From contig JAUJNH010000006.1 in assembly GCA_030448245.1 (NCBI GenBank), positions 15,788 to 79,787 of the forward strand: a DNA stretch of 64,000 bases, given 5' to 3'. This document shows, piece by piece, positions 1 to 64,000 of the stretch. The notes under the pieces are model-generated. The model was given only the letters and a program-made list of their open reading frames with translations. It was not told where the DNA came from and ran no database searches. This DNA comes from Acidimicrobiales bacterium (lineage in GTDB: Bacteria; Actinomycetota; Acidimicrobiia; Acidimicrobiales; JAUJNH01). Position numbers and translations under genes: made by a program. Each line of letters begins with the position of its first letter. The stretch's first letter is position 1.

Positions 1-1743
1 CCGGTGTGCGGGCCCCGCCTGGCCTGGCGGGACCCGTCGGGGAACGCCCTGGCCGAGGGGGACGAGGCGCTGGCCGCCACCGTCGCCGCCCTCTGCGCCG
101 GGGCGGTGGTGGGGGTGAAGGGGCTGGGCGGCTACCACCTGGCCGCCGACGCCACCAGCGAGGCAGCCGTGGCCGAGCTGCGGCGGCGCAAGGCGCGCGA
201 CGACAAGCCGTTTGCGGTGATGGCGGCCGACCTGGACGAGGCCGGCCGGCTGGTCGTCCTCGACGAGCGGGCTGTGACCGCCCTGTGCTCGCCCCGGCGC
301 CCGATCGTCCTGGCCCCCCGCCGGGGCGGGTCGCCGGTGGTCGACGCGGTGGCCCCCGGACTCCCCGAGCTGGGGGTGTTCCTGCCCTACAGCGCCCTGC
401 ACCACCTGCTGCTCGCCGACGTCGGCCGGCCGCTCGTCCTGACCAGCGGGAACCTGAGCGACGACCCCATCGCCCATCAGGACGACGACGCGGTGGCCCG
501 GCTCGGGCCGATGGTCGACGGCCTCCTCACCAACGACCGGCCCATCCACATCCGCTGCGACGACTCGGTCGTGCGGGCCCTCCCGACGCGCACGCAGGTG
601 CTGCGCCGGTCGCGGGGCTACGCCCCCGAGCCGCTGCGCCTCCCGGTGCCCACGCCCCGCCACATCCTGGCCGTCGGCGCCGAGCTGAAGAACACCATCG
701 CCGTCGCCCGTGACGGGGTGGTGGTGGCCAGCCACCACATCGGTGACCTCGAGCACCTCACCACCTACCGGTCGTTCCTGCAGGCGCTCGACCACCTGCC
801 CCGGCTCTACGCGGTGCAGCCCGAGCTCGTGGCCTACGACCTGCACCCCGAGTACCTGTCGACCAAGGTCGCCCTCGAGCTCGGCCTGCCCACGGTCGGG
901 GTCCAGCACCACCACGCCCACGTCGCCTCGTGCCTGGTCGAGCACGGCCGCCTCGACCCCGTGCTCGGCATCGCCTTTGACGGCACGGGGTACGGCCCCG
1001 ACGCCACGCTGTGGGGCGGTGAGCTGCTGGTGGCCGACCTCAGCGGCTACGAGCGGGTCGGCCACCTCCGGCCGCTGGCCATGCCCGGGGGTGTGGCCGC
1101 CATCCGCGAGCCGTGGCGGATGGCGCTGGCCTGGCTGGCCGCCGCCGAGGGCATCGAGGCCGCCATCGCCGACCGGCTCGTGCCTGCCGGCCTCGACGCC
1201 CCGCACCGCGCCGCCATGGCCGACCTCGTCGCTCGGGGAGCGGGACCGGTCACCAGCAGCGTCGGCCGCCTGTTCGACGCCGCCGCAGCCCTCCTCGGGA
1301 TCCGCTCGCGGGTCACCTACGAGGCCCAGGCGGCCATCGAGCTCGAAGCCCTGGCCGCCACCGTCGACCGCTCGGAGGCGCCCCGCTACCCCGGCACGGT
1401 GGCGGTCACCGACCACGGCGGGGTGGCCGTGCTCGACCCCACCCCGCTGATCGCCACCGTGCGGGCCCAGCGCGACGCCGGCACGCCGCTCCCGCTCGTG
1501 GCGGCCGGCTTCCACGAGGCGCTGGGACGGGCCGTGGCCGCCCTCGGGGCCGACCTGGCGGCCCGGCGCTCCCTTCGCAGCGTCGTGCTGACCGGCGGGG
1601 TCTTCCAGAACGCCCGCCTCACCGAGATCGTCGCCGGGCACCTGGCCGGGGCGGGCCTCGAGGTCCTGCTCCACGGGGGGGTTCCGTGCGGCGACGGCGG
1701 CATCAGCCTCGGCCAGGCGGCCATCGCCGCCCTCTCCCCATAA
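1..1743 (+). CDS. hypF: Hydrogenase maturation carbamoyltransferase HypF, C-terminal part (5' end outside window)
   Basis: ORF 4..1743 open from the window edge; YrdC-like region (VVGVKGLGGYHLAADA) followed by Kae1/HypF carbamoyltransferase domain (GTGYGPDATLWGGE, hydrolysable-ATP region); typical GC3 bias. Confidence 0.8.
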   Translation, partial: PVCGPRLAWRDPSGNALAEGDEALAATVAALCAGAVVGVKGLGGYHLAADATSEAAVAELRRRKARDDKPFAVMAADLDEAGRLVVLDERAVTALCSPRRPIVLAPRRGGSPVVDAVAPGLPELGVFLPYSALHHLLLADVGRPLVLTSGNLSDDPIAHQDDDAVARLGPMVDGLLTNDRPIHIRCDDSVVRALPTRTQVLRRSRGYAPEPLRLPVPTPRHILAVGAELKNTIAVARDGVVVASHHIGDLEHLTTYRSFLQALDHLPRLYAVQPELVAYDLHPEYLSTKVALELGLPTVGVQHHHAHVASCLVEHGRLDPVLGIAFDGTGYGPDATLWGGELLVADLSGYERVGHLRPLAMPGGVAAIREPWRMALAWLAAAEGIEAAIADRLVPAGLDAPHRAAMADLVARGAGPVTSSVGRLFDAAAALLGIRSRVTYEAQAAIELEALAATVDRSEAPRYPGTVAVTDHGGVAVLDPTPLIATVRAQRDAGTPLPLVAAGFHEALGRAVAALGADLAARRSLRSVVLTGGVFQNARLTEIVAGHLAGAGLEVLLHGGVPCGDGGISLGQAAIAALSP

Positions 1744-1791
1744 GGGACAGGGGGCGGTACTGTTCGTGGACATGTACCGGGGGAGGTCCAC

Positions 1792-2919
1792 GTGAAGTTC
1801 GTCGACGAGTACCGAGACCCTGCAGCCGCGCGCGTGCTCTTGAAGGTCATCAACGACCTGGCCGCCGGTGACGAGTTCAAGTTCATGGAGGTGTGCGGTG
1901 GCCACACCCACACCATCTACCGGCACGGGATCGAGCACATCCTGCCCGAGGGCGTCGAGCTGATCCACGGCCCGGGCTGCCCGGTGTGCGTGATCCCGAT
2001 GGGCCGGGTCGACGACGCCATCGCCGTGGCCGAGCACCCCAACGTCATCTTCACGTCGTTCGGCGACATGATGCGGGTCCCCGGCAGCAAGGGCACGCTG
2101 CTGGAGGCAAAGGCGCGAGGCGCCGACGTGCGCTTCGTGTACTCGCCGCTCGACGCCCTGCGCATCGCCGTCGAGAACCCCACCAAGGAGGTGGTGTTCT
2201 TCGCCGTCGGCTTCGAGACCACCGCCCCGTCCACCGCGGTCACCGTGCTGCGGGCCCGGGAGATGGGGGTCCGCAACTTCCGGGTGTTCTCGAACCACGT
2301 GACGATCGTCCCGCCGCTCAAGGCCATCCTCGAGTCGCCTGACCTGCGCCTCGACGGCTTCCTCGGCCCAGGCCACGTGTCCACCGTGGTCGGCAACCGC
2401 CCCTACCGGTTCGTGCCCGAGCGCTACGGCAAGCCCGTGGTCACCGCCGGCTTCGAGCCGCTCGACATCCTCCAGACCATCGTGATGCTGCTCAAGCAGA
2501 TCCGCGAGGGCCGCTGCGAGGTCGAGAACCAGTACAGCCGGATCGTCCGCGACGAGGGGAACCCCCGGGCCCTGAAGCTGCTGGCCGACGTGTTCGTGCT
2601 GCGCCCGCACTTCGAGTGGCGGGGGCTCGGCTTCATCGCCCAGAGCGGCCTGGCCCTGCGCCCCGACCTGTCGATGTTCGACGCCGAGGTGTACTACGAG
2701 GTGCCGGGCGTGCGGGTGGCCGACCCCAAGGCCTGCCAGTGCGGCGAGGTCCTCAAGGGCGTCATCCGGCCGTGGGAGTGCAAGGTCTTCGGCACCGCCT
2801 GCACCCCCGAGACCCCCATCGGCACCTGCATGGTGTCCAGCGAGGGCGCCTGCGCCGCCTACTACAACTTCGGCCGCATGCACCGCGAAGCCGCGGTCAC
2901 CCTCGGCCGCCGCGCCTAG
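1792..2919 (+). CDS. hypD: Hydrogenase maturation factor HypD
   Basis: 375 aa; conserved HypD motifs CGGHTH, GPGCPVC, FETTAP, C-terminal CxxC-rich tail; immediately downstream of hypF. Confidence 0.85.
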   Translation: MKFVDEYRDPAAARVLLKVINDLAAGDEFKFMEVCGGHTHTIYRHGIEHILPEGVELIHGPGCPVCVIPMGRVDDAIAVAEHPNVIFTSFGDMMRVPGSKGTLLEAKARGADVRFVYSPLDALRIAVENPTKEVVFFAVGFETTAPSTAVTVLRAREMGVRNFRVFSNHVTIVPPLKAILESPDLRLDGFLGPGHVSTVVGNRPYRFVPERYGKPVVTAGFEPLDILQTIVMLLKQIREGRCEVENQYSRIVRDEGNPRALKLLADVFVLRPHFEWRGLGFIAQSGLALRPDLSMFDAEVYYEVPGVRVADPKACQCGEVLKGVIRPWECKVFGTACTPETPIGTCMVSSEGACAAYYNFGRMHREAAVTLGRRA

Positions 2920-2995
2920 AACACGATCCCCTCGTCCCGTCCGGGCCGGTGACCGTGCCGCCCTAGGTCCCCGACGTCGCTGATCCGGCCCGTGC

Positions 2996-3559
2996 TTGAT
3001 GACCGCAGGCGGGGCGGGCGCCGGTAGGGTCAGGGCGATGTTGGTCGGTCCCGTGCACGCGCTCGCGGCCTTGCTGGCGGTCGCCGCGATGGCCAAGCTC
3101 CGGGATCCGACCTCGGCCGCCGCCGCCCTGGGCCGAGCCGGTCTCCCCAACGCGCTCGTCCTCGTGCGGACGCTCGCCGTCGCCGAGATGCTGGTGGCCG
3201 CGGCGGTCCTGTTCGTCGGCGGGGTGCTGCCCGTCGTCGCCCTCGGGTTGCTGCACCTCGGCTTTGCCGCCTTTCTGGTCAGGTTGCGGCGAGCCGCGGG
3301 GGCCGGGGCCAGCTGTGGCTGCTTCGGTGGTGCCGAGGCGCCTGTCGGTCTCCTGCACGTGGTGGTGAACGCGGCTGCCGCCGGCGCCGCGGCCGTCTCG
3401 CTGACCGGGTCGCTCCCCTCGCTTCCCGCCGTGCTCGGCGATGGGGTGGGCCTCGCCGTCCCCTACGCCGCCGCGGTGGCCGTGGGGGCGTGGGCCACCG
3501 GCCTGTGCCTCACCTCGCTCCCCACCCTCTTCGCCGCCCAGCGCCAGGTGGCCGGATGA
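2996..3559 (+). CDS. MauE-family (methylamine utilisation protein MauE-like) / DoxX-like polytopic membrane protein
   Basis: Four predicted TM helices, conserved CGCFGG motif typical of MauE family; true start may be the internal Met (MLVGPV) ~40 nt downstream. Confidence 0.55.
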   Translation: MMTAGGAGAGRVRAMLVGPVHALAALLAVAAMAKLRDPTSAAAALGRAGLPNALVLVRTLAVAEMLVAAAVLFVGGVLPVVALGLLHLGFAAFLVRLRRAAGAGASCGCFGGAEAPVGLLHVVVNAAAAGAAAVSLTGSLPSLPAVLGDGVGLAVPYAAAVAVGAWATGLCLTSLPTLFAAQRQVAG

Positions 3560-4323
3560 CCGCACTGGTCGTCCTCCAGTCGGTGGTGCTGGTCGTGCTG
3601 GTGGTGCTCGTGAGCGGCCTGCTCCGCAGCCATGCCACCATCCTCCGCCGGCTCCACGAGCTCGGGGCGGGGACCGAGGCGCCGCCCACCTCGCGCCCCC
3701 GCCCGCCCAGCCAGCTCCCCGGCCCGACGGCCGGCCGGCCGGCGTCGCTCCCGGCTCACGACATCAGCGGGCTCGGCCTCGACGACGGAGCCGTCGCCGT
3801 CCGCGTCGTCGAGGTGGAGCACGACACGATCCTCGTCTTCCTCTCCAGCGGCTGCTCCACCTGCGGAGCCTTCTGGGAGGCGCTGGGCCAGCCGGACCTG
3901 GCCCTGCCCCAGGGAACCCGGCTCGTTCTCGTCACCCAGGGCCCCGACCGCGAACACGTCACCCTTGTGGCCGAGCTGGCACCCACCCACGTCCCGCTGA
4001 TCCTCTCGAACGAGGCATGGCACGACTACGCCGTGCCCGGATCGCCCTACGTCGTGCTCGTCGACGGCCCGTCGGGACGCGTCGTCGGCGAGGGCACGGC
4101 CCCCACCTTCGAGCAGGTCCTGTCCATGCTCGGCCGTGCGGTCGACGACGCAGCCCACCGGTCGCGGCTGGCCAGCCACCGGGGCGAAAAGGCGAAGGCT
4201 GACGCCGCGCGTGAGGCGGAGATCGACGATGCCCTGATCGTCGCCGGCGTGCGTCCCGGCGACCCGAGCCTCTACCGGTCGGTCGACCAGCCGTCGGCGC
4301 CCGACGAAGGGGCTCCGCCGTGA
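3556..4323 (+). CDS. Membrane-anchored thioredoxin-fold protein (MauD/TlpA-like thiol:disulfide oxidoreductase)
   Basis: Start ATG overlaps upstream stop (ATGA); N-terminal TM anchor; thioredoxin fold with CSTC active-site motif (FLSSGCSTCGAFW). Confidence 0.55.
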   Translation: MTALVVLQSVVLVVLVVLVSGLLRSHATILRRLHELGAGTEAPPTSRPRPPSQLPGPTAGRPASLPAHDISGLGLDDGAVAVRVVEVEHDTILVFLSSGCSTCGAFWEALGQPDLALPQGTRLVLVTQGPDREHVTLVAELAPTHVPLILSNEAWHDYAVPGSPYVVLVDGPSGRVVGEGTAPTFEQVLSMLGRAVDDAAHRSRLASHRGEKAKADAAREAEIDDALIVAGVRPGDPSLYRSVDQPSAPDEGAPP

Positions 4324-4400
4324 CCTCCGTCGTGGCCCTCGGGGTCGTTCTGGCTGCACTGGCCGCCGTCCGCTCGACCTGGTCGCCCTGAGGCGAGTCG

Positions 4401-5012
4401 ATGCTGGGAAGCATCACCCCGCTCGGTGAGCAGGGGCGCGGCAACCGCTGGTGGCTGACGGCTGCCTCCTATGCCGCGGCGTCTGCCCTCGGAGGTCTGC
4501 TCGTCGGGGCCGTCGCCGGCCTTCTCGGCGCCGCGCTGCGGCTGGGTGGCCTGGCTCTGGCCCCGGCGGTTGCCCTCCTGGTCATCGCCACCGCCGCCCT
4601 CCTCGGGCTCGTGGCCGACAACCGTCTGCTCGGCCTGCGCCTGCCGACCCTCCGACGGCAGGTCGACGAGCGGTGGATCGGGCGCTACCGGGGCTGGGTC
4701 TTCGGAGCCGGCTTCGGCTTCCAGCTCGGCCTCGGGGTGGCCACCATCGTCACGGCGTCCGCCACGTGGGCCGCCCTCGCCGCCGCCGCCGCCTCGCAGT
4801 CGGTGGTCGGCGGCGCCGTCGTCGGCCTCGTCTTCGGCGGGGTGCGGGCCGTTCCCGTCCTGGCCGCTGTTCGCACCTCCACCCCCGACGCCGTCCGCCG
4901 CCTCCACCTGCGCGTGGCCGCGCTGTCGCGGCCGGTCGACCGTGCGGTCCGGGCCGCCCAAGCCGCCGTGGCCGTCCTGGCCCTCCTCCTCGCCCTGCCC
5001 GCCCTGGCCTGA
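4401..5012 (+). CDS. Hypothetical polytopic membrane protein
   Basis: 203 aa, Ala/Leu/Gly-rich TM segments, coding-like GC3; no recognisable family. Confidence 0.35.
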   Translation: MLGSITPLGEQGRGNRWWLTAASYAAASALGGLLVGAVAGLLGAALRLGGLALAPAVALLVIATAALLGLVADNRLLGLRLPTLRRQVDERWIGRYRGWVFGAGFGFQLGLGVATIVTASATWAALAAAAASQSVVGGAVVGLVFGGVRAVPVLAAVRTSTPDAVRRLHLRVAALSRPVDRAVRAAQAAVAVLALLLALPALA

Positions 5013-5063
5013 CCGCCAGCACCTCCCAGCACACCTCAGCACCGACGATCCGGAGCGCCCGCC

Positions 5064-5555
5064 ATGCACCTCGCCGCCCACGGCTTCAGCATCGACCTCC
5101 CGAGGGGTTGGGAGGGGACCATCTCGCGCCGCCTCGACGCCGTTGCGGCCCGGTCCGCCGGTGCCGTCGGCGGGGCGATCCCGCTCGTCGAGGAGCAGGT
5201 CCTCCCCGTCGTCCACCTCGCCAACTTCGGCCTGCCAGGCGATCGGGGCGACTTCGGCAGCGGCGCCGTCGAGATCATGGGCCCGGACGACGTGTTCATC
5301 GCCATGCTCGAGTTCGGACCGGAGTGCGCCGGCACCGCGCTGTTCGCCGACACTCGGCTCCCTCGGCTCGACCCCTCCAAGTTCGACCGCAACCGGCTGC
5401 AGCGAACGCTCGCCGGCCAGTCTGGGCACCAGTCGTGGTACACGATCAACGGGCGAGCGCTCGGCCTGTACGCGGTCCTCGGTTCCCACGGCCTGGCTGG
5501 GAAGCTGGTGCCACGGGTCAACGAGGTCCTGGCCAACGTGCGGGTGGCCGCCTGA
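5064..5555 (+). CDS. Hypothetical protein
   Basis: 163 aa ORF with non-repetitive composition; stop overlaps next start (TGATG). Confidence 0.35.
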   Translation: MHLAAHGFSIDLPRGWEGTISRRLDAVAARSAGAVGGAIPLVEEQVLPVVHLANFGLPGDRGDFGSGAVEIMGPDDVFIAMLEFGPECAGTALFADTRLPRLDPSKFDRNRLQRTLAGQSGHQSWYTINGRALGLYAVLGSHGLAGKLVPRVNEVLANVRVAA

Positions 5556-6277
5556 TGGCGATTCCCCGCACCCGCGCCCGCCGCGGCGCCGGGCGCGCCC
5601 CGGGGGAGGAGCAAGACGGGGCCGGGGCGGCCGGTGCGAGCAGGCCCCTCACCGAGCGGCTCGTCGACTTGACCTCCTCCGCTCTCGACCGGCCGACCGA
5701 CCGACGCAGCGTCCTCCAGAAGGCGGCCCTCGTCGGCTCGGCCGTGGCCACCGGCGGGGTCGGGTACATCCTCCGCCCTGGGACGGCCTACGCCTCGGTC
5801 TGCGGAGACGGCGCCAGCTGCTCGTCCGGGTGGACGGCCTTCTGCTGCACCGTCCACGGCTCGAACACCTGCCCGCCGAACTCGTTCCCGGCCGGGTGGT
5901 GGAAGATCGACGCGTCGCCCTTCTGCGACGGCCAGGCCCGCTACATCGTGGACTGCAACGCCACCTGTCCCACCCGGTGCAGCTGCCGCTGCGCCTCGGG
6001 CACCTGCGACGAGCGCAGGGTCTGCTGCAACCAGTTCCGGTACGGCCAGTGCAACACCCAGATCGCCTGCGCCGGCCCGGTCGTGTGCCGGGTCGCCCTC
6101 TGCACCCCGCCGTGGGTGTGGAGCTCGGCCTGCACGACTACGAGCCGCACCGACAACCGCACAGCGACCCACAACGCCCCCTGCCTGTCCTCGAGTGCCA
6201 GCCGCACCCCGGAGCTGGGTGACCCTCGCTTCCTCTCGTGGCTGCTGGAGCGGCTCCTGGGCCAGCGGGGCTCGTAG
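5555..6277 (+). CDS. TAT-exported cysteine-rich protein (20 Cys; motif spacing reminiscent of methylamine dehydrogenase light chain MauA)
   Basis: 240 aa; twin-arginine motif DRRSVLQKAALVGSAVA; mature region has 20 Cys including CC-x7-C twice, TCPPNS, CSCRC, paired Trp (GWWK, PPWVW); start by offset within ORF 4451..6277. Confidence 0.5.
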   Translation: MAIPRTRARRGAGRAPGEEQDGAGAAGASRPLTERLVDLTSSALDRPTDRRSVLQKAALVGSAVATGGVGYILRPGTAYASVCGDGASCSSGWTAFCCTVHGSNTCPPNSFPAGWWKIDASPFCDGQARYIVDCNATCPTRCSCRCASGTCDERRVCCNQFRYGQCNTQIACAGPVVCRVALCTPPWVWSSACTTTSRTDNRTATHNAPCLSSSASRTPELGDPRFLSWLLERLLGQRGS

Positions 6278-6322
6278 GGGATCGTCGGGGGCCGTCCCAC
6301 CGCCCCGGTACGGTCGCCTCTG

Positions 6323-7072
6323 ATGAACGCCGACGAGCACGAGCGGGCGCTGCGGCGCATCCGGGGGCTGCTCGACAAGGCCGGCTCGACCAGCTTCGGG
6401 CCCGAGGCCGACGCCCTGTACGACAAGGCGGCCGAGCTGATGGCCAAGCATCGGATCGACGCCGCCCTGCTCGAGGCCAGCCGGGCACCGGCCGACCGCA
6501 GCCCGGTGGTCGAGCGGCCGGTCGAGCTGGGCGCCGGCCAGTACGTGCGGGCCCGCCTGCAGCTGATCCACCACGTGGCCGTGAACCACGGCTGCCGCCT
6601 GCTGACCCACACCACCAGGAACGGCCGGGTGGCCACCGTGGTCGGGGTGGGGGACGACTGCGAGCGCGTCGAGCTGCTGTACACCAGCCTGCTGCTGCAG
6701 GCCACCCGCCTGGCCGGCGCCGCCTGGGTCGAGCGGGCCCGCCGGTCGAGGACCGGCCAGGTGGCGTGGAAGCGGGAGTTCATGTTCGGCTTCGGCGCCC
6801 GGGTGGGGGAGCGGCTGGCCGAGCTGTCCGAGCAGGCCGCCCGTGCGCCGGCGGCGGCCGGGGCGGGCGGTGGTTCGGTGGCTCTGGTCCTGGCCGACCG
6901 GTCCACCCGGGTCGACGAGTGGCTCCACCGGGCCTACCCGAGGGTCCGCTCGCTGGCGCCCGCTGCCGCGTTCGCCGGTCACGGTGGCCTGGCGGCCGGC
7001 CGGGCGTCGGCCGACCAGGCCGACTTAGGCGGCCGGTCGCTGGAGACGGCCCGGCGGGCCCTCCGGCGCTGA
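6323..7072 (+). CDS. DUF2786 domain protein
   Basis: N-terminal ALRRIRGLLDKAGSTSFGPEADALYDKAAELMAKHRID matches the DUF2786 signature. Confidence 0.6.
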   Translation: MNADEHERALRRIRGLLDKAGSTSFGPEADALYDKAAELMAKHRIDAALLEASRAPADRSPVVERPVELGAGQYVRARLQLIHHVAVNHGCRLLTHTTRNGRVATVVGVGDDCERVELLYTSLLLQATRLAGAAWVERARRSRTGQVAWKREFMFGFGARVGERLAELSEQAARAPAAAGAGGGSVALVLADRSTRVDEWLHRAYPRVRSLAPAAAFAGHGGLAAGRASADQADLGGRSLETARRALRR

Positions 7073-7076
7073 CGCC

Positions 7077-7598
7077 GTGGCCGGCGCGGCTCGCGACGGT
7101 GAGCGCCAGAAGACCTACGACGCCGAGGACGCCGCCTTCCTCGACACCTCCTACGCCGAGCGGTTGGGGGAGTGGGGCTGTCGCTGGCTCCTCGACCGGC
7201 TGGTGGCGACGCCGTGGTGGGCGGCGGCTGCCGGCAGTCGCCCAGCACTGCGGGCGGCTCGCGTCGATAGCGCTCGGTCCACCACGGTGGTGGCCGCCGA
7301 CAGGGTCGAGGTGCGCATCGGGCCCGGCATGGACCAGGCCCACGTCCTCTCCCACGAGCTGGCCCACCTCGTCTCCGGGTCGGAAGCCGGCCACGGGCCC
7401 CGGTTCCGGGCGGCCCACCTCGACGTGGCCACCGTGCTCCTCGGCGGCCACGGCGCCGGCCGCCTGGCCGACCGCTACGCCCGGGCCGGGCTGGCCCTCG
7501 ATCACCGCCGCTGGCCCCCGCCTCCCGACCACGGCGAGGGTGGCCTCCTCGCCGTGTGGCAGGCCCGCCGCGCCCTCGACGCCCTCGGCCGCCCCTAG
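7077..7598 (+). CDS. Putative zinc metallopeptidase (HExxH motif, SprT-like)
   Basis: 173 aa; HELAHL motif followed by conserved Gly/His region; 5 nt downstream of the DUF2786 gene. Confidence 0.5.
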   Translation: MAGAARDGERQKTYDAEDAAFLDTSYAERLGEWGCRWLLDRLVATPWWAAAAGSRPALRAARVDSARSTTVVAADRVEVRIGPGMDQAHVLSHELAHLVSGSEAGHGPRFRAAHLDVATVLLGGHGAGRLADRYARAGLALDHRRWPPPPDHGEGGLLAVWQARRALDALGRP

Positions 7599-7757
7599 CG
7601 CGAGCCACGGCAAATCCCGAGCCTCCGAGCGGCGGCGAATCCTGGCGCGGCATCAGGCTGGGTACCCTCCGCAAGGATGGCGGGGCTCGAGCGCCGGACC
7701 GACTCGTGGGGCCGCGCGGCGCCCGCCCTGTCGCCGAAGCTGCCGCGCACCGCCTCG

Positions 7758-8027
7758 ATGAGCAGGTTGGAGGCCTGGGTCTGGGTGGTCCTCCGCGGGT
7801 TCGTGTTCGTCCCTGGGGCGCTGATGGGCCTGGCGCTGGCCTTCGCCCTCGGCTACGGGGGTTACAACGCCGTCCTCGTCTACGCCCACCTCCTGTGGGT
7901 CCCCGCGGCGATCGTCTGCTGGGTCCAGGCCTCCTGCGGCAAGGGCGGCGACCGCTGGACGGCGGGCTTCGTCGCCCTCTGGGCCCTCGAGCTGGCCGTG
8001 ATGCGGATCGGTTCCTGGATCATCTGA
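7758..8027 (+). CDS. Small membrane protein (hypothetical)
   Basis: Two to three TM helices, coding-like GC3; start uncertain (ORF opens at 7677). Confidence 0.3.
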   Translation: MSRLEAWVWVVLRGFVFVPGALMGLALAFALGYGGYNAVLVYAHLLWVPAAIVCWVQASCGKGGDRWTAGFVALWALELAVMRIGSWII

Positions 8028-8295
8028 CGCGCCTCTGGCGTGACGGCGGGTGGGCCCGGCGCCTGGCCATCTGGCTTCCCGAGGGACCGGACCTGGCAGG
8101 CGCGACGGAAGCGCCGCGTCGGATGGTGCGTTGGGACCGGGACGGGGTATCGTCTCGCCGGCGGCGGATGCCGAGGACTTGTCCCCCCGTGGGTGGGGTC
8201 GATGGGTCTCCGAACACCGCTGCGCAGAGAGCAGGACCGGAGGAGAGGCACTGGCCGAGGTAGGCACCCGCGTCGACGACCCGCACTGGGTCTCG

Positions 8296-11200
8296 ATGGT
8301 CGAGAACGAGGCGGCGGGTGAAGCCGCGCCCGGTGACCTGGCAGCCCTGGACGGCGACCGCCTCCGGTGGCTCCGGGTGGCCCAGGCGCTGCTGCGCGAC
8401 ACCGAGGACGCCCTCGAGGAGGCGGGCGAGCTGCCCGAGCCGGCGCTGCGGGCCCAGGTCGGCGCCGACCTCGACGCAGAGCTGCGGCTGCTGTCCGCGG
8501 CCGTCACCCGCGCCGCCGTCGCCGCCGGCCTCGGGACGCTGTGGCAGGCGCCCCCACCGAGCCGGGCCGCGGCCAACGGGGCCGCCAGCGAGGCCGGCAC
8601 CACCGACGTGGCGGCGGTCCCGGCGGGGCCGCCCCGCCTCCAGGGGTCGTGGGTCGACGGGGGGCTGGTCCTGTGGGCGGGAGGACCCGGCGCCAAGCCG
8701 CTGTCGGCCGAAGAGGTCGTGGCCCTCGCCGTGTCCATCGACAGCACGCTCGACACGGGCGGCTGGACCCGCCGCAAGCCGGTCATCGTCCCCGGCGGCG
8801 AGCAGGCCGAGGCGTGGGCGGTGCCGCTCGACCGGATCCTCGGCTGGCTGGTGGCCGTGGCCAGCACCCCGCCCGGCGAGGTCGTCGCCCCCAGCCTGCG
8901 CTGGCTGGGTGAGGTGGCGGCGTGGGCGGTCGAGCTGTCGGCGCTGGGCCGCGCCGTGCCGATCCTGCGGCGCTCGACCGGGAGCGGGCCGACGGCGCGG
9001 TGCCGGGTGCGCTGGACGCCGGCCCTGGTCGACAAGGGGCGCCTCGAGGCGGCGGCCGCCCGCCGGCCCGGCGCCGCCGTCATCACCGCCCCCGCCGAGG
9101 ACGCCGTGGTCACGACCCGCTCGGTCCTCGGCTCGGTGGTCGACACGCTCTTCCGGCACGCCGCCTCGCTGGCCCGGAAGATCCCCGAGCCGCCGGCCAC
9201 CACCACGGCGGCAGAAGTCGGCGAGGCGATCCTGGCGGGGCTGGCCGGTGAGCGGTTCGATGCTGCCGAGCGGGTGGCCGGGATGGTCGAGCACCGCCTG
9301 AACCGGTGGGCCAGGCCGGTCACGGCCGACGTGGGCCCCCCGCTCCTCGTCCGCCTGGCCGAGCCCGACTCGGAGGGGGTGTGGCTGCTGTCGGTCCACG
9401 TCCCCGGCGCCGGGGCGGGTGGCGGCGAGGTGCCGGTCGAGGTGGCCATGGGCACCTCGCGGGGCGAGGAGCGCCGCGCGGTCGAGGTGGCCTACGGTCG
9501 GCTGGAGCGGTTGGTGCCCCTCGTCTCCCGGCCCGGCCGGGCCCGTCGGGGCGAGGTGGCGCTGTCCGACACCGAGGCCTGGGAGCTGCTCAGCGAGGTG
9601 GGGCCGTCGCTCGAGGCCGCCGGGTTCTCCGTGCAGGTCCCGCGGCTCCAGCGCCGCAGCCCCTCGCCCGTCCTCCGCCTGTTCACCAAGGAGGGGGGCT
9701 CACCGCAGGTCGGCGCCAACCAGCTGGTCGACGTGCGCTGGTCGGTGCTGATCGGCGACCTCGAGCTGGGCGCAGCCGACATCGCCCGCCTCGCCGCCCA
9801 GGCCAAGCCCCTGGTGCGCACCGGTGGGCGCTGGGTGGCGCTCGAGCGGGCCGACCTGGCCGAGGCGGCGGCGGCCCTGGCCGAACGGTCCAAGGTGACC
9901 CAGATGACCGGTGGGGCCGTCCTGCGCGAGGCCCTCGGCCTTGAGGGCTCCGGTCCTTCCGGCGGGATCCGGGTCGATGGCGAAGGGTGGGCGGCCGACC
10001 TGCTCCGCGAGGCCGGCGCCTTCCCGCCGCCTCCGGTCGATCCCCCCGAAGCGTTCCGGGGCACGCTCCGCTCCTACCAGGCCGAGGCCCTTGGGTGGCT
10101 CACCTTCCTCGACCGGGCCGGGCTCGGCGGCTGCCTCGCCCTCGACATGGGCCTCGGCAAGACGGCCACCGTGCTGGCCCGCATCCTCTCCACGGCCGAC
10201 CAGGGGCCGACCCTGGCGGTGGTCCCCCAGGCCGTGCTCACCAACTGGGCGGCCGAGGCGAACCGCTTCACCCCGCGCTTGCGGGTCGCCATCCACCACG
10301 GCGCCGCCCGCAGCGACGACGTGGTGCGGATGGCCGCCCACCATGACCTGGTGGTCACCACCTTCGGGACGGCGATCCGCGACATCGACAGCCTGGCCTC
10401 GGTGAAGTGGGACCGGATCGTCGTCGACGAGGCCCAGAACATCAAGAACCCGGCGTCCGAGACGGCCAAGAGCCTGCGCCGCCTCCCCGGCCGGTCGCGC
10501 CTGGCGCTGACGGGGACGCCGGTCGAGAACGGCCTCGGTGACCTGTGGGCCATCCTCGACTTCACCAACCCTGGCCTCGTGGGTGCCCGCGACGCGTTCG
10601 TGGCCGGGCTCTCGGGCAAGACGCTGGGCGGCCAGGGGGCCGAGGCCGCGCTGCGGGCCCTGAACGGCCTCCTGGTGTTCCGGCGCACGAAGTCGGAGCC
10701 GGAGATCGGTGCCGAACTGCCCGACAAGATCGACGAGCTCGAGCGGTGCGCCATGACCGCTGAGCAGGTCGGCCTGTACCAGGCGGTCCTCGACAAGCTG
10801 GTCGCCGACCCCCCGACCGGTGACACCAAGGTGCGCAACGGGCGGGTGCTGGCCGCCATCACCGCCCTGAAGCAGATCTGCGACCACCCGGCCGCCTACA
10901 CCCACGACGACCGGCCGCTCGCCGGCCGGTCGGGCAAGCTGTCGAGGCTCGAGCAGGTGGCCGATGCGGTGCGGGCGGCCGGCGAGAAGCTGCTGATCTT
11001 CACCCACTTCGCCTCGTGGGGCGAGCGGCTGGCCGACCACCTGTCCGACCGCTACGACGAGCCCGTCGGCTGCTACCACGGCGGCCTGGCCCGCGGCGCC
11101 CGGGACAAGATGATCGCCGACTGGAAGGCCCGGCAGGGCGGCGGGATCCTCGTTCTGTCCCTAAAGGCGGGCGGCACCGGACTGAACCTCACCGAGGCCA

Positions 11201-11502
11201 GCCACGTCGTCCTCTACGACCGGTGGTGGAACCCGGCCGTCGAGGACCAGGCCCGTGACCGGGCCTGGCGCATCGGCCAGGAGCGCACCGTCGTCTCCCG
11301 GCGGTTCGTGTGCCCCGGCACCATCGACGAGCGGGTCGAGGAGGTCGTCGCCGGCAAGCGCCGCATCGCCGACCTCGTGCTGCCGGCCTCCTCGTCGCTG
11401 GGCGACCTCTCGGCCGAGCAGCTGCGGGTCGCCCTCGGCCTGCGCCCGGACCAGCTGGTGGCCGCCGAGGACGGCTCGACCGACGAGGAGGCTGCAGCAT
11501 GA
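8296..11502 (+). CDS. SNF2/RapA-family DEAD/DEAH-box helicase with long N-terminal SNF2-associated domain
   Basis: SNF2_N motifs LRSYQAEALGWL, DMGLGKT, DEAQNIKN, LTGTPVEN; helicase-C motifs GGTGLNLTEASHV, QARDRAWRIGQ; start ambiguous (first in-frame ATG used; GTG upstream possible). Confidence 0.85.
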   Translation: MVENEAAGEAAPGDLAALDGDRLRWLRVAQALLRDTEDALEEAGELPEPALRAQVGADLDAELRLLSAAVTRAAVAAGLGTLWQAPPPSRAAANGAASEAGTTDVAAVPAGPPRLQGSWVDGGLVLWAGGPGAKPLSAEEVVALAVSIDSTLDTGGWTRRKPVIVPGGEQAEAWAVPLDRILGWLVAVASTPPGEVVAPSLRWLGEVAAWAVELSALGRAVPILRRSTGSGPTARCRVRWTPALVDKGRLEAAAARRPGAAVITAPAEDAVVTTRSVLGSVVDTLFRHAASLARKIPEPPATTTAAEVGEAILAGLAGERFDAAERVAGMVEHRLNRWARPVTADVGPPLLVRLAEPDSEGVWLLSVHVPGAGAGGGEVPVEVAMGTSRGEERRAVEVAYGRLERLVPLVSRPGRARRGEVALSDTEAWELLSEVGPSLEAAGFSVQVPRLQRRSPSPVLRLFTKEGGSPQVGANQLVDVRWSVLIGDLELGAADIARLAAQAKPLVRTGGRWVALERADLAEAAAALAERSKVTQMTGGAVLREALGLEGSGPSGGIRVDGEGWAADLLREAGAFPPPPVDPPEAFRGTLRSYQAEALGWLTFLDRAGLGGCLALDMGLGKTATVLARILSTADQGPTLAVVPQAVLTNWAAEANRFTPRLRVAIHHGAARSDDVVRMAAHHDLVVTTFGTAIRDIDSLASVKWDRIVVDEAQNIKNPASETAKSLRRLPGRSRLALTGTPVENGLGDLWAILDFTNPGLVGARDAFVAGLSGKTLGGQGAEAALRALNGLLVFRRTKSEPEIGAELPDKIDELERCAMTAEQVGLYQAVLDKLVADPPTGDTKVRNGRVLAAITALKQICDHPAAYTHDDRPLAGRSGKLSRLEQVADAVRAAGEKLLIFTHFASWGERLADHLSDRYDEPVGCYHGGLARGARDKMIADWKARQGGGILVLSLKAGGTGLNLTEASHVVLYDRWWNPAVEDQARDRAWRIGQERTVVSRRFVCPGTIDERVEEVVAGKRRIADLVLPASSSLGDLSAEQLRVALGLRPDQLVAAEDGSTDEEAAA

Positions 11503-11614
11503 GCGGAGCAGCCGGCCGCCTCCGCCTGGACCGAGGGGCGGGGCCCGGCGCGGGACGATCCCCGAGGGAAGGCGGAGGCAGGAGGGCGGCTGCGGAGCGG
11601 CTGGAGGACACGGC

Positions 11615-11893
11615 ATGAGCGGGCGGCGCAGGAAGAAGCCGGCAGCGGTGGCCGCGGCCGACGCGGCGAAGTTCTGGGGGTCCGACGTCGACGAGCCCAT
11701 CGCCCCGTTCATCCGGCCGACCGCCGACCCCACGGCCCTGCTGCGGTCGCTCGGGCCCATCCCCCTCACCGTGCAGGACAAGCTGGCCGCGGCCCAGCTC
11801 CACGCCGTCTACGAGAAGGCCACCATGGTGGCCACGGCCGTGGCGTCGGCCGCCAGCCTGGTCGAGGTCGACGAGGGCAGTCCCGGGTCTTGA
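11615..11893 (+). CDS. Small hypothetical protein downstream of SNF2 helicase
   Basis: 92 aa, basic N-terminus (MSGRRRKKP), coding-like frame. Confidence 0.35.
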   Translation: MSGRRRKKPAAVAAADAAKFWGSDVDEPIAPFIRPTADPTALLRSLGPIPLTVQDKLAAAQLHAVYEKATMVATAVASAASLVEVDEGSPGS

Positions 11894-11967
11894 CCCCGGG
11901 AGCCGGATTCGGGAGCATGCGGTCGGGGAACCACGCTTCTCCATCGACAGGACCAGGAGGGGACCAC

Positions 11968-12333
11968 ATGCAAGGGATCCTGCGCCTCACGGCCACCGCT
12001 GCGATCGGAGGCCTGGTCCTCCTCGGCTGCGGGGGTGAGGGCAGCTCCGACAGCCCCGATGACGACGTGACCGTCAACAGCTGCGCCCCCACCCCCGGCG
12101 GGGGCAAGCCCGAGGCGGGCGGGGCGATCACCAACCGCACGACCAAGGCAAGCGGCTACACCTTCCGCGTGCGGTTCCTCGACCCGTCCGGCAACGAGGT
12201 GAGCATGGGGACGACGGCCGTCGCCAGGGTCGAGCCGAACGGCACCGCCACCTGGACGCTGCAGGGCGCCACCAGCGCGAACGGCCCCCTCACCTGCAGG
12301 GTGTCGAACGTCACCCGCACCGCCATCCCCTGA
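11968..12333 (+). CDS. Lipoprotein (hypothetical)
   Basis: AGGAGG RBS 8 nt upstream; signal peptide with lipobox LLGCGG. Confidence 0.5.
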   Translation: MQGILRLTATAAIGGLVLLGCGGEGSSDSPDDDVTVNSCAPTPGGGKPEAGGAITNRTTKASGYTFRVRFLDPSGNEVSMGTTAVARVEPNGTATWTLQGATSANGPLTCRVSNVTRTAIP

Positions 12334-12433
12334 CGCCTGAGCGTCGGAGGCAAACTCGTGTCTTAGGGGCCCTACGATCTGATGCGGGGCAAGATCACGC
12401 GATCTACCTGACCAAGCTGGGGGGCGCGGCCGG

Positions 12434-13762
12434 GTGCAGCGTGGGACGCGCGTCGGCGAGACTGCTCCGGTGGTTCGGCGACCGGACGCGTCCCGATCCG
12501 TCGGAATCCTGCGGGTCCTGGTGGGCGTCATCGCCGCCGCCACCGTCGCCGGCCTCGTCGTGCTGTGGCCGAAGGGCGACGCTCCAGACCTGTCGGCCAC
12601 CACCGAGGGGATCGGCTTCGTCGACGCCACCGTGACGGGCGTCGACATCGTCCCGTGCACCGACCCCTCGGAGGGCCTGCCGACCGAGTGCCAGTCGGTC
12701 GCGGTGGACATCACGTCGGGCTCCCGTCGGGGTGAGGCGGCCTCGTTCCTCAGTTCCCTGGTCGACTTCAGCGCCCCCGACTTCGCGCGAGGAGACCGGG
12801 TGGTGCTGGCCGAGAACGAGCTGGCCCCTCCCGAGTTCCGGTTCAGCTTCGTCGAGCTGCAGCGCGAGGTGCCCCTGCTCCTGCTCGGCGTGGCCTTCGT
12901 GGTGGTCGTCGTGGCGTTCGGGCGGTGGAAGGGGGTCCGGGCGCTCGCCGGTCTGGCCGCCAGCCTGGCGCTCATCGTCGGGTTCCTCCTGCCGTCGCTG
13001 CTGCGCGACAACAACCCGATTGCCGTCGCGCTGGTCACGGTCTCCGCGGTGGCCTTCGCGGCCCTCTACCTCACCCACGGCGTGTCGATTGCCACCACCG
13101 TCGCCCTGCTCGGCACGCTGGCGGCGATCGCTCTCACCACCTTCCTCGCCTGGATCGTGACCACGGCCGCGAACCTGACCGGGATCTCCGACCAGAGCTT
13201 CCAGGTGCTCCGGGTCACCGCAGAGGCGGTCGAGCCGCAGGGGATCCTGCTGGCGGGCATCGTGGTGGGGGTGCTGGGCGTGCTCGACGACGTGACCGTG
13301 ACCCAGGTGTCGGCGGTCGGCGAGCTGCGACGGGCCAACCCCAGCCTGCCCCGTGCGGCCCTCTACCGTTCCGCCATCCGCATCGGCCGCGACCACGTGG
13401 CGTCGGCGGTCAACACCCTCGTCCTGGCCTACGTGGGCGCCTCACTGGCCTTGATGCTGTTCTTCCTGCAGGAGGGGCGGTCGATCTCGCAGGTGGTGAG
13501 CCGGGAGATCGTGGCCATCGAGATCGTCCGCATGCTCGTGGGGAGCATCGGCCTGATCCTCTCGGTCCCCCTGACCACGGCTCTCGCCGTGGCGACGGGC
13601 GTCGCCGGCGGCGGCGGGCACGTCCACGGCGGCCGGCGGCGTCAGCGCGAGGCGGACGACGAGCGGGCCCGGGAGCGGGCCCGTCATGATCGCCGCCGCG
13701 CCCGTCGGCGGGCCACGGGCGAGGGCGCCGAGCCGAGGGTGGATCCACCGAAGGAGGCGTGA
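12434..13762 (+). CDS. YibE/F-family integral membrane protein
   Basis: 442 aa; N-terminal TM, extracytoplasmic domain, then six or more TM helices with YibE/F-like organisation. Confidence 0.65.
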   Translation: MQRGTRVGETAPVVRRPDASRSVGILRVLVGVIAAATVAGLVVLWPKGDAPDLSATTEGIGFVDATVTGVDIVPCTDPSEGLPTECQSVAVDITSGSRRGEAASFLSSLVDFSAPDFARGDRVVLAENELAPPEFRFSFVELQREVPLLLLGVAFVVVVVAFGRWKGVRALAGLAASLALIVGFLLPSLLRDNNPIAVALVTVSAVAFAALYLTHGVSIATTVALLGTLAAIALTTFLAWIVTTAANLTGISDQSFQVLRVTAEAVEPQGILLAGIVVGVLGVLDDVTVTQVSAVGELRRANPSLPRAALYRSAIRIGRDHVASAVNTLVLAYVGASLALMLFFLQEGRSISQVVSREIVAIEIVRMLVGSIGLILSVPLTTALAVATGVAGGGGHVHGGRRRQREADDERARERARHDRRRARRRATGEGAEPRVDPPKEA

Positions 13763-13899
13763 CTGCTCCCGACGACCATCGCCTCGGGCCGTGCGCGCCG
13801 GAACGGCGGAGAGCTCACCGACAGCCAGAGGTTCCCAGGGGGGAGGAGGATCAGGCCTCGCCAGCGGCTGCGGCGTCCGGCTCCCTCCTCCGTGAGGCG

Positions 13900-14544
13900 T
13901 CAGATGCCGTGGTCGGCGGCCCAGCGGATCAGCTCGGCCCGGCGGGAGAGGTGGAGCTTGCCCAGGATGTTGCGCACGTGGTTCTCGACCGTCTTCTCGG
14001 AGATGAACAGCTGGGCCCCCACCTGCTTGTAGGTGCAGCCGCGGGCCACCTGCTGGAGCACCTCCCGCTCGCGCTCGGAGAGCGGGTTGCGGCCCGTCTC
14101 CTTGCGGGCCACCCGCCGGAACTCGCCGAGCAGCATGGCGGCCAGCTTCGGTGAGAACGGCGGCTCGCCCTCGACGGCCAGCAGGAGGCGGCGCCGCAGC
14201 TCGGGGCCCGGCGTGTCCTTGGTGAGGTAGCCGAAGGCCCCCGAGGCGACCGCCTCCAGGAGGTCGGCCTCGTCCTCGGAGACGGTGAACATCACCACCT
14301 TCACCTGCTCGGCGAAGCGCGAGGCGACCTCCTTCACCACCCGCAGCCCGCCGCCTTCCGGCATGCGCAGGTCGCAGACGACCAGGTCGGGCCGGTGCTG
14401 CTCGATGGCGGCGATCGCCTCGGCGGCGTCGCCGGCCTCGGCCACCACCCGCAGCGGGTCACCCAGGTCGGCCCGGACGCCGGCCCGCACGGTCGGGTGG
14501 TCGTCGGCGATGACGACGGTGGTGGTGCGGACGATCTCGGTCAC
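13900..14544 (-). CDS. NarL/LuxR-family response regulator
   Basis: 214 aa from GTG; receiver domain (VVIADDHP, phospho-acceptor DLRMP) plus LuxR HTH (ISEKTVENHVRNILGKL). Confidence 0.85.
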   Translation of the reverse strand: MTEIVRTTTVVIADDHPTVRAGVRADLGDPLRVVAEAGDAAEAIAAIEQHRPDLVVCDLRMPEGGGLRVVKEVASRFAEQVKVVMFTVSEDEADLLEAVASGAFGYLTKDTPGPELRRRLLLAVEGEPPFSPKLAAMLLGEFRRVARKETGRNPLSEREREVLQQVARGCTYKQVGAQLFISEKTVENHVRNILGKLHLSRRAELIRWAADHGI

Positions 14545-14557
14545 GCGTGGCTCCTGC

Positions 14558-15658
14558 TCATCGGAGGTTGGCGGGGTGGGGGATGCAGACGCGGACCTCG
14601 CAGCCGTCGCCCACCGCGGTGACCACCTCGGCCGCACCCCCGGCGTCGCGGACCCGGCCGTGCACGCTGCCCGTGAGGCCGTGGCCGGCCGGGACGAGGG
14701 CGGGGTCGAAGCCGGTCCCGTCGTCGCGCACGGTGACCAGCAGGCCGTTGGTGGCGTCGTCGAGGTCGGCCAGCACCACGGCCGAGCGGGCGGCGCCGTG
14801 CTTGGCCGCGTTCGTGAGGGCTTCTCCCACCGCCGCGGCCACGGCCCGGACGGTGGCTGGCCCCGCCTCGGCGTCGGGGGTGACCGTGACCGAGACGTGC
14901 AGGTCGCCCCAGCGCTCCTCGACCGCCACGGCGGCGGCCCGCAGGGCGGCGGGCAGGGTGCCCGGATCACGGTCGTCGCCGAAGAGGTACAGGCGCAGGT
15001 CGCGCTCGGCCGAGCGGGCCACCTTGGCCACCTCCGGGTCGGTGGTCCGGCGTTCGACCACGGCCAGGGCCTGCAGCACGGTGTCGTGCAGGTCGGCGGC
15101 CACCCGCTCGCGAGCGCGGGCCTCGGCCAGGTCGTCCTGCGCCCTGCGCAGCAGCCGGCACGTGCCTCCGGTGACCGCGCCCACGACCATCCACACGGCG
15201 ATCGCCGAGAGCGACGCCAGCAGCTCGCGGCCCTCCCGTCCCACGGGAACGCCGGCGACGGCCTCGGCCGACAGCCGGGCCAGGCCGAGGGTGAAGCCGA
15301 CGCCGGCGGCCCACCAGGGACCCAGAGCGGCACCGGCCACCAGCAGCACGGCGATGGGGACGGCGCCGGCCAGGTGCTGGCCGGTGGCGCGGCTCTGCAG
15401 CACGAACCCGTCGGCGGCCACCAGGGCCACGACCAGCGCCACCTCGACCGCCACCGCCTCACGCCGCAGCGCCAGCCGCCAGCCGTCCCCGGCCGCCAGC
15501 CGATGGGCGATCCCGGCCCAGACGGCCATGGCCGCCAGGAGAGCAAGCGCCACGGCCGGTTGCCTGATCCGGTCGCGGTTCCCAACGGTGACGGCGAAGG
15601 CGAAGCCGAGCACGACCCAGCGCAGCCAAGCAGCCCCGACCAGGACGCTCCGTTCCAC
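14558..15658 (-). CDS. Sensor histidine kinase (HisKA_3/NarX-type)
   Basis: 366 aa; N-terminal TM helices, H-box ADLHDTVLQALAVV, HATPase_c motifs (TNAAKHG, DDGTGF, GHGLTG); 13 nt upstream of the regulator. Confidence 0.8.
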   Translation of the reverse strand: MERSVLVGAAWLRWVVLGFAFAVTVGNRDRIRQPAVALALLAAMAVWAGIAHRLAAGDGWRLALRREAVAVEVALVVALVAADGFVLQSRATGQHLAGAVPIAVLLVAGAALGPWWAAGVGFTLGLARLSAEAVAGVPVGREGRELLASLSAIAVWMVVGAVTGGTCRLLRRAQDDLAEARARERVAADLHDTVLQALAVVERRTTDPEVAKVARSAERDLRLYLFGDDRDPGTLPAALRAAAVAVEERWGDLHVSVTVTPDAEAGPATVRAVAAAVGEALTNAAKHGAARSAVVLADLDDATNGLLVTVRDDGTGFDPALVPAGHGLTGSVHGRVRDAGGAAEVVTAVGDGCEVRVCIPHPANLR

Positions 15659-15669
15659 GCCCCTACCTT

Positions 15670-16060
15670 GCTACGTCGCGGCGGTCCTTGCGACAGCGGG
15701 CTGCCGTCGAGCGGGTCGGCGGCAGCCGTGTCTCCCGAACTCACCGCCACCCGCGCCCGCCGGCCCAGGTCGGCGGCGGTGGCCTCGACGGCGGCTTCCC
15801 CCTCGGCGGGCCGCGGCGATCGCCGCCTCCAGCGCCGCCGTCGCGGCGGCGCGGTCGCCGGCCGCGAGGTGGTTCTCGGCCGCCCGCACCCACGCCCGCC
15901 CCTCCGGGACTGGGTGGCCGAGCGCGGCCCATGCGGTGGCGGCGGCCTCCTACGCGCCCGGGACGACGGCGCCCGAGAGCTCGGTGCGGTGGCCGATCGG
16001 GGCAGGCAGCGCCGTTCCGAGCGCGCAAGCCTGACGAGAAGTAGACATCCGTCGTGAGCC
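15670..16060 (-). pseudogene. Remnant of a TPR-containing (LuxR/LAL-type?) regulator with in-frame stop
   Basis: Minus-strand frame reads ...EAAATAWAALGHPVPEGRAWVRAAENHLAAGDRAAATAALEAAIAAA, interrupted by TAG and frame changes. Confidence 0.2.
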
Positions 16061-16649
16061 ACGTGACGAGCAGCGCGCCGCTACCGGAGTCAAGGGCGTC
16101 AGCTCAGCCGAGTTCACCGGCGCCGGCATCGCCTCGCCGCAGTACCCGAAGAACGGACCGGCATCGAAGAAGGGCCCCTACCGGGCCCAGGTCGCCCAGA
16201 AGGTCAACGACCTGCGCAGCGGCACCCATGCCAACGCCACCGCTGCCTGGGCTGTCGAAGCCTTCCGAAGGATCAGCGGCACCACCCTGGCAACGGCTCA
16301 CAACACGCCAGTTGCCCTCAACGCCATCCACCGACGCGCCGCACGATCAGCGTGACGGTCGACAAGAAGTCGGGGGCAATCACCCACCTCGGGTGACCCC
16401 GACGGCGCCCTTGTCTCGAGGCAGAACGTGGGACGCTCCGGAGACGTCGATGAGGACGGACACGTACGCGGGTATGTCCTCTACGATGAGCGATCCGCGT
16501 CGAGGGCTTCCGGGGTCGCCCCAGGACTGGGGGAAGCGCCTCTCTCCAGGAGCATCTCGGCCGCTGCTCGGAGCGCCATGAAGGCGCGGAAATGGCAAGG
16601 TGCGACCTTGCACACCTGAAGGCCAGGAGTACGTGCGAGGGTTGCCGCA

Positions 16650-17267
16650 ATGGTGCACGGACGGGAGCTCGAGGCCGGCTCGGCCCGGGCCATCGAACGT
16701 CGGACGTGGCGTGGCCGGCTCCAGGCCGCTGGTCGCGGCGCGCTGGGCGACCTGCTCGACCCTGTGGCGACCCGTGCGGCCGGCGGCGACGAGGAGGCCC
16801 TCGAGGACCTCATCTGGGCGGTGGACGAGCTGCACCTGGCCCGCCCGGCGGTTCGCCGCCTGGTGGTGCAGGAGTCCGACGCCGAGGAGGTGGAGCAGGA
16901 CGTGCTCGTGGCGGTGGCCGAGACCATTGCGGGGTTCCGGGGCGACGCCCGGTTCACGACGTGGCTCCACCAGCTGGCCCGCTTCAAGGCGATCGCCCAG
17001 CTCCGCCGGCGGAAGGAGTCCTTCGTGCTCGATGAAGAGATGGGAGACGCCGCCCGCATATCGTCCATCATCGCCACCCGCACCGTCCTCGACGAGGCCA
17101 TCGGGGGGCTGCCCGACCTCTACCGGGCCGCCGTCGTTCTGCGGGACGTCGAGCAGCGCCCCTACGCCGAGGTGGCGGAGCGGCTCGGCGTGAACATCAA
17201 CACGGTGAAGGCCCGGGTGGCCCGGGGCCGGGCCCTGGCCGCGTCCCGGTTGCGGGCCGGCCGGTGA
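16650..17267 (+). CDS. ECF-type RNA polymerase sigma factor
   Basis: Sigma-70 region 2 (FTTWLHQLARFKAIAQLRRRK) and region 4 (YAEVAERLGVNINTVKARVARGR). Confidence 0.75.
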   Translation: MVHGRELEAGSARAIERRTWRGRLQAAGRGALGDLLDPVATRAAGGDEEALEDLIWAVDELHLARPAVRRLVVQESDAEEVEQDVLVAVAETIAGFRGDARFTTWLHQLARFKAIAQLRRRKESFVLDEEMGDAARISSIIATRTVLDEAIGGLPDLYRAAVVLRDVEQRPYAEVAERLGVNINTVKARVARGRALAASRLRAGR

Positions 17268-18589
17268 GCCCTACCATTCCCCGGCGCCTGGGCCGCTACG
17301 AGGTCATCGAGCTGCTCGGCACCGGCGCCTTCGCCACCGTCTTCAGGGCCCGTGACGACCGGCTCGACGCCGACGTGGCCATCAAGGTGCTGGCCGAGAA
17401 CCACAGCTTCGATCCCGACCTGCGGGAGCGTTTCATCAGCGAGGGCCACCTCCTGCGTCGGGTCGACAGCCCCCACGTGGTCAAGGTCTTCGACCTTGGG
17501 GAGACCGTCGCCGGCCAGCCCTTCCTGGTGCTCGACCTCGCCGCCGGGGGAGACCTGGCCGCCCGACGCCGTGGCCTGGGAGGACACAGCCCGACGCTGG
17601 CCGACCTGCTGGCCGTGGCCGCCCAGGTGGCCGCCGCGCTGGGAGCGCTCCACGGTGAACGCGTCGTCCACCGGGACGTGACGCCCGGCAACCTCCTCAT
17701 CCACGGCCACGCCAACGGACGCCCTCCAACGGCCGTGTTGGGCGCCGGGGAGCGCCTGATGCTCGCCGACCTCGGGCTCTCGAAGGACCTGGCGGTTGCC
17801 TCCGGCCTCACCAAGGGGGCGGGGACGACCGGCTTCACCCCGCCCGAGCAGGGAGCGGGCAGCTGGGTGGACCCCCGGGCCGACATCTGGTCCGCCAGCG
17901 CCCTGCTCGTGTGGCTGATCCTCGGCGCTGCCCCCGACCCGGGCGGGGCTTGGCATGCCGAACTGACCGAGCGTGGCTGGCCCCCTGGCCTCCTGGACGA
18001 GCTGGGCCGGGGCTTGGCGAACGGGCCCGACGACCGCCATCAGACGGCGGAGGCGTGGGTGGCGGCCTTGCAGGAGGCGGCCCGGCCGCCGGTGGCGCCT
18101 CCACCGCCCGTCGACGGCAGCGTCCCTGCAGGCGAGAGCAGATGTGTAAGCCTTGGGCCTCCCGAGGAACGTCGTCCTCGGCGCCCTGTCCTGGTCGGCG
18201 GGCTGGGTCTGTTGGTGTTGCTCCTGGTGACCGGCGGCTGGTTGCTCGGGCGCGCCTCCGTGAGCGGCTCGCCGCCGTACGGACGGACCCGGACCGAGCG
18301 GCTGGCCGGGGGGCAGGTGAGGGCCACCGCCCGCCTGGGTCCTGCTCGTGTCGCCATCACCGGTCCGGAATCTGTTCGGGTGGGCCAGCGGGCTGAGTAC
18401 CGCTCCGAGACGAGTGGCGTGGTCGGGTACCGGTGGCTGGCTCCGGACGGCCGGTCGTATGAGGATGAGCCGACCTTGATCGTCGACCCCACCTCCGAGG
18501 GGACGGCGACGGTGCGCCTCCTGGGCCAGAGCGCCGAAGGTGACGTCGTGGTGGCCGAGGTACGCGTGACCGTAGGACGACGAACCTGA
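17264..18589 (+). CDS. Transmembrane Ser/Thr protein kinase
   Basis: Start overlaps sigma factor stop (ATGA); Hanks kinase motifs (GxGxxA loop GTGAFATV, AIK, HRDVTPGNLL, DLG, TPPE); one TM helix then ~110-aa extracytoplasmic C-terminal domain. Confidence 0.8.
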   Translation: MSPTIPRRLGRYEVIELLGTGAFATVFRARDDRLDADVAIKVLAENHSFDPDLRERFISEGHLLRRVDSPHVVKVFDLGETVAGQPFLVLDLAAGGDLAARRRGLGGHSPTLADLLAVAAQVAAALGALHGERVVHRDVTPGNLLIHGHANGRPPTAVLGAGERLMLADLGLSKDLAVASGLTKGAGTTGFTPPEQGAGSWVDPRADIWSASALLVWLILGAAPDPGGAWHAELTERGWPPGLLDELGRGLANGPDDRHQTAEAWVAALQEAARPPVAPPPPVDGSVPAGESRCVSLGPPEERRPRRPVLVGGLGLLVLLLVTGGWLLGRASVSGSPPYGRTRTERLAGGQVRATARLGPARVAITGPESVRVGQRAEYRSETSGVVGYRWLAPDGRSYEDEPTLIVDPTSEGTATVRLLGQSAEGDVVVAEVRVTVGRRT

Positions 18590-18718
18590 GCCGCTTCCTG
18601 CAACGGGCGTGCGCAGGCCGACAGGGTGCCATGCCCCCGGTGCGCGCGGGCGCGGCCCCTCCAGCGGACCTCCCGTGGTCTCGAGCCGGTCGCTGATCCC
18701 CCTAGGCTTCGGGCTGGC

Positions 18719-19153
18719 GTGGAGAGGTTCTTGTCAGTGGCGGTCCTGTTGGCGCTGGCCGGCTTGGTTCTCTTGGTCACTGGTTTCCGCCGCCTGCGCC
18801 GCAGCCGGTCCTTCCGGACCCGGGCGGCGCGGGCCACCGTCGTGGTCATGGAGCAGCGCTTGCAGGCCCCGGCGGCGCTTCCGGGTCTGCCTACTTCCCG
18901 GTGGCGGTTCCAGACGGCCGACGGCGGCACCGTGACTTTCATCTCCGACATCGGCTCGATGCCGGCTCATGCTCCCGGGAGCGGCATCGGAGTCCTCTAC
19001 GACCCGGACCGACCGGCTGATGCCCGCATCGACTCCCCCCTCCGGACGAGCGGACGAGCCGCTCTCGAGCTGATCCTCGCGGCGTGCATGCTCGGCGGGA
19101 GCCTGACGGTCCTCGCCGCCCGATGGGCGATCTCCCTGCTGCCTGCTCCGTGA
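18719..19153 (+). CDS. DUF3592-like membrane protein
   Basis: TM helix, beta-rich middle, C-terminal TM, as in DUF3592; start uncertain (GTG at 18719 chosen). Confidence 0.4.
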   Translation: MERFLSVAVLLALAGLVLLVTGFRRLRRSRSFRTRAARATVVVMEQRLQAPAALPGLPTSRWRFQTADGGTVTFISDIGSMPAHAPGSGIGVLYDPDRPADARIDSPLRTSGRAALELILAACMLGGSLTVLAARWAISLLPAP

Positions 19154-19348
19154 GCTCGCCGGATGAGGCCTACGTCGTGCGCCGCCGGCTGCCGTGGCGG
19201 GTGGGCCTGCGGGGCACGGTGGGGCGTGGGTGTGATCGTGCTGGTGATCTCACCGGCGGGCGGCAACGGTGCACCAGGGTCTCAGGGCCATCGTCGAAGA
19301 CCCGGCTGATCCCTGCCCGTGGCTCCCGGGCTACGACGACCGATCGTC

Positions 19349-19402
19349 GGCTGGACCCTGGATCACCACCAGCTCGGCTGGACCCTGGATCACCACCAGC
19401 TG
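19349..19402. repeat. Perfect 27-bp tandem duplication (GGCTGGACCCTGGATCACCACCAGCTS x2)
   Basis: Direct reading of the intergenic region upstream of the 19532 lipoprotein. Confidence 0.7.
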
Positions 19403-19531
19403 GCCCAGGCGGTGCGGGCGTTCGCGCCCCAGGTCGAGGTCCTCCACCTGCAGCAGGCGCCGCGAACATGAGTTTCTTGCAACCGATCCGCCGCACGGCG
19501 CGACCAACGTGGTGAACCAGGAGGAACGCCA

Positions 19532-20119
19532 ATGACCATGCCAACCATCTCCCACCGACTCCTCGCCCTCGGAGCGGCGCTCACCGTCGCCCTGACGGCC
19601 GGCGCCTGCTCGAACCCCTTGGAAGAGAAGGCCGACACCACGAGCGGCGTCGCCACCACCGCGGTGGTCGGGACCACCACCAAGGAGGCATCCAGCACCC
19701 AGGGATCACAACCGCCGAGCACCGCGGAACGGGCCGCCATCGCTACCAGCGGTGACCCGGCGAGCACAGGAGGGGGCATCGAGATCACCTCCCTCAAACG
19801 GGACTCCAACCAGCTCGTGACCCTTCGGTTCTTCCTGGTGAACAAGGGCACCAAGAACGTCACGGTATCCAGCCGCTTCGGGGCCGGTGGCACCCGGGAT
19901 GTCTCCGAGGTCTACCTCGTCGACCCCGACGGCCTCAAGAAGTACCTCACCGTGCAGGACACCGATGGGGGCTGCCTGTGCAGCACCAACCTGTTCGACG
20001 TGAAGCCTGGTGACCGGCTCGAGCTCTTCGCCACCTTCGCGGCGCCGCCCCCGGACGTGAAAGCGGTGACGGTGGTGGTGCCCTCGTTCCAGCCCGTCAA
20101 CGACGTCCCCCTGTCATGA
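19532..20119 (+). CDS. Lipoprotein, Thr/Ser-rich linker plus beta-rich domain (DUF4352-like)
   Basis: AGGAGG RBS upstream; lipobox LTAGAC; C-terminal ~110-aa globular domain. Confidence 0.55.
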   Translation: MTMPTISHRLLALGAALTVALTAGACSNPLEEKADTTSGVATTAVVGTTTKEASSTQGSQPPSTAERAAIATSGDPASTGGGIEITSLKRDSNQLVTLRFFLVNKGTKNVTVSSRFGAGGTRDVSEVYLVDPDGLKKYLTVQDTDGGCLCSTNLFDVKPGDRLELFATFAAPPPDVKAVTVVVPSFQPVNDVPLS

Positions 20120-20694
20120 TCCGCCGGTTGCTGGCCGTTGCCGTGCTGCTCACGGTCCTTGTGCCGGGCGAGGCGTCCGCCCAACAACAGGTGAAGCCCA
20201 AGGTGCTCGACCTCAAGCTGCGGGTCGTCGACCTCCGGCTGCGGGTCGAGAGCCCACAGGGCGTGCGGGGCGAGTCTCCCTCCCAGGTCGACTTCGCCAT
20301 CGCCGGCGACGTGCTCTTCGCGTTCAACGAGGCGACCCTGACGCCGGCGGCGGCGGCAATCCTGTCCGGCCTGGCCAACGAGATCCGGGCCCAGGCAGCC
20401 GGCCCGGTCAAGATCGTGGGGTACACCGACGCGGTGGGGGAGGACGCCTTCAACCTCGACCTGTCCCGGCGGCGGGCAAAGGCGGTAGAAGCGGAGTTGC
20501 GCCGCCTCCTGGCGGGCGCAGTGTCGGAGTTCACCACCGACGGCCGGGGGGAAGCCGACCCGGTGGCGCCCAACAAGAACCAAGACGGCTCCGACAACCC
20601 GCAGGGCCGGGCTCGGAACCGTCGGGTGACCGCTACCTACGCCAAACGCTCCGCTTCCTCAGCGCCGACGACGTCATCGGCGAAGGGGCCATGA
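20116..20694 (+). CDS. OmpA/MotB C-terminal domain protein
   Basis: ATGA overlap with upstream lipoprotein; signal peptide; OmpA_C motifs (FAFNEATLT, VKIVGYTDAVG, NLDLSRRRA, NRRV). Confidence 0.7.
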   Translation: MIRRLLAVAVLLTVLVPGEASAQQQVKPKVLDLKLRVVDLRLRVESPQGVRGESPSQVDFAIAGDVLFAFNEATLTPAAAAILSGLANEIRAQAAGPVKIVGYTDAVGEDAFNLDLSRRRAKAVEAELRRLLAGAVSEFTTDGRGEADPVAPNKNQDGSDNPQGRARNRRVTATYAKRSASSAPTTSSAKGP

Positions 20695-21512
20695 CGGGCG
20701 GCACCACTCGGCCGCACGGCCGAGCGTCGGAGCGGGCTTCCAGCCGGCCGCACCGGTCGCCCACCCGGGTGCCCGAGGCGGTCGAGGCCAAGATCTGCCG
20801 TGTGCGGCAAGCTGAGAAGGTCGGCGCCGACCGCCTCGCCATCCACCTGGGCGCTCCGGCCTCGACGATCCACCGCGTCCTGGTTCGCCACGACCTCAAC
20901 CGGCTCGACCGGCAGACCGCCCAACCGATCCGCCGCTACGAACGGGCCCGCCCCGGCGAGTTGGTCCACGTCGACGTCAAGAAACTCGGGAAGATCCCGC
21001 CCGGCGGCGGCCACAAGATCCACGGCCGGGCCGCCACCAGCAGCGGCGGCCGGCGCCGGCTGCGGATCGGCTACGCCTACCTCCACACCGCCATCGACGA
21101 CCACAGCCGCCTGGCCTACACCGAGGTCCTCGCCGACGAACAAGGCCGCACCTGCGCCGGCTTTTGGCGTCGAGCCAACGCCTGGTTCGCCGCCCGGGGC
21201 GTGATCGTCGAGCGGGTCCTGACCGACAACCACTTCTCCTACCGGGGACTGCTGTTCAACCAGGCGCTGGCCGACACCAGGATCGTGCACAAGTTCTGCC
21301 GGCCCTACCGGCCCCAGACCAACGGCAAGGTCGAGCGGTTCCACCGCACCCTCCTCGAGGAATGGGCCTACGTCCGCCCCTACACCCGAGAAGCCGACCG
21401 CACCCGCGCACTTGCGCACTGGCTCCACCGCTACAACCATCACCGAGTGCACACCGCCATCGGAGACGCCCCCATCACCCGCGTCACCAACCTCCCCGCG
21501 AAACACAGCTAG
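20691..21512 (+). mobile_element. IS481-family transposase (integrase core), N-terminally truncated
   Basis: rve domain with DDE residues (HVDVKK...D, ...TDNHFSY, ...E); only the second HTH (SRPHRSP) is present and the reading frame begins inside the OmpA gene, so ~60 N-terminal aa are missing. Confidence 0.7.
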
Positions 21513-21527
21513 TCGGCGCAGACCGAA

Positions 21528-21546
21528 CTGCCGATCTGCTCGGCAG
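21528..21546 (+). terminator. Hairpin CTGCCGA-TCTGC-TCGGCAG just after the transposase stop
   Basis: 7-bp perfect inverted repeat; coordinates approximate (+/-2). Confidence 0.3.
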
Positions 21547-21896
21547 CTTCTTGCGACCGGTCGAAACCGAGTCGGCACTACGTCCTGCAAGCTGGTCTGG
21601 CGGGCGAGCGAACGGGGCGCCCAGAACTTTCGGCCGCCGACCGCAACGTCGTCGCCGACGTACCTGTCGGGCGCCCGGGAACGGCACCAGCCGAGCGCTC
21701 GGTATCGATCGGGCTCTCAACTCGTGCTTGGCGCTGGCTTACCAGGGTCCGCGACGGGGCGTGGACCGTCCTCTGGGATGGGTTGTCGGTCCGGGAGCTT
21801 CGTAGCCGGCTTCCTGGGGTCGTGGCGGCGAGCGAACAGCTGGGCTTGCACGGGCTGTGGGGGAGGGCGATCGCGAGCTGCCCGCCTGCTCCAACG

Positions 21897-22960
21897 TCAT
21901 GGCTTTGGCGCGATCCTCAGTATCCGGTCGTCGTCGCTCGCTGGGCTGCCCCGGCCGTCCCGGTTGGAGGTGGTGAGGTAGACGGCGCCGTCGGGCCCGA
22001 CGGCCACGTCTCGCAGCCGCCCGTGGTCGTCCTTGTAGAGGACCTCTTCGTCGGTCACTCTGCCGTCGCCTCCCAGGGTCAGTCGGTGCAGGCTCTCGCC
22101 TCGGAGCGTGACGAACAGGAGCGAGTCCTTCCACTGGGGGATGAGGTCAGCCGAGTACACGACGCAGCCGGCAGGAGCGACCGCCGGGGTGTAGTTCCTG
22201 ATCCCGTTGCCCGACGTGGCTGGCCATCCGCCGTCAAAGCCCTCTCGGAGCAGGTTGACCTCGTCCCTGCCGCTCGGTCCGTGCTCGGTGGCGAACAGCC
22301 TTCCGTCGGGTGCGAAGCACAGCCCCTGCACGTTGCGGTGGCCCTTGCTGAACACCGTCACGTTGCCTGAGTCGGGATTGACCCGTAGGACCTTGCCGTT
22401 GAGGCTGCCGACGTCGGCAGCGAGGTCAGGTTGGGCAGCGTCACCGGTGGAGGCGTAGAGCTGGCCGTCAGGACCCAGGCGAAGGCGTCCACCATCGTGG
22501 ATGGCTGCTCTGGTGATGCCTTCCACCAAGACCTTCTGCGACCCGTCTGGTTCGAAGCGCACGATCCGGTTGTCGCGCTCGGTGGTGTACATCACGAACA
22601 TCCGCCCCCGCTGGTCGATCTCCAGTCCCATCAGCCCACCCTCGCCCGACTCGGAAACGCCGTCGATCTGCCGCGACGTCCCGCCGGCGCGGCCCAGGCG
22701 ACCGGAGCGCTCGGTGTACCAAGGGCGCCCTGAGGGTCCCAAGCCAACGACCACACCGTGTCAAGGTTGCGGGCAACCTCGGTGACGGCCAACGGCATCG
22801 GGCGCCCGGTCGCCGCGGCCGTCGTGCTTGGGAGGCCGCTCGGTTCGGCGCTCAGGCTCGTGGTCGTGTTCGTCGACACCGACGTCCGTTGGCCAGAGCC
22901 GCAGGCGGTGGCGACGACGAGGAGGGCCATCACCCAGAGGGAACGCGAAGGCATGGTCAC
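21897..22960 (-). pseudogene. PQQ-dependent sugar dehydrogenase (soluble glucose/sorbosone dehydrogenase family) lipoprotein, frameshifted
   Basis: N-terminal part (lipobox VVATACGSG; NLDTVWSLAWDPQGAL) in ORF 22631..22960 and the rest (RPWYTERSGRL, beta-propeller repeats) in ORF 21897..22754; frame change near 22735. Confidence 0.6.
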
Positions 22961-23098
22961 AACATCTCACGCCGCGAGCCGGTCCGGACCGCGGCCACGT
23001 CGGGTGGCCCGAGGCTCGAGAACGCCGGGAACGTCACCAGCCGAGCGCGAGCTATCGCTCACGCTTAGTCCCCCGGAGCCATCGGCGTTCGTCGGCCG

Positions 23099-23330
23099 TC
23101 AGTAGGCGATAGCGATGCGGTACCCACCGTCGTACTCCTGTTGCTCCCGGAGGTGGCCGTGGCGGTCGTCCCATGCGCCGGATTCAAGGTCTGCCTTCAA
23201 CTGTGCCGCGCCGCATTGGCGGTCGGTCTCCGGGAGCATCGCCAGCCACGACGTGCCGGCCTGGACCTCGGGATCTAGGTAGGCGTCCGGCCTGGCCCAG
23301 AAGCAACGGGACGTCGATACCGGTACCTTG
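23099..23330 (-). pseudogene. Possible C-terminal remnant of a SAM-dependent methyltransferase
   Basis: Only the last ~75 aa look protein-like; the rest of the ORF overlaps the LLM gene on the opposite strand. Confidence 0.15.
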
Positions 23331-23335
23331 CCGCC

Positions 23336-24300
23336 ATGCCACTCCCCGATGGCATCGGCTTCTGGTTGCAGGCCGAGCCGGCGGATGGTGGGTCCTGGGT
23401 TCAGTTGGCGCGCCACGCCGAGGGCATCGGCTTCGAGGGCATCTGCCTCGGTGACCACCCCGGTCTCGGCGCCTCGCCGTTCGTCGCGCTGGCCGCGCTC
23501 GCCCAGTGCACGTCGACTATCCAGCTCGGCACAGCGGTGCTCAACATCGGTACGTGGAGTTCCCTTGCACCTGGCGACAGAGGTGGCCACGCTGGTCGCG
23601 CTCAGCGGAGAGCGGGTCGTCCTTGGAGTCGGTGCCGGTCACAACCCGACGGAGTGGACGGCGACCGGCCGAACCTTTCCGACTGTGAGCCAGCGGGTGG
23701 AGCACATGGTCGAGGTCGTGGACGCGGCCTGGGCCCTGCTCCGCGGCGAGGTCGTCACGCTCCAGACAGACCACGTGCGGCTCCACGAGGCTCAGCTGCG
23801 CCGGCCGCCGGGTCCCCAAGTCGCCATCCCGCTCCTCGTCGGCGGCAACGGTCGGGGCGTGCTGCGGTACGCCGCCCGGGCCGCCGACGTGATCGAGCTC
23901 ACCGGGCTCGGCCGCACGCTCCCCGATGGGCAGGCCCACATGCCGGACTGGGCGCCCACGGCGGTGGATCAGCGCGTCGCGCTCATCAAGGTCCAACGCG
24001 GTGACCGCCCGTACCGCCTCAGCGCGCTCGTCCAGCGATGCACGATCACTGACTCCCGGACCGACGCCCTCCAGCCTTTCGAGCCGAGCTGACCTAGCTC
24101 ATGGGGCATCAACAGGCCCCCACCATGTCAGACCTGTTGCAGACGCCCTACGTGCTCGTCGGGTCGGAGAACGAGATCCTCCACCAGTTCCGCGCCAACC
24201 GGGATCGATGGGCATCACCAGGTACACCGTCCGCACCGAGGCCCTCCATGCCCTGGCGCCGATCATCGACCGGTTGCGCCTCGAAGCAGGCGAGCGCTGA
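23336..24300 (+). pseudogene. LLM-class (luciferase-like) flavin-dependent oxidoreductase, multiply frameshifted
   Basis: Family-typical segments lie in three different frames: N-terminal (GFEGICLGDHP, LGTAVLNI), middle (VVLGVGAGHN), C-terminal (TPYVLVGSENEILHQF and GITRYTV). Confidence 0.55.
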
Positions 24301-24792
24301 CCTACCTCGCGATCGGCGAGAAGCCGCCCTTCCCACCCGGCGTGATCCGGACATGGTCGATCGACGAGGTAATGGAGGTCGACGGACTCCAAGACTCCAT
24401 CAGCATGTTCTTCCACGCCGGCCCACCGACGTGAGGACAGACAGCGTCATACCATCGCCGCCTCACGTCGCTCGGAGGTGGAGCCGACTCGAGAACGCTC
24501 GGGCTCGGCATTCCTGAAGGAGCGGGTTTTGTCAAGACCGTGTCGGCCGCCAGGCCGACTCCATCTCCATCTGGGCCCCCTTCCTCTTCGCGGGGTTGTC
24601 GTTGGGGGGTTCTCGCAGCAGAGTCCGCTTCAGCGGTGGCCTCGCCGAGCTCGGGGGCCTGTCATTCCTTCGTCACGCCCAAGGGTTGGGTGACATGCTG
24701 CGATCAGGCCACAACCGGTTGGGCTCAAGCACAAAGCCGGCCGCTTCGGGCCATGCCGATAATCGAGCTCGCAACCGGTTGCGCCGAGCCGG

Positions 24793-25020
24793 TCAGCCCG
24801 TCTCGGCCAGGCAACGGATCTCACCGTCGCGCAGGCCGTAGTAGACGAGCGTCAAGAGCTTCCGGGCGACGGCCACACGGGCCTTGGCCGTTCCCCTCCG
24901 CTGAGCGATCCGGTGGTAGTCGGCCCGCAGCTTCGGACCGCCCCGCCGGTTGCCGGACGCCTCGATCGCCGCCCACCGCACCAGTGGTGAGCCCTGCTTG
25001 GTGATCGACCCCCGGTGCAC
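24793..25020 (-). mobile_element. IS110-family transposase C-terminal fragment
   Basis: 75-aa ORF ending ...ARVAVARKLLTLVYYGLRDGE, characteristic IS110 transposase C-terminus; no upstream remainder detectable. Confidence 0.45.
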
Positions 25021-25454
25021 CGTCGTGTCCGACTCGTGATGCTTGGGGGTCAGGCCCGCCCACGAGCACAGCTGCCGAGGCCCCGGGAACTCGTGCTCCG
25101 CGGATCAGGTAGACCAAGCCTTCCGTGAAGCCGAGTACGGCACGTCCTGCTCGCTCGGTAACAGCGTAAGAACTGGCCTGGATGGACAGTTGACCTGTTG
25201 GCCTTCGGTCTTCCTGTTGTCCTCCTGGCCACGATGCTCGCATTGCGAGCTGGCAGGGACAAAGGTCGGGTCGCCACCGTGCACGCACCTTCGCAGCGAC
25301 GTCAAGTAGACGCTCCAGGCTCCCGATCGGGCGGACCCCTCGCCGAGGTTCATCGTCATCTTGAGGCTGCCGACACTGCCCGGTAGCGGCACCAGCCGGG
25401 CGCGAGGTAACGCACGACGGGATCTCGTGAGAGGACAGCGGGCTGGTTGGTGTC

Positions 25455-26387
25455 GTGAGCGGGGAGACTTCCCGTGTGAGCGTGGACACCCAGCCGATCG
25501 ATACCTGGTGTCGAGAGGTGCTGGGCGCGAGTGTCTCCGCGACCATCTTCTCAAGAGGACGCCTCGCACAGGTCATCGGGGTCCAGCTCGACGACGGCCG
25601 GAAGGTGGTGGTGAAGGTTCGGCCGGCATCTCCTCGCCTGGCTGCCGTCGTCTCTACGCAGCGTCACCTCCATCAGTCCGGGGTTCCCTGTCCCCGGCCG
25701 CTCGCCGGGCCGCTGCCCTTCCGCGGTCAGGCGATCACCGCAGACTCGTACGTACCCGCGGACCAGCTGCCTGGCGGGGTTCCACCAGCAGACGCCTGCG
25801 CCGAACTCCTCGCCGCCATCGTGGCCGCCGGACCGCCGGCCTCTGCCGTGGCGGAACTCAACCCGGCGCCACCATGGGTCGGTTGGGACCACCCTGGTGA
25901 CCAGACGTGGCCACCGCCTGACGATCTCGATGCCGACCTCAACCGCTCCGCAGCCAGCGACTGGCTTGACGCCGCGGCTCGCCGGGTCCGCCAGGCGCTC
26001 CTTGCGCACGCCTCGGCACCCGTCGTCGGTCACGTTGATTGGGAAGCGCACAACATGGGATGGGACGGCGAGAGCCCGATCGTGGTCTACGACTGGGACA
26101 GCCTGGCGATCCGAACCGAGCCCACGATCGTGGGGGCCGCGGCGACGGTCTTCGCCTCGACGACCGGTAGGACGGTCGCGGCATCCGTCAGCGACACAGC
26201 GACGTTCTTGGACAGCTACCAACGGCGACGCGAGCCGTTTCCAGCCGAGGACATGAAAGCTGCGTGGGCAGCAGGGCTGTGGACGCTGCTGTACAACGCG
26301 AAGAAGGAGACAGCCGGTGGGGGCGGCGGCTACCTGAAGCATCTCGAGGCTGAACTCGAGCAGCGGATGCGACTGGCCGGACTTTGA
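25455..26387 (+). CDS. Phosphotransferase-family protein (APH/choline-kinase-like)
   Basis: 310 aa; Brenner-type HxD region (VGHVDWEAHN) and DxD (YDWD) as in aminoglycoside phosphotransferase-like kinases. Confidence 0.55.
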   Translation: MSGETSRVSVDTQPIDTWCREVLGASVSATIFSRGRLAQVIGVQLDDGRKVVVKVRPASPRLAAVVSTQRHLHQSGVPCPRPLAGPLPFRGQAITADSYVPADQLPGGVPPADACAELLAAIVAAGPPASAVAELNPAPPWVGWDHPGDQTWPPPDDLDADLNRSAASDWLDAAARRVRQALLAHASAPVVGHVDWEAHNMGWDGESPIVVYDWDSLAIRTEPTIVGAAATVFASTTGRTVAASVSDTATFLDSYQRRREPFPAEDMKAAWAAGLWTLLYNAKKETAGGGGGYLKHLEAELEQRMRLAGL

Positions 26388-26549
26388 GCCGCCGCCGGAC
26401 CGGGACGAGGCTCTGGGGCGGCCTCAACAGCCGCGGGTGGGCCCAGAACGCCCAACCAGAACGCCTTCATGCAGCCCAGGCGTCGCCACCAGGGCGCCGA
26501 TCGGGCGCCGGGGTACCGCACGTCCCGAGGGCCCGGTAACGCTCGAGTC

Positions 26550-26945
26550 TCACCCCTCGTGTTCCCGACCTCGGCCTTCGTCGGCCGGGAGATCCACTTC
26601 GTGTCCGCAACCGTGGCAGAACATGCCGTCCGGGCCCCTCCACACCCGGTTCGTAGCGCAGTGCATGCACCTCAGGGAGGACTGCAGCGTCCCTCGGCAC
26701 GCAGTGCATCGACGTTCGAATCGGGATCCACCGGCGATCCGGGCCAGAGCCGCTCCGCAGAGGGGACATCGACGTGGGCGGCGTCGATCGGCTCTGCTCA
26801 GCACCCGGACAGATTGCCGCATGATCGAAGCGTCGCTCGTGGCACCCCACCCACGGATCGCGGGTCGGTGACGTCGGCACGTACGCGGTGATGGCCTCAA
26901 CCGTGGCACCGGACACCTCGACCAGTCACCGCTCGGGATCGGCAC
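26550..26945 (-). CDS. Possible small zinc-ribbon protein
   Basis: CPLCG...CTACRG...CMHCA...CHGCG cysteine pairs; weak coding signal. Confidence 0.2.
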   Translation of the reverse strand: MPIPSGDWSRCPVPRLRPSPRTCRRHRPAIRGWGATSDASIMRQSVRVLSRADRRRPRRCPLCGAALARIAGGSRFERRCTACRGTLQSSLRCMHCATNRVWRGPDGMFCHGCGHEVDLPADEGRGREHEG

Positions 26946-27625
26946 ATCCGTGCGATTGGTGACGAACAGGCGCTTGGTGTGTCTCGCAGCGCTCCTCGCA
27001 GGCCCGGCCCCCGATCCCGAGCTGAGGCACCTGGCATGAGCGCTCCCTAACGGCGGGCTGCCGAAGTGGTTCGGCCGGAATCTGACGCATTGTGGGGCAC
27101 GATCCAGACTGGCGCCACCTCAGAGGTCGTGGATGATCATCCCTTCCTCATCATCCGGGTCAGGTCGGAGGGTCTGTTCGCTCCCGGAGCTGACGGTGAG
27201 CGCTTCATCAGGACCACCCAACGACTGCGACAAGGCTGACGGCAGTCACCTCGTGGCCGTCGGCTCTGCCTGTGCCTCGAGCGTGGGGTTGAGGTCGAGC
27301 GCGCGACGGCGGGGAGCCGGGCGGCCAGCCCCGCGCACGGCGGAACGGGGTAGGCCTGGAAGAGGAGCCGGCGCCAGCGGGCGCCGGCCGCCTCGGCAGC
27401 GAACTGGGCGTGGCGCTCGGCCACCATCTGAGCGGTGAAGTTGGGGTGTCCGAGCATGGGCCATTGTTCGCACCCGAGGTAGGCACCCGCAATCGGTTAA
27501 GCGTCCGTCCGACGTCAGCCCGAGCCGCCGTGACCTGGTCACGACCAGCATCTGGCAGGCCAGGATCCGGGAGGCCTACCTGGAACAGCCCTCGTCGCCG
27601 CCTCGTCCTCGCGGCGCCGATCCGC

Positions 27626-27793
27626 CTACTTCTTCTCGCCCCGGGCCGCTTGGACGTCGTCCTCGACCTGTTGGACGGTCTCGTCGTCCGGCTTGTCGCC
27701 GGTCTTCTCCTCGGCCCGCCCCTCGGCTTCGACCTCGCGGTCCTCCGTGACGTTGCCGACCACCTTCTTGATGTGTCCCAAGGTCTCGCCCAT
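27626..27793 (-). CDS. CsbD-family small stress protein (55 aa), absent from the ORF track
   Basis: Manual translation MGETLGHIKKVVGNVTEDREVEAEGRAEEKTGDKPDDETVQQVEDDVQAARGEKK; CsbD-like KxxGKVTxD...EAEGK pattern. Confidence 0.5.
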   Translation of the reverse strand: MGETLGHIKKVVGNVTEDREVEAEGRAEEKTGDKPDDETVQQVEDDVQAARGEKK

Positions 27794-27858
27794 GGGGCGT
27801 GGGTCTACCCCCCGCGGCGCGTGCGGAACCCCGGGCGTGGCTTTGCCAGGATGCGGCG

Positions 27859-29367
27859 GTGCTGCTGTCCGAGGTCGTGGCCACCTCCGCCGCCGTCACC
27901 TCGACGGCGAGCCGCTCGGCCAAGGTGGCGGCCCTGGCCGACCTGCTGCGCCGCCTCGCCCCCGACGAGGCCGAGGTGGTGGTGGCCGCCCTGGCCGGCG
28001 AGGCCCGCCAGGGGCGCATCGGCGTGGGGTGGGCCACGGTCCGGGCCCTCGACGTGCCGGCCGCAGCCGAGGCGTCGCTCACCGTCGCCAACCTCGACCA
28101 GGCCCTCGACGACTTGGCCGCCACGGTCGGCACCGGATCACAGGCTGCCCGGGCCAGCGGGCTCGACCGCCTGCTGCGGGCGGCCACCGCCGACGAGCAG
28201 GTCTTCCTGCGTCGGCTGCTGCTGGGCGAGCTGCGCCAGGGGGCGCTCGAGGGCGTGGCCGCCGATGCCGTGGCCCGAGCCGCCGGCGTGCCCCTGGCGC
28301 TGGTCAGGCGGGCCGCCATGCTGGCCGGCGACCTCCCCTCAGTGGCCGCTACCGCGCTGGCCGGCGGCGCCGAGGCCCTGGCGGGGATCGGCCTGGAGGT
28401 CGGACGGTTCGTCCAGCCGATGCTGGCCGCCCCCGGTGACGCGATCACCGACGCGCTGCCCGCCCACGGTGGCCCCGCCTCGGTCGAGCAGAAGCTGGAC
28501 GGGGCCCGGCTCCAGGCCCATCGGTCGGGGGCGCTGGTCCGGCTGTTCACCCGGAACGGCAACGACGTGACCAGCCGCCTGACGGCGGTGGCCGACCTGC
28601 TCCTGGCCCTGCCCTGCACGTCGGTCGTGCTCGACGGCGAGGTCATCGGCCTGGCCGAGGACGAGCGGCCCGACCGCTTCCAGGACACCATGTCCCGATT
28701 CGGCCGCCACGTCGGCGAGCACGGCGCCACGCTTGCGGTGCGCTTCTTCGACTGCCTCCACCTCGACGGCGACGACCTGCTCGACGAGCCGCTGTCGATC
28801 CGGTCCGAAGCCCTCGAGCGGGTGGCGGGAGCCTGGCGGGTGCCTTTGGTGCGGACGGCCGAGCGGGCCGAGGCCGAGGCCTTCCTGGCCGCCTCGCTCG
28901 CCGCCGGGCACGAGGGGGTGGTGGTGAAGGACGTGGCGTCGACCTACGAGGCCGGCCGCCGGGGTGGGGCTTGGCGCAAGGTGAAGCCGGTGCGCACCCT
29001 CGACCTGGTCGTCCTGGCCGCCGAGTGGGGGAGCGGGCGGCGCCGGGGCTGGCTGTCGAACCTCCACCTGGGCGCCCGCGACCCCGAGGGCGGGCCGCCG
29101 ATCATGGTGGGCAAGACCTTCAAGGGCCTGACCGACCAGCTGCTGCGCTGGCAGACCGACGCGCTGCTCGAGCGGGAGGTGCGGCGCGAGGGCCTCACCG
29201 TCGTCGTGGAGCCCGAGCTGGTGGTCGAGATCGCCCTCGACGGCGCCCAGCGCTCGACCCGCTACCCGGGCGGCGTGGCGCTGCGCTTCGCCCGGGTCCG
29301 CCGCTACCGCGATGACAAGGGACCGGCCGACGCCGACACGATCGACGCCGTCCGCGCCCTCCTGTAG
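27859..29367 (+). CDS. ATP-dependent DNA ligase
   Basis: GTG start (VLLSEVVATSAAV typical N-terminus); adenylation motif I EQKLDG, motifs III-VI; OB-fold C-terminus. Confidence 0.85.
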   Translation: MLLSEVVATSAAVTSTASRSAKVAALADLLRRLAPDEAEVVVAALAGEARQGRIGVGWATVRALDVPAAAEASLTVANLDQALDDLAATVGTGSQAARASGLDRLLRAATADEQVFLRRLLLGELRQGALEGVAADAVARAAGVPLALVRRAAMLAGDLPSVAATALAGGAEALAGIGLEVGRFVQPMLAAPGDAITDALPAHGGPASVEQKLDGARLQAHRSGALVRLFTRNGNDVTSRLTAVADLLLALPCTSVVLDGEVIGLAEDERPDRFQDTMSRFGRHVGEHGATLAVRFFDCLHLDGDDLLDEPLSIRSEALERVAGAWRVPLVRTAERAEAEAFLAASLAAGHEGVVVKDVASTYEAGRRGGAWRKVKPVRTLDLVVLAAEWGSGRRRGWLSNLHLGARDPEGGPPIMVGKTFKGLTDQLLRWQTDALLEREVRREGLTVVVEPELVVEIALDGAQRSTRYPGGVALRFARVRRYRDDKGPADADTIDAVRALL

Positions 29368-29437
29368 ATCGTCGTTCGCTGACGCCGCGGTGGCCAAGTC
29401 GAGAGCTGCCCATTGCCTGCCGGGACCCTGCTAGGCA

Positions 29438-30415
29438 TTGACCATGGTGCGGAGGCGGGCGGCCGCGGGGTTGCTCATCGTGGCGGCCTTGGTTGGATGC
29501 AGCGGTGGGAGCCGGGATGAGGCAAAGCCCTCTCCAGGCGGTGCAAACGTCGCCCCGGCACGCGTTCCCCAGGTCGGCGACTGCCGCGGGCCTATCTCCA
29601 AGGAGATCTTCCGCTCCAGCTTCGATGCACGTCCGACGGTGCCATGCGAACAGGTGCATGGATCCGAGACGGTCTTCGTTGCTCAGCTCTCGGCTGAGCT
29701 GGCCGGGCTTCCGCACGACAGGATCTCCGCCATGTTCGATGTCAAGTACGGGACCGCGGAGCTGGATCCGGTCTTGAGCGAGTGCGAGGTCGCGTTCGAA
29801 CGCTATGTCGGCGAGACCCGGTTCGCACCGGACGCGACGCTGCCCAGCAACCTTTCACTGGCTTTCTTCATGCCGTCGTTCGATGAGTGGGGCGAGGGTG
29901 CGCGGTGGGTTCGGTGTGACGCCGTCACGGCACCGTTCACTGGGCAGGAGACGAGGGGGACCACCGAGAGCCTCCGGGGCAGAGCGGCACGTGATCCACG
30001 GGCGCCGTGGCGCGTGTGCTTCAACGAAACCTCACGACCGGAGAACCTGGACGAGGGCCGTTCCGAGGGAAGCCCGTTCACGTCGTGCGACCAGCCGCAC
30101 AACGTCGAGGAGATCATGCGGATCAGGGTGGCTGATCCCAAGGTCGACATGGCCGCCGATGACACGAGCGTCATCACGAGCTATCTCACCAGAGAGTTCG
30201 GCCCGCGCTGCGTCGATCGTGCTGCCGCCCACCTCGGCCTGTCCAGGAGGGCCACGGAGCAGCGCGAGGACATCGAGTTGAGTGTTTTTGCGATCGATCC
30301 AGCCGCGTGGCCGACCAGCTCCCGAGCTCGCGCCGTGGCTTGTCGTGCCACCACCCAAGAGCCCACTGTCGGCACGCTGGAGGGTCTGGGGAGCAGGCCG
30401 CTGGTTCGGTCCTAG
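29438..30415 (+). CDS. Lipoprotein with septum-formation-family-like Cys-containing domain
   Basis: Lipobox LVGCSGG; paired conserved Cys (VGDC...C, C...C). Confidence 0.45.
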   Translation: MTMVRRRAAAGLLIVAALVGCSGGSRDEAKPSPGGANVAPARVPQVGDCRGPISKEIFRSSFDARPTVPCEQVHGSETVFVAQLSAELAGLPHDRISAMFDVKYGTAELDPVLSECEVAFERYVGETRFAPDATLPSNLSLAFFMPSFDEWGEGARWVRCDAVTAPFTGQETRGTTESLRGRAARDPRAPWRVCFNETSRPENLDEGRSEGSPFTSCDQPHNVEEIMRIRVADPKVDMAADDTSVITSYLTREFGPRCVDRAAAHLGLSRRATEQREDIELSVFAIDPAAWPTSSRARAVACRATTQEPTVGTLEGLGSRPLVRS

Positions 30416-30466
30416 CAGGACCCTCCGTGGCGCGCCCGGGCGGCCGCCCACCAGGGCCGGCGACCG

Positions 30467-31423
30467 TTGGTAGCGCCATGGTCACTCCTAGGCTGGCGGG
30501 TCATGCCCATGCCCGCTCTGCCCTTCCGGCTAACCCTGGCCGCCGCGTGCGGCCTGCTGCTCCTTGGCGGGATCGCCGCCGCGGTCACCGTCGACGGGGA
30601 GGATGGCGGGCCCACCTCCGAGGAGGCGACCCCGGCCGCCTCCGACGTGGCGCCGGCGACGACGGCGGTCGCCCCGGTCGACACCGCACCCGTGCCGGTC
30701 CCCGCCGCCCCCGAGGGAGTGACCACCACGACGGGCGCGGCAGCCGCCCCCACCACCACGGCCCGCTCGCGCCCGACGACCACGGCCGCGCCGGCCCGGA
30801 CCAGGAGCGCGCCGGGCCCTCTGGTGGCCCCGAAGGTCGGCACGTACGGCTACGACGCGACGACCAGCTCGAACGGTGCAGCGCCCAGCACGAGCAGGAT
30901 CACCGTCACCGTCGAAGCGGCGGGCTCCGAGGGCGCCACCACCCTGCAGGACATCTCCATCCCCACCGACCAGTTGGGCCAGCGCATCACCATCCGCAGT
31001 CGGGTTGCCTGGGGCTCGTCGGGGGCCATCGTGCGCCGCAGCCAGGCCATGGGTGCCGACTGCGGGTGGCAGCCGCCCTGGGCGCAGTACGCCGGCGGCC
31101 TGAAGGTGGGCCGGACGTGGAGCTACGACACCCGGTGCTCGGTGACGACACCGGTGCAGGCCACGGTCGAGCGCCGCGGCAGCCGCCGAGTGACGGGCAC
31201 CTCGACGGTCGACGCGGCCGGCCAATCGGTGGCCACCTGGACCATCGCCGTCGACGAGACGACGGTGATCACCACGCCGCTGGGTGTCGTGTCGGTGCGC
31301 TCGGTCGGCACCGAGCAGCTCGCCCCCTCGCTCGGGGTCCCGGTCGCCAAGGACGAGTCCCTGTCCGGTACCGGCATCGCCCCGAACACCACCAGCAGCC
31401 TGAAGCTGGTGTCGTTGCCCTAG
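30467..31423 (+). CDS. Secreted Thr/Pro/Ala-rich protein with C-terminal beta-rich domain
   Basis: Signal peptide; low-complexity TTTAAPA linker; start uncertain (30467/30494/30500). Confidence 0.45.
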   Translation: MVAPWSLLGWRVMPMPALPFRLTLAAACGLLLLGGIAAAVTVDGEDGGPTSEEATPAASDVAPATTAVAPVDTAPVPVPAAPEGVTTTTGAAAAPTTTARSRPTTTAAPARTRSAPGPLVAPKVGTYGYDATTSSNGAAPSTSRITVTVEAAGSEGATTLQDISIPTDQLGQRITIRSRVAWGSSGAIVRRSQAMGADCGWQPPWAQYAGGLKVGRTWSYDTRCSVTTPVQATVERRGSRRVTGTSTVDAAGQSVATWTIAVDETTVITTPLGVVSVRSVGTEQLAPSLGVPVAKDESLSGTGIAPNTTSSLKLVSLP

Positions 31424-32732
31424 GCGCCCGAGCCGACCTCTTCGGCGCGCGGCCTCCTCGGTCACCCAGTACTCGGCGGGCGGGCCGTCCGGGCGGAGCG
31501 CCTTGAACAGGTCGACCCCGGTGGCGTTCTCGAGCTGCTCGGCCAGGCCGATGACGGCGGCGGGAAGCTGGGTCATGAAGCCGGGCACGCCGTTCCCCTG
31601 GCCGCCGCTGTCGATGATCGACACCTTGTCGATGTCGACCGCTCCCACCGTCGAGACGATCTTGTCGACGAGCTCGGGGAGCATGCGCAGCACGAAGATC
31701 GGCGCGCTGGGCGTCGGAACCGGCGGCCTGGTACTGCTCGACGAGGCGGCGGAACACCTCGACCTGGGCGTTGCCCTCCTCGATGATCTTGGCGGCGTCC
31801 GCCCGGGCGCCCAGCTGCCGGGCCTCCAGGTCGGCCCGGGCCGGTGCGACCACGTCAGCCTCGAGCCGCCGGGTCTCGAGCTGGACCCGCTCGGTCTCGA
31901 GCGCCTGCTCGGCCACGACGCGCGCCTTTTCACCCGCCACCAGGGCCTCGGCCTCGGCCGCGCCGGCCAGGGCCTGGAGCTGGGCCTGGCGGACGCGGAG
32001 GTTGTTCTGCTCCTCGACGATCTTGAGGTCGGCCTGCGCCGTGGCGATCATGCCCCGCTGGCGAGACAGCGCCTCCGACTCCTCGGCCTCGGCCTTGCGC
32101 TGGGCCTCGGCCACCCTCGCCTCCTTCAGCACCTCTGCGGTCTGGCGCCGACCGACCGAGTCGAGGTAGCCCACCTCGTCGGTGACGTTCTGGATCTTGA
32201 GCACGTCGAGCTCGAGCCCCAGGGTCTTGATGTCGTCGTCGGCCTCGTCCATCAGGGTCTGGGCGAACTTCAGGCGGTCCTCGTTCACCTCCTCGGGGGT
32301 CAGGGTGGCGAGAACGCCGCGCAGGTTGGCTTCGAGCGTCTCCTTGGCGATGGCCGCGATGTGGGCCTGGGGCACGGTGAGGAAGCGCTCCACCGAGTTC
32401 TGGAGCAGGCCCTCGATGCTCGAGACCTTCACGTTGGCGATGCCCTGCACGTTCAGCGGGATGGCGCCGCGCGAGTAGGCGTTCCGCACCGCCACCTCGA
32501 TCGGGATGGTGTTCAGCTCCATCCAGGCCACGCGCTCGAGGAGCGGCACCCGAAGAGTGCGGCCGCCGCGGATGGCCCGGTAGCCGACGGTGCGACCGTC
32601 GCTGAGCTGGCGCGAGCGACCGGAGATCACCGCCACCCTGTTCGGCGGGCAGATGATGAGCAGGTTGCGGACCGTGACGAGGATCACGAGCACCGCGAAG
32701 GCGAGCGTGGCGCCGATGGCGAGGGGTGTCAT
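31420..32732 (-). pseudogene. Flotillin / SPFH (band 7, YqiK-like) protein with two apparent frameshifts
   Basis: N-terminal TM and SPFH domain, coiled-coil (EAQRKAEAEE) in frame of ORF 31269..32987; C-terminal flotillin region (APIFVLRMLPELVDKIV...) in a second frame; a third frame is needed to reach a stop (palindromic CCTAGG shared with the convergent gene). Pseudogene or indel errors. Confidence 0.55.
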
Positions 32733-32763
32733 GGAGGGTTCGCTCCTGGGTCGTAGGCGGGCA

Positions 32764-33297
32764 TCAGGTGAGCTCGGGATCGAGGCGGACGACGCTGGCG
32801 ACGCCGTGGCTGACCTCGACCACCAGGACGGGGGCCCCCACCTCGAGCTCGGCGTCGGCCGACTGGACGGGCATGGCACGGGCGGAGAGGTAGAGCTGCT
32901 GACCGTCGACCGAGACGGCGATGCGGCCGCGGCGCTCACCAGCCACCGGCAGGACGACACGGCCGACGGTGCCAGAGAGCCGCTCATCGCTCACCGACGT
33001 GGTCGAGTCGGACCGTCGCAGGTAGGCGAACACCGAGCTGTTGAGCACGCCGGCGGCGGCGCCGGTCCCGGCGGCGCCGGCGAAGGTCGTGCCCGCCGCC
33101 GTGTCCAGTGCCGTGAGGAGCAACCCGCACAGGCCGAAGGTGGCGGTGACGATGGCGACCGTGCTGAGCGGCAGAAGGCGCAGCATGAGCCCGCCGATCC
33201 CGCTGTTCTCGCCGCCGGACTCGTCACCGCCGCTCAGCAGGAACCACGCCATCACGGGGACACCGGCAGCGGCGGCAAAGACGTACAACCCGATCAT
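32764..33297 (-). CDS. NfeD/YqiJ-family membrane protein (flotillin partner)
   Basis: N-terminal TM helices plus C-terminal OB-fold-like beta domain; immediately upstream of the flotillin gene on the same strand. Confidence 0.65.
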   Translation of the reverse strand: MIGLYVFAAAAGVPVMAWFLLSGGDESGGENSGIGGLMLRLLPLSTVAIVTATFGLCGLLLTALDTAAGTTFAGAAGTGAAAGVLNSSVFAYLRRSDSTTSVSDERLSGTVGRVVLPVAGERRGRIAVSVDGQQLYLSARAMPVQSADAELEVGAPVLVVEVSHGVASVVRLDPELT

Positions 33298-33378
33298 CGG
33301 ATGACTGCGCCCACGCCTTTTGACGGTAGTGCTGCCTCTCCAGATCCGGTCAGGAAAGTCGCGGCGAGCGGGAGGCGC

Positions 33379-33987
33379 CTACCGCCCGACGTTGCGGAGG
33401 CCGGCCCAGGCCAGCTCGGCCAGGAGGTCGGCGATCTCGGCGGCCGAGGTGGTGGCCTCGCCGGCGGCCCGGGCCCGCAGCCAGTGGCGGCAGGTGGACT
33501 CGGCCATGCCGACGATGCCGTGGGCCAGGGTGAGGGTCTGCTCGGGCGGGAGCTCAGCCGTGATGAACGAGGCGATCAGCTCGGCGATGGCACCCTCGAC
33601 CAGCCGGACCCGATCGGCGAAGCCCTCGTCGCGCTTGCTGCCGCCGCCGAACAGCAGGCGGAAGGCGTCCTCGCGGTGCTCGACGAACCGGAAGTAGGCG
33701 CCGAAGCCGGCCTGGACCTGGCCGTGGGGGCCGTCGGCCTCGGCGGCCGCCTTGGCGATGGCGTCCATCAGCTGGCCGCCCACGTCGTCGAGCAGCTCGA
33801 CGTACAGCGCCCGCTTCGAGCCGAAGTGCTGGTACAGCACGGGCTTGGTGACGCCGGCCGCGGCCGCCACGTCGTCCATCGACGTGCCGTGGAACCCACC
33901 GGTCGAAAAGGCGGCGAGCGCGACGTCGAGCAGCTGCCGTCGACGCCGGGCGGCCGGCAGGCGGGGCGTGGGGTCGGGGGCGGCCAT
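33379..33987 (-). CDS. TetR-family transcriptional regulator
   Basis: 202 aa; TetR_N HTH (LLDVALAAFSTGGFHGTSMDDVAAAAGVTKPVLYQHFGSKRALY). Confidence 0.8.
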   Translation of the reverse strand: MAAPDPTPRLPAARRRRQLLDVALAAFSTGGFHGTSMDDVAAAAGVTKPVLYQHFGSKRALYVELLDDVGGQLMDAIAKAAAEADGPHGQVQAGFGAYFRFVEHREDAFRLLFGGGSKRDEGFADRVRLVEGAIAELIASFITAELPPEQTLTLAHGIVGMAESTCRHWLRARAAGEATTSAAEIADLLAELAWAGLRNVGR

Positions 33988-34247
33988 GACGCGTCTACTG
34001 CATGGTAACCACGCCATGTGGGGGTAACGGCCACCTCGTCCGTTTCGCCGCTTCTGCCCGGGATGCTCTCCTGGGCAGGAGGGGCGGCCGGCAGCGTCGA
34101 ACCCCTGGACGTGCGACCGAAGCACCAGACCCCCCGCCGGTTCACGACCCGGCCTCCCGAGCCGCCCCGCCCCGCCCCGGCGCAGCGGCCCGCCCTCTCC
34201 CTGATCGCCGTCCAGGCCCGCCGCCGCCGGCGCCGCCCCTTCCTCCT

Positions 34248-34469
34248 CTAGCCCACGGCCCGCTGGCGGTCCTCCCGGGCCGCGGCCTTGACCGCGTAGC
34301 CGAGGATGATCGAGGGGACCAGGCAGGCGGTGGCCACCGCGAAGCCGCCGACGACCACCGCCACCGACCACCCCGGCAGGTCGTTGAGGACGCCGACGAA
34401 AAAGGCGACGATGGCGACGAGCAGCGCCAGGTAGCCGACCCTCGACCCGAGCGACGCGAGCCGCCGCAT
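34248..34469 (-). CDS. Small two-TM membrane protein (73 aa, hypothetical)
   Basis: Internal segment of a spurious long ORF; clean GC3 usage, two hydrophobic helices. Confidence 0.35.
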   Translation of the reverse strand: MRRLASLGSRVGYLALLVAIVAFFVGVLNDLPGWSVAVVVGGFAVATACLVPSIILGYAVKAAAREDRQRAVG

Positions 34470-34501
34470 CCGCTCCCGCTGCACCAGCACCGGATCTCTG
34501 T

Positions 34502-34750
34502 TCCCCGCCGGTGCGTCGACGGCACCGCCTCGCTTGACTCGCTTCGCTCGCGCTATTTCCCGCCGGTGCGTCGGGACTCGCTTGACCCCTGTCTTCCCTC
34601 GTCGCTTCCCCCGCTCGCCTGGCGGCTCGCCTCCTCCGCTCCTCAGTCCAGACAGGGGCCGCTCGCCCCTCGCCGGCTCGCTCGCTTCGCTCGCGCGGCT
34701 TCCCGCCGGTGCGTCGGACGGCACCGCCGGCTCGCTCGCTTCGCTCGCGG
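34502..34750. repeat. Intergenic array of ~50-bp imperfect direct repeats (three copies; core CCCGCCGGTGCGTCG...GCTCGCTTCGCTCGCG)
   Basis: Copies at ~34502-34552, ~34555-34590 (partial) and ~34699-34749; read directly. Confidence 0.6.
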
Positions 34751-35785
34751 TCACAGGATGGTCTCGAGGAGGGTGGCGAGGCGATCCGGGAGGGCGTGCA
34801 CGTCGAAACAGTCGCGCACGATCCGCTCGTTGCGGTCGAGGACGGTCTGATCGGGGTGGTCCATGGCTCGCCGCAGGCCGGGCCCGTCGTCGACGGCCAG
34901 CCAGGCGAAGCCGTGGGTGCGCTCGAGGTGGGCGGCCACGGGGTAGCGGCGCACGGCCAGCGGCCGGCGGGCCGCCGCGGCCTCGAGGAGGGGCAGGCCG
35001 AAGCCCTCCCAGCTCGACGGCAGGACCACACCGTCGGCGGCGGCGTAGGCGTCGGCCATCGACAGGCCGTGCTGGTCGGCGCCCCGCAGCACCCGGGCGG
35101 GCGGGTCGGTCAGGATCGCCGCCAGCTCGGCGTCGAAGCCCTCCTCGACCGGGCCGGTCAGCCAGAAGGCGGCGCCGGCGGCGGCGGCCAGGGCCAGCCC
35201 TTCGCTCACCCCCTTGCGGGCAAGGGCCCGGGTGGGCTGGAGGAGGAGGCGCTCGTCTTCGGCCACCCCCATCACCTCCCTCGTCCGCCGGCGCCGGCCG
35301 CCGGCAGCCCAAACCGGGTCGATCCGCAGCGGCTCGACGGTGGCGGCGACGCCCCGCCCGGCCAGTGCCCGGGCCGCCAGGTCGTTGATCACGACATGGG
35401 CCCAGGCCCGGTCGTGGGGCGGTGTCCAGCCCGAGCCGGCGTAGCGCTCCCGCTCCCAGGGCAGGTCGTAGTGGTGCAGCACGGTGGGCCGGCCCCGACG
35501 GGCGGCGGCGACGGCGGCCGCCGCGGCCGGGTGCAGCGGCAGCGAGCACAGGTTCTCGACGACGACCACGTCACACCCCGCCAGGGCGTCGGCCACCTCG
35601 CCCGGCGCCGGCTCGGCCACCACAGGCCAGGCCAGGCCCGGCAGCACGACGTCGACCGGCCCGCGACCGGCCACCGTCCGCACCGACCACCCCAGCTGGC
35701 GCAGCGCCCACGCCCACTGGTCGGCGGCGACGCTCACGCCATCCGGCCCGCCCAGCCGGAACGAGACGAGCGCGGCGGTCGGCAC
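34751..35785 (-). CDS. Glycosyltransferase family 4 (GT1-type fold)
   Basis: 344 aa; C-terminal EGFGLPLLEAAA motif of retaining GT4 enzymes. Confidence 0.75.
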   Translation of the reverse strand: MPTAALVSFRLGGPDGVSVAADQWAWALRQLGWSVRTVAGRGPVDVVLPGLAWPVVAEPAPGEVADALAGCDVVVVENLCSLPLHPAAAAAVAAARRGRPTVLHHYDLPWERERYAGSGWTPPHDRAWAHVVINDLAARALAGRGVAATVEPLRIDPVWAAGGRRRRTREVMGVAEDERLLLQPTRALARKGVSEGLALAAAAGAAFWLTGPVEEGFDAELAAILTDPPARVLRGADQHGLSMADAYAAADGVVLPSSWEGFGLPLLEAAAARRPLAVRRYPVAAHLERTHGFAWLAVDDGPGLRRAMDHPDQTVLDRNERIVRDCFDVHALPDRLATLLETIL

Positions 35786-35811
35786 GGCCCCCGGGAACGT
35801 AGCGTGCGCCC

Positions 35812-36594
35812 ATGGGCGAGCCCGAGGTCCTCTACGGGGTCGACGGCCCGGTGGCGACGGCCACGCTGCACCGGCCCGAGCGCCGGAACGCCCTGACCTG
35901 GGCGATGCTCGCCCACCTGCGGGCCGTGCTGGCCCAGGCCAAGGCCGACCCCGACGTGCGCGTGCTGGTGCTCACCGGTGCGGGTGAGGCGGCCTTTTGC
36001 GCCGGGGCCGACCTGGAGGGGATGGCGGCCGGGGCCTCGCCGCTCGAGCTGCACGACGGCCGCGGGGCGCTGGCCCGGGTCTTCGAAGACCTCTGGTCGC
36101 TGGGCAAGCCGACCATCGCCAAGGTGCGGGGCCACTGCCTGGCCGGCGGGTTCGGGCTGGCCCTGTCGTGCGACCTCGTGCTGGCCGCCGCCGACGCCAC
36201 GTTCGCCACGCCCGAGGTCGACGTCGGCCTGTGGCCCTTCATGGCCAGCGTCCCGCTGTGCCGCTCGATGCCGCCGAAGAAGGCGCTGGAGCTGATGCTG
36301 ACCGGCCGGCGGGTGGGGGCCGCCGAGGCCGACCGCCTCGGCTTCGTCACCAGGGTGGTGCCGGCCGCCGACCTGGACGCGGCCACGACCGATCTGGCGG
36401 CGACGCTGGCGGCCAAGTCGCCCACGGCCGTCCGGCTCGGCCGCGACGCCTTCTACCGGGTGTGGGATGCCGGCGCCTCCGAGGCGCTCACTGCGCTGCA
36501 CCCGCTGCTCAGCGTCCTGGTCGAGACCGACGACGCCCGCGAAGGCCTGGCTGCCTTCGCCGAGCGGCGCCCGCCGCGCTTCACTGGTCGGTGA
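35812..36594 (+). CDS. Enoyl-CoA hydratase/isomerase (crotonase) family protein
   Basis: 260 aa; crotonase oxyanion-hole motifs (FCAGADL, GHCLAGGFGLALSCD). Confidence 0.8.
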   Translation: MGEPEVLYGVDGPVATATLHRPERRNALTWAMLAHLRAVLAQAKADPDVRVLVLTGAGEAAFCAGADLEGMAAGASPLELHDGRGALARVFEDLWSLGKPTIAKVRGHCLAGGFGLALSCDLVLAAADATFATPEVDVGLWPFMASVPLCRSMPPKKALELMLTGRRVGAAEADRLGFVTRVVPAADLDAATTDLAATLAAKSPTAVRLGRDAFYRVWDAGASEALTALHPLLSVLVETDDAREGLAAFAERRPPRFTGR

Positions 36595-37370
36595 TGCTCG
36601 GCCTGCTCGCCATCAGCCTCCCTTCGGGGATCGCCGCCGGCCTGGCGGTGGCGTTCCTGGCCGGCGCCGTGTCGTTCCTGTCGCCGTGCGTGCTGCCGCT
36701 GGTGCCCAGCTACCTGTCGCTCATGTCGGGCGTGGGCGCCTCCGAGCTCGCCGTCGCCACCAAGGTCGACCAGCGCCGCATGCTCCGCTCGATCCTGCTG
36801 TTCGTGGCCGGCTACACCGCGGTGTTCACGGCCCTGGGCGCCGGCGCGTCGGCCGTCGGCTCGTTCCTGTTCGACCACCAGCTCGGCCTCCGCAAGCTCG
36901 CCGGCGCCCTGATCGTGGTGATGGGCCTGGCCGTGGCCGGCCTGGTCCGCCCAGCCTTTTTCGACCGGGAGCGCCGCTTCCACGTGTCCCCCGCGGCGCT
37001 CGGCTCCTACGCCCCACCCGTGATGGGGGCCGCCTTCGCCTTTGGGTGGTCGCCGTGCATCGGCCCGGTCCTCGGCGCCATCCTCGGGCTCGCCGCCCAG
37101 ACCGCCAGCCTCGGCCGCGGCGTGCTGCTCCTGCTCGCCTACTCGGCGGGGCTGGCCGTGCCCTTCATCGCGTCGGGCCTGGCCCTCGGCCGGCTCACCG
37201 GCGCCTTCTCGTGGGTGAGGCGGCACTTCGGGGTGATCAACCTCGTCAGCGGGCTGCTGCTGGCCGTGTTCGGCGTCCTGCTGCTGACCAACGCGGTCAC
37301 CGACGTCGTGCGCTGGCTCCAGGACGCCCTCCGGGCCCTCGGCCTCGACGCCCTCTCCAGCAGCCTGTAG
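36594..37370 (+). CDS. ccdA: Cytochrome c biogenesis thiol-disulfide transporter CcdA (DsbD-beta family)
   Basis: TGATG overlap with crotonase gene; six TM helices with conserved SPCVLPL and WSPCIGP cysteines. Confidence 0.8.
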   Translation: MLGLLAISLPSGIAAGLAVAFLAGAVSFLSPCVLPLVPSYLSLMSGVGASELAVATKVDQRRMLRSILLFVAGYTAVFTALGAGASAVGSFLFDHQLGLRKLAGALIVVMGLAVAGLVRPAFFDRERRFHVSPAALGSYAPPVMGAAFAFGWSPCIGPVLGAILGLAAQTASLGRGVLLLLAYSAGLAVPFIASGLALGRLTGAFSWVRRHFGVINLVSGLLLAVFGVLLLTNAVTDVVRWLQDALRALGLDALSSSL

Positions 37371-37412
37371 CGGGACCGGTTCGGCCGCCGGCCTCGCGGG
37401 TACCCCGGGAAG

Positions 37413-38177
37413 GTGGTGGCGAGCTGGCCGGAGGCCTTGATCCTGGTCCGGCACGGCGAGAGCTCCGGCAACGTGGCCCGGGACGAGGCCGAGTCGGCCG
37501 GGTCCGAGATCATCGACATCGGCCTGCGCGACGTCGACGTGCCCCTCTCCGACCTGGGGCGGCGCCAGGCCCGGGCCCTGGGCCACTGGCTGGCCCGCCA
37601 GCCCGATTCCGAGCGGCCCACCACCGTCCTGTCGTCGCCGTACCTGCGGGCCCAGCAGACGGCCGACGAGGCGCTGGCGGCCGCCGGGTTCGGCGGCGAC
37701 GGCGTCGAGCGGCTGCTGGACGAGCGGCTGCGCGAGCGGGAGTTCGGCGTGCTCGACCGCCTGACCCGGCCGGGTCTCGTGGCTCGCGAGCCGCAGCAGG
37801 CCGAGCTGCGGGCCTTCCTCGGGAAGTTCTACCACCGGCCTCCCGGGGGCGAGAGCTGGGCCGACGTGGGGCTGCGGGTGCGGACCGTGCTCGACACGCT
37901 GTGCCGCGAGTTCGCCGGCGAGCGGGTGCTGATCAGCACCCACCAGGTGGTCGTGCTGATGTTCCGCTACGTCCTGGAGGCCATGACCGAGGCCGACGTC
38001 CTGGGCGTCTCGCGGGCCGAGCCCGTCGCCCACTGCTCGGTCACCACCTTCGTGCACGACCCGTCGGCCCACCGGCGTGGCGGCATGGTGCTGCAGGCCT
38101 ACAACAGCGTCGAGCCGCTCGACGACGAGGACGAGCCCGTCACCGAGGAGGAAGATGCCCCCGCCGCCGCCAGCTGA
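37413..38177 (+). CDS. Histidine phosphatase family protein (phosphoglycerate-mutase-like)
   Basis: RHGES catalytic motif (LVRHGESSGN); C-terminal acidic tail. Confidence 0.7.
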   Translation: MVASWPEALILVRHGESSGNVARDEAESAGSEIIDIGLRDVDVPLSDLGRRQARALGHWLARQPDSERPTTVLSSPYLRAQQTADEALAAAGFGGDGVERLLDERLREREFGVLDRLTRPGLVAREPQQAELRAFLGKFYHRPPGGESWADVGLRVRTVLDTLCREFAGERVLISTHQVVVLMFRYVLEAMTEADVLGVSRAEPVAHCSVTTFVHDPSAHRRGGMVLQAYNSVEPLDDEDEPVTEEEDAPAAAS

Positions 38178-39075
38178 GGACGAGGGCGGCGCCGGCGATC
38201 CGCCCGCCGTCGAGGTCGACGCCGAGCTCCTGCGCCGGTGGGCGCTGCCGCCGCTCGAGGGGGCCAAGTCCAGCCGGGGCACCTGCCTGATCGTGGGCGG
38301 CTCGGCCCTGACTCCCGGGGCGGTGGTGCTGGCGTCGATCGGCGCCCTGCGCTCGGGCGTGGGGAAGGTGCAGGTGGCAACGGCGGCCAGCGTGGCCGCG
38401 GCGCTGGCCGTGGCCGTGCCAGAAGCCCTCGTGGTCGGCCTCGACGAGGACGCCGACGGGCACATCGTGCCGGCCTCAGTCGACGCCCTGGCCGGGCCGC
38501 TGGCCGGCGCCACGTCGGTCCTCGTCGGCCCGGGCTGCCTCGACCAGGAGGCCACCCACGAGCTGCTGGTCCGGGTGGCGACCGGCCTCGACGAAGGGGT
38601 CCTGGTGGTCGACGCCAAGGCCCTCCCCGGGCTGGGCGGCGATCCCGCCGCCCTGCGCCGCCAGCGGGGCCGCGCCATCGTCACGCCGAACGGCAAGGAG
38701 GTGGCGGCCCTGAGCGGCCGTGACGAGGTGGGCGACGACGAGCTGGCCGACGTGGGTGCCGGGCTGGCCGACAGGCTCGGCGCCGTGGTGGCCGCCAAGG
38801 CGGCCGACACGCAGGTCGCCGCACCCGACGGGCGCCGGTGGCGGGTGCGGGGCGGCGGATCCGGCCTGTCGACCTCCGGCTCGGGCGACGTGCTGGCCGG
38901 CGTCGTCGCCGGGCTGGCCGCTCGGGCCGACGAGTCGGCCCAGGCCACCGTTCACGGCGTGCACGCCCACGCCGAGGCCGGCCGCCGGCTGGCGTCCCGG
39001 GTGGGCCGGGTCGGCTTCCTGGCCCGGGAGCTGCTCGACGAGGTCCCCCGGATCCTGGACGAGCTGGCCCCCTGA
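38155..39075 (+). CDS. nnr: ADP-dependent NAD(P)H-hydrate dehydratase (YjeF C-terminal/Nnr2 domain)
   Basis: Carbohydrate-kinase-like motifs (GPGCLD, GSGDVLAG); start overlaps phosphatase gene by 23 nt. Confidence 0.7.
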   Translation: MPPPPPAEDEGGAGDPPAVEVDAELLRRWALPPLEGAKSSRGTCLIVGGSALTPGAVVLASIGALRSGVGKVQVATAASVAAALAVAVPEALVVGLDEDADGHIVPASVDALAGPLAGATSVLVGPGCLDQEATHELLVRVATGLDEGVLVVDAKALPGLGGDPAALRRQRGRAIVTPNGKEVAALSGRDEVGDDELADVGAGLADRLGAVVAAKAADTQVAAPDGRRWRVRGGGSGLSTSGSGDVLAGVVAGLAARADESAQATVHGVHAHAEAGRRLASRVGRVGFLARELLDEVPRILDELAP

Positions 39076-39101
39076 CGGCCCCTGCGGCCTTCCGGCCCGG
39101 G

Positions 39102-39965
39102 TCAGGAGGGCACGGCGCGGGCCAGGTGGGTGTAGAAGGTCCAGACCGAGGCGAGGAGCGGGAGGGCGACGAGGAGCCTGGCCGGCCACCGGCGCCACAG
39201 CCGGCCGAGGACCGACCCGGCGATGCCGAGGGCCAGGACCACGGTGCCCCACAGGGCCGACGGGACCCGCTCGGCCGGGTCGCCGCTGGCGCCCACCACC
39301 TCCTGGGCGACCGGACGGGCCTCCGTGGCGGCCACGGCCGGGTTGGGCTCGATGTCGGGTGACCTCGGGGCCGGGAGGGCCGCGGGGCCCTTCAGGTCGG
39401 CCACGACCACCAGCCGCTTGGCGGCCGAGAAGCGGGGGTGGCAGGTGGTGAGGGTGAGCTGGTTGCCGGTGGTGGGGTTGAGCACCTCGATCTCGTCCGG
39501 GTCGACGACGAACACCTTGCTGACCTCGTAGCGGAAGGCGCCCTGCACCGTGCTGACGAGGATCGGGTCGCCCGCCTCCAACTGGTCGAGCTTGAAGAAG
39601 GGTGCGCCGTAGGTGGTGCGGTGCCCGGCGATGGCGCTGTTGCCCGGCTGGCCGGGCAGCGGCGTGGTCGCGTAGTGCCCGGGTCCCTTGCGCAGGTCCG
39701 ACAGGTCCACGCCCTCGACCACCGCCTTGTCGAGCCCGATGCGGGGGATCCGGAGCCTGGCCACCGCCGATCCGACAGGAGGCGGTGGCGGCGCCGGCTC
39801 CTCCGCGAGGGGCTTGCTGACGTCCAGCTCGACCGGGGGAGCCGGGACGGGCAGGTCCTCCCGCAGGGCCGTCTGGGTGCGGGCCTCGCTGACGTTGGTC
39901 CCGAGGAGCTCGAAGGCCACGAAGCCGAGGACCAGGACGCCGAGGCTGATGAGCGTGCGCCCCAT
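39102..39965 (-). CDS. Sortase (class E/F-like) with extra C-terminal TM segments
   Basis: N-terminal TM anchor, catalytic TLTTCHP motif with conserved His/Arg; ~60-aa C-terminal hydrophobic extension. Confidence 0.7.
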   Translation of the reverse strand: MGRTLISLGVLVLGFVAFELLGTNVSEARTQTALREDLPVPAPPVELDVSKPLAEEPAPPPPPVGSAVARLRIPRIGLDKAVVEGVDLSDLRKGPGHYATTPLPGQPGNSAIAGHRTTYGAPFFKLDQLEAGDPILVSTVQGAFRYEVSKVFVVDPDEIEVLNPTTGNQLTLTTCHPRFSAAKRLVVVADLKGPAALPAPRSPDIEPNPAVAATEARPVAQEVVGASGDPAERVPSALWGTVVLALGIAGSVLGRLWRRWPARLLVALPLLASVWTFYTHLARAVPS

Positions 39966-40241
39966 GACCGACAGGACGCTGGCCAAGTCGACCCGGCGGG
40001 GTGGGGGGGCGGGCGGCGGCGCCGGCTCGACCCGCACCGCCGCGGCCTGGGCCGATGCACCGGCCAGGGCGGCGGCTGCCACCTCTGCGGGATCGGGCTG
40101 GGCGGCCGGGCGCGCAGGCGTCCGCCCCGGGGGACGGGGAGGTGCGGCACCGGGGGCGTCGAGGCCGCTGCGGAAGGCCGAGGAGAACCCGGGGCGCCTT
40201 GGTGGAACCGAAGGCCCCCCCGGTAGCCTGGGTCCGCTGGC

Positions 40242-40946
40242 ATGAGCCTCGCCGTCCACCTCCGCTCCGCCGTCTGCCTGCTCGGACGCTTCCCTGCCCT
40301 CGCGGGCGTCGACCTCGACGTCCGGGACGGCGAGGTGGTGCTCCTGGCCGGGCCGAACGGTGCCGGGAAGACCACCTTGCTGCGCGCCTGTGCCGGCCTG
40401 GTGCCCGTCGTCGAAGGGACCGCTGTGGTCCTCGGTCACGACCTGCGGGCCGACCGGAGGCCCGTGCGCCGGCTGCTTGGGCTCGTCGGTCACGCCACCT
40501 CCCTCTACGACGACCTCTCGGTTGCCGACAACGTCCGCTTCAGCGTACGCGCCCGGGGCGGCTCGTCCGGTGCGGTCGCCCCTGCGCTCGAGCGGCTGGG
40601 CCTCGACGGGCGCCTGCGCGACGTGCCCGTGGCCCGCCTCAGCGCCGGTCAGCGGCGCCGCTGCACCCTGGCGGGCCTCGTCGCCTGCGACCCACAGCTG
40701 TGGCTGCTCGACGAGCCCCACGCCGGCCTCGACCCCGAAGGGCGCGACGTGGTCGACCGCCTGGTGGCCGATGCCGCGGCCCGGGGACGCACGGTCCTGC
40801 TGGCCAGCCACGACCTCCACCGGGCCGCCGCCGTCGCCTCGCGCCAGGTCATCATCGAAGCCGGGACCGCGCGCAAGCACCTGGCTGGTGGCCCGGGCGC
40901 CGCACCCGGCGCTCCGGTCGAGCAGGCGGCCCAGCATGTGGGCTGA
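40242..40946 (+). CDS. ccmA: Heme exporter ATP-binding protein CcmA
   Basis: ABC ATPase Walker A GPNGAGKT, signature LSAGQRRR, Walker B LLDEP; first gene of the ccm operon. Confidence 0.8.
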   Translation: MSLAVHLRSAVCLLGRFPALAGVDLDVRDGEVVLLAGPNGAGKTTLLRACAGLVPVVEGTAVVLGHDLRADRRPVRRLLGLVGHATSLYDDLSVADNVRFSVRARGGSSGAVAPALERLGLDGRLRDVPVARLSAGQRRRCTLAGLVACDPQLWLLDEPHAGLDPEGRDVVDRLVADAAARGRTVLLASHDLHRAAAVASRQVIIEAGTARKHLAGGPGAAPGAPVEQAAQHVG

Positions 40947-41604
40947 CGCCGGGCTGGTGGCGGGAAAGGACCTGCGCATCGAGCTGCGGAGCCGGGTCGG
41001 GGTCAACCAGGTGGTGCCGTTCTCCCTGGTCGTGCTGGTCCTGTTCGCCTTCGCCCTCAACCCCGACCGCGGCGTCCTCGACCGGGCCGCGCCGGGCTTG
41101 TTCTGGGTGGCCGTGCTCCTCTCGTCGCTGCTGGCCACCCAGCGGTCGTTCGCCGTCGAGGCCGCCGACGGGAACCGCGATGGGCTGCGCATGTCGGGGC
41201 TCGACCCGGCCGGTCTGTTCCTCGGCAAGGCTGCTGCCGTCGCCGCCCAGCTCCTGCTGCTCGAGGCCCTGCTGCTGGTCGGCATCACGGTCCTCTACGG
41301 CACGACGCTGCGCTCGTTCGGCCTGCTGGCCCTGACGTGCCTGCTCGCCACCGTCGGCCTCGCCGGGGCCGGCACCGTCTACGGCGTCATGGCCTTCGGG
41401 CTGCGCGTGCGCGAGACGCTGCTGCCCCTGCTCGTGCTCCCGGTGCTGGCCCCCGTCCTGCTGGCCGCCACCCGCAGCTTCGAGGCGGCGCTGGCCGGAG
41501 CGGCCGGCGAGGCCACCAGCTGGCTGGGCCTGCTCACGGCCTTCGCCGTCCTCTACGTCGTCGTCGGCCTGTTCGGCTTCGGCCCCCTCCTCGAGGAGTC
41601 CTGA
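40936..41604 (+). CDS. ccmB: Heme exporter membrane protein CcmB
   Basis: 222 aa, six TM helices, 11-nt overlap with ccmA; start by offset within ORF 40360..41604. Confidence 0.75.
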   Translation: MWADAGLVAGKDLRIELRSRVGVNQVVPFSLVVLVLFAFALNPDRGVLDRAAPGLFWVAVLLSSLLATQRSFAVEAADGNRDGLRMSGLDPAGLFLGKAAAVAAQLLLLEALLLVGITVLYGTTLRSFGLLALTCLLATVGLAGAGTVYGVMAFGLRVRETLLPLLVLPVLAPVLLAATRSFEAALAGAAGEATSWLGLLTAFAVLYVVVGLFGFGPLLEES

Positions 41605-42401
41605 TGGCGTCCACCACCCCAGCCGCCCATCGGTCCGGGGGCCGGCTGTCGCCGCTCCTCGGTTGGGCGTCGCTCGTCCTGGTGGGGGCCACCGTCGGCC
41701 TCGGCCTGGTGCTCCCGAAGACGGCCGAGCAGGCCGAGTACAGCCGCCTGATCGCCGTCCACCCGCCCGTGGCCTGGGTGTCGTACGTCGCCGTGGGCGT
41801 GGCCTCGGTCGCCGCCATCGCCTACCTGGCCAGCCGCCGGGCCGCCTTCGACCGGGTGAACGCGGCCAGCCTCGAGGTCGGCGCGGTGTTCACCGCCCTC
41901 ACCCTGGCCACCGGCTCGATCTGGAGCCGGCCGACGTGGGGCGTCTGGTGGCGGTGGGAGCCGCGGCTCACCACCGAGGCGCTGCTGCTGGCCGTGCTGG
42001 TGGGGGCCATCGCCCTTCGACGGGCCCTGCCGCCCGGCACGGGTCGGGGCGTCGTCACCTCGATCTTCTCCCTGGCCACCCTGGGGCTCCTGCCCATCGT
42101 GCACTTCTCGGTCGAGTGGTGGCGGTCGCAGCACCAGCCGGGCACCCTCCTGGCCCCCGAGCCGTCGAGCAACGCCGACACCCCCTACCTCCTCGCCATG
42201 TTCGTCGGCTTCCTGGCCTTCACGGTCCTGTACGCGTGGATGGTGGTGCAGCGGGTGCGGATCGAGCGCCTCGAGGAGCAGGCCGACGACCTCGCGCTGG
42301 GGCGGGCCATCGCCGAGCGCCGGGCCGAGCGCGCCGACCCGCCGCCGGTCGCCCCGGCCGTGACCGGTCCCGCCGTGCCCACCGGTGAGCAGGCCGTCTG
42401 A
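41604..42401 (+). CDS. ccmC: Heme exporter protein CcmC
   Basis: TGATG overlap with ccmB; WWD-domain motif region (WGVWWRWEPRLT) and conserved His residues. Confidence 0.8.
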   Translation: MASTTPAAHRSGGRLSPLLGWASLVLVGATVGLGLVLPKTAEQAEYSRLIAVHPPVAWVSYVAVGVASVAAIAYLASRRAAFDRVNAASLEVGAVFTALTLATGSIWSRPTWGVWWRWEPRLTTEALLLAVLVGAIALRRALPPGTGRGVVTSIFSLATLGLLPIVHFSVEWWRSQHQPGTLLAPEPSSNADTPYLLAMFVGFLAFTVLYAWMVVQRVRIERLEEQADDLALGRAIAERRAERADPPPVAPAVTGPAVPTGEQAV

Positions 42402-42553
42402 TGGGCTACGTGGCCGCCGGCTACCTCACCGTCCTCGGCGGGGTCGCCGCCTACGCCGCCTGGCTCGTCCGCCGGTCGAGGCAGCTGACCGGTGACCGCA
42501 GGAGCGGGTCGGTCGGGCCGACGCGGCCCCGTGAGGCCCGGGAGGCGCCGTGA
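42401..42553 (+). CDS. ccmD: Heme exporter protein CcmD (50 aa), not in ORF track
   Basis: ATG overlaps ccmC stop; single TM then basic stretch (MGYVAAGYLTVLGGVAAYAAWLVRRSRQL); stop overlaps ccmE GTG. Confidence 0.45.
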   Translation: MGYVAAGYLTVLGGVAAYAAWLVRRSRQLTGDRRSGSVGPTRPREAREAP

Positions 42554-43068
42554 GGCCTCCCGCAGCCGACGCCCCGGTCCTCGACGACGAGGACCTGCCG
42601 CCGGTCGTCACCACCCGCCGGCCGCGCCGGGCCAAGCCGCTGCGCATCGTGGTGGCGTCGGTGGTCACCGTCGCCGCCATCGCCTTTCTGGTCTCCAAGG
42701 GCCTGGGCAGCGCCACCGTCTACTTCAAGACGGCCGACGAGGCCGTCGCCGAGCGGGCCGACCTCGGCAGCCGGCGCTTCCGCATCCAGGGAACGGTCCA
42801 GGTCGGCACGGTCCGCCAGGACGAGGGCCGGCTCCTCTTCACGATCCTGGGGGACCGGGGGGCGGTGGTGCCCGTCGTGCACACCGGCGGCCAGCCCACC
42901 GGGCTGTTCAAGGAGTCGATCCCCGTGGTGCTCGAGGGGCGGTGGGCCGAGGGCACCGACGCCTTCTCCTCGGACACGATCATCGTGAAGCACTCGGAGG
43001 ACTACCGGGTCGACAACCCGGCCCGGGTCGACGACTACGCGCCGGCGCCGCCGGCCCCCTCGTCGTGA
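42550..43068 (+). CDS. ccmE: Cytochrome c-type biogenesis heme chaperone CcmE
   Basis: N-terminal TM anchor, OB-fold, heme-binding His in VKHSEDY (HxxxY) motif. Confidence 0.8.
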   Translation: MRPPAADAPVLDDEDLPPVVTTRRPRRAKPLRIVVASVVTVAAIAFLVSKGLGSATVYFKTADEAVAERADLGSRRFRIQGTVQVGTVRQDEGRLLFTILGDRGAVVPVVHTGGQPTGLFKESIPVVLEGRWAEGTDAFSSDTIIVKHSEDYRVDNPARVDDYAPAPPAPSS

Positions 43069-45128
43069 ACGCCACCCTCGGCTCGATGGGGGTCCTGCTG
43101 GGCCTGGCCGGCGCCATCGCCGGCGTGGCCGCCCTCGCCGCCGGCCTGGTGACGGGCAAGGCGGCGCTGCTGCGCAGCGGCACGGTCTACGCGTGGATGG
43201 TGCTGGGCGGGGCGATCACCGCGTTCGTGGCGATGGAGCGGGCCCTGCTGGGCCACGACTTCTCCCTGCGGTACGTGGCCGAGAACCACAGCCGCTCGAC
43301 ACCGACGATGTACACGTTCGCCTCGCTGTGGAGCCGGCTCGAGGGGTCGATCCTGTTGTGGGCCCTGGTCCTGGCTGGGTTCGGCGCGGCCATGGCGTGG
43401 CGCTTCCGCGACCGCCGCACCGATCCGGTGGTGGCGTGGGCGACGCTCGTGGTCCTGGCCGTGTCGGTCTTCTTCTTCGGCCTCCTGGCCGGCCCGGCCG
43501 ACCCGTTCGGCACCGTCAGCCCGGTGCCTGCCGACGGCCCGGGACCCAACCCGCTGCTGCAGAACCACCCGCTGATGCTCATCCATCCGCCGATCCTGTA
43601 CCTCGGCTACGTCGGCTTCACCGTGCCGTTCGCCTTTGCCGTGGCCGCCCTCGCCACCGGGCGGCTGGGCGAGGGGTGGCTGGTGGAGACCCGGCGCTGG
43701 ACGCTGCTGGCCTGGGGGTGCCTCACCGTGGGCATCGCCATGGGCGCCTGGTGGAGCTACGAGGTGCTGGGCTGGGGCGGCTTCTGGGCGTGGGACCCGG
43801 TCGAGAACGCCTCGTTCCTGCCCTGGCTCACCGCCACCGCCTACCTCCACTCGGTGATGGTGCAGGAGCGGCGGGGGATGCTCCGGGTCTGGAACCTGTC
43901 ACTGCTGTGCGCCACGTTCGCCCTCACCATCCTGGGCACGTTCCTCACCCGCTCCGGCGTGCTCGAGAGCGTCCACGCCTTTTCCAACAGCAGCATCGGC
44001 GGGTGGATCCTCGGGTTCTTCGCCCTGATCGTGGTCGTGGTGATCGGGCTCATCGGCTGGCGAGGCGACCGGCTGCGCTCGCCCGGCACCATCGACAGCC
44101 CGGTCAGCCGCGAGGGCGCGTTCCTCGTCAACAACCTGCTGTTCGCCGGCTTCGCCTTCGTCGTCCTGCTCGGCACCGTCTTCCCCCTGGTCACCGAGGC
44201 CCTGAAGGACGACCGCATCACCGTCGGCCGCCCCTACTTCGACCGGATGGCGGCGCCGATCGCCGTGTCGCTGCTGTTCCTGATGGCGGTGGCGCCGGTG
44301 CTGCCGTGGCGCAAGGCGGCGGCCGAGACCCTGCGCGACCGGATGCAGTGGCCGTTCGCCTTTGCCGTCGTCGTCACCGTCGCCCTGGTGGCCTCGGGCC
44401 TGCGGGGCTGGTTGGCCCTCGTCGCCTTCTTCCTCGGAGGCCTCGGCGGCGGCTCGGCGGTGCGTCAGCTCATCCTGGCCACCCGCCGCAACGGGTGGCG
44501 GGGCCTCGTCGGCCGGACCAACGGCGGGATGGTGGTGCACCTCGGTGTCGTGCTGATCGCCGTCGCCTTTGCCGCCAGCGCCGCCTATGCGTCGAGAGCG
44601 GAGGTCAGCCTGGCCGAGGGGGAGAGCGCCGAGGTCGGCGGCCACCGCGTCACCTACCTGGGCACGGAGACCCGCCGCTTCGCCGAGTCCAACCCAAAGG
44701 CGGCGGTGACCACGGCCCGCCTGCGGGTCGACGGCGGCCAGGTGTACGAGCCGGCCATCACCCAGTACCGGTTCCAGGCCCAGGGGATCGGCACCCCGTC
44801 GGTGCGGACCGGGTTGTTCGAGGATGTCTACACCACCCTGGTCGAGGCGCCCTCCGAGCCAGGCGGGCGGGCCACCATCGGCGTGCTGGTCCACCCGCTC
44901 ACCATCTGGCTGTGGACGGGTGCCGGGCTCATGGCCGTCGGCACGGTCCTGGCCATGGTGCGCGCCGGTGGCCGCAAGCCGGCGCCGCCGGCCCGCCGCC
45001 GGCCGCCTCCCCCTGCCGTCCGGCGACCGAACCCGCGCCCCAAGGCCGGAGGAGCCAAGCGCCAGCTCGACAAGGTCCCCGTCGGCGCCCGTGACCGCAC
45101 CGCCCCGGTGGCCAAGCCCGCGCCATGA
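43065..45128 (+). CDS. ccmF: Cytochrome c-type biogenesis protein CcmF (heme lyase subunit)
   Basis: GTG overlapping ccmE stop; ~688 aa polytopic; WWD motif WGGFWAWDPVENAS plus conserved His. Confidence 0.85.
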   Translation: MNATLGSMGVLLGLAGAIAGVAALAAGLVTGKAALLRSGTVYAWMVLGGAITAFVAMERALLGHDFSLRYVAENHSRSTPTMYTFASLWSRLEGSILLWALVLAGFGAAMAWRFRDRRTDPVVAWATLVVLAVSVFFFGLLAGPADPFGTVSPVPADGPGPNPLLQNHPLMLIHPPILYLGYVGFTVPFAFAVAALATGRLGEGWLVETRRWTLLAWGCLTVGIAMGAWWSYEVLGWGGFWAWDPVENASFLPWLTATAYLHSVMVQERRGMLRVWNLSLLCATFALTILGTFLTRSGVLESVHAFSNSSIGGWILGFFALIVVVVIGLIGWRGDRLRSPGTIDSPVSREGAFLVNNLLFAGFAFVVLLGTVFPLVTEALKDDRITVGRPYFDRMAAPIAVSLLFLMAVAPVLPWRKAAAETLRDRMQWPFAFAVVVTVALVASGLRGWLALVAFFLGGLGGGSAVRQLILATRRNGWRGLVGRTNGGMVVHLGVVLIAVAFAASAAYASRAEVSLAEGESAEVGGHRVTYLGTETRRFAESNPKAAVTTARLRVDGGQVYEPAITQYRFQAQGIGTPSVRTGLFEDVYTTLVEAPSEPGGRATIGVLVHPLTIWLWTGAGLMAVGTVLAMVRAGGRKPAPPARRRPPPPAVRRPNPRPKAGGAKRQLDKVPVGARDRTAPVAKPAP

Positions 45129-45754
45129 CCGCAACCGACGAGGTGAGCCAGGAGAGTGAGCCGGCCGCTGCTCCTCGCCCGGCCGATGACCCTGACGTCC
45201 TGCCGAGGCGGGGCCGGCGCAGCGTCCTGCTCACCGTGCTGGTGGCGGCGGTGGTGCTGGGTGGCTTCGTCCTGCTCCTCGTCCTGGCCAAGCAGCCCGA
45301 CGGTCGCAGCGCCGTCGTCGGCAGGCCGGCCCCCGCGACCGACCGCGGGTTCGCCACCCTGGACGGCGGCGACGAGGTGCGCCTGGCCGACTTCCGGGGC
45401 CGCTACGTCGTCCTCAACTTCTTCGCCTCGTGGTGCGTGCCGTGCGAGAAGGAGCACCCCGAGCTGGTGCGCTTCCAGCAGCGCCACGGTCCCGCCGGCG
45501 ACGCCGCCGTCGTCCAGGTCCTCTACAACGACAAGCCCGGGCCGGCCCGGCAGTTCTTCCGCGACCGGGGCCAGGGCGGCTGGCCGGTGCTGATCGACGA
45601 GGAGGGCCAGTTCGCCCTCGACTACGGCGTCACGGGTCCGCCGGAGACCTTCCTCATCGACCCGCAGGGCAACGTCCTGTACGCGGCGAAGGGCGCCGTC
45701 GACCAGGCCCGCCTCGAGGACCTGCTGGTCCGGGCCAAGGCAGGCCGGCCGTAG
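45125..45754 (+). CDS. ccmG: Thiol:disulfide interchange protein CcmG/DsbE (TlpA-like)
   Basis: TM anchor, thioredoxin fold with WCVPC active site, GVTGPPETFLID motif. Confidence 0.8.
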   Translation: MTATDEVSQESEPAAAPRPADDPDVLPRRGRRSVLLTVLVAAVVLGGFVLLLVLAKQPDGRSAVVGRPAPATDRGFATLDGGDEVRLADFRGRYVVLNFFASWCVPCEKEHPELVRFQQRHGPAGDAAVVQVLYNDKPGPARQFFRDRGQGGWPVLIDEEGQFALDYGVTGPPETFLIDPQGNVLYAAKGAVDQARLEDLLVRAKAGRP

Positions 45755-46200
45755 TGCGCCGGTGGCTGCCGCTCGCCCTCCTGGGCGGCCTGCTGCTGGC
45801 CGCTCTCGCCGTCGCCGCCCGGCCCGAGGTGGATCGCAGCGAGGAGGCGCGGGTCGAGCGCATCGCCCGCGAGGTCCGCTGCCCCACGTGCCGGGGCCTG
45901 TCCGCCGCCGACTCCGACGCCGAGGCCGCCACCGCCGTCAAGGTCTTCATCCGCGACCGGCTGCGCCAGGGAGCCAGCGACGCTCAGGTCAAGGCCGAGC
46001 TGGCCGACCGCTTCGGCACCAGCATCCTGCTGCGACCGCCGGCCTCGGGCCTCAGCGGCCTCGTCTGGGCGGTGCCGGTCGGCGCCTTCGTCCTCGCCGC
46101 CGCCGGCCTGGGCTTCGCCTTCTGGCGGTGGCGGGCCCGGGGCCTGCGGAGGGCGACCGACGACGACGTCGTGCTGGTCGAGCGGGCCCGTCGGGCATGA
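45754..46200 (+). CDS. ccmH: Cytochrome c-type biogenesis protein CcmH
   Basis: GTG overlapping ccmG stop; signal/TM, CPTC motif (VRCPTCRGLS), C-terminal TM. Confidence 0.7.
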   Translation: MRRWLPLALLGGLLLAALAVAARPEVDRSEEARVERIAREVRCPTCRGLSAADSDAEAATAVKVFIRDRLRQGASDAQVKAELADRFGTSILLRPPASGLSGLVWAVPVGAFVLAAAGLGFAFWRWRARGLRRATDDDVVLVERARRA

Positions 46201-47057
46201 GGGCCGACGAGCTGAGGACCGAGCTCGAGGAGGAGCGGGACTTCCTCCTCCGCTCGCTCGACGACCTCGAGGCCGAGCACGCGGCCGGCGACCTGGCCGA
46301 CGACGACTACCGGGCGCTCGAGGAGGACTACACGGCGCGGGCCGCTGCGGTGCTGCGCCGGCTCCAGCGCCTCGACGGTCCCGAGGAGGTGGCGGTCAAG
46401 GGGAGCGACCCGGAGGCGAAGGCCACCGCCACCGCTCCCCGCCGGGCCGACACGTCCCGGCGGGCACGGTGGCCGATGCTCCTCGGCATCTTCGCCACGA
46501 TCGCCCTGGCCGCCGGCTCGGGCTACCTCGTCACGCAGTCGTCCGGCGAGCGCCGGCCGGACCAGGGGGTCTCGGGAGGCCCCGACAGCTCACCCCGGTC
46601 GCTCCTGCAGCAGGCCATCGACCTCGACAACAGCGGCAAGCTGGTGGACGCGGCCAAGCTGTACGACGCCGTGCTCGCCGAGGAGCCGGAGAACGTCGTC
46701 GCCCTCACCCGGCGGGGCTGGGTGCTGGGCCGCTCCGGGCGCCAGGCCGGGAGCACCGAGCTGCTGCAGGCCGGGCTGGGCTACCTCGACCGGGCCACCG
46801 ACGTCGATCCCAGCTACCCGGACGCCCACGCCTTCCGGGGCCTGGTGCTGGGCGCCCTGCGCCGGCCCGGCGAGGCCGCCTGCGAGTTCCGGCTGTGGCT
46901 GGCCATCGCTCCCATCACCGACCCGCAGCGGCCGGCCATCGAGGGCGTGCTCGACGAGGCGAGAGCCCAGGCCGGCGGCACCCTGCCCGAGTGCCCGGAG
47001 CCGCCCGTCCCGGTGCCGGTGCCGCTGCAACCCGGGGCCCCGACCCCGATGCCGTGA
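46197..47057 (+). CDS. ccmI: CcmI/CycH-like TPR-containing cytochrome c biogenesis protein
   Basis: ATGA overlap with ccmH; one TM, then TPR-like repeats (AAKLYDAVLAEEPENVVALTRRGWVL). Confidence 0.5.
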   Translation: MRADELRTELEEERDFLLRSLDDLEAEHAAGDLADDDYRALEEDYTARAAAVLRRLQRLDGPEEVAVKGSDPEAKATATAPRRADTSRRARWPMLLGIFATIALAAGSGYLVTQSSGERRPDQGVSGGPDSSPRSLLQQAIDLDNSGKLVDAAKLYDAVLAEEPENVVALTRRGWVLGRSGRQAGSTELLQAGLGYLDRATDVDPSYPDAHAFRGLVLGALRRPGEAACEFRLWLAIAPITDPQRPAIEGVLDEARAQAGGTLPECPEPPVPVPVPLQPGAPTPMP

Positions 47058-47113
47058 GGCCCGGCACGATCCCTCGTGTGTGGCCGCTCGACAGCCTGGG
47101 TACCCGCGAACCC

Positions 47114-47665
47114 ATGCAGACGCCCACCGTCGATCGGGACCACGGGTCCACCAGAGTTGTCGACGGCGTCCGCGAGTGCGTCGAGCGTGAGCAGGAGGAG
47201 CACAGCCAGGGCGAGGAGCGGCCGCTGGGTGGCTACGCCGTCCTCCTCGCCACGTACCTGACCATGGTGCTCAGCCTGGGGTTCGTCGTCCGGCGCCGGC
47301 GCAAGCTGCCCGGTCGGCCCGCCGCCGCCGACCTGGCTCTGGTCGCCGTGGCCACCCACAAGGTCGCCCGGATGCTGTCGAAGGACTCGGTGCTCGCCAC
47401 CGTCCGCATGCCCTTCACCCGGTTCGAGGGCCCGGCCGGTCTCGGCGAGGTCAACGAATCGGTGCGGGGAAGTGGCTTGCGGCACGCGGTGGGCGAGCTG
47501 CTCACCTGCCCCTTCTGCCTGGCCCAGTGGGTGGCCACCGGCTTCACGTTCGGGATGCTCCTGGCGCCGCGTGCCACCAGGCAGGTGGCGTCGGTCTTCT
47601 GCGCGGTCACGGCCAGCGACTACCTCCAGCTGGCCTACGCCGCCGCCGAGAAGAAGGCCGAATAG
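47114..47665 (+). CDS. DUF1360 domain membrane protein
   Basis: Conserved LTCPFCLAQWVA motif and flanking TM helices. Confidence 0.6.
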   Translation: MQTPTVDRDHGSTRVVDGVRECVEREQEEHSQGEERPLGGYAVLLATYLTMVLSLGFVVRRRRKLPGRPAAADLALVAVATHKVARMLSKDSVLATVRMPFTRFEGPAGLGEVNESVRGSGLRHAVGELLTCPFCLAQWVATGFTFGMLLAPRATRQVASVFCAVTASDYLQLAYAAAEKKAE

Positions 47666-47712
47666 CAGCGAACGGGCGTTCGATTCGGGGGCTCGCTGGG
47701 TACGACCGCGGC

Positions 47713-47922
47713 ATGAGCGACGACCAGCACGTGGTGCCCAACCCCGAGAAGGACCCCGACCGGTGGGTCACGGGCGACGAGCCCATGACCGGCCCGCAGG
47801 CCAGCTACCTCAGCACCCTGGCCACCGAAGCCGGCGAGGAGCCCCCGCCCGACGACCTGACCAAGGCCGAGGCGTCGAAGCGGATCGATGCGCTGCAGGA
47901 GGAGACGGGCCGGGGGACGTGA
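47713..47922 (+). CDS. DUF3072 domain protein (69 aa)
   Basis: DPDRWVTGDEPMTGPQASYLSTLATEAGE...DLTKAEASKRIDALQ matches the DUF3072 signature. Confidence 0.55.
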   Translation: MSDDQHVVPNPEKDPDRWVTGDEPMTGPQASYLSTLATEAGEEPPPDDLTKAEASKRIDALQEETGRGT

Positions 47923-48023
47923 CACCACTGGTCCTCCTGGCCGCGATCGCCTGAACGGAAGGTGGCCGGCTACCTGGCGGTCGAGGCGTCCGCCACCGCC
48001 GCGGATCGCGGCCGGCAGGCGCC

Positions 48024-49136
48024 TCAGGTGCGCAGGGCGCGGAGGCCGGCCAGCACCTGCGGCAGGGCGTCGAGAAAGGCGTTGACGTCGTCGTCGTCTG
48101 TGCTCCAGCCCACGCTCACGCGCAGGCTGCGGTCGCCCTCGACCCCCATCGCGGCGAGCACCGGCGAAGGCTCGAGCAGCTCGGACGAGCACGACGAACC
48201 CGAGTGGACGGCCACCCCGGCCTGGTCCAGGCCCAGCAGCACGGGCTCGGCCTCGACCCCCTCCAGGCCGAAGCAGGCGATGTGGGGCAGCCGGTCGTCC
48301 GGGGTGTAGCGGACGACGCCTTCGACCGAGGAGGCTCCCTCCAGGAGGCGCTCGGTCAGCCGGTGCTGGCGGGCCCCCTCGGCCACCGGGTCCACTCCGT
48401 CCAGGGCGGCGGCGAAGCCGACGGCGCCGGCGACGTCCTCGAGGCCGGCCCGGCGCATGCGCTCCTGCGCCCCCCCGACGAGCAGCGGCTCGACCCGCAG
48501 GCCCCGGCGCACCAGCAGGGCGCCCACACCGCGGGGGCCGCCCAACTTGTGGGCGCTCACCGACAGCAGGTCAGCGCCGAGGGCGGAGAAGTCAAAGGCC
48601 GCCCGCCCTGCGGCCTGGGCGGCGTCGACGTGGACCAGCGTGCGGGCCTTCCGGGCGGCGGCCACCACCTCGGCCACGGGCTGGACCGTCCCCACCTCGT
48701 GGTTGCCCCACTGCACGTTGACGAGGGCGGCGCCGGCCAGGTCGACGGCCTCGAGCGAGATCCGCCCGGTGGCGTCGACCGGCGGCTCGATCACGCCGCC
48801 GCCGGCGCGAGCCGCCCACTCCCGCACGCACGAGTGCTCCACGGCGGCGGCCACCACGGCCCCCTGGGGCGTGCGGCGGATCGCCCCCCAGGTGGCCATG
48901 GCCACGGCCTCGGTGGCGCCGCTGGTCAGCACCACCTCCCGGCCCGCCCGGCAGCCCAGGGCGGCGGCGATCCGCTCGCGGGCCTCTTCGAGCGCGGCCC
49001 GGGCCATCCGCCCCTCGGTGTGCACCCGCCCGGGGTCGGCGGCGCCGAGCCAGGGTGCCATGGCCTCCACCACCCCGGGCCGCAGGGGCGAGGTCGACGC
49101 GTGGTCGAGGTAGTGGCGGTTGTTCGCTCCGCTCAC
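48024..49136 (-). CDS. Cysteine desulfurase (NifS/IscS-like, class V aminotransferase)
   Basis: GTG start; PLP-lysine motif SVSAHKLGGPRGVGAL, catalytic Cys in HSGSSCSS. Confidence 0.8.
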   Translation of the reverse strand: MSGANNRHYLDHASTSPLRPGVVEAMAPWLGAADPGRVHTEGRMARAALEEARERIAAALGCRAGREVVLTSGATEAVAMATWGAIRRTPQGAVVAAAVEHSCVREWAARAGGGVIEPPVDATGRISLEAVDLAGAALVNVQWGNHEVGTVQPVAEVVAAARKARTLVHVDAAQAAGRAAFDFSALGADLLSVSAHKLGGPRGVGALLVRRGLRVEPLLVGGAQERMRRAGLEDVAGAVGFAAALDGVDPVAEGARQHRLTERLLEGASSVEGVVRYTPDDRLPHIACFGLEGVEAEPVLLGLDQAGVAVHSGSSCSSELLEPSPVLAAMGVEGDRSLRVSVGWSTDDDDVNAFLDALPQVLAGLRALRT

Positions 49137-49149
49137 CTGGCCCGGGCAG

Positions 49150-49905
49150 TCACACGAGGGTGACGCAGGTGGCGTCGCCCCGGGCCCGGCTCTGCTCCTG
49201 CTCGGGGGAGCGGTCGACACCGAGGCCGGCGAGCATGCCGCGGACCATGCCCCGGTCGACGGCGCACAGCACGGGGTGCTGCGAGGCCGTGGTGCCGAAC
49301 GGGCAGCTGTCGGCGATGACGGCGATGAGGCCGTCGCGCGACTCGGCGTGAGCAGCGAACCCGTGGGCGGTGAGGGCGTCGGCGACGGCGTGCAGCGCGG
49401 TGCGCACGTCGCGGACCGCGTCGGCACCGGCCATCGACGCAGCCAGTGCCCGGCCGTGCTCCTCGCCGACCTGCTCGGCCATGGCCTCGGCCTGCTCGCG
49501 GGGCAGCAGGGCCAGCGCCCGCCCGAGGAGGGTGACGATGAGGTCGTCGCGCCGGGCGGGGAAGCCGGTGGTGCCGGCCGAGGCGGCGGCGGCCACGTCG
49601 ACCGGAACCCGGTAGCGCTTGGCCGGGCGCCCGGCGACCCGAGCCTCCGAGCGCGACACGAACACCTCGAGGTAGGTGGACGCGGCCAGCTTGTCGAGGT
49701 GGTGCCGGGCGACGTTGGGGTGCAGCCCGAGGTGCTCGGCCACCTCGGCCGCGGTGACGCCGGCGTCAGCCGCGTCGCGGGCGAAGAGCCAGGCGGACCG
49801 CCGGGTCGGGTCGCCAAAGGCGTTGCTGATGGCGGCGACGTCGGCCCCGAACTCGCGGTGCTGCTCGGGCTCGACACCGGCGGCGACCGGCTGGCTACGG
49901 ACCAC
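49150..49905 (-). CDS. ArsR-type winged-helix regulator with C-terminal Cys cluster (SufR-like)
   Basis: HTH (DPTRRSAWL...VTAAEVAEHLGLHPNVARHHLDKL); C-terminal CPFGTTASQHPVLC (C-x12-C) plus a further Cys; 13 nt upstream of the cysteine desulfurase; start codon uncertain. Confidence 0.55.
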   Translation of the reverse strand: MVRSQPVAAGVEPEQHREFGADVAAISNAFGDPTRRSAWLFARDAADAGVTAAEVAEHLGLHPNVARHHLDKLAASTYLEVFVSRSEARVAGRPAKRYRVPVDVAAAASAGTTGFPARRDDLIVTLLGRALALLPREQAEAMAEQVGEEHGRALAASMAGADAVRDVRTALHAVADALTAHGFAAHAESRDGLIAVIADSCPFGTTASQHPVLCAVDRGMVRGMLAGLGVDRSPEQEQSRARGDATCVTLV

Positions 49906-49920
49906 GAACCGATAGTGTAA

Positions 49921-51105
49921 ATGGCCGTGCCCGTCACCGAGTCGCAGGTCATCGACGCCCTGCGGCCGGTGCAGGATCCCGAGATCGGCACGAGCATCGT
50001 CGAGCTCGAGATGGTCAGGGCAGTCATCGTCGACGGTGGCCTCGTCACCGTCCTGATCGCCCTCACCGTCGCCGGCTGCCCGATGAAGGCCGAGATCGAG
50101 AGCCGGGTCACCGAGGCGGTCGCACCCCTGCCCGGCGTCGAGCAGGTCAAGGTCGAGCTCACGGTCATGTCGCCCCAGGAGCTGGACGCGCTGAAGGCCA
50201 AGATGGGCGCCGGTGGCCACGCCGGCCACGACCACGGCGGCGGCCACACCTTCGCCCAGGGCCGGGGTGGCGAGGCGCCCGACATCAGCTTCAACCGGGC
50301 CGGCTCGAAGACCCGGGTGCTGGCCATCACCTCCGGCAAGGGCGGGGTCGGCAAGTCGTCGGTCACCGTGAACCTGTCCGTGGCGCTGGCCAACCTGGGC
50401 CACGACGTCGCCGTGCTCGACGCCGACATCTACGGGTTCTCGATCCCGAAGATGCTGGGAGCCGACGTGCAGCCCACCGTCCTCGACGAGGAGGAGAAGC
50501 TGCTGCTGCCGGTGGCAGCCCACGGCCTGCGCATCATCTCGGCCGGCAACTTCATCCCTGACGACCAGGCCATGATCTGGCGGGGGCCGATGCTCCACCA
50601 GATGCTCCGCGAGTTCCTCACCCGGGTGTGGTGGGGCGACCCCGACTTCCTCGTGGTCGACATGCCCCCCGGCACCGGCGACATCGCACTCTCGGTGGCC
50701 CAGTACCTGCCGGGGGCCGAGGTCTACGTGGTCACCACGCCGCAGCCAGCCGCCCAGCGGGTGGCGCAGCGCTCGGCGATGATGGCCCGCAACGACAAGA
50801 TCAACCAGCCGGTCATGGGTGTCATCGAGAACATGAGCTGGTTCACGGCCGACGACGGCACCCGTTACCGCCTGTTCGGCGAGGGCGGCGGCCAGCAGCT
50901 GGCCGACGAGCTGGACGTGCCGCTGGTGGGCCAGATCCCGCTCGTGCCCGAGCTGCGCCAGGGTGGCGACACCGGCCTGCCGATCACCATCACCGACCCG
51001 GCCGGCGAGGTGGCCCGGGTGTTCGAGGAGATCGCCAAGCGCATCGAGGCGACCTCGCCGCCCAAGCCGACGAAGGTCTTCCGCCCCGAGCTGCGCATCC
51101 AGTAG
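49921..51105 (+). CDS. mrp: Mrp/ApbC/NBP35-family Fe-S cluster carrier ATPase
   Basis: N-terminal DUF59 (VTESQVIDALRPVQDPEIG), His-rich linker, deviant Walker A SGKGGVGKSS, CxxC-equivalent region. Confidence 0.85.
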   Translation: MAVPVTESQVIDALRPVQDPEIGTSIVELEMVRAVIVDGGLVTVLIALTVAGCPMKAEIESRVTEAVAPLPGVEQVKVELTVMSPQELDALKAKMGAGGHAGHDHGGGHTFAQGRGGEAPDISFNRAGSKTRVLAITSGKGGVGKSSVTVNLSVALANLGHDVAVLDADIYGFSIPKMLGADVQPTVLDEEEKLLLPVAAHGLRIISAGNFIPDDQAMIWRGPMLHQMLREFLTRVWWGDPDFLVVDMPPGTGDIALSVAQYLPGAEVYVVTTPQPAAQRVAQRSAMMARNDKINQPVMGVIENMSWFTADDGTRYRLFGEGGGQQLADELDVPLVGQIPLVPELRQGGDTGLPITITDPAGEVARVFEEIAKRIEATSPPKPTKVFRPELRIQ

Positions 51106-51218
51106 CCAGCCCACCGGACCTAGCTGCTCCAGGCCACGACCGGCGACGGGATCGGGACGGGGGCGGCAGGTGCCACCGTCCCGTCGGCGGCTGCCCCAGG
51201 CTGCGATCCTGGAGGGCC

Positions 51219-52625
51219 TTGCTGTTCCCCACCATCCGCTTCGCGGCGTTCTTCGCCCTCGTCCTCCCGGTCTCGTGGGCCCTCGTGCCCTCGTCCGTCC
51301 GGTGGAAGTGGTTCATGCTCGGGGCGTCGTGGTTCTTCTACGGCTGCTGGGACTGGCGGTTCATCGCCCTCATCGCCCTCAGCACCGCCGGCAACCAGGG
51401 CTTCGCCCACCTGGTCCACCGTTCCCCCGATGGCCCGCCCCGTCGCTGGGCGGTGCGGGCCGCGGTGGCCGCCAACCTGGCCGTGCTCGGCTACTTCAAG
51501 TACACCGGGTTCCTCTTCGACAGCGGGTCGTCGGTGCTGCGGTCGTTCGGCTTCGACGTGACCCCGCCGGCCTCACGGATCGTCCTGCCCGTCGGGATCT
51601 CGTTCATCACCTTCCAGGCGCTCTCCTACGTGATCGACGTGGGGCGGGGGAAGCTGGCGCCCACGACGCTGCTGGACTTCGGGGTCTACCTGTCCTTCTT
51701 CCCCCACGTGGTGGCGGGGCCGATCGTGCGGGCGTCGGAGTTCCTCCCCCAGCTCGACGAGCGGCCCGACCCCCGCAAGGTCGACGTGGGGCCGGCGTTC
51801 TGGCTCATCGCCGCCGGGCTGTTCAAGAAGGTGGTGATCGCCAGCTTCCTGGCCGACCGCATCGTCGACCCCCTCTTCGCCAACCCCGAGCAGCACGGCG
51901 GGCTCGAGGCGCTCGTGGGCATCTACGCCTACGCCATCCAGATCTTCGCCGACTTCTCGGGGTACACCGACATGGCCATCGGCCTGGCCGTCCTCCTCGG
52001 CTTCCGGTTCCCCCAGAACTTCAACAGCCCGTACACGGCCACCTCGGTCCAGGACTTCTGGCGCCGCTGGCACATGACCCTCAGCCGCTGGCTGCGGGAC
52101 TACGTCTACATCCCGCTCGGCGGGAGCCGGAAGGGGCGCAGGCGCACCTCCATCAACATCTTCCTGACGATGCTGCTGGGCGGTCTGTGGCACGGGTCGG
52201 CATGGACCTTCGTGGCGTGGGGGGCGCTGCACGGCGGCTGGCAGGTGTTCGAGCGGCTGCGCCGCGAGCGGTCTGACGACGAGGCGCCCGCCGGACCTCT
52301 CGCCCCCTGGCTCGGCCGCCTGCTCACCTTCCACATGGTCTGCCTGGGCTGGGTCTTCTTCCGGGCCGACTCGTTCCGCACCGCCGGGCTGGTCCTCAGC
52401 CGGCTCTTCCAGCCGTCGCCGACCCCGCTGAACGCCATGGTCCCCGTGGTCGTGGCCCTCATGCTGGCTGCCCAGTTCGTGCCCGCGGCCACGGTGGCCC
52501 GCGCCCGGGGCACGCTGGCCCAGGTCCACCCCGCGGTCCTGGGGGTCGGGCTCGGCATGGCCATCGCCGTCGTCGACGTCCTGGGCCCCGAGGGCATCGC
52601 CCCGTTCATCTACTTCCAGTTCTGA
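51219..52625 (+). CDS. MBOAT-family membrane O-acyltransferase (DltB/AlgI/PatA-like)
   Basis: TTG start (LLFPTIRFAAFF typical N-terminus); conserved MBOAT His (LGGLWHGSAW) and FWRRWHMTLSRWLRDYVYIPLGG. Confidence 0.8.
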   Translation: MLFPTIRFAAFFALVLPVSWALVPSSVRWKWFMLGASWFFYGCWDWRFIALIALSTAGNQGFAHLVHRSPDGPPRRWAVRAAVAANLAVLGYFKYTGFLFDSGSSVLRSFGFDVTPPASRIVLPVGISFITFQALSYVIDVGRGKLAPTTLLDFGVYLSFFPHVVAGPIVRASEFLPQLDERPDPRKVDVGPAFWLIAAGLFKKVVIASFLADRIVDPLFANPEQHGGLEALVGIYAYAIQIFADFSGYTDMAIGLAVLLGFRFPQNFNSPYTATSVQDFWRRWHMTLSRWLRDYVYIPLGGSRKGRRRTSINIFLTMLLGGLWHGSAWTFVAWGALHGGWQVFERLRRERSDDEAPAGPLAPWLGRLLTFHMVCLGWVFFRADSFRTAGLVLSRLFQPSPTPLNAMVPVVVALMLAAQFVPAATVARARGTLAQVHPAVLGVGLGMAIAVVDVLGPEGIAPFIYFQF

Positions 52626-52639
52626 CACCCACGACACCC

Positions 52640-53803
52640 ATGGCGGCCACTCCCTCCCTCCCGCCCCCCGGCCCGCCGCCGCGGCCTCGGCCCGTCCCGC
52701 CTCCGGGACCGGCGGCTCCGGGGCCTCGGCAGCCTGCGGCCGGGACGCCCCTCCCCAGCGTCAGGGGCCGCGTCGAGGGGGGCCGGGTGCACCGACCCGC
52801 CGGAGGGGCCTGGCTCACGATCCTCGTCACCTGCCTCGTCGGTCTGCTGTTCAACGCCGACGGGGCGGCCCACATCGCCGACATCCAGCCCCTCGGCTGG
52901 CGGCGCGACGCCGCTCGGGCGGCCGTCGCCCCCTTCCAGGGGGTGGCGCACGCCCTGCTGCTCAACCGGCCGCGGGCCTGGCTGGCCGGCGCTGTGGGGT
53001 CGCCCGATCTGCAGGGCGCCGGTCGCGACCCCGAGCCCGCGCCTCCCCCCACCAGATCACCCGGGGCGACGACCACCACGGTCGCGCCTCTCCCCGTCCG
53101 CACCCCGACGGCCGACGACCCGCTGCGCGTCTACCTCACGGGCGACTCCTTCCTGGCCGATGTCGGCCGGGGCCTGAGCGCCACCATCGGCAAGGACGAG
53201 ACGTGGGAGGCGACCACCGACGCCAGGCCCGGCACCGGCCTCACCCGGCCCGAGATCATCGACTGGCCGAAGCGGATCAAGGCCCGCCTCCCGAACGACG
53301 CCGAGGTGGTCGTCCTCGGCTTCGGCGGCAACGACGCCCAGGACATGCTGGCCGGCCGCCAGCTGGCGAAGGTGGGCGAACCGGAGTGGGAGGCCGAGTA
53401 CCAGGCCCGCATCGCCCGCGTCCTCGACGTGGTGGAGCGGCCGGGCCGCACGATCGTGTGGGTGGGCATGCCCGCCGCCACCGCCAAGAACATGGAAAGG
53501 GCCCGGCCGGCCATGAACCGGGCGGCCCAGGCCGAGCTGGCCCGCCGGCCCGGCTCGCTGTTCCTCGACACCGAGGCCACGCTCTCGGGTGGCGATGGCC
53601 GGTACAAGGACGTCCTGCCCGTCGACGGCGAGGCCAAGCGGGTGCGGGCCGCCGACGGCTTCCACCTGTCGCGGGCCGGCGCCACCCTCCTCGGGCGCTC
53701 GCTGGTGCGCCTGATCGGCACTGTCTGGCCGCTCGACGACGACGCCTCCGACGGCTCCTCGACCTCGGAGCCCGACTCCACCACGACCTCGACCGCCCCG
53801 TAA
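52640..53803 (+). CDS. SGNH/GDSL-hydrolase-like protein (DUF459-type), MBOAT partner
   Basis: Pro-rich N-terminus, one TM, SGNH-like blocks (YLTGDSF, VVLGFGGNDAQ, ADGFHLS); 15 nt downstream of MBOAT. Confidence 0.55.
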   Translation: MAATPSLPPPGPPPRPRPVPPPGPAAPGPRQPAAGTPLPSVRGRVEGGRVHRPAGGAWLTILVTCLVGLLFNADGAAHIADIQPLGWRRDAARAAVAPFQGVAHALLLNRPRAWLAGAVGSPDLQGAGRDPEPAPPPTRSPGATTTTVAPLPVRTPTADDPLRVYLTGDSFLADVGRGLSATIGKDETWEATTDARPGTGLTRPEIIDWPKRIKARLPNDAEVVVLGFGGNDAQDMLAGRQLAKVGEPEWEAEYQARIARVLDVVERPGRTIVWVGMPAATAKNMERARPAMNRAAQAELARRPGSLFLDTEATLSGGDGRYKDVLPVDGEAKRVRAADGFHLSRAGATLLGRSLVRLIGTVWPLDDDASDGSSTSEPDSTTTSTAP

Positions 53804-53856
53804 GGAGGCGCTCCGTGACCCGGCCAGCTTCTCCGAGCTGCTGGCAGTCTGAAGCC

Positions 53857-54393
53857 CTACTGGGACAGCTGGCCCCGGAGCGCCCCCTGTTGGTGCGCCT
53901 GGCTGTGCACGTTCACGTAGAAGCCCCCCGGGTTCGCCGTCATCCGCCCGATGAGTGCAGCGTCGGCGGTCGCGCATCCCTTCGTGGTGGTGTCAGTCGC
54001 TGTCGGCGTGGTCAGCGGGACCACCACACCACCGCTCTTGCCGGTCGCTCCCTCGTGGATGTGCATCGCGGTCGGCTGGTCGATCTTCTGGGCGCTGACC
54101 TCGTAGCAGACCTCGCGCTTGGTGACGTCGATGTTCACGGTCGCCGACCCGGTCCCGTCCGGGTCACCGGGCCCGGGAATCTCCGAAGCTCCCGTGAGGG
54201 TGGCCTTCAGCCGGGTGGCGCCCTCGGCCGCCCCGGCGACGGTCGTGGCCGCCTGCCTGGCGCCGCTGACGACGGTGGTGACCGCCTCCCTCGCATCCTG
54301 CCCCACGTCGTCGGCGTCATCACCGCACCCCGCCAGCGTCGTCAAGGCGAGGCCCGTGAACAGGCACACCGTGCCCTTGCTCTGCTTGCGCAT
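53857..54393 (-). CDS. CHRD-domain lipoprotein
   Basis: Lipobox LTTLAGCG; CHRD-like motifs (LTGASEIPGPGDPDGTGSATV, GFYVNVHS). Confidence 0.5.
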   Translation of the reverse strand: MRKQSKGTVCLFTGLALTTLAGCGDDADDVGQDAREAVTTVVSGARQAATTVAGAAEGATRLKATLTGASEIPGPGDPDGTGSATVNIDVTKREVCYEVSAQKIDQPTAMHIHEGATGKSGGVVVPLTTPTATDTTTKGCATADAALIGRMTANPGGFYVNVHSQAHQQGALRGQLSQ

Positions 54394-54607
54394 CCGATTG
54401 CTCCTTCTGCTCGGCGCTGCTGCCCTCGATCGACAGGTACCCATCGAGGCCCCGGACGATGCGAAGGCGTCAAGCGGGGCGGGGCGCTGGCCGGTGCTCG
54501 GGAACGGCGGCGGACCGAGTATCGGCGGAGGCTGCTCTGGGTTCTCGTCGCATCCGCCACCTCGGCCACGAAGAGGGCGCAGCCGCCGCGCGGTGCGGCC
54601 GCCTCGG

Positions 54608-55475
<868 letters not shown>

Positions 55476-55486
<11 letters not shown>

Positions 55487-56570
55487 CCACGCCGGCCGGC
55501 AGGGCGGCCGGGTCCCAGCCCAGCAGCGTGACGGCCTGGGAGAAGGCGAAGCGGTCGGTCATGCCGGCCACGTACGACACGGCCTCGCGCACTGCGTCCT
55601 CGCTGCCCGCGACCAGGCCCCGGGGGGTGGTGCCGTCGCCGAAGGTCGGCAGCACGTTGGGCCGGTCGGCGTACAGCTCGACCAGGGCGTGGAGGACCTT
55701 GACCACCGAGGCCCCCTGCTGGACCGACGCCGGCCGCAGGTAGACGTGCTCGTAGTCAAAGGCGCGCAGGGCGGCCAGCGCCTCGGCCATCTCGGGCACC
55801 ATCCCGACCCGGCCCTGCCCGGCCGACCCTTCGACCAGGCCGCGGATCAGCGCCCGCAGCTGGCTGGACCGGGTGGACCCGCACCGCTCGAGCACCACCT
55901 GGGGGACCATCTCGTAGGTGACGACGCCGGCGGCCACCGCGTCTTCGAGGTCGTGGCACACGTAGGCGATGCGGTCGGCCCACGACACGACTTCGCCCTC
56001 GGCCGTCGCCGGCGCCGGCCGGCTCCACGAGTGGTTGCGGATCCCGTCCAGCGTCTCGTCGCACAGGTTCAGCGGGGCCAGCGTGACGTCGGCGCCCCAG
56101 GTGGCGTGGTCGAACCCGTCGGGCAGGAAGGCGGCGAACGCGTCCTCGCTGGCGTGGCCACCGGGACCATGGCCGCAGTCGTGGCCCAAGGCGATGGCCT
56201 CGGCCAGCGCCACGTTCAGGCGCAGGGCTCGGGCCGCGGCGGTGGCCACCTGCGCCACCTCGAGGGCGTGGGTGAGCCGGGTGCGCTGGTGATCGTCGGG
56301 GAAGACGAACACCTGGGTCTTGCCGGCCAGCCGGCGGAAGGCGGCCGAGTGCAGGATGCGGTCGCGGTCGCGCTCGAAGCAGGTGCGCCACCCGTCGGCC
56401 GCCTCGGCCACCGCCCGCCGGCCCGCGCCGTGGGCCCGGGTGGCGCCCGGGGCCAGCGCCGCCGCCTCGGCCGCCTCGCGCTCGTCCCGCTCCAGCGGCC
56501 CCAGCCGGCCCACCACCGCACCCGAGTCGGCGTGGGCCACCCAGACGTCGTCGCCCGGATGTCCGGCCAT
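55476..56570 (-). CDS. dGTPase-like HD-domain deoxynucleoside triphosphate triphosphohydrolase
   Basis: HD motif region (LTHALEVAQVA, HDCGHGPGGH, CHDLEDAV), GMTDRFA C-terminal motif. Confidence 0.8.
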
Positions 56571-56670
56571 GGTCGACGCCCACTCCTGAGCTCGCGTGGT
56601 CGTGGTCACAGGGGCGACGGTAGCGAGGGGCCGTGACGGGAACGTCGATGGCCGGAGTAGGTTCCTCGGC

Positions 56671-56904
56671 ATGGAGGTCCGCATCGGTGTGACGCAGTCG
56701 GCCCGCGAGCTCGAGGTCGACCTCGGCGACGGCACCGATGGCGTGGCGTTGGGCGAGGAGATCGAGGCGAAGCTGGCCGCCGGCGGGGTGCTGTGGCTCA
56801 CCGACCGGAAGGGCCGCCGGGTCGGGGTGCCCACCGAGAAGGTGGCCTACATCGAGCTCGGCACGGCCGACGACCACCGCCGCGTCGGCTTCGGGCTGGG
56901 CTGA
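56671..56904 (+). CDS. DUF3107 domain protein (77 aa)
   Basis: MEVRIGVTQSARELEVDL...VLWLTDRKGRRVGVPTEKVAYIELG matches the DUF3107 signature. Confidence 0.6.
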   Translation: MEVRIGVTQSARELEVDLGDGTDGVALGEEIEAKLAAGGVLWLTDRKGRRVGVPTEKVAYIELGTADDHRRVGFGLG

Positions 56905-56918
56905 CCCGAAGCCCCTTG

Positions 56919-57869
56919 GTGGCGGCGACGACGCCTCTCCTCGACCGCCGCCTGCTCTTCGTCTCGGGGAAGGGTGGCGTCGGCCGGTCAACGGTCGCGG
57001 CCGCCCTCGCCCTCTTCGCCGCCGAGGAGGGGAAGCGGGTCCTGGTCTGCGAGGTCGACGCCAAGGGCAACCTGGCCGACTTCTACGAGACGGGCCCGCT
57101 CCGCTTCGCCGAGCGGCAGGTGTCGCCCGGCCTGTGGGCCATGGCCATGGACACCGAGGCCAGCCTGAAGCAGTACCTGTCGCTGCAGCTGAAGCTGCCG
57201 CTCGTCACCCGCATCGGCCCGATCGCCCGGATGTTCGAGTTCGTCGCGGTGGCCGGTCCCGGGGTCAAGGAGATCGTCACGATCGGCAAGTTCTGCTGGG
57301 AGGTGAAGGAGCGGCACTACGACCTGGTGGTCGTCGACGCCTCGCCCACCGGGCACATCGTCGGCCAGCTCGCATCGCCCCAGGCCATCAAGGAGCTGGT
57401 GCAGGTCGGGCTGGTCCGCACCCAGACCCAGTGGATGCTCGACATCCTGGGTGATCCGGCCAAGACCGGCCTCGTCGTCGTCACCACCCCCGAGGAGATG
57501 CCGGTGGCCGAGACGATCGAGCTGTCGCACCGGGTGCGGGACGAGACCAACGTCGACCTGGCTGCCGTGGTCGTCAACCGGGTCCTGCCCGAGCTGTTCG
57601 GCCGAGGCGAGGAGGAGGTGTTCGAGCGGCTGGCCGAGGATCCCGACGCCTTGTCGGCCGCCGTCGGGGGTGACGCCGCCCCGCTCCTGGACGCCGCCGG
57701 GCTCGCCGTCCGCCTGCGCCGCACCCGCACCGGGCACCTCGAGCACCTGCGCAAGGGCATCGACCCCGGCATCCCCCTGCTCTACGTGCCCTACCTGTTC
57801 CTGAAGCACCACGGCCTGCGGGCCACCCGCATCGTGGCCGAGGCGCTGGGCCAGGAGCTGACCACGTGA
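56919..57869 (+). CDS. ArsA/GET3-family ATPase (first of tandem pair)
   Basis: P-loop SGKGGVGRST; ArsA-like DTAPTGH equivalent (DASPTGH). Confidence 0.75.
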   Translation: MAATTPLLDRRLLFVSGKGGVGRSTVAAALALFAAEEGKRVLVCEVDAKGNLADFYETGPLRFAERQVSPGLWAMAMDTEASLKQYLSLQLKLPLVTRIGPIARMFEFVAVAGPGVKEIVTIGKFCWEVKERHYDLVVVDASPTGHIVGQLASPQAIKELVQVGLVRTQTQWMLDILGDPAKTGLVVVTTPEEMPVAETIELSHRVRDETNVDLAAVVVNRVLPELFGRGEEEVFERLAEDPDALSAAVGGDAAPLLDAAGLAVRLRRTRTGHLEHLRKGIDPGIPLLYVPYLFLKHHGLRATRIVAEALGQELTT

Positions 57870-59062
57870 CCGCCCCGCTCCAGGACCGCCGGGCCCGTGC
57901 CGGCGCCGGCCGACTCGAGGTGCTGCTCGCCGCCAAGGAGATCGTCATCACGTGCGGGTCGGGCGGCGTCGGCAAGACCACCACGGCAGCCGCGGCGGCG
58001 GCGATGGCCGCCCACCGCCAGGGCGGACGCGTGCTGGTCCTCACCGTCGACCCGGCCAAGCGCCTGGCCACCGCCCTCGGGCTCGAAGGGTTCGGCAACG
58101 AGGCGACCCGGGTGCCGGACTCCGCCTTCCGCCGCCGCGGCGGGGCACAGCCGCGAGGCGAGCTGTGGGCGGCCATGCTGGACACCAAGCAGAGCTGGGA
58201 CCAGCTGGTGCGCCGCCACGCCCCCGACGCCCGCACCGCCGAGCAGATCCTCACCAACAAGCTCTACGCCAACATCAGCGGCCGGTTCGTGCAGAGCCAC
58301 GAGTACATCGCCATGGAGCGCCTGTACGAGCTGCACCAGTCGGGCCGCTACGACCTGATCGTCGTCGACACCCCGCCCACCCGTAACGCCCTCGACTTCC
58401 TCGAGGCGCCGTCACGCATGGCCGACTTCTTCTCGAGCCGCTTCCTCAAGCTGCTGGCCGCCCCGTCCAGGAACCGCCTCGTCAGCGCGGCCAGCCGCCC
58501 CTTCTACTCGGTGGCCGACCGCGTCCTCGGCAGCCAGTTCCTGTCCGACATCGGCGAGTTCTTCACGCTGTTCGAGCGGATGGGCCCCGGGTTCGTCCAG
58601 CGGGCCCGCGCCGTCGAGCGGGTGCTGCACGACCGCCGCACCACCTTCCTCGTCGTCACCACCCTCGAGGCGGCGCCCGTGCACGAGGCCGAGTACTTCG
58701 TCACCAGCCTCGACCGCATGGGCTTCCACCTGGGGGCCCTGGTGCTCAACAAGGCGCTGCCGCCGTGGCTGCTCGCCGAGGCGCCGGCACGGCTGGCCGA
58801 CAGCCTGCGCGAGAGCGCCGGCGACACCGCCACCCGGCTGGCCCCCGCGCTCGAGGCCGAGTCCGCCCAGGTGCAGCGGGTGCTGTGCGAGGTGGCCGAC
58901 GCCTTCCTCAACTACCAGCTGGTGGCCCAGCGCGAGGCCGAGCAGAAGGCCGAGCTGTCAGCCCACGCCGAGGTTCTCGTCACCGTGCCGGCCTTTGACC
59001 AGGACATCCACGACCTGGCCGGCCTCCTCCGCCTGGGCGAGGCCCTGTTCGCCGACGGCTAG
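57866..59062 (+). CDS. ArsA/GET3-family ATPase (second of tandem pair)
   Basis: GTGA overlap with first; P-loop CGSGGVGKTT, DTPPT motif. Confidence 0.75.
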   Translation: MTAPLQDRRARAGAGRLEVLLAAKEIVITCGSGGVGKTTTAAAAAAMAAHRQGGRVLVLTVDPAKRLATALGLEGFGNEATRVPDSAFRRRGGAQPRGELWAAMLDTKQSWDQLVRRHAPDARTAEQILTNKLYANISGRFVQSHEYIAMERLYELHQSGRYDLIVVDTPPTRNALDFLEAPSRMADFFSSRFLKLLAAPSRNRLVSAASRPFYSVADRVLGSQFLSDIGEFFTLFERMGPGFVQRARAVERVLHDRRTTFLVVTTLEAAPVHEAEYFVTSLDRMGFHLGALVLNKALPPWLLAEAPARLADSLRESAGDTATRLAPALEAESAQVQRVLCEVADAFLNYQLVAQREAEQKAELSAHAEVLVTVPAFDQDIHDLAGLLRLGEALFADG

Positions 59063-59209
59063 CAGGTGACCGCTTCCGGCGCGGTGATGGCCTCGGCGTT
59101 GAAGGTGTCGACGGCCCGGACCCTGAGCGTCACGTTCTGCTCCTCGGTGAATGGAGGAGGGGTGCCTGCCCGAAAGGGAAAGTCCGCGGCCCGCTACGTT
59201 GGCTCGGCG

Positions 59210-59758
59210 ATGGAGCGCGCCGCGGTGCGGGACGAGGTGGACCGCTGGTTCGCCACCCACCTCCCGCCCGATCTGTACGCGGGCCCGCTCGAGGTCCGGG
59301 TCGACCGCGAGGAGGTGCTCGCCGTGGGGCCCGTCGCCGAGCCCGACCTCGACGCGGCCACCAGCGACGGCCTTCGCGCCGCCGCGTGCGGGGCCGCCGT
59401 CCACCGCTTCCGCGAGGCCACCCGCGAGGTGCGCACCAGGACGGCGCTCGAGGCCGAGCAGCTCTTCGGTCGCAAGGTCTCGTGGGGCGCCACGTGCGGA
59501 CCCGTGCGGGTGCTCTTCACCAGCCTGTCGGTCCCGGTGATGACGCGCCTCCGCATCGCCGAGCGCGAGGTGCTCGACGTGCTGGTCGACGCCAGTGTGG
59601 CCCGCAGCCGCAGCGACGCCCTGGCCTGGTGCGTCCGGCTGGTCGGCCAGCACGAAGCCGAGTGGCTGGAGGAGCTGCAGGGGGCCCTCACCCACGTCGA
59701 GAAGGTCCGGGCCGCCGGGCCGAAGAGCAGCCAGGCCCAGGGCGAGGACGCGAGCTGA
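59210..59758 (+). CDS. Hypothetical protein
   Basis: Coding-like frame between ArsA pair and M50 protease; start uncertain (59066/59087/59210). Confidence 0.35.
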   Translation: MERAAVRDEVDRWFATHLPPDLYAGPLEVRVDREEVLAVGPVAEPDLDAATSDGLRAAACGAAVHRFREATREVRTRTALEAEQLFGRKVSWGATCGPVRVLFTSLSVPVMTRLRIAEREVLDVLVDASVARSRSDALAWCVRLVGQHEAEWLEELQGALTHVEKVRAAGPKSSQAQGEDAS

Positions 59759-60858
59759 TGGCCGCCCTCGGCCAGGGGATCAGCCTCGGGCGCCTCGGCC
59801 CCGTCCCGATCCGCCTCGACCCGTCGCTGTTCGTCGTCCTCGGCCTCATCGGCTACCTGCAGAAGCCGAACCCCACCGTCGACGACATCCTGGTCTGGGT
59901 CTTCGTCGCCGCCTTCTGCATCCTCATCCACGAGCTGGGCCACGCCATGGCCTTCCTGGCCTTTGGGCGCAAGCCGTCGGTGCTGCTCTACGGCTTCGGC
60001 GGGGTCACCTCGGCCGAGGGGGGGATGGGCCCGTGGGCCAGCCTCACCACCAGCCTGGCCGGCCCCTTCGCCGGCTTCGGCCTCGGCGGCCTGATCCTGC
60101 TGGCCGGGTTGACGGTCGGCCGCCCGGGCGCCGACTCGCTCGTCAGCGCGGCCTACCTGTACGGGCTGTGGGCCTGCTTCGGGTTCGGCGTCCTGAACCT
60201 GCTGCCGATCCTCCCCCTCGACGGCGGTGCCGCGGTCTCCGCCTTCCTGCGCGGCGTGCGGGGCCCGGCGGGCGAGCAGCTGGCCCGGTACATCTCGATC
60301 GCGTTCGCCCTCTTGCTGGCGCTGGTGGCGCTGCGGTTCGGGCAGATCTTCGCCACGCTGTTCGGGGCGATGTTCGCGGCGCAGAACTACCAGGAGGTGA
60401 AGCGCTACCGGGAGCGGCCCCAGCGCGAGCAGCTGCAGGCGGCCTACGACGCCTTGTACGGCCCCCGCCCGGCCGATGCCGCCGGTGCCGCCAGGCCGCT
60501 CCTGGCGACAAAGGCGTCGGCCGACCTCAAGGAGGTGGCGGCCGAGGTGCTGGTCTGGGCCGAGCTGGCCCGCGGCGACGGCGCCGGCGCCCGGGCCGCG
60601 CTGGGACAGCGGCCCGGGCGCCACCCGACCGACCACCGCCCGGTGGGACGCCTCGCCGAGGCCGCCGTCGCCCTGGCCGAGGGAGCAGGGGCGCCGGCGG
60701 TGGCCGTGCTCGCCGCCAGCCTGGACGCAGGCGAGCACGGTCCGCCCGACGTGCTGTTCCCACTGCTCGAGCGGGCCGGGGTGCTCCCCGACCTGTGGAA
60801 CCGGCTGGGACCCGACGGCCGGGCGTCGCTGCAGCGCATGCACGCCGCCCGCCGGTAG
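59758..60858 (+). CDS. Site-2 protease family (M50) zinc metalloprotease
   Basis: TGATG overlap; HELGH zinc-binding motif in TM helix, LNLLPILPLDGG motif. Confidence 0.75.
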   Translation: MAALGQGISLGRLGPVPIRLDPSLFVVLGLIGYLQKPNPTVDDILVWVFVAAFCILIHELGHAMAFLAFGRKPSVLLYGFGGVTSAEGGMGPWASLTTSLAGPFAGFGLGGLILLAGLTVGRPGADSLVSAAYLYGLWACFGFGVLNLLPILPLDGGAAVSAFLRGVRGPAGEQLARYISIAFALLLALVALRFGQIFATLFGAMFAAQNYQEVKRYRERPQREQLQAAYDALYGPRPADAAGAARPLLATKASADLKEVAAEVLVWAELARGDGAGARAALGQRPGRHPTDHRPVGRLAEAAVALAEGAGAPAVAVLAASLDAGEHGPPDVLFPLLERAGVLPDLWNRLGPDGRASLQRMHAARR

Positions 60859-60865
60859 CAGGACC

Positions 60866-62353
60866 GTGGCCACGCTCCCCGAGCTCGCCCGGCTCCACAC
60901 CCGGCTGTCAGCCGACCAGCTCTCCCACCTGACCCGGCTGGTCGCCAGCTGGGGGATCCTCGCCGACCTCTGCTTCGCCGACCTGCTGCTGTTCGTGCCC
61001 GTCGCCGGCGGGGACGGCCGCTTCATCGTCCTGGGCCAGGTGCGGCCCACCACCAGCCAGACCCTGCACGGCGACGACCTGGTCGGGCGGATCATCGACG
61101 AGGCCGAGCGCCCGCTGGTGGCCCGGGCCTTCCGGGCCGGCGAGATCATGGACGGCGAGGTGGCCGTCACCAGCCGGGGCGGCGAACCGGCCCGCCTCCA
61201 GTGCATCCCAGTGCGCCACCGGGGTGAGGTCATGGCCGTGCTGACCCGTGAGGCACCGCTCATGGTCGGCCGCCGGCCGGGCGAGCTGGAGCGCTCCTAC
61301 ATCGAGGTCTTCGAGCGCTTCGCCCGCATGCTCGTCGCCGGCGGCTTCCCCTACCCGGTCGACGAGGGCACCACCGCCGAGTCGCCCCGGGTCGGCGACG
61401 GGGTGCTGCTGCTGGACGAGGCGGCCAGGGTGGTCTACGCCTCACCCAACGCCGTCAACGCGCTGCACCGGATGGGCGTCTACACCAACGTCGAGGGGGC
61501 CCGACTCGACGAGGTCGGGGTCGAGAGCAACGCCATCGGCGAGGCGTGGGCCGCCGCCCTGCCGGTCACCGAGGAGCTGGAGCGGCGGCCCGACGTCATC
61601 GTGCTGCTGCGGGTCCTGCCCCTGTTCGACGGGAGGGGGGGTTGGGCCGAGCCGCCCGTGGTCACCGGCGCCATCGTCCTGCTCCGCGACGTCAGCGACG
61701 TGCGCCGCCGCGACCGGCTGCTGCTCTCGAAGGACGCCACCATCCGCGAGGTCCACCACCGGGTCAAGAACAACCTGCAGACCATCGGGTCCCTGCTGCG
61801 GCTGCAGGGCCGGCGGCTGGTGCCCGGCGAGGGCCGCGAGGCGCTGGCCGAGGCCGAGCGGCGCATCCGCGCGATCGCCCTCGTCCACGAGATCCTGAGC
61901 CGCGAGGCCGGCGAGCAGGTGCCCTTCGACCAGATCATCGGCTTCCTCATCCGGATGGCCGAGGACGCCACCATCTCCCCGGACGGGCCGGTGCGGTTCA
62001 CGGTCGACGGGGTCGCCGGCGAGCTGCCGGCCACGCTGGCCACGCCGCTGTCGGTGGTCCTCAGCGAGCTGCTGCAGAACGCCGTCGAGCATGGCTACCC
62101 CGACGGGTCGGCCGGTGGTCACGTGCACATCGCGCTCACCAACCACGGAAGCCGGCTCGAGGTGGTGGTGCAGGACGACGGCAGGGGGCTCCCGCCCGGG
62201 TTCACCATCGACCGCACCCGCAGCCTCGGCCTGTCCATCGCCCGCGACCTGGTCACGACCCAGATGGGCGGGACGATCACGCTGTCCGGGACCGCGGGAA
62301 CCTGTGTCGTGCTGGACATCCCAGTCCCTCCACCCGAAGCCCTCCCGGGCTAG
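60866..62353 (+). CDS. pdtaS: Cytoplasmic GAF-PAS-HisKA_2 sensor histidine kinase (PdtaS-like)
   Basis: No TM; H-box REVHHRVKNNLQTIGSLLRLQ (HisKA_2), HATPase_c (LSELLQNAVEHG, DDGRGLP, SLGLSIARDLV). Confidence 0.75.
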   Translation: MATLPELARLHTRLSADQLSHLTRLVASWGILADLCFADLLLFVPVAGGDGRFIVLGQVRPTTSQTLHGDDLVGRIIDEAERPLVARAFRAGEIMDGEVAVTSRGGEPARLQCIPVRHRGEVMAVLTREAPLMVGRRPGELERSYIEVFERFARMLVAGGFPYPVDEGTTAESPRVGDGVLLLDEAARVVYASPNAVNALHRMGVYTNVEGARLDEVGVESNAIGEAWAAALPVTEELERRPDVIVLLRVLPLFDGRGGWAEPPVVTGAIVLLRDVSDVRRRDRLLLSKDATIREVHHRVKNNLQTIGSLLRLQGRRLVPGEGREALAEAERRIRAIALVHEILSREAGEQVPFDQIIGFLIRMAEDATISPDGPVRFTVDGVAGELPATLATPLSVVLSELLQNAVEHGYPDGSAGGHVHIALTNHGSRLEVVVQDDGRGLPPGFTIDRTRSLGLSIARDLVTTQMGGTITLSGTAGTCVVLDIPVPPPEALPG

Positions 62354-62380
62354 CCGCCGTCGGGCGGCGGGCGGCGTCGC

Positions 62381-62680
62381 CTACGCGGTGGCGCGGGAGG
62401 TGCGCTGGCGGGCCAGCCACGCCTTGCGCAGCTTGCGGCGCTCCTCCTCGGAGGTGCCACCCCAGACGCCGGACTCCTGGTTGGTGGCCAGGGCGAACTC
62501 GAGGCACTGGGGCTGGGCCTCGCAGGTGCGGCAGACGGTCTTGGCCGACTCGATCTGCTCGAGGGCGACGCCCGTCGTCCCGATGGGGAAGAACAGGTCG
62601 GGGTCGGTGTCACGGCAAGCGGCGTGGGTTCGCCAGTCGGCGATGTCCCAGTCGATTGAGCGGTGCCAGGTCAAGGTCAT
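62381..62680 (-). CDS. whiB: WhiB-family [4Fe-4S] transcription factor
   Basis: Four Cys (CRDTDPDLFFP, CRTCEAQPQC) and GVWGG turn, C-terminal basic tail. Confidence 0.8.
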   Translation of the reverse strand: MTLTWHRSIDWDIADWRTHAACRDTDPDLFFPIGTTGVALEQIESAKTVCRTCEAQPQCLEFALATNQESGVWGGTSEEERRKLRKAWLARQRTSRATA

Positions 62681-62834
62681 TGGTTGGCCTCCGATGGGCA
62701 CGTTCGGGAAAGAGTGTGAAATCATTCACATGAGCCCCCCGACCCATGCAGATGGAGATGACCTCCTCGACCGAGCGTAGACGGCTTTCGCCCGAATTGC
62801 AACGGTCGTAGCGGAAATCCTCGAGCCCTGCCCG

Positions 62835-63773
62835 TCAGCCGTGGCTGTCGTCCGGGCGGGGGATGACGAGGTTGAGGACGTCGGGCACCCACGCCAGGTC
62901 GAGGCGCTCGGCGTCGCCGAGGTGGTCGCCGTCGACCTGGTAGGGGAACGGACCGTGGCCGGTGACGGTCAGCCGCTCGAGGTCGTGGCGTTCGACCACC
63001 CGGCTGTCCCGGACCAGGCGGTCACCGCCCAGGAGCGCCTCGGTCAGGTAGCGCAGGGTGGGCAGCAGGTCGAGGTCGCGGAAGCTGAGCATCGCGAGCG
63101 GGCGGTCGAGGCTCGCGTTGGGGTTGGTGCACAGGGGCCGGTCGCCGAGGTAGGTGTAGGGGTTGGAGTTCTGGCACAGGCCGAACACCGCGTCGTCGAC
63201 CACGGTCCCGTCGGGGTGGCGCACGGCGAACCGGGGCTTGCTGCGGTCATAGGTGCTGGCCCAGCCCCGGAGGCCGCACCAGGCGAACAGCAGGTGGCCC
63301 GCCCACCGCTTCAGCTGGCCCTGCTCCTCGACGAGCCGGACCACCTCGGCGTCCAGGCCGATGCCGACGTGGAACAAGAAGTAGCGGTCGTTGACCGAGC
63401 CGAGCCCGATCCGCTGGACGGACCCGGCGGCGAGGGCGCTGAGCAGCTCGCCGGTCGCCTCGATGGGGTCGTTGACCATCCCGATGGTCCGGGCGAACAC
63501 GTTGGTCGAGCCGCCCGGGAGCACGCCGAGGGTGGTGTCGCTGCCGGCCAGGCCGTTGGCCACCTCGTTCACGGTGCCGTCACCGCCGAGGGACACGACC
63601 ACCTCGGTGCCGTCGGCCGCCGCTCCCTGGGCCAGCCGGGTGGCGTGCCCCCGCCGGCTGGTGGCGACGACGGTCACGTCGTGATCGGCCCCCAGCGCCT
63701 TGGCGATGACCACCCGGGCCCGGGCCGTGACCGACGACGCCGACGGGTTCCCGATCAGCAGGAGGCGAGCCAA
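62835..63773 (-). CDS. Diacylglycerol-kinase-family lipid kinase (DAGK_cat/YegS-like)
   Basis: GGDGT motif (VVSLGGDGTVNEV), LPGGSTNVFA. Confidence 0.75.
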   Translation of the reverse strand: MARLLLIGNPSASSVTARARVVIAKALGADHDVTVVATSRRGHATRLAQGAAADGTEVVVSLGGDGTVNEVANGLAGSDTTLGVLPGGSTNVFARTIGMVNDPIEATGELLSALAAGSVQRIGLGSVNDRYFLFHVGIGLDAEVVRLVEEQGQLKRWAGHLLFAWCGLRGWASTYDRSKPRFAVRHPDGTVVDDAVFGLCQNSNPYTYLGDRPLCTNPNASLDRPLAMLSFRDLDLLPTLRYLTEALLGGDRLVRDSRVVERHDLERLTVTGHGPFPYQVDGDHLGDAERLDLAWVPDVLNLVIPRPDDSHG

Positions 63774-63777
63774 CGGC

Positions 63778-64000
63778 TCAGCTCGACGCTTCCCGGAGGG
63801 TGGACAGGCTCTTGGCCAGCAGGCGAGACACGTGCATCTGGCTGATGCCCAGCTCGTTGGCGATCTCGGCCTGGGTCCGGTCCTCCCAGAACCGCAGGTG
63901 CACGATGCGCCGCTCGCGGGCGGCGAGGCGGCCGAGCAGGCCGGACAGCTCGGCCCGCTGCTCGGCCGTGGCCATGGCCAGGTCGACCTGGCCGAGGCTC
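63778..64000 (-). CDS. RNA polymerase sigma factor, C-terminal region 4 (5' part outside window)
   Basis: IVHLRFWEDRTQAEIANELGISQMHVSRLLAKSL matches sigma-70 region 4 (SigB/F-group-like). Confidence 0.6.
   Translation of the reverse strand, partial: SLGQVDLAMATAEQRAELSGLLGRLAARERRIVHLRFWEDRTQAEIANELGISQMHVSRLLAKSLSTLREASS

What the first reader, a model, noticed from the sequence alone, without database searches (positions are those of the whole stretch)
5555..6277. Start of Cys-rich protein overlaps upstream stop; TAT motif and unusually dense Cys content
The start codon shares one base with the stop of the preceding ORF (TGATG), implying translational coupling with the 163-aa hypothetical gene. 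The signal region DRRSVLQKAALVGSAVATGG fits the TAT consensus S/T-R-R-x-F/V-L-K, consistent with export of a folded or cofactor-loaded protein. Twenty Cys in ~150 residues is extreme for a bacterial extracytoplasmic protein. The region does not look like a wrong-frame artefact: composition is not Arg/Pro/Gly-biased and GC3 is high.
Basis: seen in the sequence. Interest (0 to 1): 0.6.

Follow-up and report, generated by a model that had tools for sequence, protein, structure and literature searches.

The report
Orphan MauA-like cysteine-knot envelope protein
[quoted passage not shown] It is encoded with its own folding helpers (MauE, MauD-like and MauF-like proteins) but without the large subunit or the cofactor-making enzyme, in a cassette conserved in hundreds of actinobacterial species.

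Summary
ORF 5555..6277(+) is a real gene: GC3 is 0.95, against 0.60 for the antisense ORF. Its ATG shares one base with the stop of the 163-aa gene. It has a twin-arginine leader with an AYA cleavage site, and 20 Cys within 128 residues.

The gene is the last in a conserved cassette: MauE (DsbB-like thiol oxidase with the CGCFG motif), a membrane-anchored MauD-like thioredoxin (CSTC), a MauF-like membrane protein, the cytoplasmic 163-aa protein (Mog1/PsbP-like fold) and the Cys-rich protein. At least 558 species genomes encode a relative; all 80 loci fetched are Actinomycetota or unclassified MAGs.

The Cys-rich precursor is a remote homologue of TTQ amine-dehydrogenase light chains (MauA/AauA):
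- Profile-profile comparison gives 95% probability, E 2.4e-8.
- The first Cys framework is the same, C-x5-C-x8-C-x7-CPP, followed by Trp.

It is not a canonical light chain. The second TTQ Trp is absent, and no heavy chain, MauG or amicyanin gene accompanies it. Pairwise co-loss of Cys indicates disulfides rather than metal sites. Longer relatives carry cell-wall-binding modules.

Most likely it is a Tat-exported, wall-associated, disulfide-knotted domain folded by its own MauE/D/F system. Its biochemical activity is unknown. No Pfam or NCBIfam model covers it, and I found no literature on it.

The parts
3038..3559 (+). MauE homologue, a DsbB-like membrane thiol oxidase and the first gene of the cassette. 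An alternative TTG start lies at 2996.
   Evidence: Pfam PF07291 MauE, E 8.8e-13. It contains SCGCFGG, which matches the CXC-F-G active-site signature reported for MauE (bioRxiv 10.64898/2026.03.05.709764). The ATG at 3038 is the start used in the near-identical record L085. A homologue is found in 63 of 84 related loci.
3556..4323 (+). MauD-like thioredoxin-fold protein with an N-terminal membrane anchor and a CSTC motif. Its start overlaps the MauE stop (ATGA).
   Evidence: NCBIfam TIGR02661 MauD, E 1.3e-5, well below the family cut-off. BLASTP against Methylobacterium MauD gives E 5.9e-6, the best match among 14 mau-cluster proteins. The overlap was read. A homologue is found in 76 of 84 loci. 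Some relatives are fused to MauE, for example the 371-aa protein in L001.
4401..5012 (+). MauF-like polytopic membrane protein. This is the short form, with no Cys.
   Evidence: A profile of 47 relatives hits Methylobacterium MauF at 59.2 bits, covering profile positions 5-159 and MauF residues 94-249. Three hundred shuffled MauF sequences score at most 7.5 bits. The Pfam DsbD_2 hit is weak and below cut-off. The protein has 0 Cys. A homologue is found in 47 of 84 loci, sometimes downstream of the Cys-rich gene.
5064..5555 (+). 163-aa cytoplasmic protein with a Mog1/PsbP-like fold. Its stop overlaps the start of the Cys-rich gene.
5555..6277 (+). The Cys-rich MauA-like precursor (240 aa), which is the gene in the finding.
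5645..5689 (+). Conserved helix of the leader n-region (residues 31-45, PLTERLVDLTSSALD), which precedes the twin arginines.
   Evidence: The family consensus is ERLV......L. AF2 predicts a helix at residues 32-44. It aligns with the FDxxVEKLxRRVA segment of MauA leaders. The n-region alone gives hhalign P 4.6e-5 and score 15.5, against 5.2 +/- 1.4 (maximum 9.1) for shuffles.
5696..5794 (+). Tat signal core. It comprises T-D-R-R-S-V-L-Q-K (RR at 5702-5707), the h-region (5723-5773), the basic c-region residue R74 and the AYA cleavage site (5786-5794).
   Evidence: TIGR01409 scores 15.4 bits against a cut-off of 16.7. Of 35 relatives, 27 match it. RR, P75 and A78 are invariant, and Y79 and A80 nearly so.
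5795..6187 (+). Mature disulfide-rich domain (residues 81-211), with 20 Cys and the invariant motifs GWWK-D, RY..DCN, CD.R, FRYGQC, CR...C.PP and TDN.T..H.APCL. The two Trp codons are at 5897-5902.
   Evidence: AF2 pLDDT is 83-93 over residues 81-200. Cys co-loss pairs are 142/157, 138/172 and 144/158. The C83-x5-C89-x8-C98-x7-C106-P-P spacing equals MauA C23-x5-C29-x8-C38-x7-C46-P-P.
6224..6256 (+). C-terminal amphipathic helix (residues 224-234, FLSWLLERLLG). In longer relatives cell-wall-binding modules occupy this position.
   Evidence: AF2 predicts a helix at 224-234, with block pLDDT 79 for residues 221-230 and 71 for 231-240. Short relatives end in similar L..LL.RLL tails. Long relatives carry LGFP, CW_binding_2, B_lectin, Ricin B or FG-GAP domains instead.

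Best explanation
The gene encodes the pre-protein of a small extracytoplasmic domain of about 130 residues, held together by up to ten disulfides. It is the cargo of a five-gene cassette related to the mau (methylamine utilisation) cluster: mauE-like, mauD-like, mauF-like, the 163-aa gene and a mauA-like gene.

Shown:
- The precursor has a long leader with a conserved helix, a twin-arginine motif and an AxA cleavage site.
- The leader and the first half of the mature domain are remotely homologous to the light (beta) subunit of TTQ-dependent methylamine and aromatic amine dehydrogenases.
- The three upstream genes are homologues of the mau genes E, D and F.
- The cassette lacks the heavy subunit (MauB), the TTQ-forming di-haem enzyme (MauG), amicyanin and the second TTQ tryptophan.

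Inferred mechanism:
1. The pre-protein is made together with the cytoplasmic Mog1/PsbP-fold 163-aa protein through translational coupling.
2. That protein most likely holds or escorts the unfolded, Cys-rich precursor, perhaps through the conserved leader helix, until the Tat pathway exports it.
3. Signal peptidase cuts after AYA.
4. Outside the membrane, the anchored MauD-like thioredoxin (CSTC) introduces or shuffles the disulfides. MauE, a quinone-linked DsbB analogue (CGC), re-oxidises it. The MauF-like membrane protein assists in an unknown way.
5. The folded domain stays at the cell envelope. In this short form a C-terminal amphipathic helix would hold it there. In longer relatives LGFP, CWB2 or lectin modules do so.

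What the mature domain does is not shown. The very high conservation of polar and aromatic residues (GWWK-D, RY..DC, CD.R, FRYGQC, H206) argues for a specific binding or catalytic site rather than a mere scaffold. It cannot be a canonical TTQ site.
For: Gene reality and anatomy.

Cassette conservation: tblastn of the window's neighbours against 84 loci finds the 163-aa gene in 81, the thioredoxin in 76, MauE in 63 and the MauF-like gene in 47. The flanking hypD, DUF2786 and SprT genes are found in none. Clustering of neighbouring ORFs finds no further conserved partner.

Accessory proteins:
- MauE: Pfam E 8.8e-13, with the CXC-F-G motif described in bioRxiv 10.64898/2026.03.05.709764.
- MauD-like.
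- MauF-like: 59.2 bits, against at most 7.5 for shuffles.

Relation to MauA:
- hhalign of full precursors gives 95.3% probability, E 2.4e-8, over 81 colinear columns running from the leader helix to CPPG.
- The mature cores alone give P 1.2e-3, and 1 of 200 column-shuffled controls reaches that score.
- The leader n-region alone gives P 4.6e-5.
- The family leader HMM scores MauA leaders at a median of 20.4 bits, against at most 15.6 for 14 unrelated Tat leaders.
- Gene order in a canonical mau cluster (E-D-A) is the same as here.

Disulfides: Cys are lost in pairs (142/157, 138/172, 144/158), and 90 of 119 relatives have an even Cys total.

Tat.

Envelope location: the C-terminal fusions are all wall- or glycan-binding modules.

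The 163-aa protein's fold and lack of a signal peptide.
Against: - No sequence-to-profile method links the protein to MauA. Pfam PF02975 and the NCBIfam models give no hit at E<=1, and a PDB profile search is empty.
- Foldseek finds nothing in the PDB.
- Part of the hhalign score comes from the generic Tat motif. Generic Tat leaders reach up to 15.6 bits on the family leader HMM.
- Only the N-terminal half of the mature domain aligns with any confidence. The extended alignment of the second half conflicts with the covariation data: C144 pairs with C158, whereas the MauA pattern as I recall it would pair it with the C38 equivalent.
- MauE is now regarded as a generalist oxidase. Only about 10% of MauE-containing species have MauA, so MauE alone is weak evidence of a MauA-like cargo.
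- Export by Tat of a protein whose disulfides form outside the cell is unexplained. The same is true of MauA itself.
- The chaperone role of the 163-aa protein is inference from fold, location and gene coupling only.
Confidence: 0.61

Rival explanations
1. It is a functional quinoprotein. The invariant W115/W116, together with D133 (the D76 equivalent), would be converted into a protein-derived quinone cofactor, either TTQ-like or a new Cys-Trp or Lys-Tyr cross-link. The domain would then work as a wall-bound amine or other oxidoreductase without a heavy subunit. The Tat signal and the 163-aa partner would serve cofactor-related maturation.
For: - Homology to the TTQ-bearing subunit.
- W115 aligns with the quinone-bearing W57, and D133-C134 resembles D76-C77.
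- GWWK, D119, D133, Y163 and H206 are invariant or nearly invariant across the sampled family.
- The accessory set mauE/D/F is retained.
Against: - The partner Trp (W108) is not conserved. The aligned position is Ala, His or Pro, and no third invariant Trp exists.
- The D32 equivalent is absent.
- No MauG, flavoprotein or radical-SAM gene lies in the cassette in any of 84 loci.
- There is no CxxCH motif in any frame of the 64-kb window.
- No heavy chain or electron acceptor gene is present.
- The number of invariant Cys is even (14), which leaves none obviously free for a cross-link.
Confidence: 0.12
2. It is a secreted antagonistic protein (bacteriocin-like toxin), and the 163-aa protein is its cognate immunity protein. 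The variable C-terminal lectin or wall-binding modules would target other cells.
For: - Seven of 35 relatives carry a C-terminal domain matching the putidacin L1 lectin-like bacteriocin model at up to 1.2e-16.
- The tight translational coupling is typical of toxin-immunity pairs (established knowledge).
Against: - The 163-aa protein has no signal peptide, so it is cytoplasmic. The cargo needs extracytoplasmic disulfides to fold, so the two would not meet in their active states.
- The same fold also includes chaperones (EagT6/PA0094, SciW) and non-toxin partners (PsbP, LpqN, Mog1).
- The cargo domain is about 50% identical across distant orders, with no sign of the polymorphism typical of toxins.
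- Most fusions (LGFP, CWB2) are modules that tether proteins to the producer's own wall (established knowledge).
Confidence: 0.08
3. The Cys bind metal. The protein would be a Tat-exported iron-sulfur or metallothionein-like protein that is loaded in the cytoplasm, which would be the reason for using Tat.
For: - Cys density is very high, with a C-x-C-x-C run at 142-146.
- Tat signals are typical of cofactor-loaded proteins (established knowledge).
- hypF and hypD metal-centre maturation genes lie just upstream.
Against: - No Fer4 or other metal-cluster Pfam match, and no CxxCxxCxxxCP motif.
- Cys are gained and lost strictly in pairs, and the C142/C144 run is itself variable.
- A dedicated DsbB/DsbA-type oxidising pair is co-encoded.
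- hypF and hypD are not linked to the cassette in any other locus.
- The closest structural relatives are disulfide-rich, not metal-binding.
Confidence: 0.04
4. The resemblance to MauA is convergent. On this reading the protein is an unrelated Cys-rich wall protein that merely uses the generalist MauE/thioredoxin oxidative-folding pathway, as candidate Cys-rich peptides next to mauE/mauD in Streptomyces were proposed to do.
For: - MauE is widespread and mostly unlinked to MauA.
- mauE/mauD next to Cys-rich precursors has been seen in Streptomyces, in genomes where no other mau-cluster orthologues were found (PMC7794033).
- All sequence-to-profile searches fail.
Against: Four independent weak-to-moderate signals point to the same family.
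- Leader n-region.
- Identical spacing of five Cys plus CPP(G/N) and Trp.
- A clear MauF homologue in addition to MauE and MauD.
In addition, the covariation pair C138-C172 matches the MauA C78-C109 bond predicted by the alignment.
Confidence: 0.15

Closest known systems
Methylamine dehydrogenase and aromatic amine dehydrogenase light (beta) subunit: MauA/AauA, Pfam PF02975, TIGR02659; PDB 2bbk, 3c75, 2agl
   Same: - A long pre-sequence with a helix before a twin-arginine motif.
- A small mature domain of about 130 residues that is mostly beta and rich in disulfides.
- The Cys framework C-x5-C-x8-C-x7-C-P-P, followed 9-11 residues later by a Trp on the first strand.
- An Asp-Cys pair on the next strand.
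- The gene follows mauE and mauD, and a mauF homologue is also in the cassette.
   Different: - No match to the family HMMs.
- The second TTQ Trp (W108) and D32 are not conserved.
- Cys content is higher (14-25 per domain against 12), and the second half of the domain is different.
- No heavy subunit, MauG, amicyanin or MauJ/L/M/N is present.
- There is an extra cytoplasmic PsbP-fold partner.
- Many members have C-terminal wall-binding modules.
- The fetched loci are Actinomycetota or unclassified MAGs, whereas the MauA relatives that carry organism names are almost all Proteobacteria.
MauE/MauD oxidative folding pair, functionally analogous to DsbB/DsbA
   Same: The MauE homologue has the CXC-F-G motif. 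The thioredoxin-fold partner has CXXC and a membrane anchor. The two genes are adjacent and overlap, and they are fused in some relatives.
   Different: Here the pair is embedded in a dedicated cassette with a single obvious client rather than acting as a generalist. The MauD match is far below the equivalog cut-off (24.7 bits against 188.6).
Candidate mauE/mauD-containing 'RiPP' clusters of Streptomyces (decRiPPter, PMC7794033)
   Same: mauE, with or without mauD, lies next to a gene for a Cys-rich product (at least 8 Cys), in Actinobacteria whose genomes showed no other mau-cluster orthologues.
   Different: The product here is a 240-aa Tat pre-protein with a folded domain of about 130 residues that is conserved across the sampled Actinomycetota. 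It is not a short precursor peptide. I did not compare sequences with those clusters.
Mog1/PsbP-like fold proteins: DUF1795 Eag chaperones, Tsi3/TplEi immunity proteins, mycobacterial LpqN/Mtc28 (relevant to the 163-aa partner)
   Different: There is no detectable sequence similarity. The protein is cytoplasmic and coupled to a Tat substrate. No member of this fold is known to me as a Tat-substrate chaperone.

Membership tests
TTQ amine dehydrogenase light chain (MauA/AauA; PF02975, TIGR02659) | Match to the curated family HMM | tested here: not met
   No Pfam or NCBIfam hit at E<=1 for the window protein. phmmer and a profile search of PDB sequences do not find MADH or AADH chains.
TTQ amine dehydrogenase light chain (MauA/AauA; PF02975, TIGR02659) | Remote (profile-profile) sequence homology | tested here: met
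   hhalign of A1 against A5 gives 95.3% probability and E 2.4e-8 over 81 columns. Mature cores alone give P 1.2e-3, with 1 of 200 shuffles reaching that score. The leader n-region alone gives P 4.6e-5.
TTQ amine dehydrogenase light chain (MauA/AauA; PF02975, TIGR02659) | Light-chain fold | tested here: inconclusive
TTQ amine dehydrogenase light chain (MauA/AauA; PF02975, TIGR02659) | Quinone-bearing Trp (W57) present | tested here: met
   W115 and W116 are invariant in 121 sequences. W115 aligns with W57 in BLASTP and in the extended hhalign alignment. The register is uncertain by one residue.
TTQ amine dehydrogenase light chain (MauA/AauA; PF02975, TIGR02659) | Cross-linked partner Trp (W108) present | tested here: not met
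   The aligned position is A171, which is variable in the family. The only other Trp, W93 and W187, are replaced by Tyr in some relatives, so no third invariant Trp exists.
TTQ amine dehydrogenase light chain (MauA/AauA; PF02975, TIGR02659) | Active-site Asp76 and Asp32 | tested here: inconclusive
   D133-C134 matches D76-C77 by eye. hhalign places it a few residues off, in a region of zero confidence. No Asp lies at the D32-equivalent position (S91-G92-W93).
TTQ amine dehydrogenase light chain (MauA/AauA; PF02975, TIGR02659) | Heavy subunit (MauB) and TTQ-forming MauG encoded with it | tested here: not met
   Neighbour clustering finds no conserved partner beyond the cassette in the loci analysed. 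tblastn with Methylobacterium MauB, G, C, J, L, M and N finds nothing at E<=1e-3 in the 84 loci or the window. No CxxCH motif occurs in any frame of the window. The rest of each genome was not searched.
TTQ amine dehydrogenase light chain (MauA/AauA; PF02975, TIGR02659) | Accessory genes mauE, mauD and mauF adjacent | tested here: met
   MauE: Pfam E 8.8e-13. MauD-like: E 1.3e-5 and 5.9e-6. MauF-like: 59.2 bits. The gene order matches the canonical cluster in L086.
Tat (twin-arginine) signal peptide (TIGR01409) | S/T-R-R-x-F-L-K motif, a weakly hydrophobic h-region, a basic c-region and an AxA site | tested here: met
   The sequence was read directly. The window protein scores 15.4 bits against a cut-off of 16.7. 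Of 35 relatives, 27 match, with a best E of 2.7e-5. RR is invariant in the 35-sequence alignment.
Tat (twin-arginine) signal peptide (TIGR01409) | Export actually depends on TatABC | not testable with these tools
   This needs tatC deletion or RR-to-KK substitution experiments.
MauE (DsbB-like disulfide-forming membrane protein, PF07291) | Family HMM match and a CXC active site followed by F-G | tested here: met
   49.1 bits against a cut-off of 27. SCGCFGG is in the translation. The motif is as described.
Mog1/PsbP-like fold (the 163-aa partner) | Alpha-beta sandwich fold similarity | tested here: met
Ferredoxin-type Fe-S Tat substrates | CxxCxxCxxxCP cluster motifs or a Fer4 HMM match | tested here: not met
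   No Fer4 hit. The motif is absent from the sequence. Cys are lost in pairs.
Lectin-like bacteriocins (putidacin L1/LlpA, NF033557) | B-lectin (MMBL) domains | tested here: not met
   The window protein has no such domain. Only 7 of 35 relatives carry one, as a C-terminal add-on.

The most novel reading that the evidence does not exclude
This would be a heavy-chain-independent branch of the tryptophylquinone small-subunit superfamily, widespread in Actinomycetota, that is displayed on the cell wall. Around the invariant GWWK-D / D133 / Y163 / H206 site it would carry a protein-derived cofactor or catalytic centre different from TTQ, made without MauG. The cytoplasmic PsbP-fold partner would be a new kind of Tat-leader chaperone, or a signal-less subunit that is co-exported with the cargo.
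Probability: 0.12. Interest if true: 0.85.

Novelty: new variant of a known kind. Interest (0 to 1): 0.58.

Why it matters
Small subunits of TTQ dehydrogenases have been described only with their heavy subunit and MauG, to my knowledge almost entirely in Proteobacteria. This finding points to a large, unannotated sister family in Actinomycetota. At least 558 species genomes encode a relative, and there are 295 clusters at 50% identity with E<=1e-30. The family keeps only MauE, MauD and MauF, which from my recollection of the 1990s genetics are the genes needed to make the small subunit.

If confirmed, three things follow.
- It gives an evolutionary outgroup for asking how the TTQ site arose on a disulfide-knot scaffold.
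- It provides a natural single-client system for studying the newly proposed MauE/MauD disulfide pathway, and the still unexplained MauF, in Gram-positive-type envelopes.
- It raises a testable question about how a protein with ten disulfides is handled by the Tat pathway, and whether a PsbP-fold protein acts as its escort.

For annotation, it would replace 'hypothetical', 'Tat signal domain-containing' and 'LGFP repeat-containing' labels on hundreds of genes.

Tried and rejected
- Antisense ORF 5036..6982 as the true gene: rejected. GC3 is 0.60 over the region, against 0.95 for the + frame.
- The long same-frame ORF from 4451: rejected. It is just an open frame in high-GC DNA, and the upstream part is covered by other genes with proper GC3 in other frames.
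- Direct sequence searches of the Cys-rich protein against Pfam, NCBIfam and PDB, both single-sequence and profile: nothing found for the core.
- Foldseek against the PDB: nothing.
- hhalign in global mode: uninformative.
- The 163-aa protein against PDB and Pfam by profile: nothing. The same profile against MauJ and other mau proteins: nothing.
It was redone with database homologues.
- Exact-sequence look-up of the window protein: not on record. The nearest record has the gene split by a stop codon.
- Fe-S or metal-binding idea: rejected on the motif and covariation evidence.
- Link to the upstream hypF and hypD genes: rejected, because they are not conserved with the cassette.
- Promoter and terminator scan of 2800-6500: no sites. 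The sigma-70 and T-run models used are uninformative at 73% GC.
- Literature searches for a MauA-like family in Actinobacteria: none found. The classical mau genetics paper is not in the library, so statements about mauF, mauE and mauD mutants rest on my own knowledge.
Full report
**1. The observation**

The region was read directly. The 163-aa ORF 5064..5555 ends with TGA at 5553-5555, and the next ORF starts with ATG at 5555-5557, so the two share one base. The downstream ORF (5555..6277, 240 aa) has GC by codon position of 0.59/0.68/0.95. That is the pattern of the neighbouring genes in this 73% GC window. The long antisense ORF 5036..6982 has a GC3 of only 0.60 over the same bases.

The protein has 20 Cys between residues 83 and 210, which is 15.6% of that stretch. 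Other GC3-supported ORFs in the window average 0.94%.

The leader reads T-D-R-R-S-V-L-Q-K. It is followed by a mildly hydrophobic stretch, a basic residue (R74) and A-Y-A. It scores 15.4 bits on the NCBIfam Tat model, just under the 16.7 cut-off. The 1-nt overlap itself is ordinary for high-GC operons.

**2. A large conserved family with no annotation**

A protein search found 318 relatives at E<=1e-3, none with a Pfam domain on the Cys-rich core. A profile search of 1.84 billion cluster representatives found 295 clusters at E<=1e-30. A scan of one genome per species found at least 558 genomes encoding a relative. All 80 loci fetched are Actinomycetota or unclassified MAGs. They include Acidimicrobiales, Iamiaceae, Aquihabitans, Microthrixaceae, Nitriliruptoraceae, Euzebya, Frankiaceae, Nakamurella and Jatrophihabitans.

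Identity across these orders is about 50%. Invariant or nearly invariant positions include 14 Cys and the motifs GWWK-D, RY..DCN, CD.R, FRYGQC, CR...C.PP and TDN.T..H.APCL.

Where Cys are missing, they are missing in pairs: 142 with 157, 138 with 172, and 144 with 158. Of 119 relatives, 90 have an even Cys total. This is the signature of disulfides, not of metal ligands.

Many relatives are 300-740 aa long. After the Cys-rich domain they carry LGFP repeats, CW_binding_2, DUF4214, a bulb-type (putidacin-like) lectin, Ricin B lectin or FG-GAP repeats. These are all wall- or glycan-binding modules. The window protein is a short form that ends in a predicted amphipathic helix.

**3. The surroundings: a conserved five-gene cassette**

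Five genes lie on the same strand:
- 3038..3559 is a MauE homologue (Pfam E 8.8e-13).
- 3556..4323 is a thioredoxin-fold protein with an N-terminal anchor and a CSTC motif. It is weakly MauD-like.
- 4401..5012 is a polytopic membrane protein.
- 5064..5555 is the 163-aa protein.
- 5555..6277 is the Cys-rich gene.

MauE and the thioredoxin gene overlap by ATGA.

tblastn of these proteins against 84 related loci found the 163-aa gene in 81, the thioredoxin in 76, MauE in 63 and the membrane protein in 47. The flanking hypD, DUF2786 and SprT-like genes were found in none. Clustering of all neighbouring ORFs revealed no further conserved partner.

A profile of the membrane protein hits MauF of a canonical Methylobacterium mau cluster at 59.2 bits, whereas shuffled MauF sequences score at most 7.5. 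The window copy lacks MauF's N-terminal part and has no Cys.

The MauE copy contains SCGCFGG. This is the CXC-F-G active-site signature recently shown to let MauE replace DsbB (bioRxiv 10.64898/2026.03.05.709764).

**4. What the Cys-rich protein is related to**

The MauE/D/F context suggested a comparison with MauA, the light subunit of methylamine dehydrogenase. My recalled P. versutus MauA sequence proved identical to PDB 3c75_L.

BLASTP aligned NTCPPNSFPAGWW with TNCPPGTKLATASW, but without significance. No sequence-to-HMM search connects the two families.

Profile-profile comparison does connect them:
- Full precursors give 95.3% probability and E 2.4e-8. The 81 colinear columns run from the helix before the twin arginines, through the Tat motif, into the mature domain as far as CPPG.
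- Because the Tat motif is generic, I split the signal. The mature cores alone give P 1.2e-3, and only 1 of 200 column-shuffled controls reaches that score.
- The leader n-region alone, with the RR motif excluded, gives P 4.6e-5, with a score of 15.5 against 5.2 +/- 1.4 for shuffles.
- The family's leader HMM scores MauA leaders at a median of 20.4 bits, against at most 15.6 for 14 unrelated Tat leaders.

The Cys spacing is identical in the two families: C83-x5-C89-x8-C98-x7-C106-P-P against C23-x5-C29-x8-C38-x7-C46-P-P. A Trp follows 9-11 residues later (W115 against W57, the quinone-bearing Trp).

A further consistency check comes from covariation. The low-confidence part of the alignment equates C172 with MauA C109. 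Covariation pairs C172 with C138, which lies next to the C77/C78 equivalent. That mirrors the MauA C78-C109 bond as I recall it.

I conclude that the leader and the first half of the mature domain are homologous to TTQ light chains, at roughly 80% confidence.

**5. Why it is not a canonical light chain**

- The family HMMs do not match.
- The partner tryptophan of TTQ (W108) has no conserved equivalent, and there is no third invariant Trp.
- D32 has no equivalent.
- The second half of the domain has extra Cys, and its covariation pair 144-158 does not fit the MauA pattern.
- No heavy subunit, MauG, amicyanin or MauJ/L/M/N homologue occurs in any of the 84 loci or in the window.
- The 64-kb window contains no CxxCH motif in any frame.

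The cassette keeps MauE, MauD and MauF. Classical genetics tied these genes to production of the small subunit (van der Palen 1997, as cited in PMC7794033 and in the MauE preprint; Chistoserdov 1994 from my own knowledge, paper not held). It lacks the heavy subunit, MauG and amicyanin.

**6. The 163-aa partner**

It has no sequence match to any family or solved structure, and 836 homologues were found. Its AF2 model is confident, with pLDDT 91.5.

It has no signal peptide and overlaps its downstream partner. Members of this fold are partner-binding proteins, and they include chaperones that hold the hydrophobic N-terminal segments of secreted effectors.

My preferred inference is a cytoplasmic escort for the Cys-rich Tat precursor, possibly acting through the conserved leader helix. 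A signal-less subunit co-exported with the cargo is an alternative. An immunity protein is less likely, because the partner is cytoplasmic while the cargo folds outside the cell.

**7. Mechanism proposed**

Steps 1-5 are inferred, except for the sequence-level features shown above.
1. The escort and the precursor are synthesised together.
2. Tat targeting occurs through S/T-R-R-x-F/V-L.
3. Signal peptidase cleaves after AYA.
4. The anchored MauD-like thioredoxin forms or shuffles the disulfides and is re-oxidised by MauE, with MauF assisting.
5. The folded domain is retained at the envelope by the C-terminal helix or, in longer relatives, by wall-binding modules.

The activity of the mature domain is unknown. 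Its conservation argues for a defined binding or catalytic site.

**8. Rivals**

I weighed four rivals and rank them below the main explanation, for the reasons given in their entries:
- a functional quinoprotein with a non-TTQ cofactor;
- a toxin-immunity pair;
- a metal-thiolate or Fe-S protein;
- pure convergence with MauA.

**9. Novelty**

No Pfam or NCBIfam model covers the core or the partner. Source annotations read 'hypothetical', 'Tat signal domain-containing' or 'LGFP repeat-containing'. Literature searches found nothing on a MauA-like family in Actinobacteria.

The nearest published observation is the presence of mauE/mauD next to Cys-rich candidate precursors in Streptomyces (PMC7794033).

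I rate it a new variant of a known kind: a TTQ-small-subunit relative, without heavy chain or MauG, that keeps its own MauE/D/F folding module and has gained a PsbP-fold partner and wall anchors.

Noticed in passing
L085 4492-5214 (GCA_030447705.1, JAUJOI010000014.1), corresponding to window 5699-5704: A near-identical genome differs from the window at 31 of 8,492 aligned bases. It carries GAC CGA -> AAC TGA in this gene (D49N, R50stop), exactly at the first Arg of the twin-arginine motif. The gene is therefore called there as 49-aa and 177-aa pieces. This could be a pseudogene, a population variant or an assembly error.
   Followed up: partly
window 4401-5012; L002 about 8950-9723; L034, L050 and L052 downstream copies: The MauF-like membrane protein exists in two forms. 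The short, Cys-less form sits between the thioredoxin and the 163-aa gene, as in the window. A longer form lies downstream of the Cys-rich gene, and its sequence matches the MauF segment that contains MauF's 'SPCGYSSLC' Cys motif.
   Followed up: partly
window 4-2919: hypF (partial, 579 aa) and hypD hydrogenase-maturation genes lie directly upstream of the cassette. They are not linked to it in any other locus.
   Followed up: yes
window 6323-11502: Downstream lie a DUF2786/DUF7168 protein, a weak SprT-like/HEXXH protein, a 116-aa membrane-like protein and a 1150-aa SNF2-family helicase with DUF3670. The first three were checked and are not conserved with the cassette; the helicase was not checked.
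   Followed up: partly
window 11890-12333: This 147-aa ORF has unusual codon-position GC (0.59/0.65/0.89). The sequence ...LVLLGCGGEG... looks like a lipoprotein lipobox. It has no Pfam match.
   Followed up: no
window 1-64000, all six frames: There is not a single CxxCH haem-binding motif in any frame of the 64-kb window.
   Followed up: yes
relatives P0068-P0120 (C-terminal halves): Seven of 35 sampled relatives end in a bulb-type lectin domain. It matches the putidacin L1 lectin-like bacteriocin model (NF033557) at up to 1.2e-16. Others end in repeats of the type 'GYWLVASDGGIFPFGDA', which have no Pfam match.
   Followed up: partly
L003 7450-10620 and L004: An alternative gene order exists: MauE, then the Cys-rich gene (4-nt overlap), a 130-aa gene, the thioredoxin, the MauF-like gene and the 163-aa homologue. 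The partner is therefore not always immediately upstream, but it stays in the cassette.
   Followed up: partly
window 4451-6277 (+) and 5036-6982 (-): Very long shadow ORFs (608 aa and 648 aa) span several real genes. This is typical of 73% GC DNA and is a trap for ORF-length-based gene calling.
   Followed up: yes

What the first reader, a model, noticed from the sequence alone, without database searches (positions are those of the whole stretch)
16650..18589. ECF sigma factor translationally coupled to a transmembrane Ser/Thr kinase instead of a classical anti-sigma factor
The kinase ATG overlaps the sigma stop (ATGA). No ZAS/RskA-type anti-sigma gene follows. Instead there is a Hanks kinase with one TM helix and a ~110-aa extracytoplasmic sensor domain. 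ECF groups regulated by phosphorylation rather than by sequestration are known but sparsely characterised, so this is a candidate phospho-regulated ECF pair.
Basis: partly seen in the sequence, partly recalled or inferred. Interest (0 to 1): 0.6.

Follow-up and report, generated by a model that had tools for sequence, protein, structure and literature searches.

The report
ECF sigma factor paired with kinase
An alternative sigma factor gene overlaps by four bases the gene for a membrane Ser/Thr kinase, and this pair is conserved across two actinobacterial classes as an untested variant of the known kinase-controlled sigma factors.

Summary
The sigma stop and kinase start overlap as GTGA, not ATGA.

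**What is there**
- 16650-17267 encodes a 205-aa ECF sigma factor.
- 17264-18589 encodes a 441-aa Hanks kinase with one TM helix and a PKD-like ectodomain of about 110 aa.
- No ZAS/RskA anti-sigma gene is nearby.

**Not a chance adjacency**
- All 17 family loci examined have sigma followed directly by the kinase. They come from Acidimicrobiia and Nitriliruptoria and have unrelated flanks.
- An envelope lipoprotein and an OmpA-domain protein usually follow.
- 147 unrelated ECF loci have no adjacent kinase.

**How it differs from the known cases**
- The sigma keeps the acidic sigma2.2 motif (DAEE), so it is not ECF43-like (EcfP, EcfK).
- It carries a near-invariant R-I-S-S motif at the linker/sigma4 boundary (119 of 120 homologs). 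In this sample the motif occurs only in kinase-linked sigmas.
- The closest described group is ECF283, which is itself only predicted.
- The kinase keeps the beta3 Lys, HRD Asp, Asn and DLG Asp, but the whole clade lacks the catalytic-loop Lys.

**Verdict**
The most likely mechanism, inferred only, is that the kinase phosphorylates the Ser-Ser dyad to control sigma activity. I rate this a new variant of a known kind, of moderate interest.

The parts
16650..17267 (+). ECF (group 4) sigma factor, 205 aa, with sigma2 and sigma4 domains. The N-terminal ~35 aa are not conserved.
   Evidence: Pfam Sigma70_r2 and Sigma70_r4_2. TIGR02937 above its cut-off, no equivalog model passed. 766 homologs, mostly Acidimicrobiales. 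Best solved relatives are SigW and Mtb SigE.
16878..16889 (+). Sigma2.2 acidic motif D77-A-E-E, the 'DAED' position that contacts the RNAP beta' clamp helices.
   Evidence: D77 in 116/120, E/D79 in 117/120 and E/D80 in 120/120 homologs. ECF43 members replace this motif by S/T (PMC8999054).
17055..17066 (+). R136-I-S138-S139 motif at the end of the sigma2-sigma4 linker, just before the first sigma4 helix. Candidate phospho-acceptor dyad.
   Evidence: R136, S138 and S139 each in 119/120 homologs, I137 in 114/120. The S/T-S/T dyad is kept in nearly all of 150 representatives at 50% identity. Present in 19 of 170 ECF loci, and all 19 have an adjacent kinase.
17264..17267 (+). GTGA overlap of the kinase start codon with the sigma stop codon (translational coupling).
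   Evidence: Read directly from the sequence. NTGA overlap in 9 of 10 family loci.
17264..18589 (+). Membrane Hanks-type Ser/Thr kinase, 441 aa: cytoplasmic kinase domain (res ~10-270), Pro-rich linker, one TM helix, ectodomain.
   Evidence: Pfam Pkinase 1.7e-29. Best solved relative is Mtb PknB, 7.5e-24. 370 homologs at E<=1e-10.
17669..17692 (+). Catalytic loop H-R-D-V-T-P-G-N. The Lys of the canonical HRDxKxxN is Thr here.
   Evidence: Among 120 homologs HRD and Asn are 120/120, but the Lys position is S40/T37/A33/N8/K2. The distant relative L008 (kinase at +1) and the kinases at -1 in L010-L012 keep the Lys.
18179..18247 (+). Single transmembrane helix (res ~306-328), with positive charges on the N-terminal side.
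   Evidence: Kyte-Doolittle 19-residue window above 1.6 only here, apart from one helix inside the kinase domain.
18284..18586 (+). Extracytoplasmic PKD-like (Ig-like beta-sandwich) domain, res ~341-441.
   Evidence: AF2 model with mean pLDDT 91.8. Foldseek top hits are ColG/ColH collagenase PKD domains, E 1e-5, target-normalised TM 0.7-0.78. Pfam PKD (PF00801) recorded on two homologs.
18626..19153 (+). DUF3592-like two-TM membrane protein, inserted between kinase and lipoprotein only in this lineage. The real start may be 18735. Probably not part of the conserved module.
   Evidence: Weak Pfam DUF3592 match, 3.3e-5. No counterpart in the other family loci. The near-identical assembly calls the gene from the later start.
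19532..20119 (+). Conserved +2 gene of the module: lipoprotein with a C-terminal beta-sandwich, an invariant lipobox Cys26 and a CxC pair (C148, C150). No Pfam family.
   Evidence: Alignment A3. AF2 gives pLDDT above 90 for res 70-195. Only weak fold matches, to YxkC, MPT63 and DUF4352-like beta-sandwiches. A profile of A3 finds it after the kinase in L002, L003, L165, L166, L167 and L171.
20116..20694 (+). Conserved +3 gene: secreted OmpA_C-like peptidoglycan-binding protein. Its start overlaps the lipoprotein stop.
   Evidence: Pfam OmpA 5.5e-15. An OmpA-domain gene follows the kinase in most family loci.

Best explanation
This is a sigma/kinase signalling pair embedded in a four-gene envelope module: ECF sigma, membrane Hanks kinase, beta-sandwich lipoprotein and OmpA-like peptidoglycan-binding protein.

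**Proposed mechanism**
1. The PKD-like ectodomain of the kinase senses an envelope or extracellular cue. This step is inferred.
2. The cytoplasmic kinase domain then phosphorylates its co-translated partner sigma. The most likely target is the near-invariant Ser138-Ser139 dyad at the boundary between the sigma2-sigma4 linker and sigma4. This step is also inferred.
3. Phosphorylation changes how the sigma engages core RNA polymerase, and so switches transcription of the operon and other targets. The direction of the effect is unknown.

**How it differs from ECF43**
Unlike the ECF43 sigmas EcfP and EcfK, this sigma keeps the acidic sigma2.2 motif. The switch is therefore not the restoration of a missing negative charge in sigma2.2. 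It resembles the linker phosphosite of EcfK (T106) and the prediction made for group ECF283.

**Shown here**
- Gene structure and domain content.
- Conserved coupling and synteny.
- Motif conservation, and its exclusive association with kinases in this sample.
- Retention of the catalytic triad.
- The PKD fold of the ectodomain.

**Inferred**
- Kinase activity.
- The sigma as its substrate.
- The phosphosite.
- The regulon.
For: 1. Sigma followed directly by the kinase in 17 of 17 family loci from Acidimicrobiia (Iamia, Aquihabitans, Microthrixaceae) and Nitriliruptoria (Egibacter, Nitriliruptoraceae), with unrelated flanks.
2. A 4-bp NTGA stop/start overlap in 9 of 10 loci checked.
3. Sigma and kinase divergence are correlated across loci (Mantel r = 0.77, 0 of 5000 permutations reach it).
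4. The R-I-S-S motif is the most conserved stretch of the linker, which ECF sigmas usually do not conserve: 119/120 for each of R136, S138 and S139. The dyad is kept in nearly all of 150 diverse representatives.
5. Among 170 ECF loci, all 19 with the dyad have an adjacent kinase and 147 have neither (Fisher p = 1.3e-21).
6. More distant relatives keep the motif although their kinase sits at -1 (L010, L011), so the association survives gene rearrangement.
7. The kinase retains beta3 Lys (118/120), alphaC Glu (119/120), HRD, Asn143 and the DLG Asp (all 120/120), and conserved activation-loop S180, T183 and T188 (118, 117 and 120 of 120). By the usual definition it is not a pseudokinase (PMC12599244).
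8. No anti-sigma domain is encoded nearby.
9. Precedent: PknT phosphorylates EcfP, and PknS phosphorylates EcfK, including linker residues T104-S110 (PMC8999054; PMC13147305). ECF283 is described as actinobacterial, kinase-linked, with an S/T-rich end of the linker.
Against: - No experiment and no structural model of the complex supports phosphorylation here.
- The Ser-Ser dyad could be conserved for a structural or RNAP-contact reason.
- The acidic sigma2.2 motif is retained, so the sigma may be intrinsically competent and need no activation.
- The clade-wide loss of the catalytic-loop Lys could mean weak or altered catalysis.
- No cognate PP2C phosphatase or FHA protein was found in the ORFs I scanned with Pfam between positions 4 and 42401.
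- No shared promoter motif was found, so autoregulation and the regulon remain unsupported.
- The loci behind the association statistic are not phylogenetically independent.
Confidence: 0.55

Rival explanations
1. The membrane kinase acts mainly as an anti-sigma factor. Its cytoplasmic kinase domain docks the sigma and holds it at the membrane. Release comes from a conformational change or autophosphorylation triggered through the PKD ectodomain, and sigma phosphorylation is secondary or absent.
For: - The kinase occupies the +1, translationally coupled position where single-pass anti-sigma factors normally sit.
- It has the same topology as a typical anti-sigma factor: N-terminus inside, one TM helix, small ectodomain.
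- The sigma keeps the acidic sigma2.2 motif, so it should bind core RNAP by default and need a negative regulator.
- The catalytic-loop Lys is lost across the clade.
Against: - The beta3 Lys, alphaC Glu, HRD Asp, Asn, DLG Asp, Gly-rich loop and activation-loop Ser/Thr are all under strong purifying selection, which argues for catalysis.
- No anti-sigma domain or helical sigma-binding segment is detectable.
- The invariant Ser-Ser dyad is better explained as a phospho-acceptor.
- In relatives with the kinase at -1 the coupling is lost but the motif is kept.
Confidence: 0.2
2. The kinase is co-transcribed with the sigma but does not act on it. It is an output of the sigma regulon, or a parallel sensor that phosphorylates other substrates. 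Sigma activity is set by transcription, proteolysis or an unlinked regulator.
For: - Hanks kinases are usually pleiotropic.
- The whole four-gene module could be a sigma-dependent envelope operon.
- The sigma looks intrinsically competent, with its acidic motif retained.
Against: - The adjacency holds in all family loci, across two classes and through a rearrangement from +1 to -1.
- In this sample the linker dyad is found only in kinase-linked sigmas.
- Paralogous modules within one genome each keep their own kinase (L005 and L006).
Confidence: 0.2
3. The adjacency is a chance product of gene packing in a GC-rich genome, or an ORF-calling artefact.
For: High-GC genomes produce many spurious long ORFs, and 4-bp overlaps are common in compact genomes.
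Against: - Both ORFs have strong domain matches.
- Both show the codon-position GC pattern of real genes: third-position GC 0.92 and 0.86.
- Each has hundreds of homologs.
- The pair recurs in 17 of 17 family loci, against none of the 147 unrelated ECF loci that lack the Ser-Ser dyad (4 other ECF loci also carry an adjacent kinase).
Confidence: 0.01

Closest known systems
ECF283 (Casas-Pastor et al. 2021 reclassification; predicted only, no studied member)
   Same: Actinobacterial ECF group with no anti-sigma factor and a transmembrane protein kinase next to the sigma gene. [quoted passage not shown] Relatives at 40-42% identity (L010, L011) have the kinase at -1, as described for ECF283, and share the R-[IV]-S-S motif.
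   Different: Here the kinase is at +1 with a 4-bp overlap, not at -1 or +2. Formal assignment with the ECF Hub HMMs could not be run. The lineage is Acidimicrobiia/Nitriliruptoria. The catalytic-loop Lys is lost in this clade, whereas the kinases at -1 keep it.
ECF43: EcfP/PknT (Vibrio parahaemolyticus) and EcfK/PknS (Xanthomonas citri)
   Same: An ECF sigma with a single-pass Hanks kinase at +1 and no anti-sigma factor. Direct sigma phosphorylation activates transcription. EcfK is also phosphorylated in the sigma2-sigma4 linker (T104, T106, S108, S110), and T106 matters for function.
   Different: The defining ECF43 trait is replacement of the acidic DAED motif in sigma2.2 by S/T, and it is absent here (DAEE retained). 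The ectodomain is PKD-like, not TPR. The taxa are Proteobacteria versus Actinomycetota. The PknS authors describe it as a typical Hanks-type kinase, whereas this clade lacks the catalytic-loop Lys.
Mycobacterium tuberculosis SigH / PknB (with anti-sigma RshA)
   Same: An actinobacterial ECF sigma phosphorylated by a Hanks kinase on two linker Thr residues (T106, T110), as cited in PMC13147305. PknB is the closest solved relative of this kinase domain.
   Different: SigH has a classical ZAS anti-sigma factor (RshA). PknB is not encoded next to sigH and is pleiotropic. The role of SigH phosphorylation is unknown.
Planctomycete kinase-linked ECF groups (ECF59-62, ECF217)
   Same: ECF groups that lack anti-sigma factors and have a conserved neighbouring protein kinase.
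   Different: Different phylum and different kinase architectures (WD40, TPR or zinc-finger fusions). No sequence relationship was shown here.

Membership tests
ECF (group 4) sigma-70 factors | Only sigma2 and sigma4 domains joined by a short linker, with no sigma1.1 or sigma3. | tested here: met
   Pfam r2 (67-122) and r4_2 (147-195) in a 205-aa protein. TIGR02937 scores 61.9 against a cut-off of 42.9.
ECF43 | Acidic DAED motif of sigma2.2 replaced by Ser/Thr (the phosphosite). | tested here: not met
   D77-A-E-E in the window. D77 in 116/120, E/D80 in 120/120 homologs.
ECF43 | Single-pass protein kinase encoded at +1, with no anti-sigma factor. | tested here: met
ECF283 | Actinobacterial origin. 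| tested here: met
   Homologs come from Acidimicrobiales, Iamia, Aquihabitans, Egibacter and Nitriliruptoraceae.
ECF283 | Transmembrane protein kinase at -1 (or +2 in subgroup 5). | tested here: not met
   The kinase is at +1 in all 17 close family loci. Only relatives at 40-42% identity (L010-L012) have it at -1.
ECF283 | [quoted passage not shown] | tested here: met
   R-I-S-S-x-I-A-T-R-T at res 136-145, immediately before sigma4.
ECF283 | Score above threshold with the group HMM (ECF Hub / ECF Finder). | not testable with these tools
Only the written description was read.
ECF283 | Predicted promoter with CCTT at -35 and AG at -10. | tested here: inconclusive
   The motif carries too little information to test. 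No shared dyad rose clearly above shuffled controls in 13-17 upstream regions.
Hanks-type (eukaryote-like) Ser/Thr protein kinase | Beta3 Lys, alphaC Glu, HRD Asp, catalytic-loop Asn and DFG Asp. | tested here: met
   K41 in 118/120, E60 in 119/120, and D138, N143 and D169 (as DLG) each in 120/120.
Hanks-type (eukaryote-like) Ser/Thr protein kinase | Catalytic-loop Lys of HRDxKxxN. | tested here: not met
   HRDVTPGN in the window. Across the family the position is S40/T37/A33/N8/K2.
Bacterial pseudokinase | Loss of at least one of beta3 Lys, HRD Asp or DFG Asp (definition in PMC12599244). | tested here: not met
   All three are retained.
Classical sigma/anti-sigma pair (ZAS, RskA, RsdA) | A neighbouring gene with an anti-sigma domain. 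| tested here: not met
   No such Pfam or NCBIfam hit in the ORFs flanking the sigma gene (12434-22754) or in the larger ORFs scanned elsewhere between positions 4 and 42401.
PKD domain (ectodomain of the kinase) | PKD-type Ig-like beta-sandwich fold. | tested here: met
   AF2 pLDDT 91.8. Top Foldseek hits are ColG/ColH PKD domains, rmsd 1.9-2.5 A over about 80 residues. No Pfam PKD hit on the window protein itself.

The most novel reading that the evidence does not exclude
This family may use a second, mechanistically distinct way of controlling an ECF sigma factor by phosphorylation.

- The sigma is fully equipped to bind core RNAP, because its acidic sigma2.2 motif is intact.
- It would instead be gated through a Ser-Ser dyad at the N-cap of sigma4, either negatively or positively.
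- The kinase that does this has dispensed with the catalytic-loop Lys.
- That kinase may double as the membrane tether, so that it is kinase and anti-sigma factor in one protein.
- The lipoprotein and OmpA-like partner would feed a cell-wall signal to its PKD ectodomain.
Probability: 0.25. Interest if true: 0.65.

Novelty: new variant of a known kind. Interest (0 to 1): 0.45.

Why it matters
Direct control of sigma factors by Ser/Thr phosphorylation has been shown experimentally for only one ECF group, ECF43. There the phosphate replaces a missing acidic residue in sigma2.2. Several other kinase-linked groups are only predicted, and reviews note that they may work differently because they keep the acidic motif (PMC8999054).

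This family offers a sharply defined test case for that open point:
- It has one candidate phosphosite, a near-invariant Ser-Ser dyad.
- The gene pair is obligatorily coupled.
- The kinase has a small ectodomain of known fold.
- Two conserved envelope proteins are candidate inputs or outputs.

It also provides a natural clade of Hanks kinases that keep every catalytic residue except the catalytic-loop Lys. That is useful for asking what this Lys contributes in bacterial kinases. The organisms are poorly studied environmental Actinomycetota (Acidimicrobiia and Nitriliruptoria).

Tried and rejected
1. **Promoter search.** Exact dyad enumeration over 13 upstream regions gave a maximum of 6 sequences sharing a dyad, against 5-8 in shuffles. 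A gapped Gibbs sampler over 17 regions gave information content 11.1, against 9.1-10.3 in shuffles, with sites at scattered positions. Neither is convincing, so I make no claim about autoregulation.
2. **Collection scans.** They yielded only about 10 family loci. The roughly 150 unrelated ECF loci became the negative control.
3. **ECF group assignment.** The ECF Hub HMMs are not available. The Iyer 2020 and Huang 2015 papers are not held. Only the ECF283 text from the bioRxiv supplement could be used.
4. **DUF3592 ORF (18626-19153) as a hidden anti-sigma factor.** Rejected. It has no anti-sigma domain, it is absent from all other family loci, and its N-terminal CPRC lies upstream of the start called in the near-identical assembly.
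5. **Upstream two-component system (13900-15658, minus strand) as part of the module.** Rejected, because it is not conserved next to the pair in any other locus.
6. **Pseudokinase reading.** Rejected on the standard definition.
7. **Lipoprotein and OmpA as a fused protein in some lineages.** The ~400-aa OmpA proteins in L001, L169 and L172 do not match the lipoprotein profile, so this is an alternative architecture and not a fusion.
8. **Rfam and terminator/promoter consensus scans** of the locus found nothing informative.
9. **P0207** is an ORF joining sigma4 to the kinase. It may be a frameshift or a gene-calling artefact, so I did not use it as evidence.
Full report
**1. Observation**

The two ORFs exist as described.
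- 16650-17267 (+) encodes a 205-aa protein with Sigma70_r2 and Sigma70_r4_2 domains. In NCBIfam it passes only the generic ECF model TIGR02937 and no equivalog model.
- 17264-18589 (+) encodes a 441-aa protein with a Pkinase domain at residues 12-224. Its closest solved relative is M. tuberculosis PknB.
- The junction reads ...GCCGGTGAGCC... The kinase starts at GTG 17264-17266 and the sigma stops at TGA 17265-17267.
- GTG 17264 is the only start codon in that ORF upstream of the kinase domain.
- A hydropathy scan shows one membrane helix at about residues 306-328, preceded by RRPRRP. That puts the kinase domain in the cytoplasm and about 113 residues outside.
- Both genes have the codon-position GC pattern of real genes in this genome of roughly 70% G+C or more.

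**2. The pair is a conserved unit**

The sigma has 766 detected homologs, those named being Acidimicrobiales or unspecified Actinobacteria. The kinase has 370 homologs at E<=1e-10. A profile search of 1.84 billion cluster representatives finds 134 clusters at E<=1e-30.

I obtained genomic context for 17 non-redundant family loci. They are the window plus L001-L003, L005-L009, L085, L165-L167 and L169-L172.
- They come from Acidimicrobiia (Iamia sp., Aquihabitans sp. G128, Microthrixaceae and others) and Nitriliruptoria (Egibacter rhizosphaerae, Nitriliruptoraceae ZYF776).
- In all 17 the sigma gene is followed directly, on the same strand, by an orthologous kinase. The genes further out differ everywhere.
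- The 4-bp NTGA stop/start overlap is present in 9 of the 10 loci checked. In L002 it is followed by an apparent frameshift, and the tenth locus has an 8-bp overlap.
- Pairwise divergence of sigma and kinase is correlated across loci (Mantel r = 0.77, 0 of 5000 permutations reach it).
- One MAG carries two paralogous copies, and each has its own kinase (L005 and L006).
- As a control, the same collection scans returned about 150 unrelated ECF loci. Of these, 147 have no kinase within 1.5 kb.

**3. The larger module**

Downstream of the kinase most loci carry one of two arrangements.
- In L002, L003, L165, L166, L167, L171 and the window there is a lipoprotein of about 190-280 aa followed by a protein of about 190 aa with an OmpA_C domain.
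- In L001, L169 and L172 there is a single OmpA_C protein of about 400 aa.

In the window these genes are 19532-20119 and 20116-20694.
- The lipoprotein has an invariant lipobox Cys, an invariant CxC pair and no Pfam family.
- Its C-terminal 125 residues model confidently as a beta-sandwich. The fold matches are only weak, to YxkC, MPT63 and DUF4352-like proteins.
- A DUF3592-like membrane ORF (18626-19153) lies between the kinase and the lipoprotein in this lineage only.
- The two-component system upstream, on the minus strand, is not conserved with the pair.

**4. The sigma factor**

An alignment of 27 homologs and of the top 120 homologs shows two things.

First, the acidic sigma2.2 motif is retained: D77 in 116/120, E/D79 in 117/120 and E/D80 in 120/120. 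In ECF43 this motif is replaced by S/T, and phosphorylation supplies the missing charge (PMC8999054; ECF43 text). This sigma is therefore not ECF43-like.

Second, the sigma2-sigma4 linker ends in R136-I-S138-S139-x-I-A-T-R. ECF linkers are normally variable, but here R136, S138 and S139 are each present in 119 of 120 homologs.
- Alignments to SigW and Mtb SigE place this stretch between sigma2 and the first helix of sigma4.
- The S/T-S/T dyad persists in nearly all of the 150 most similar representatives at 50% identity.
- It also persists in relatives at 40-42% identity whose kinase lies upstream at -1 (L010 and L011).
- Across 170 ECF loci, 19 have the hydrophobic-S/T-S/T motif at the aligned position and all 19 have an adjacent kinase. 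Another 147 have neither, and 4 have a kinase with a variant motif or none (Fisher p = 1.3e-21). The loci are related to each other, so this p-value overstates independence.

**5. The kinase**

Among 120 homologs the catalytic residues are nearly invariant:
- the Gly-rich loop;
- beta3 Lys (118/120) and alphaC Glu (119/120);
- H-R-D, the catalytic-loop Asn and the D-L-G Asp (all 120/120);
- the activation-loop residues S180, T183 and T188 (118, 117 and 120 of 120).

By the accepted definition, loss of the beta3 Lys, HRD Asp or DFG Asp, it is not a pseudokinase (PMC12599244).

The Lys of HRDxKxxN is replaced throughout the clade: S in 40, T in 37, A in 33, N in 8 and K in only 2. In the window the loop reads HRDVTPGN. 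The most divergent +1 member (L008) and the kinases at -1 in L010-L012 still have the Lys, so it was lost inside this lineage while everything else stayed constrained.

From general knowledge, not tested here: this Lys contacts the gamma-phosphate in Ser/Thr kinases. It is absent from tyrosine kinases (HRDLAARN) and from aminoglycoside and choline kinase-like enzymes. Its loss is therefore compatible with phosphotransfer but marks an unusual active site.

The ectodomain (residues about 341-441) models with mean pLDDT 91.8. It matches the PKD domains of clostridial collagenases best.

**6. Mechanism**

The best-supported reading has three steps.
1. The PKD ectodomain receives an envelope cue, possibly involving the co-encoded lipoprotein and the peptidoglycan-binding OmpA-like protein.
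2. The kinase phosphorylates the Ser-Ser dyad of its co-translated sigma.
3. This alters the sigma-RNAP interaction.

The precedent is EcfK, whose linker residues T104-S110 are phosphorylated by PknS. Phospho-T106 of EcfK is modelled in a basic pocket of beta' (PMC13147305). Casas-Pastor et al. made the same prediction for ECF283. Every step after the anatomy is inference.

The main rival keeps the anatomy but makes the kinase the anti-sigma factor, acting as a membrane tether. That rival is attractive because the sigma retains its acidic core-binding motif and because of where the kinase gene sits and how the protein is oriented in the membrane. A second rival is that the kinase is only co-expressed with the sigma. 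Chance adjacency is excluded.

**7. Comparison and novelty**

Kinase-linked ECF sigmas have been known as a class since the original ECF classification of Staron et al. 2009 (from my own knowledge of that paper; it is cited in the supplement text seen), and ECF43 has been studied experimentally. This pair fails the defining ECF43 test.

It matches the written description of ECF283 in taxon, in having a TM kinase, in the S/T-rich end of the linker and in lacking an anti-sigma factor. It differs in gene order, and I could not test it against the group HMM.

I found no paper on an experimentally studied actinobacterial pair of this type.

I therefore rate it a new variant of a known kind. It has four features of its own:
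- retained acidic motif together with an invariant Ser-Ser dyad;
- a catalytic loop without the Lys;
- a PKD ectodomain;
- a conserved lipoprotein/OmpA partner pair.

Interest is moderate. The finding is not surprising in principle, but it is a clean system for testing a non-ECF43 mode of sigma phosphorylation.

Noticed in passing
window 20691-21512 (breakpoint at ~20738): An IS481-like transposase ORF (rve and rve_3 domains) follows the OmpA gene. The window is 99.8% identical to contig JAUJOI010000014.1 of GCA_030447705.1 over 8648-20738, and the identity stops exactly there. This suggests an insertion or rearrangement that differs between two closely related assemblies.
   Followed up: partly
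window 15659-16649: The ~1 kb upstream of the sigma gene has no codon-phase GC signal and lower G+C (0.66-0.69 against 0.72-0.77 in the genes). No gene is called there in the near-identical assembly, and there is no Rfam hit. This is an unusually long gap for this genome.
   Followed up: partly
window 18626-19153: A DUF3592-like two-TM protein sits between the kinase and the lipoprotein in this lineage only. The near-identical assembly has a second DUF3592 gene after the OmpA gene, at the point where the window has the transposase.
   Followed up: partly
window 17669-17692 and family loci: The catalytic-loop Lys of the Hanks motif HRDxKxxN is lost across the clade (S/T/A/N instead), while all other catalytic residues stay invariant. 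Some members read HRDLAPRN, which resembles the tyrosine-kinase loop HRDLAARN.
   Followed up: partly
L005 and L006 (MAG JBOGHK01, Acidimicrobiales): One genome carries two paralogous sigma-kinase modules. In L006 the OmpA-domain gene lies upstream of the sigma instead of downstream.
   Followed up: no
P0207 (ENA contig of 5550 bp): A 483-aa predicted protein joins the sigma4 part of a family sigma in frame to the kinase. It is either a natural fusion or a frameshift or gene-calling artefact.
   Followed up: no
L001 8124-9347, L169 7044-8276, L172 7143-8369: In some lineages the lipoprotein plus OmpA pair is replaced by a single ~400-aa OmpA_C protein. Its N-terminal part does not match the lipoprotein profile.
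   Followed up: partly
representatives ranked 120-150: Two low-ranking representatives carry an acidic residue at the second position of the Ser-Ser dyad (DVAE and SVAD in place of RISS). These may be natural phosphomimetic variants. Their gene context was not examined.
   Followed up: no
L165 8692-9873 (Aquihabitans sp. G128): A PAS-SpoIIE (PP2C-type phosphatase) gene lies directly after the module on the opposite strand. No phosphatase was seen next to the module in the other loci or among the window ORFs scanned with Pfam between positions 4 and 42401.
   Followed up: no
window 4-2919, 8050-11502, 27799-29367, 39102-41288: Other genes in the window are hydrogenase maturation hypF and hypD, an SNF2/DUF3670 helicase, an ATP-dependent DNA ligase, and a 728-aa protein with a sortase domain. 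None is linked to the sigma-kinase module.
   Followed up: no

Follow-up and report, generated by a model that had tools for sequence, protein, structure and literature searches.

The window analyzed here, a 64-kb stretch of a desert-soil actinobacterial genome, contains a decaying patch of ~6.5 kb (20739–27189) bordered by intact core genes, with an OmpA-like gene on the left and the CsbD and DNA ligase genes on the right. The question is what this patch represents and how it came to consist largely of broken genes and pieces of insertion sequences (Table 1). We favor the explanation, with a probability of roughly 80%, that it is non-essential, strain-variable accessory DNA between core genes, built and then broken by mobile elements and relaxed selection.

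Table 1. Features of the patch and its left border (positions are those of the window)
Feature	Position	Strand	Evidence or remark
OmpA-like lipoprotein gene, last intact core gene left of patch	20116–20694	+	Pfam OmpA and NCBIfam OmpA-type matches
IS481-family remnant, 5′-truncated	20739–21507	+	NF033577; ORF 20691–21512
GCTAGT, NCTAGN-type IS481 target	21508–21513	+	Junction AAACACA/GCTAGT
R1	21637–21728 (core 21673–21710)	+	nhmmer E=1e-19 (long model), 2e-9 (core model); upstream of ankyrin stub
Ankyrin-repeat gene, 5′ stub	21797–21894	+	blastn, 81% over 103 nt to 5′ part of L090 Ank gene (Pfam Ank_2)
PQQ-dependent sugar dehydrogenase pseudogene	21897–22960	-	Pfam GSDH (PF07995), E=3.7e-53
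R2	22985–23077 (core 23025–23060)	+	nhmmer; repeat families D1 and D2
Class I SAM-dependent methyltransferase, 3′ stub (~67 codons plus stop)	23099–23305	-	tblastn versus plasmids
TIGR03621-type F420-dependent LLM oxidoreductase pseudogene	23336–24300	+	Pfam Bac_luciferase in two frames
R, 5′ half, ends GGCA, broken by IS1111-like element	24485–24510	+	Aligned to intact L087 R
IS1111/IS110-family remnant, doubly deleted	24511–25090	-	NF033542; 90% DNA identity to L090 element
R3 core	25131–25164	+	nhmmer core model, E=4e-7
R4	25344–25417 (core 25378–25415)	+	nhmmer; 61 nt upstream of APH-like start codon
APH-fold kinase-like gene, intact, 303 aa	25476–26387	+	Pfam PF01636, 54 bits (cutoff 23)
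R5	26471–26563 (core 26508–26544)	+	nhmmer; 121 nt downstream of APH-like stop codon
Unassignable low-periodicity DNA; orphan ORF, weak R6, 27.0–27.2-kb GC dip	26564–27189		No matches
R6, weak	26929–26971		Within 26564–27189

Composition and coding signal set the patch apart. GC content per 500 bp is 0.65–0.70, compared to ~0.74 elsewhere in the window, and the low-GC stretches described in an earlier note on this DNA are evident as minima of 0.61–0.64 at ~24.36, 25.1 and 27.06 kb. The tetranucleotide analysis proposed there points the same way: nine consecutive 2-kb windows across 21.5–27.5 kb are all outliers (z 1.6–2.9), and only one other window has a z of at least 1.5. Strong third-position GC periodicity is seen in 24% of 150-nt windows in 21508–27189, versus 86–89% in both flanks, the lowest value for any 5.7-kb stretch of the 64 kb. 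In both composition and coding periodicity, the patch is the strongest outlier in the window, with a signal above chance. On the left, homology to the relative contig L081, in which the OmpA-like lipoprotein is identical, ends at 20738. The right edge (~27189) is provisional, set by the ends of short-read contigs, which stop at 26944 (L084) and 27189 (L082). The last stretch before this edge yielded no Pfam match, no plasmid hit by tblastn and no homologues among 1.8 billion representatives; a Cys-rich orphan ORF lies at 26550–26945 on the minus strand.

Atypical composition and presence that varies among strains are both seen here, as in genomic islands. However, the 64 kb has no tRNA, none of the patch ORFs scanned has an integrase domain, and there is no att site or bounding direct repeat. 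We therefore rejected classification as a classical genomic island.

Every component named in the earlier note was found at or close to its given position. The leftmost mobile element is a piece of an IS481-family insertion sequence. Its ORF scores 263.1 bits against NCBIfam NF033577 (IS481 family transposase; cutoff 224) and also matches Pfam rve and rve_3 (DDE transposase). Residues 14–264 correspond to profile positions 46–283 of 284, and hence the transposase, previously described as truncated, is short of its N-terminus only. Lost are ~58 codons and the left end, with the 3′ 81% of the gene remaining; the DNA is 69–74% identical to Streptomyces IS481 transposase genes, and the match to a 318-codon gene of this kind begins 174 nt into the coding sequence. 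The right inverted repeat (IR) is intact (21486–21507, TGTGTTTCGCGGGGAGGTTGGT), sharing 18 of 22 bases with that of ISLxc2, and the window has no second copy at up to 3 mismatches. With its left end deleted, the copy is a remnant that cannot move on its own, the left IR and N-terminal DNA-binding part of a complete IS481 element being gone. IS481-family elements duplicate NCTAGN on insertion, and the transposase stop codon lies in this target (PMC2516522). The window copy has the same arrangement, its TAG stop (21510–21512) coming from GCTAGT; this, along with the rve-type DDE transposase and right IR, likens it to actinobacterial IS481 elements (ISLxc2 of Leifsonia xyli, IS1649-like of Streptomyces). 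The segment is missing from L081, where a different 6.9-kb segment lies between identical GCTAGT hexamers. Both IS481 junctions are backed by the window sequence alone.

Two enzyme genes follow. That for the PQQ sugar dehydrogenase, reported earlier as frameshifted, is disrupted once, by a −1 frameshift near 22727 (CCCTTGGTAC; the frame expects CTN TGG TAC). In tblastn alignments to homologues, it occupies two frames joined at residues 66–70, and instead of a full-length β-propeller ORF with signal peptide (~345–355 aa) we find an ORF split after residue ~70. Intact homologues (P0121–P0123) are 344–352 aa and 90–94% identical. Judged by its sequence, the gene is a pseudogene. Nucleotides 22707–22900 are the same in L081, and thus the frameshift is common to both.

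Coding of the LLM oxidoreductase is spread over all three frames, as the earlier note had it. A frameshift at ~23556–23562 is common to the window and L081. Private to the window are two more frameshifts (24067, 24210), an in-frame TAG (24095) and an indel of 1 nt (24294); these lesions, seen in the window sequence only, are best taken as candidates. The repaired protein (321 aa) aligns over 99–100% of its length with intact proteins of the same size at 85–87% identity, and it scores 207.7 bits against TIGR03621, below the cutoff of 213.15; the actual gene has three frameshifts and one stop. TIGR03621 is the closest family, and the gene is dead. The expression 'multiply frameshifted enzymes', used previously, hence applies to the LLM gene and not to the PQQ gene, which has exactly one frameshift relative to intact homologues.

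Two gene stubs were overlooked in the earlier note, as was the repeated motif described below. The ankyrin stub, visible at the DNA level only, ends where the 3′ end of the PQQ gene cuts in. The methyltransferase stub is 41–51% identical to the C-termini of annotated methyltransferases (tblastn, plasmids; best E=4e-13).

Comparison with L081 shows how differently the patch and its flank have diverged. Over 10.6 kb of left flank, identity is 99.75%; the two are separated by 23 substitutions and by 3 indels, each of the latter intergenic. In the 3 kb of patch that they share, identity is 97.6%, and the contigs differ by 35 substitutions and 27 small indels. The earlier note had named relatives with the same genes intact and contiguous as what would refute its reading; in this close relative, the opposite is seen, with both the PQQ and LLM genes more fragmented than in the window. 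One frameshift per pseudogene is common to the two contigs, and the remainder are lineage-specific. An indel:substitution ratio of 27:35 is far above usual bacterial mutation spectra and could reflect consensus errors within this region in one or both assemblies. However, intergenic differences in the flank show a similar ratio (3 indels against ~3 substitutions).

It is unlikely, in our estimation, that the frameshifts, in part or entirely, stem from consensus errors in a hard-to-assemble, low-coverage or strain-mixed region of a metagenome contig, the genes being truly intact. Such errors could explain why so many indels, mostly of 1–2 nt, crowd into 3 kb of patch when only 3 are seen in 10.6 kb of flank, why two of the three window-specific LLM indels sit in G or C runs of 3–4, and why in-frame and broken sites swap between assemblies (at five LLM and eight PQQ sites L081 is broken but the window reads in frame; at three sites the window is the broken one). 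But they would not be expected to produce an identical frameshift in each gene of both assemblies while leaving 0 coding indels in the 10.6-kb flank of either, and a nonsense substitution and truncated stubs are impossible as indel artifacts. Indel errors are rare in Illumina data, and the samples holding this population are Illumina 2 × 150; L084, a short-read contig from one of these samples and independent of the window, covers 1.9 kb of the patch (25061–26944) at 99.9% identity and with a single gap. Nor is an intact copy of at least 95% identity on record for either the PQQ or the LLM gene. With one frameshift shared per pseudogene and many private, these data argue for decay rather than a simple assembly artifact.

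The closest intact homologues are 91% (PQQ, L086), 89% (LLM, L087) and 93% (APH, L085) identical in DNA. In each case, homology covers the gene and a few to 200 nt of flank only, and the neighbors differ. This lack of synteny, together with composition, suggests horizontal acquisition. The patch resembles pseudogene-rich variable regions and IS scars in its frameshifted and truncated genes, IS fragments, atypical composition, strain polymorphism and divergence above that of the flanks; it differs from typical decay regions in its small size (6.5 kb), gene-dense high-GC host genome and unusually high load of small indels versus substitutions. The earlier reading of a degraded acquired island or IS-mediated scar fits well with the atypical composition, two unrelated IS families and strain polymorphism, and with the intact full-length homologues (85–94%) of the enzyme genes in unrelated neighborhoods. 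We regard the patch as ordinary IS-scarred genome decay.

The second IS family is represented by what had been recognized as an IS110 C-terminal fragment. It matches positions 271–342 of 343 in NF033542 (E=1.4e-10), a partial match that for this reason scores under the whole-protein cutoff, and it clusters at 90% with full-length 337-aa transposases. The DEDD catalytic N-terminal domain (PF01548), present in full-length 337-aa relatives (P0366, P0377), is missing. What remains is the outermost 54 nt at the right end (24511–24564) and, across an internal deletion of 180 nt, 24579–25090, which spans transposase codons 239–337 and the first 212 nt of non-coding DNA 3′ of them (putative seekRNA segments); the 5′ 70% is absent. 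A full-length relative of 1663 bp, in contig L090, has a 448-nt non-coding region downstream of tnp and a subterminal IR (TGAAGGAGCGGGT) at both ends, of which the window copy retains the one at the right end. All junctions of such elements (8/8) read NCGGCA immediately before the IS, three of four reconstructable insertion sites score as the motif that we term R, and the right junction in the window, GGCA followed by TTCCTGAAGG, matches seven other contigs.

With its 337-aa transposase (DEDD_Tnp_IS110 and Transposase_20), long non-coding region past tnp, subterminal IRs and fixed insertion point in a repeated host motif, the L090 relative is like members of the IS1111 family (ISFinder IS110 group; seekRNA/bridge-RNA-guided DEDD), among which ISKpn4 and ISPst6 target attC and ISPa11 targets REP. 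Its non-coding region contains short matches to target flanks and IS ends, and by analogy insertion may be RNA-guided. The element differs from known IS1111 members in its hosts, uncultured soil actinobacteria, and in having a new target motif that is cut after AACGGCA. The copy in the window, in contrast to intact IS1111 elements, is a dead remnant that has lost the catalytic domain along with 180 nt of non-coding sequence.

R, a motif of 40–90 bp, has five copies in the patch; the IS1111-like insertion splits a sixth, and a seventh is weak. All lie on the + strand whatever the orientation of the genes, and no others are found in the window; they bracket single genes, with R-to-R spacing of 0.25–1.5 kb. 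This previously unnoticed motif is the insertion target of the IS1111-like element. In L090, where the ankyrin gene is intact, an orthologous R precedes it by 72 nt, and in L087 an intact R lies downstream of the LLM gene (4293–4329); the 3′ half of R3 matches that of this L087 copy. R4 is also found in L084.

Could the patch be a cassette-type array, with co-oriented R copies acting as recombination sites in analogy to integron attC and decay being secondary? We doubt it. The number, uniform strand, spacing and confinement of R to the patch within the window are in keeping with this idea, and co-oriented short repeats between single accessory genes of cassette-common kinds (GNAT, glyoxalase, phosphotransferase) are reminiscent of integron cassette arrays and CALINs; the same layout recurs in L087, where the genes are AAC(2′)-like, GNAT, glyoxalase and LLM. 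Homology to other genomes breaks off near R edges, and R, like the attC sites targeted by some IS1111 relatives, is targeted by an IS1111-type element. Unlike integrons and CALINs, however, the R region lacks an attC-like hairpin, R″/R′ core sites and an integrase: RNAalifold on both strands of four copies gave only weak stems and no covariation, R has no conserved inverted repeat and no match in Rfam, and there is no recombinase gene nearby. The same genes occur in L085 and L086 without flanking R, and the left breakpoint of the LLM gene is not at an R. About half of the copies lie, in promoter-like positions, 17–116 nt upstream of a co-oriented start codon, and a promoter or regulatory element fits equally.

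A chimeric contig, in which a mis-join of strains or loci made the apparent mosaic, is highly improbable: same-environment short-read contigs do break at 25061, 26944 and 27189, and L081 differs in structure at the left edge, but contiguity is backed by L081 for 21508–24546 and by L084 for 25061–26944, and the right junctions are canonical for both IS481 (IR plus NCTAGN) and IS1111, and hence represent true insertions rather than assembly joins.

If the patch is indeed accessory DNA broken by mobile elements, its single-gene pieces would stem from soil actinobacteria related to this one, whose genomes carry the closest homologues in unrelated neighborhoods, and recombination and deletion would have brought them together here. 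An IS481-family element inserted at GCTAGT just downstream of the OmpA-like gene, its left end and ~58 codons being lost later, and an IS1111-type element inserted within R downstream of the LLM gene; the latter was afterwards stripped of its 5′ 70% and of 180 nt in the 3′ part. The genes for PQQ dehydrogenase and F420 LLM oxidoreductase are inactivated, and those for the ankyrin protein and the methyltransferase are cut to stubs. Neutral drift would have followed, with small indels and substitutions accumulating several times faster than in the flanks. The APH-fold kinase gene alone is intact, with its catalytic residues kept, and the patch as a whole would serve no collective function.

The phosphotransferase gene, flagged previously as APH-like, is of family length (292 homologues, mostly ~303 aa). 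Its product keeps the family-invariant residues K47, H186, D188, N193, D206 and D208, and the catalytic HxDxxxxN and DxD motifs are present as HVDWEAHN and DWD, invariant across the family. No NCBIfam model for a characterized APH resistance subfamily matches the protein, and its only PDB relative, 7S3L, is marginal (E=0.019). The label of aminoglycoside resistance enzyme is thus not supported, and we use the name APH-fold kinase. Expression of the gene probably persists, and the R copy upstream of its start codon may drive it.

The stretch between an OmpA-like gene and the CsbD and DNA ligase genes (20739-27189; the patch) is an ordinary accessory region, scarred by insertion sequences and decaying. 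The earlier note read it as a degraded acquired island or IS scar, and this reading is supported: two IS insertions at canonical targets were both truncated afterwards, two enzyme genes are inactivated and two other genes truncated, composition is atypical, and the region is polymorphic between strains and diverges faster than its flanks. Its parts belong to known families (IS481, IS1111/IS110, GSDH, TIGR03621-like LLM, APH fold), in every case but the kinase as remnants or pseudogenes. In itself, such a patch carries little weight, being textbook IS scarring and erosion after selection lapses in a free-living high-GC bacterium. What it adds beyond decay is modest: a repeated motif, R, and its IS1111-type parasite.

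Features of the patch and of a complete IS1111-like element (window coordinates unless a contig is named)
Feature	Position	Strand	Remarks
IS481-family transposase ORF	20691-21512		NF033577, 263 bits vs cutoff 224
IS481 right inverted repeat TGTGTTTCGCGGGGAGGTTGGT	21486-21507	-	intact
R1 core	21673-21710	+	
Ankyrin-repeat gene, 5' end	21797-21894		81% DNA identity to intact gene in L090
PQQ-dependent glucose/sorbosone dehydrogenase ORF	21897-22754	-	Pfam GSDH, E=3.7e-53
R2 core	23025-23060	+	
Class I SAM-dependent methyltransferase, 3' stub	23099-23305	-	last ~67 codons; tblastn E=4e-13
LLM frameshifts	~23556-23562, 24067, 24210		
LLM stop codon	24095		TAG
LLM indel	24294		1 nt
R half copy	24485-24510	+	
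IS1111-like right-end remnant	24511-24564		last 54 nt of element
IS1111-like remnant, larger piece	24579-25090		first 212 nt of non-coding region and codons 239-337
R3 core	25131-25164	+	
R4 core	25378-25415	+	
R5 core	26508-26544	+	
R6 core	about 26932-26963	+	weak
Full IS1111-like element	L090 46-1708		1663 bp, 337-aa transposase

The window as a whole has a G+C content of 74%. The patch is lower (0.65-0.70 per 500 bp, versus ~0.74 outside), as the earlier note had described for parts of it, with minima of 0.61-0.64 near 24.36, 25.1 and 27.06 kb. All nine consecutive 2-kb windows across 21.5-27.5 kb are tetranucleotide outliers (z 1.6-2.9), and only one other 2-kb window in the 64 kb reaches z ≥1.5. 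Strong third-position GC periodicity is seen in 24% of the patch, compared to 86-89% of the flanks. Periodicity is already weaker in the four genes to the left (17264-20738: Ser/Thr kinase, DUF3592-like, lipoprotein and OmpA-like), where 54% of windows show it strongly and G+C is ~0.70; hence the atypical zone may begin to the left of the IS481 remnant. Scans of both patch and window gave no tRNA and no Rfam match (E up to 1). We rejected a classical genomic island, which would call for a tRNA, an integrase and bounding repeats; the patch has none of these.

The N-terminus of the PQQ-dependent sugar dehydrogenase lies in a different frame (22631-22960), and intact homologues (344-352 aa, 90-94% identity) align as two pieces meeting at residues 66-70; the lesion is a single missing base at ~22727. 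Multiple frameshifts, attributed earlier to the patch enzymes in general, are therefore found in the F420 (LLM) oxidoreductase gene, which has several lesions, and not in the PQQ gene, which has just the one. The LLM gene is indeed split across three frames, all of them used. Joining these with the sequence of a relative (L081) as an aid gave a repaired protein of 321 aa, with 85-87% identity over 99-100% of the length to intact 321-aa proteins and a TIGR03621 score of 207.7 bits (cutoff 213). The APH-like phosphotransferase gene (25476-26387) is present as claimed and intact: its length fits the usual 303 aa of a large uncharacterised family, and the family-invariant residues K47, H186, D188, N193, D206 and D208 are all kept. 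Because the protein matches no NCBIfam resistance model and its sole PDB relative is marginal, the label of aminoglycoside-resistance gene is unwarranted and was rejected. The methyltransferase and ankyrin stubs had been overlooked. A Cys-rich, double-zinc-ribbon ORF (26550-26945) was rejected as a conserved gene: its Pfam matches are weak and below cutoff, it has no plasmid match, and a search of 1.8 billion representatives gave no true homologue. Ten further small ORFs in unassigned stretches gave no Pfam matches.

In L081 (contig JAUJOI010000014.1 of GCA_030447705.1), the OmpA-like protein (20116-20694) is identical, and the left flank aligns at 99.75% identity (window 10114-20738, L081 1-10624), with 23 substitutions and 3 indels, the latter all intergenic. 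Patch DNA is shared over window 21508-24546 (L081 17560-20579) at only 97.6% identity, the differences being 35 substitutions and 27 indels (1-4 nt each). Intact, contiguous genes in relatives had been named as the sign of assembly error rather than decay; we found the opposite, the PQQ and LLM genes being still more fragmented in L081. Two lesions, the PQQ frameshift and the LLM frameshift at ~23556-23562, are common to both, because the stretches around them are identical in the two assemblies. L081 has further frameshifting indels of its own in both genes, about eight in PQQ and five in LLM; private to the window are three indels and one stop codon in the LLM gene.

We conclude that decay of the patch genes is genuine, because two lesions recur in a second assembly whose SNPs and structure are different, because the 10.6-kb flank has no coding indels in either assembly, because a stop codon and truncated stubs cannot arise as indel artefacts, and because an Illumina contig (L084) backs window 25061-26944 at 99.9%. 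The LLM lesions specific to the window are regarded as provisional. An unlikely alternative is that the frameshifts are consensus errors in the assembly. On its side, the patch indel:substitution ratio (27:35) is high, exceeding typical mutation spectra; however, intergenic differences in the flank, though few, give a similar ratio of about 1:1 (~3:3; intergenic sites 12349, 16089 and 20725). Between strains of this lineage, 1-4-nt indels are about as numerous as substitutions in unconstrained DNA, and, if real, the differences between window and L081 would represent an unusually indel-rich spectrum. Programmed frameshifting was rejected: there are several lesions, one of them a stop codon, and they vary among strains. 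The frameshifted genes should be annotated as pseudogenes, and the patch serves as a reminder of this.

As the earlier note stated, the IS481 transposase is truncated: its match to NF033577, though above cutoff, spans only profile positions 46-283 of 284. Relative to a Streptomyces homologue (a 318-codon gene), the match begins 174 nt inside, and at the left junction (GGGCT/TCCAGCC) host DNA is fused straight to codon ~58. The right inverted repeat has no further copies elsewhere in the window or in L081, and matches that of ISLxc2 from Leifsonia at 18 of 22 bases (PMC2516522). It adjoins GCTAGT, the TAG of which is the transposase stop codon; an NCTAGN target and a target-supplied stop codon are known traits of the IS481 family (PMC2516522). 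In L081, the place of the IS481-derived DNA (20739-21507) is occupied by a 6.9-kb segment absent from the window (L081 10625-17559; a DUF3592 gene, hypothetical genes and an IS3 element), with the same GCTAGT hexamer on both sides. The most economical reading is that an ancestral empty GCTAGT site was struck separately in the two lineages; alternatively, IS481 may have inserted into an L081-like ancestor, with a 7-kb deletion to follow. The L081 segment was rejected as an IS481-type transposon, having neither the transposase nor the inverted repeat of IS481, despite which it sits in an IS481-type target site.

The IS110 C-terminal fragment was also correctly identified. Its 75-aa ORF (24793-25020) matches the IS110 model at positions 271-342 of 343 and falls within a 90% cluster that includes full-length transposases of 337 aa. 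Two contigs, L089 and L090, carry the complete IS1111-like element. In L090, it has a 448-nt non-coding region 3' of tnp and subterminal inverted repeats (TGAAGGAGCGGGT), both hallmarks of the IS1111 type (PMC11187229). It is a new member of the IS1111 family. In the window, a 180-nt deletion parts the two remnants, and the element upstream of codon 239 is gone.

In both the window and L090, the element sits within R directly after GGCA. In L087, the contig with the closest intact LLM homologue, an intact R orthologous to the copy interrupted in the window occurs downstream of the LLM gene. A metagenome scan with the 23-mer of the IS right end found six further copies (contigs with the element include L091-L096). 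Right-end junctions read NCGGCA/TTCCTGAAGG in 8 of 8 cases; insertion is always after NCGGCA, usually within R, and of four pre-insertion sites that could be rebuilt, three score as R (window 23 bits, L090 17, L093 15). The non-coding region holds TTAACGGCATGG and CTACGTGCTTGA, which match the target flanks, and GATCGCAGCATG and GAAGGAATGAC, which match the IS ends, an arrangement reported for seekRNAs (PMC11187229). Based on the junctions, the pre-insertion sites and the matches to the target flanks, R is the natural target of this element. The eight independent junctions would thereby supply a ready-made target-guide pair, the guide being putative, for work on RNA-guided recombinases. Two of the few differences between window and L090 in the non-coding region hit the putative guide segments (TATCGGCA versus TAACGGCA; TTGTGC versus ACGTGC).

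R itself, missed in the earlier listing of patch contents, is a unit of ~90 bp with the core GG[G/T]A[A/T]C-GGCAC-N8-CGCTCGGTA[A/T]C. Its copies in the window are confined to the patch, on the + strand every time, and neither the remaining 58 kb nor a further 1.37 Mb from other actinobacterial loci has a match of at least 15 bits. R is also present in L085, L087, L089 and L090, small contigs that contain genes closely related to those of the patch or complete IS1111-like copies; in L087, it is found in almost all intergenic gaps surrounding the AAC(2')-like, GNAT, glyoxalase and LLM genes, in a single orientation. In about half of the cases, a start codon in the same orientation follows R at a distance of 17-116 nt (APH 61-62 nt, Ank 72, LLM 75, GNAT 94). 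A sigma-70 promoter scan gave no sites.

Our first choice is a role for R as promoter or regulatory element in a small regulon of accessory genes, which its placement would fit; the alternative, more novel, is a recombination junction between gene modules. Lineage-specific, patch-restricted and adjoining detoxification- and resistance-like accessory genes, R in either role would help explain gene organisation and exchange in desert-soil actinobacteria. We think it unlikely that, in soil actinobacteria resembling Acidimicrobiia, R bounds mobile single-gene modules, with the patch a degraded module array and the IS1111-type element a parasite of its junctions. Such cassettes would form a system separate from integrons, the element on R junctions being likened to the IS1111-attC elements that parasitise integrons. 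Integron surveys have reportedly found none in the actinobacterial phylum. R has no conserved secondary structure and no Rfam match; lack of conserved structure led us to reject both a structured RNA or attC hairpin and, for want of an attC-like hairpin, an integron-like array.

Homologues of the patch genes show 88-93% DNA identity that extends no further than the gene and flanks of between a few and 200 nt, with unrelated neighbours, which suggests that the pieces, each a single gene, came from related actinobacteria of soil. Recombination and deletion would have brought these pieces together, and the region may now be in neutral drift, the kinase gene perhaps excepted.

DNA nearly identical to the window is present in short-read contigs of SRR24765285 and SRR24765286, metagenomes from desert soil of the Qaidam Basin sequenced with Illumina 2x150 (PMC12624003). 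ORFs identical to those of the patch are recorded on a 259,400-bp NCBI contig. The nearest matches of the ATP-dependent DNA ligase are in Acidimicrobiia and other actinobacterial MAGs (55-66% identity); a synteny scan of 185,579 species genomes, which was uninformative, found no gene neighbours common to the window and these relatives. No identical records were returned by look-ups with exact protein sequences (APH, the DNA ligase in two start variants, ORF 29438-30415 and the IS481 ORF). Of the 23 left-flank substitutions, 12 are bunched in 52 bp (11133-11184) inside an SNF2-family helicase gene (8044-11502), as if a short stretch had been imported by recombination or the tract were hypervariable. 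A small minus-strand ORF (27240-27457) beginning MLGHPNFTAQMVAERHAQFAAEAAGARWRRLL, situated between patch and CsbD gene, has no Pfam match and shows a good GC3 signal across its first ~70 codons.
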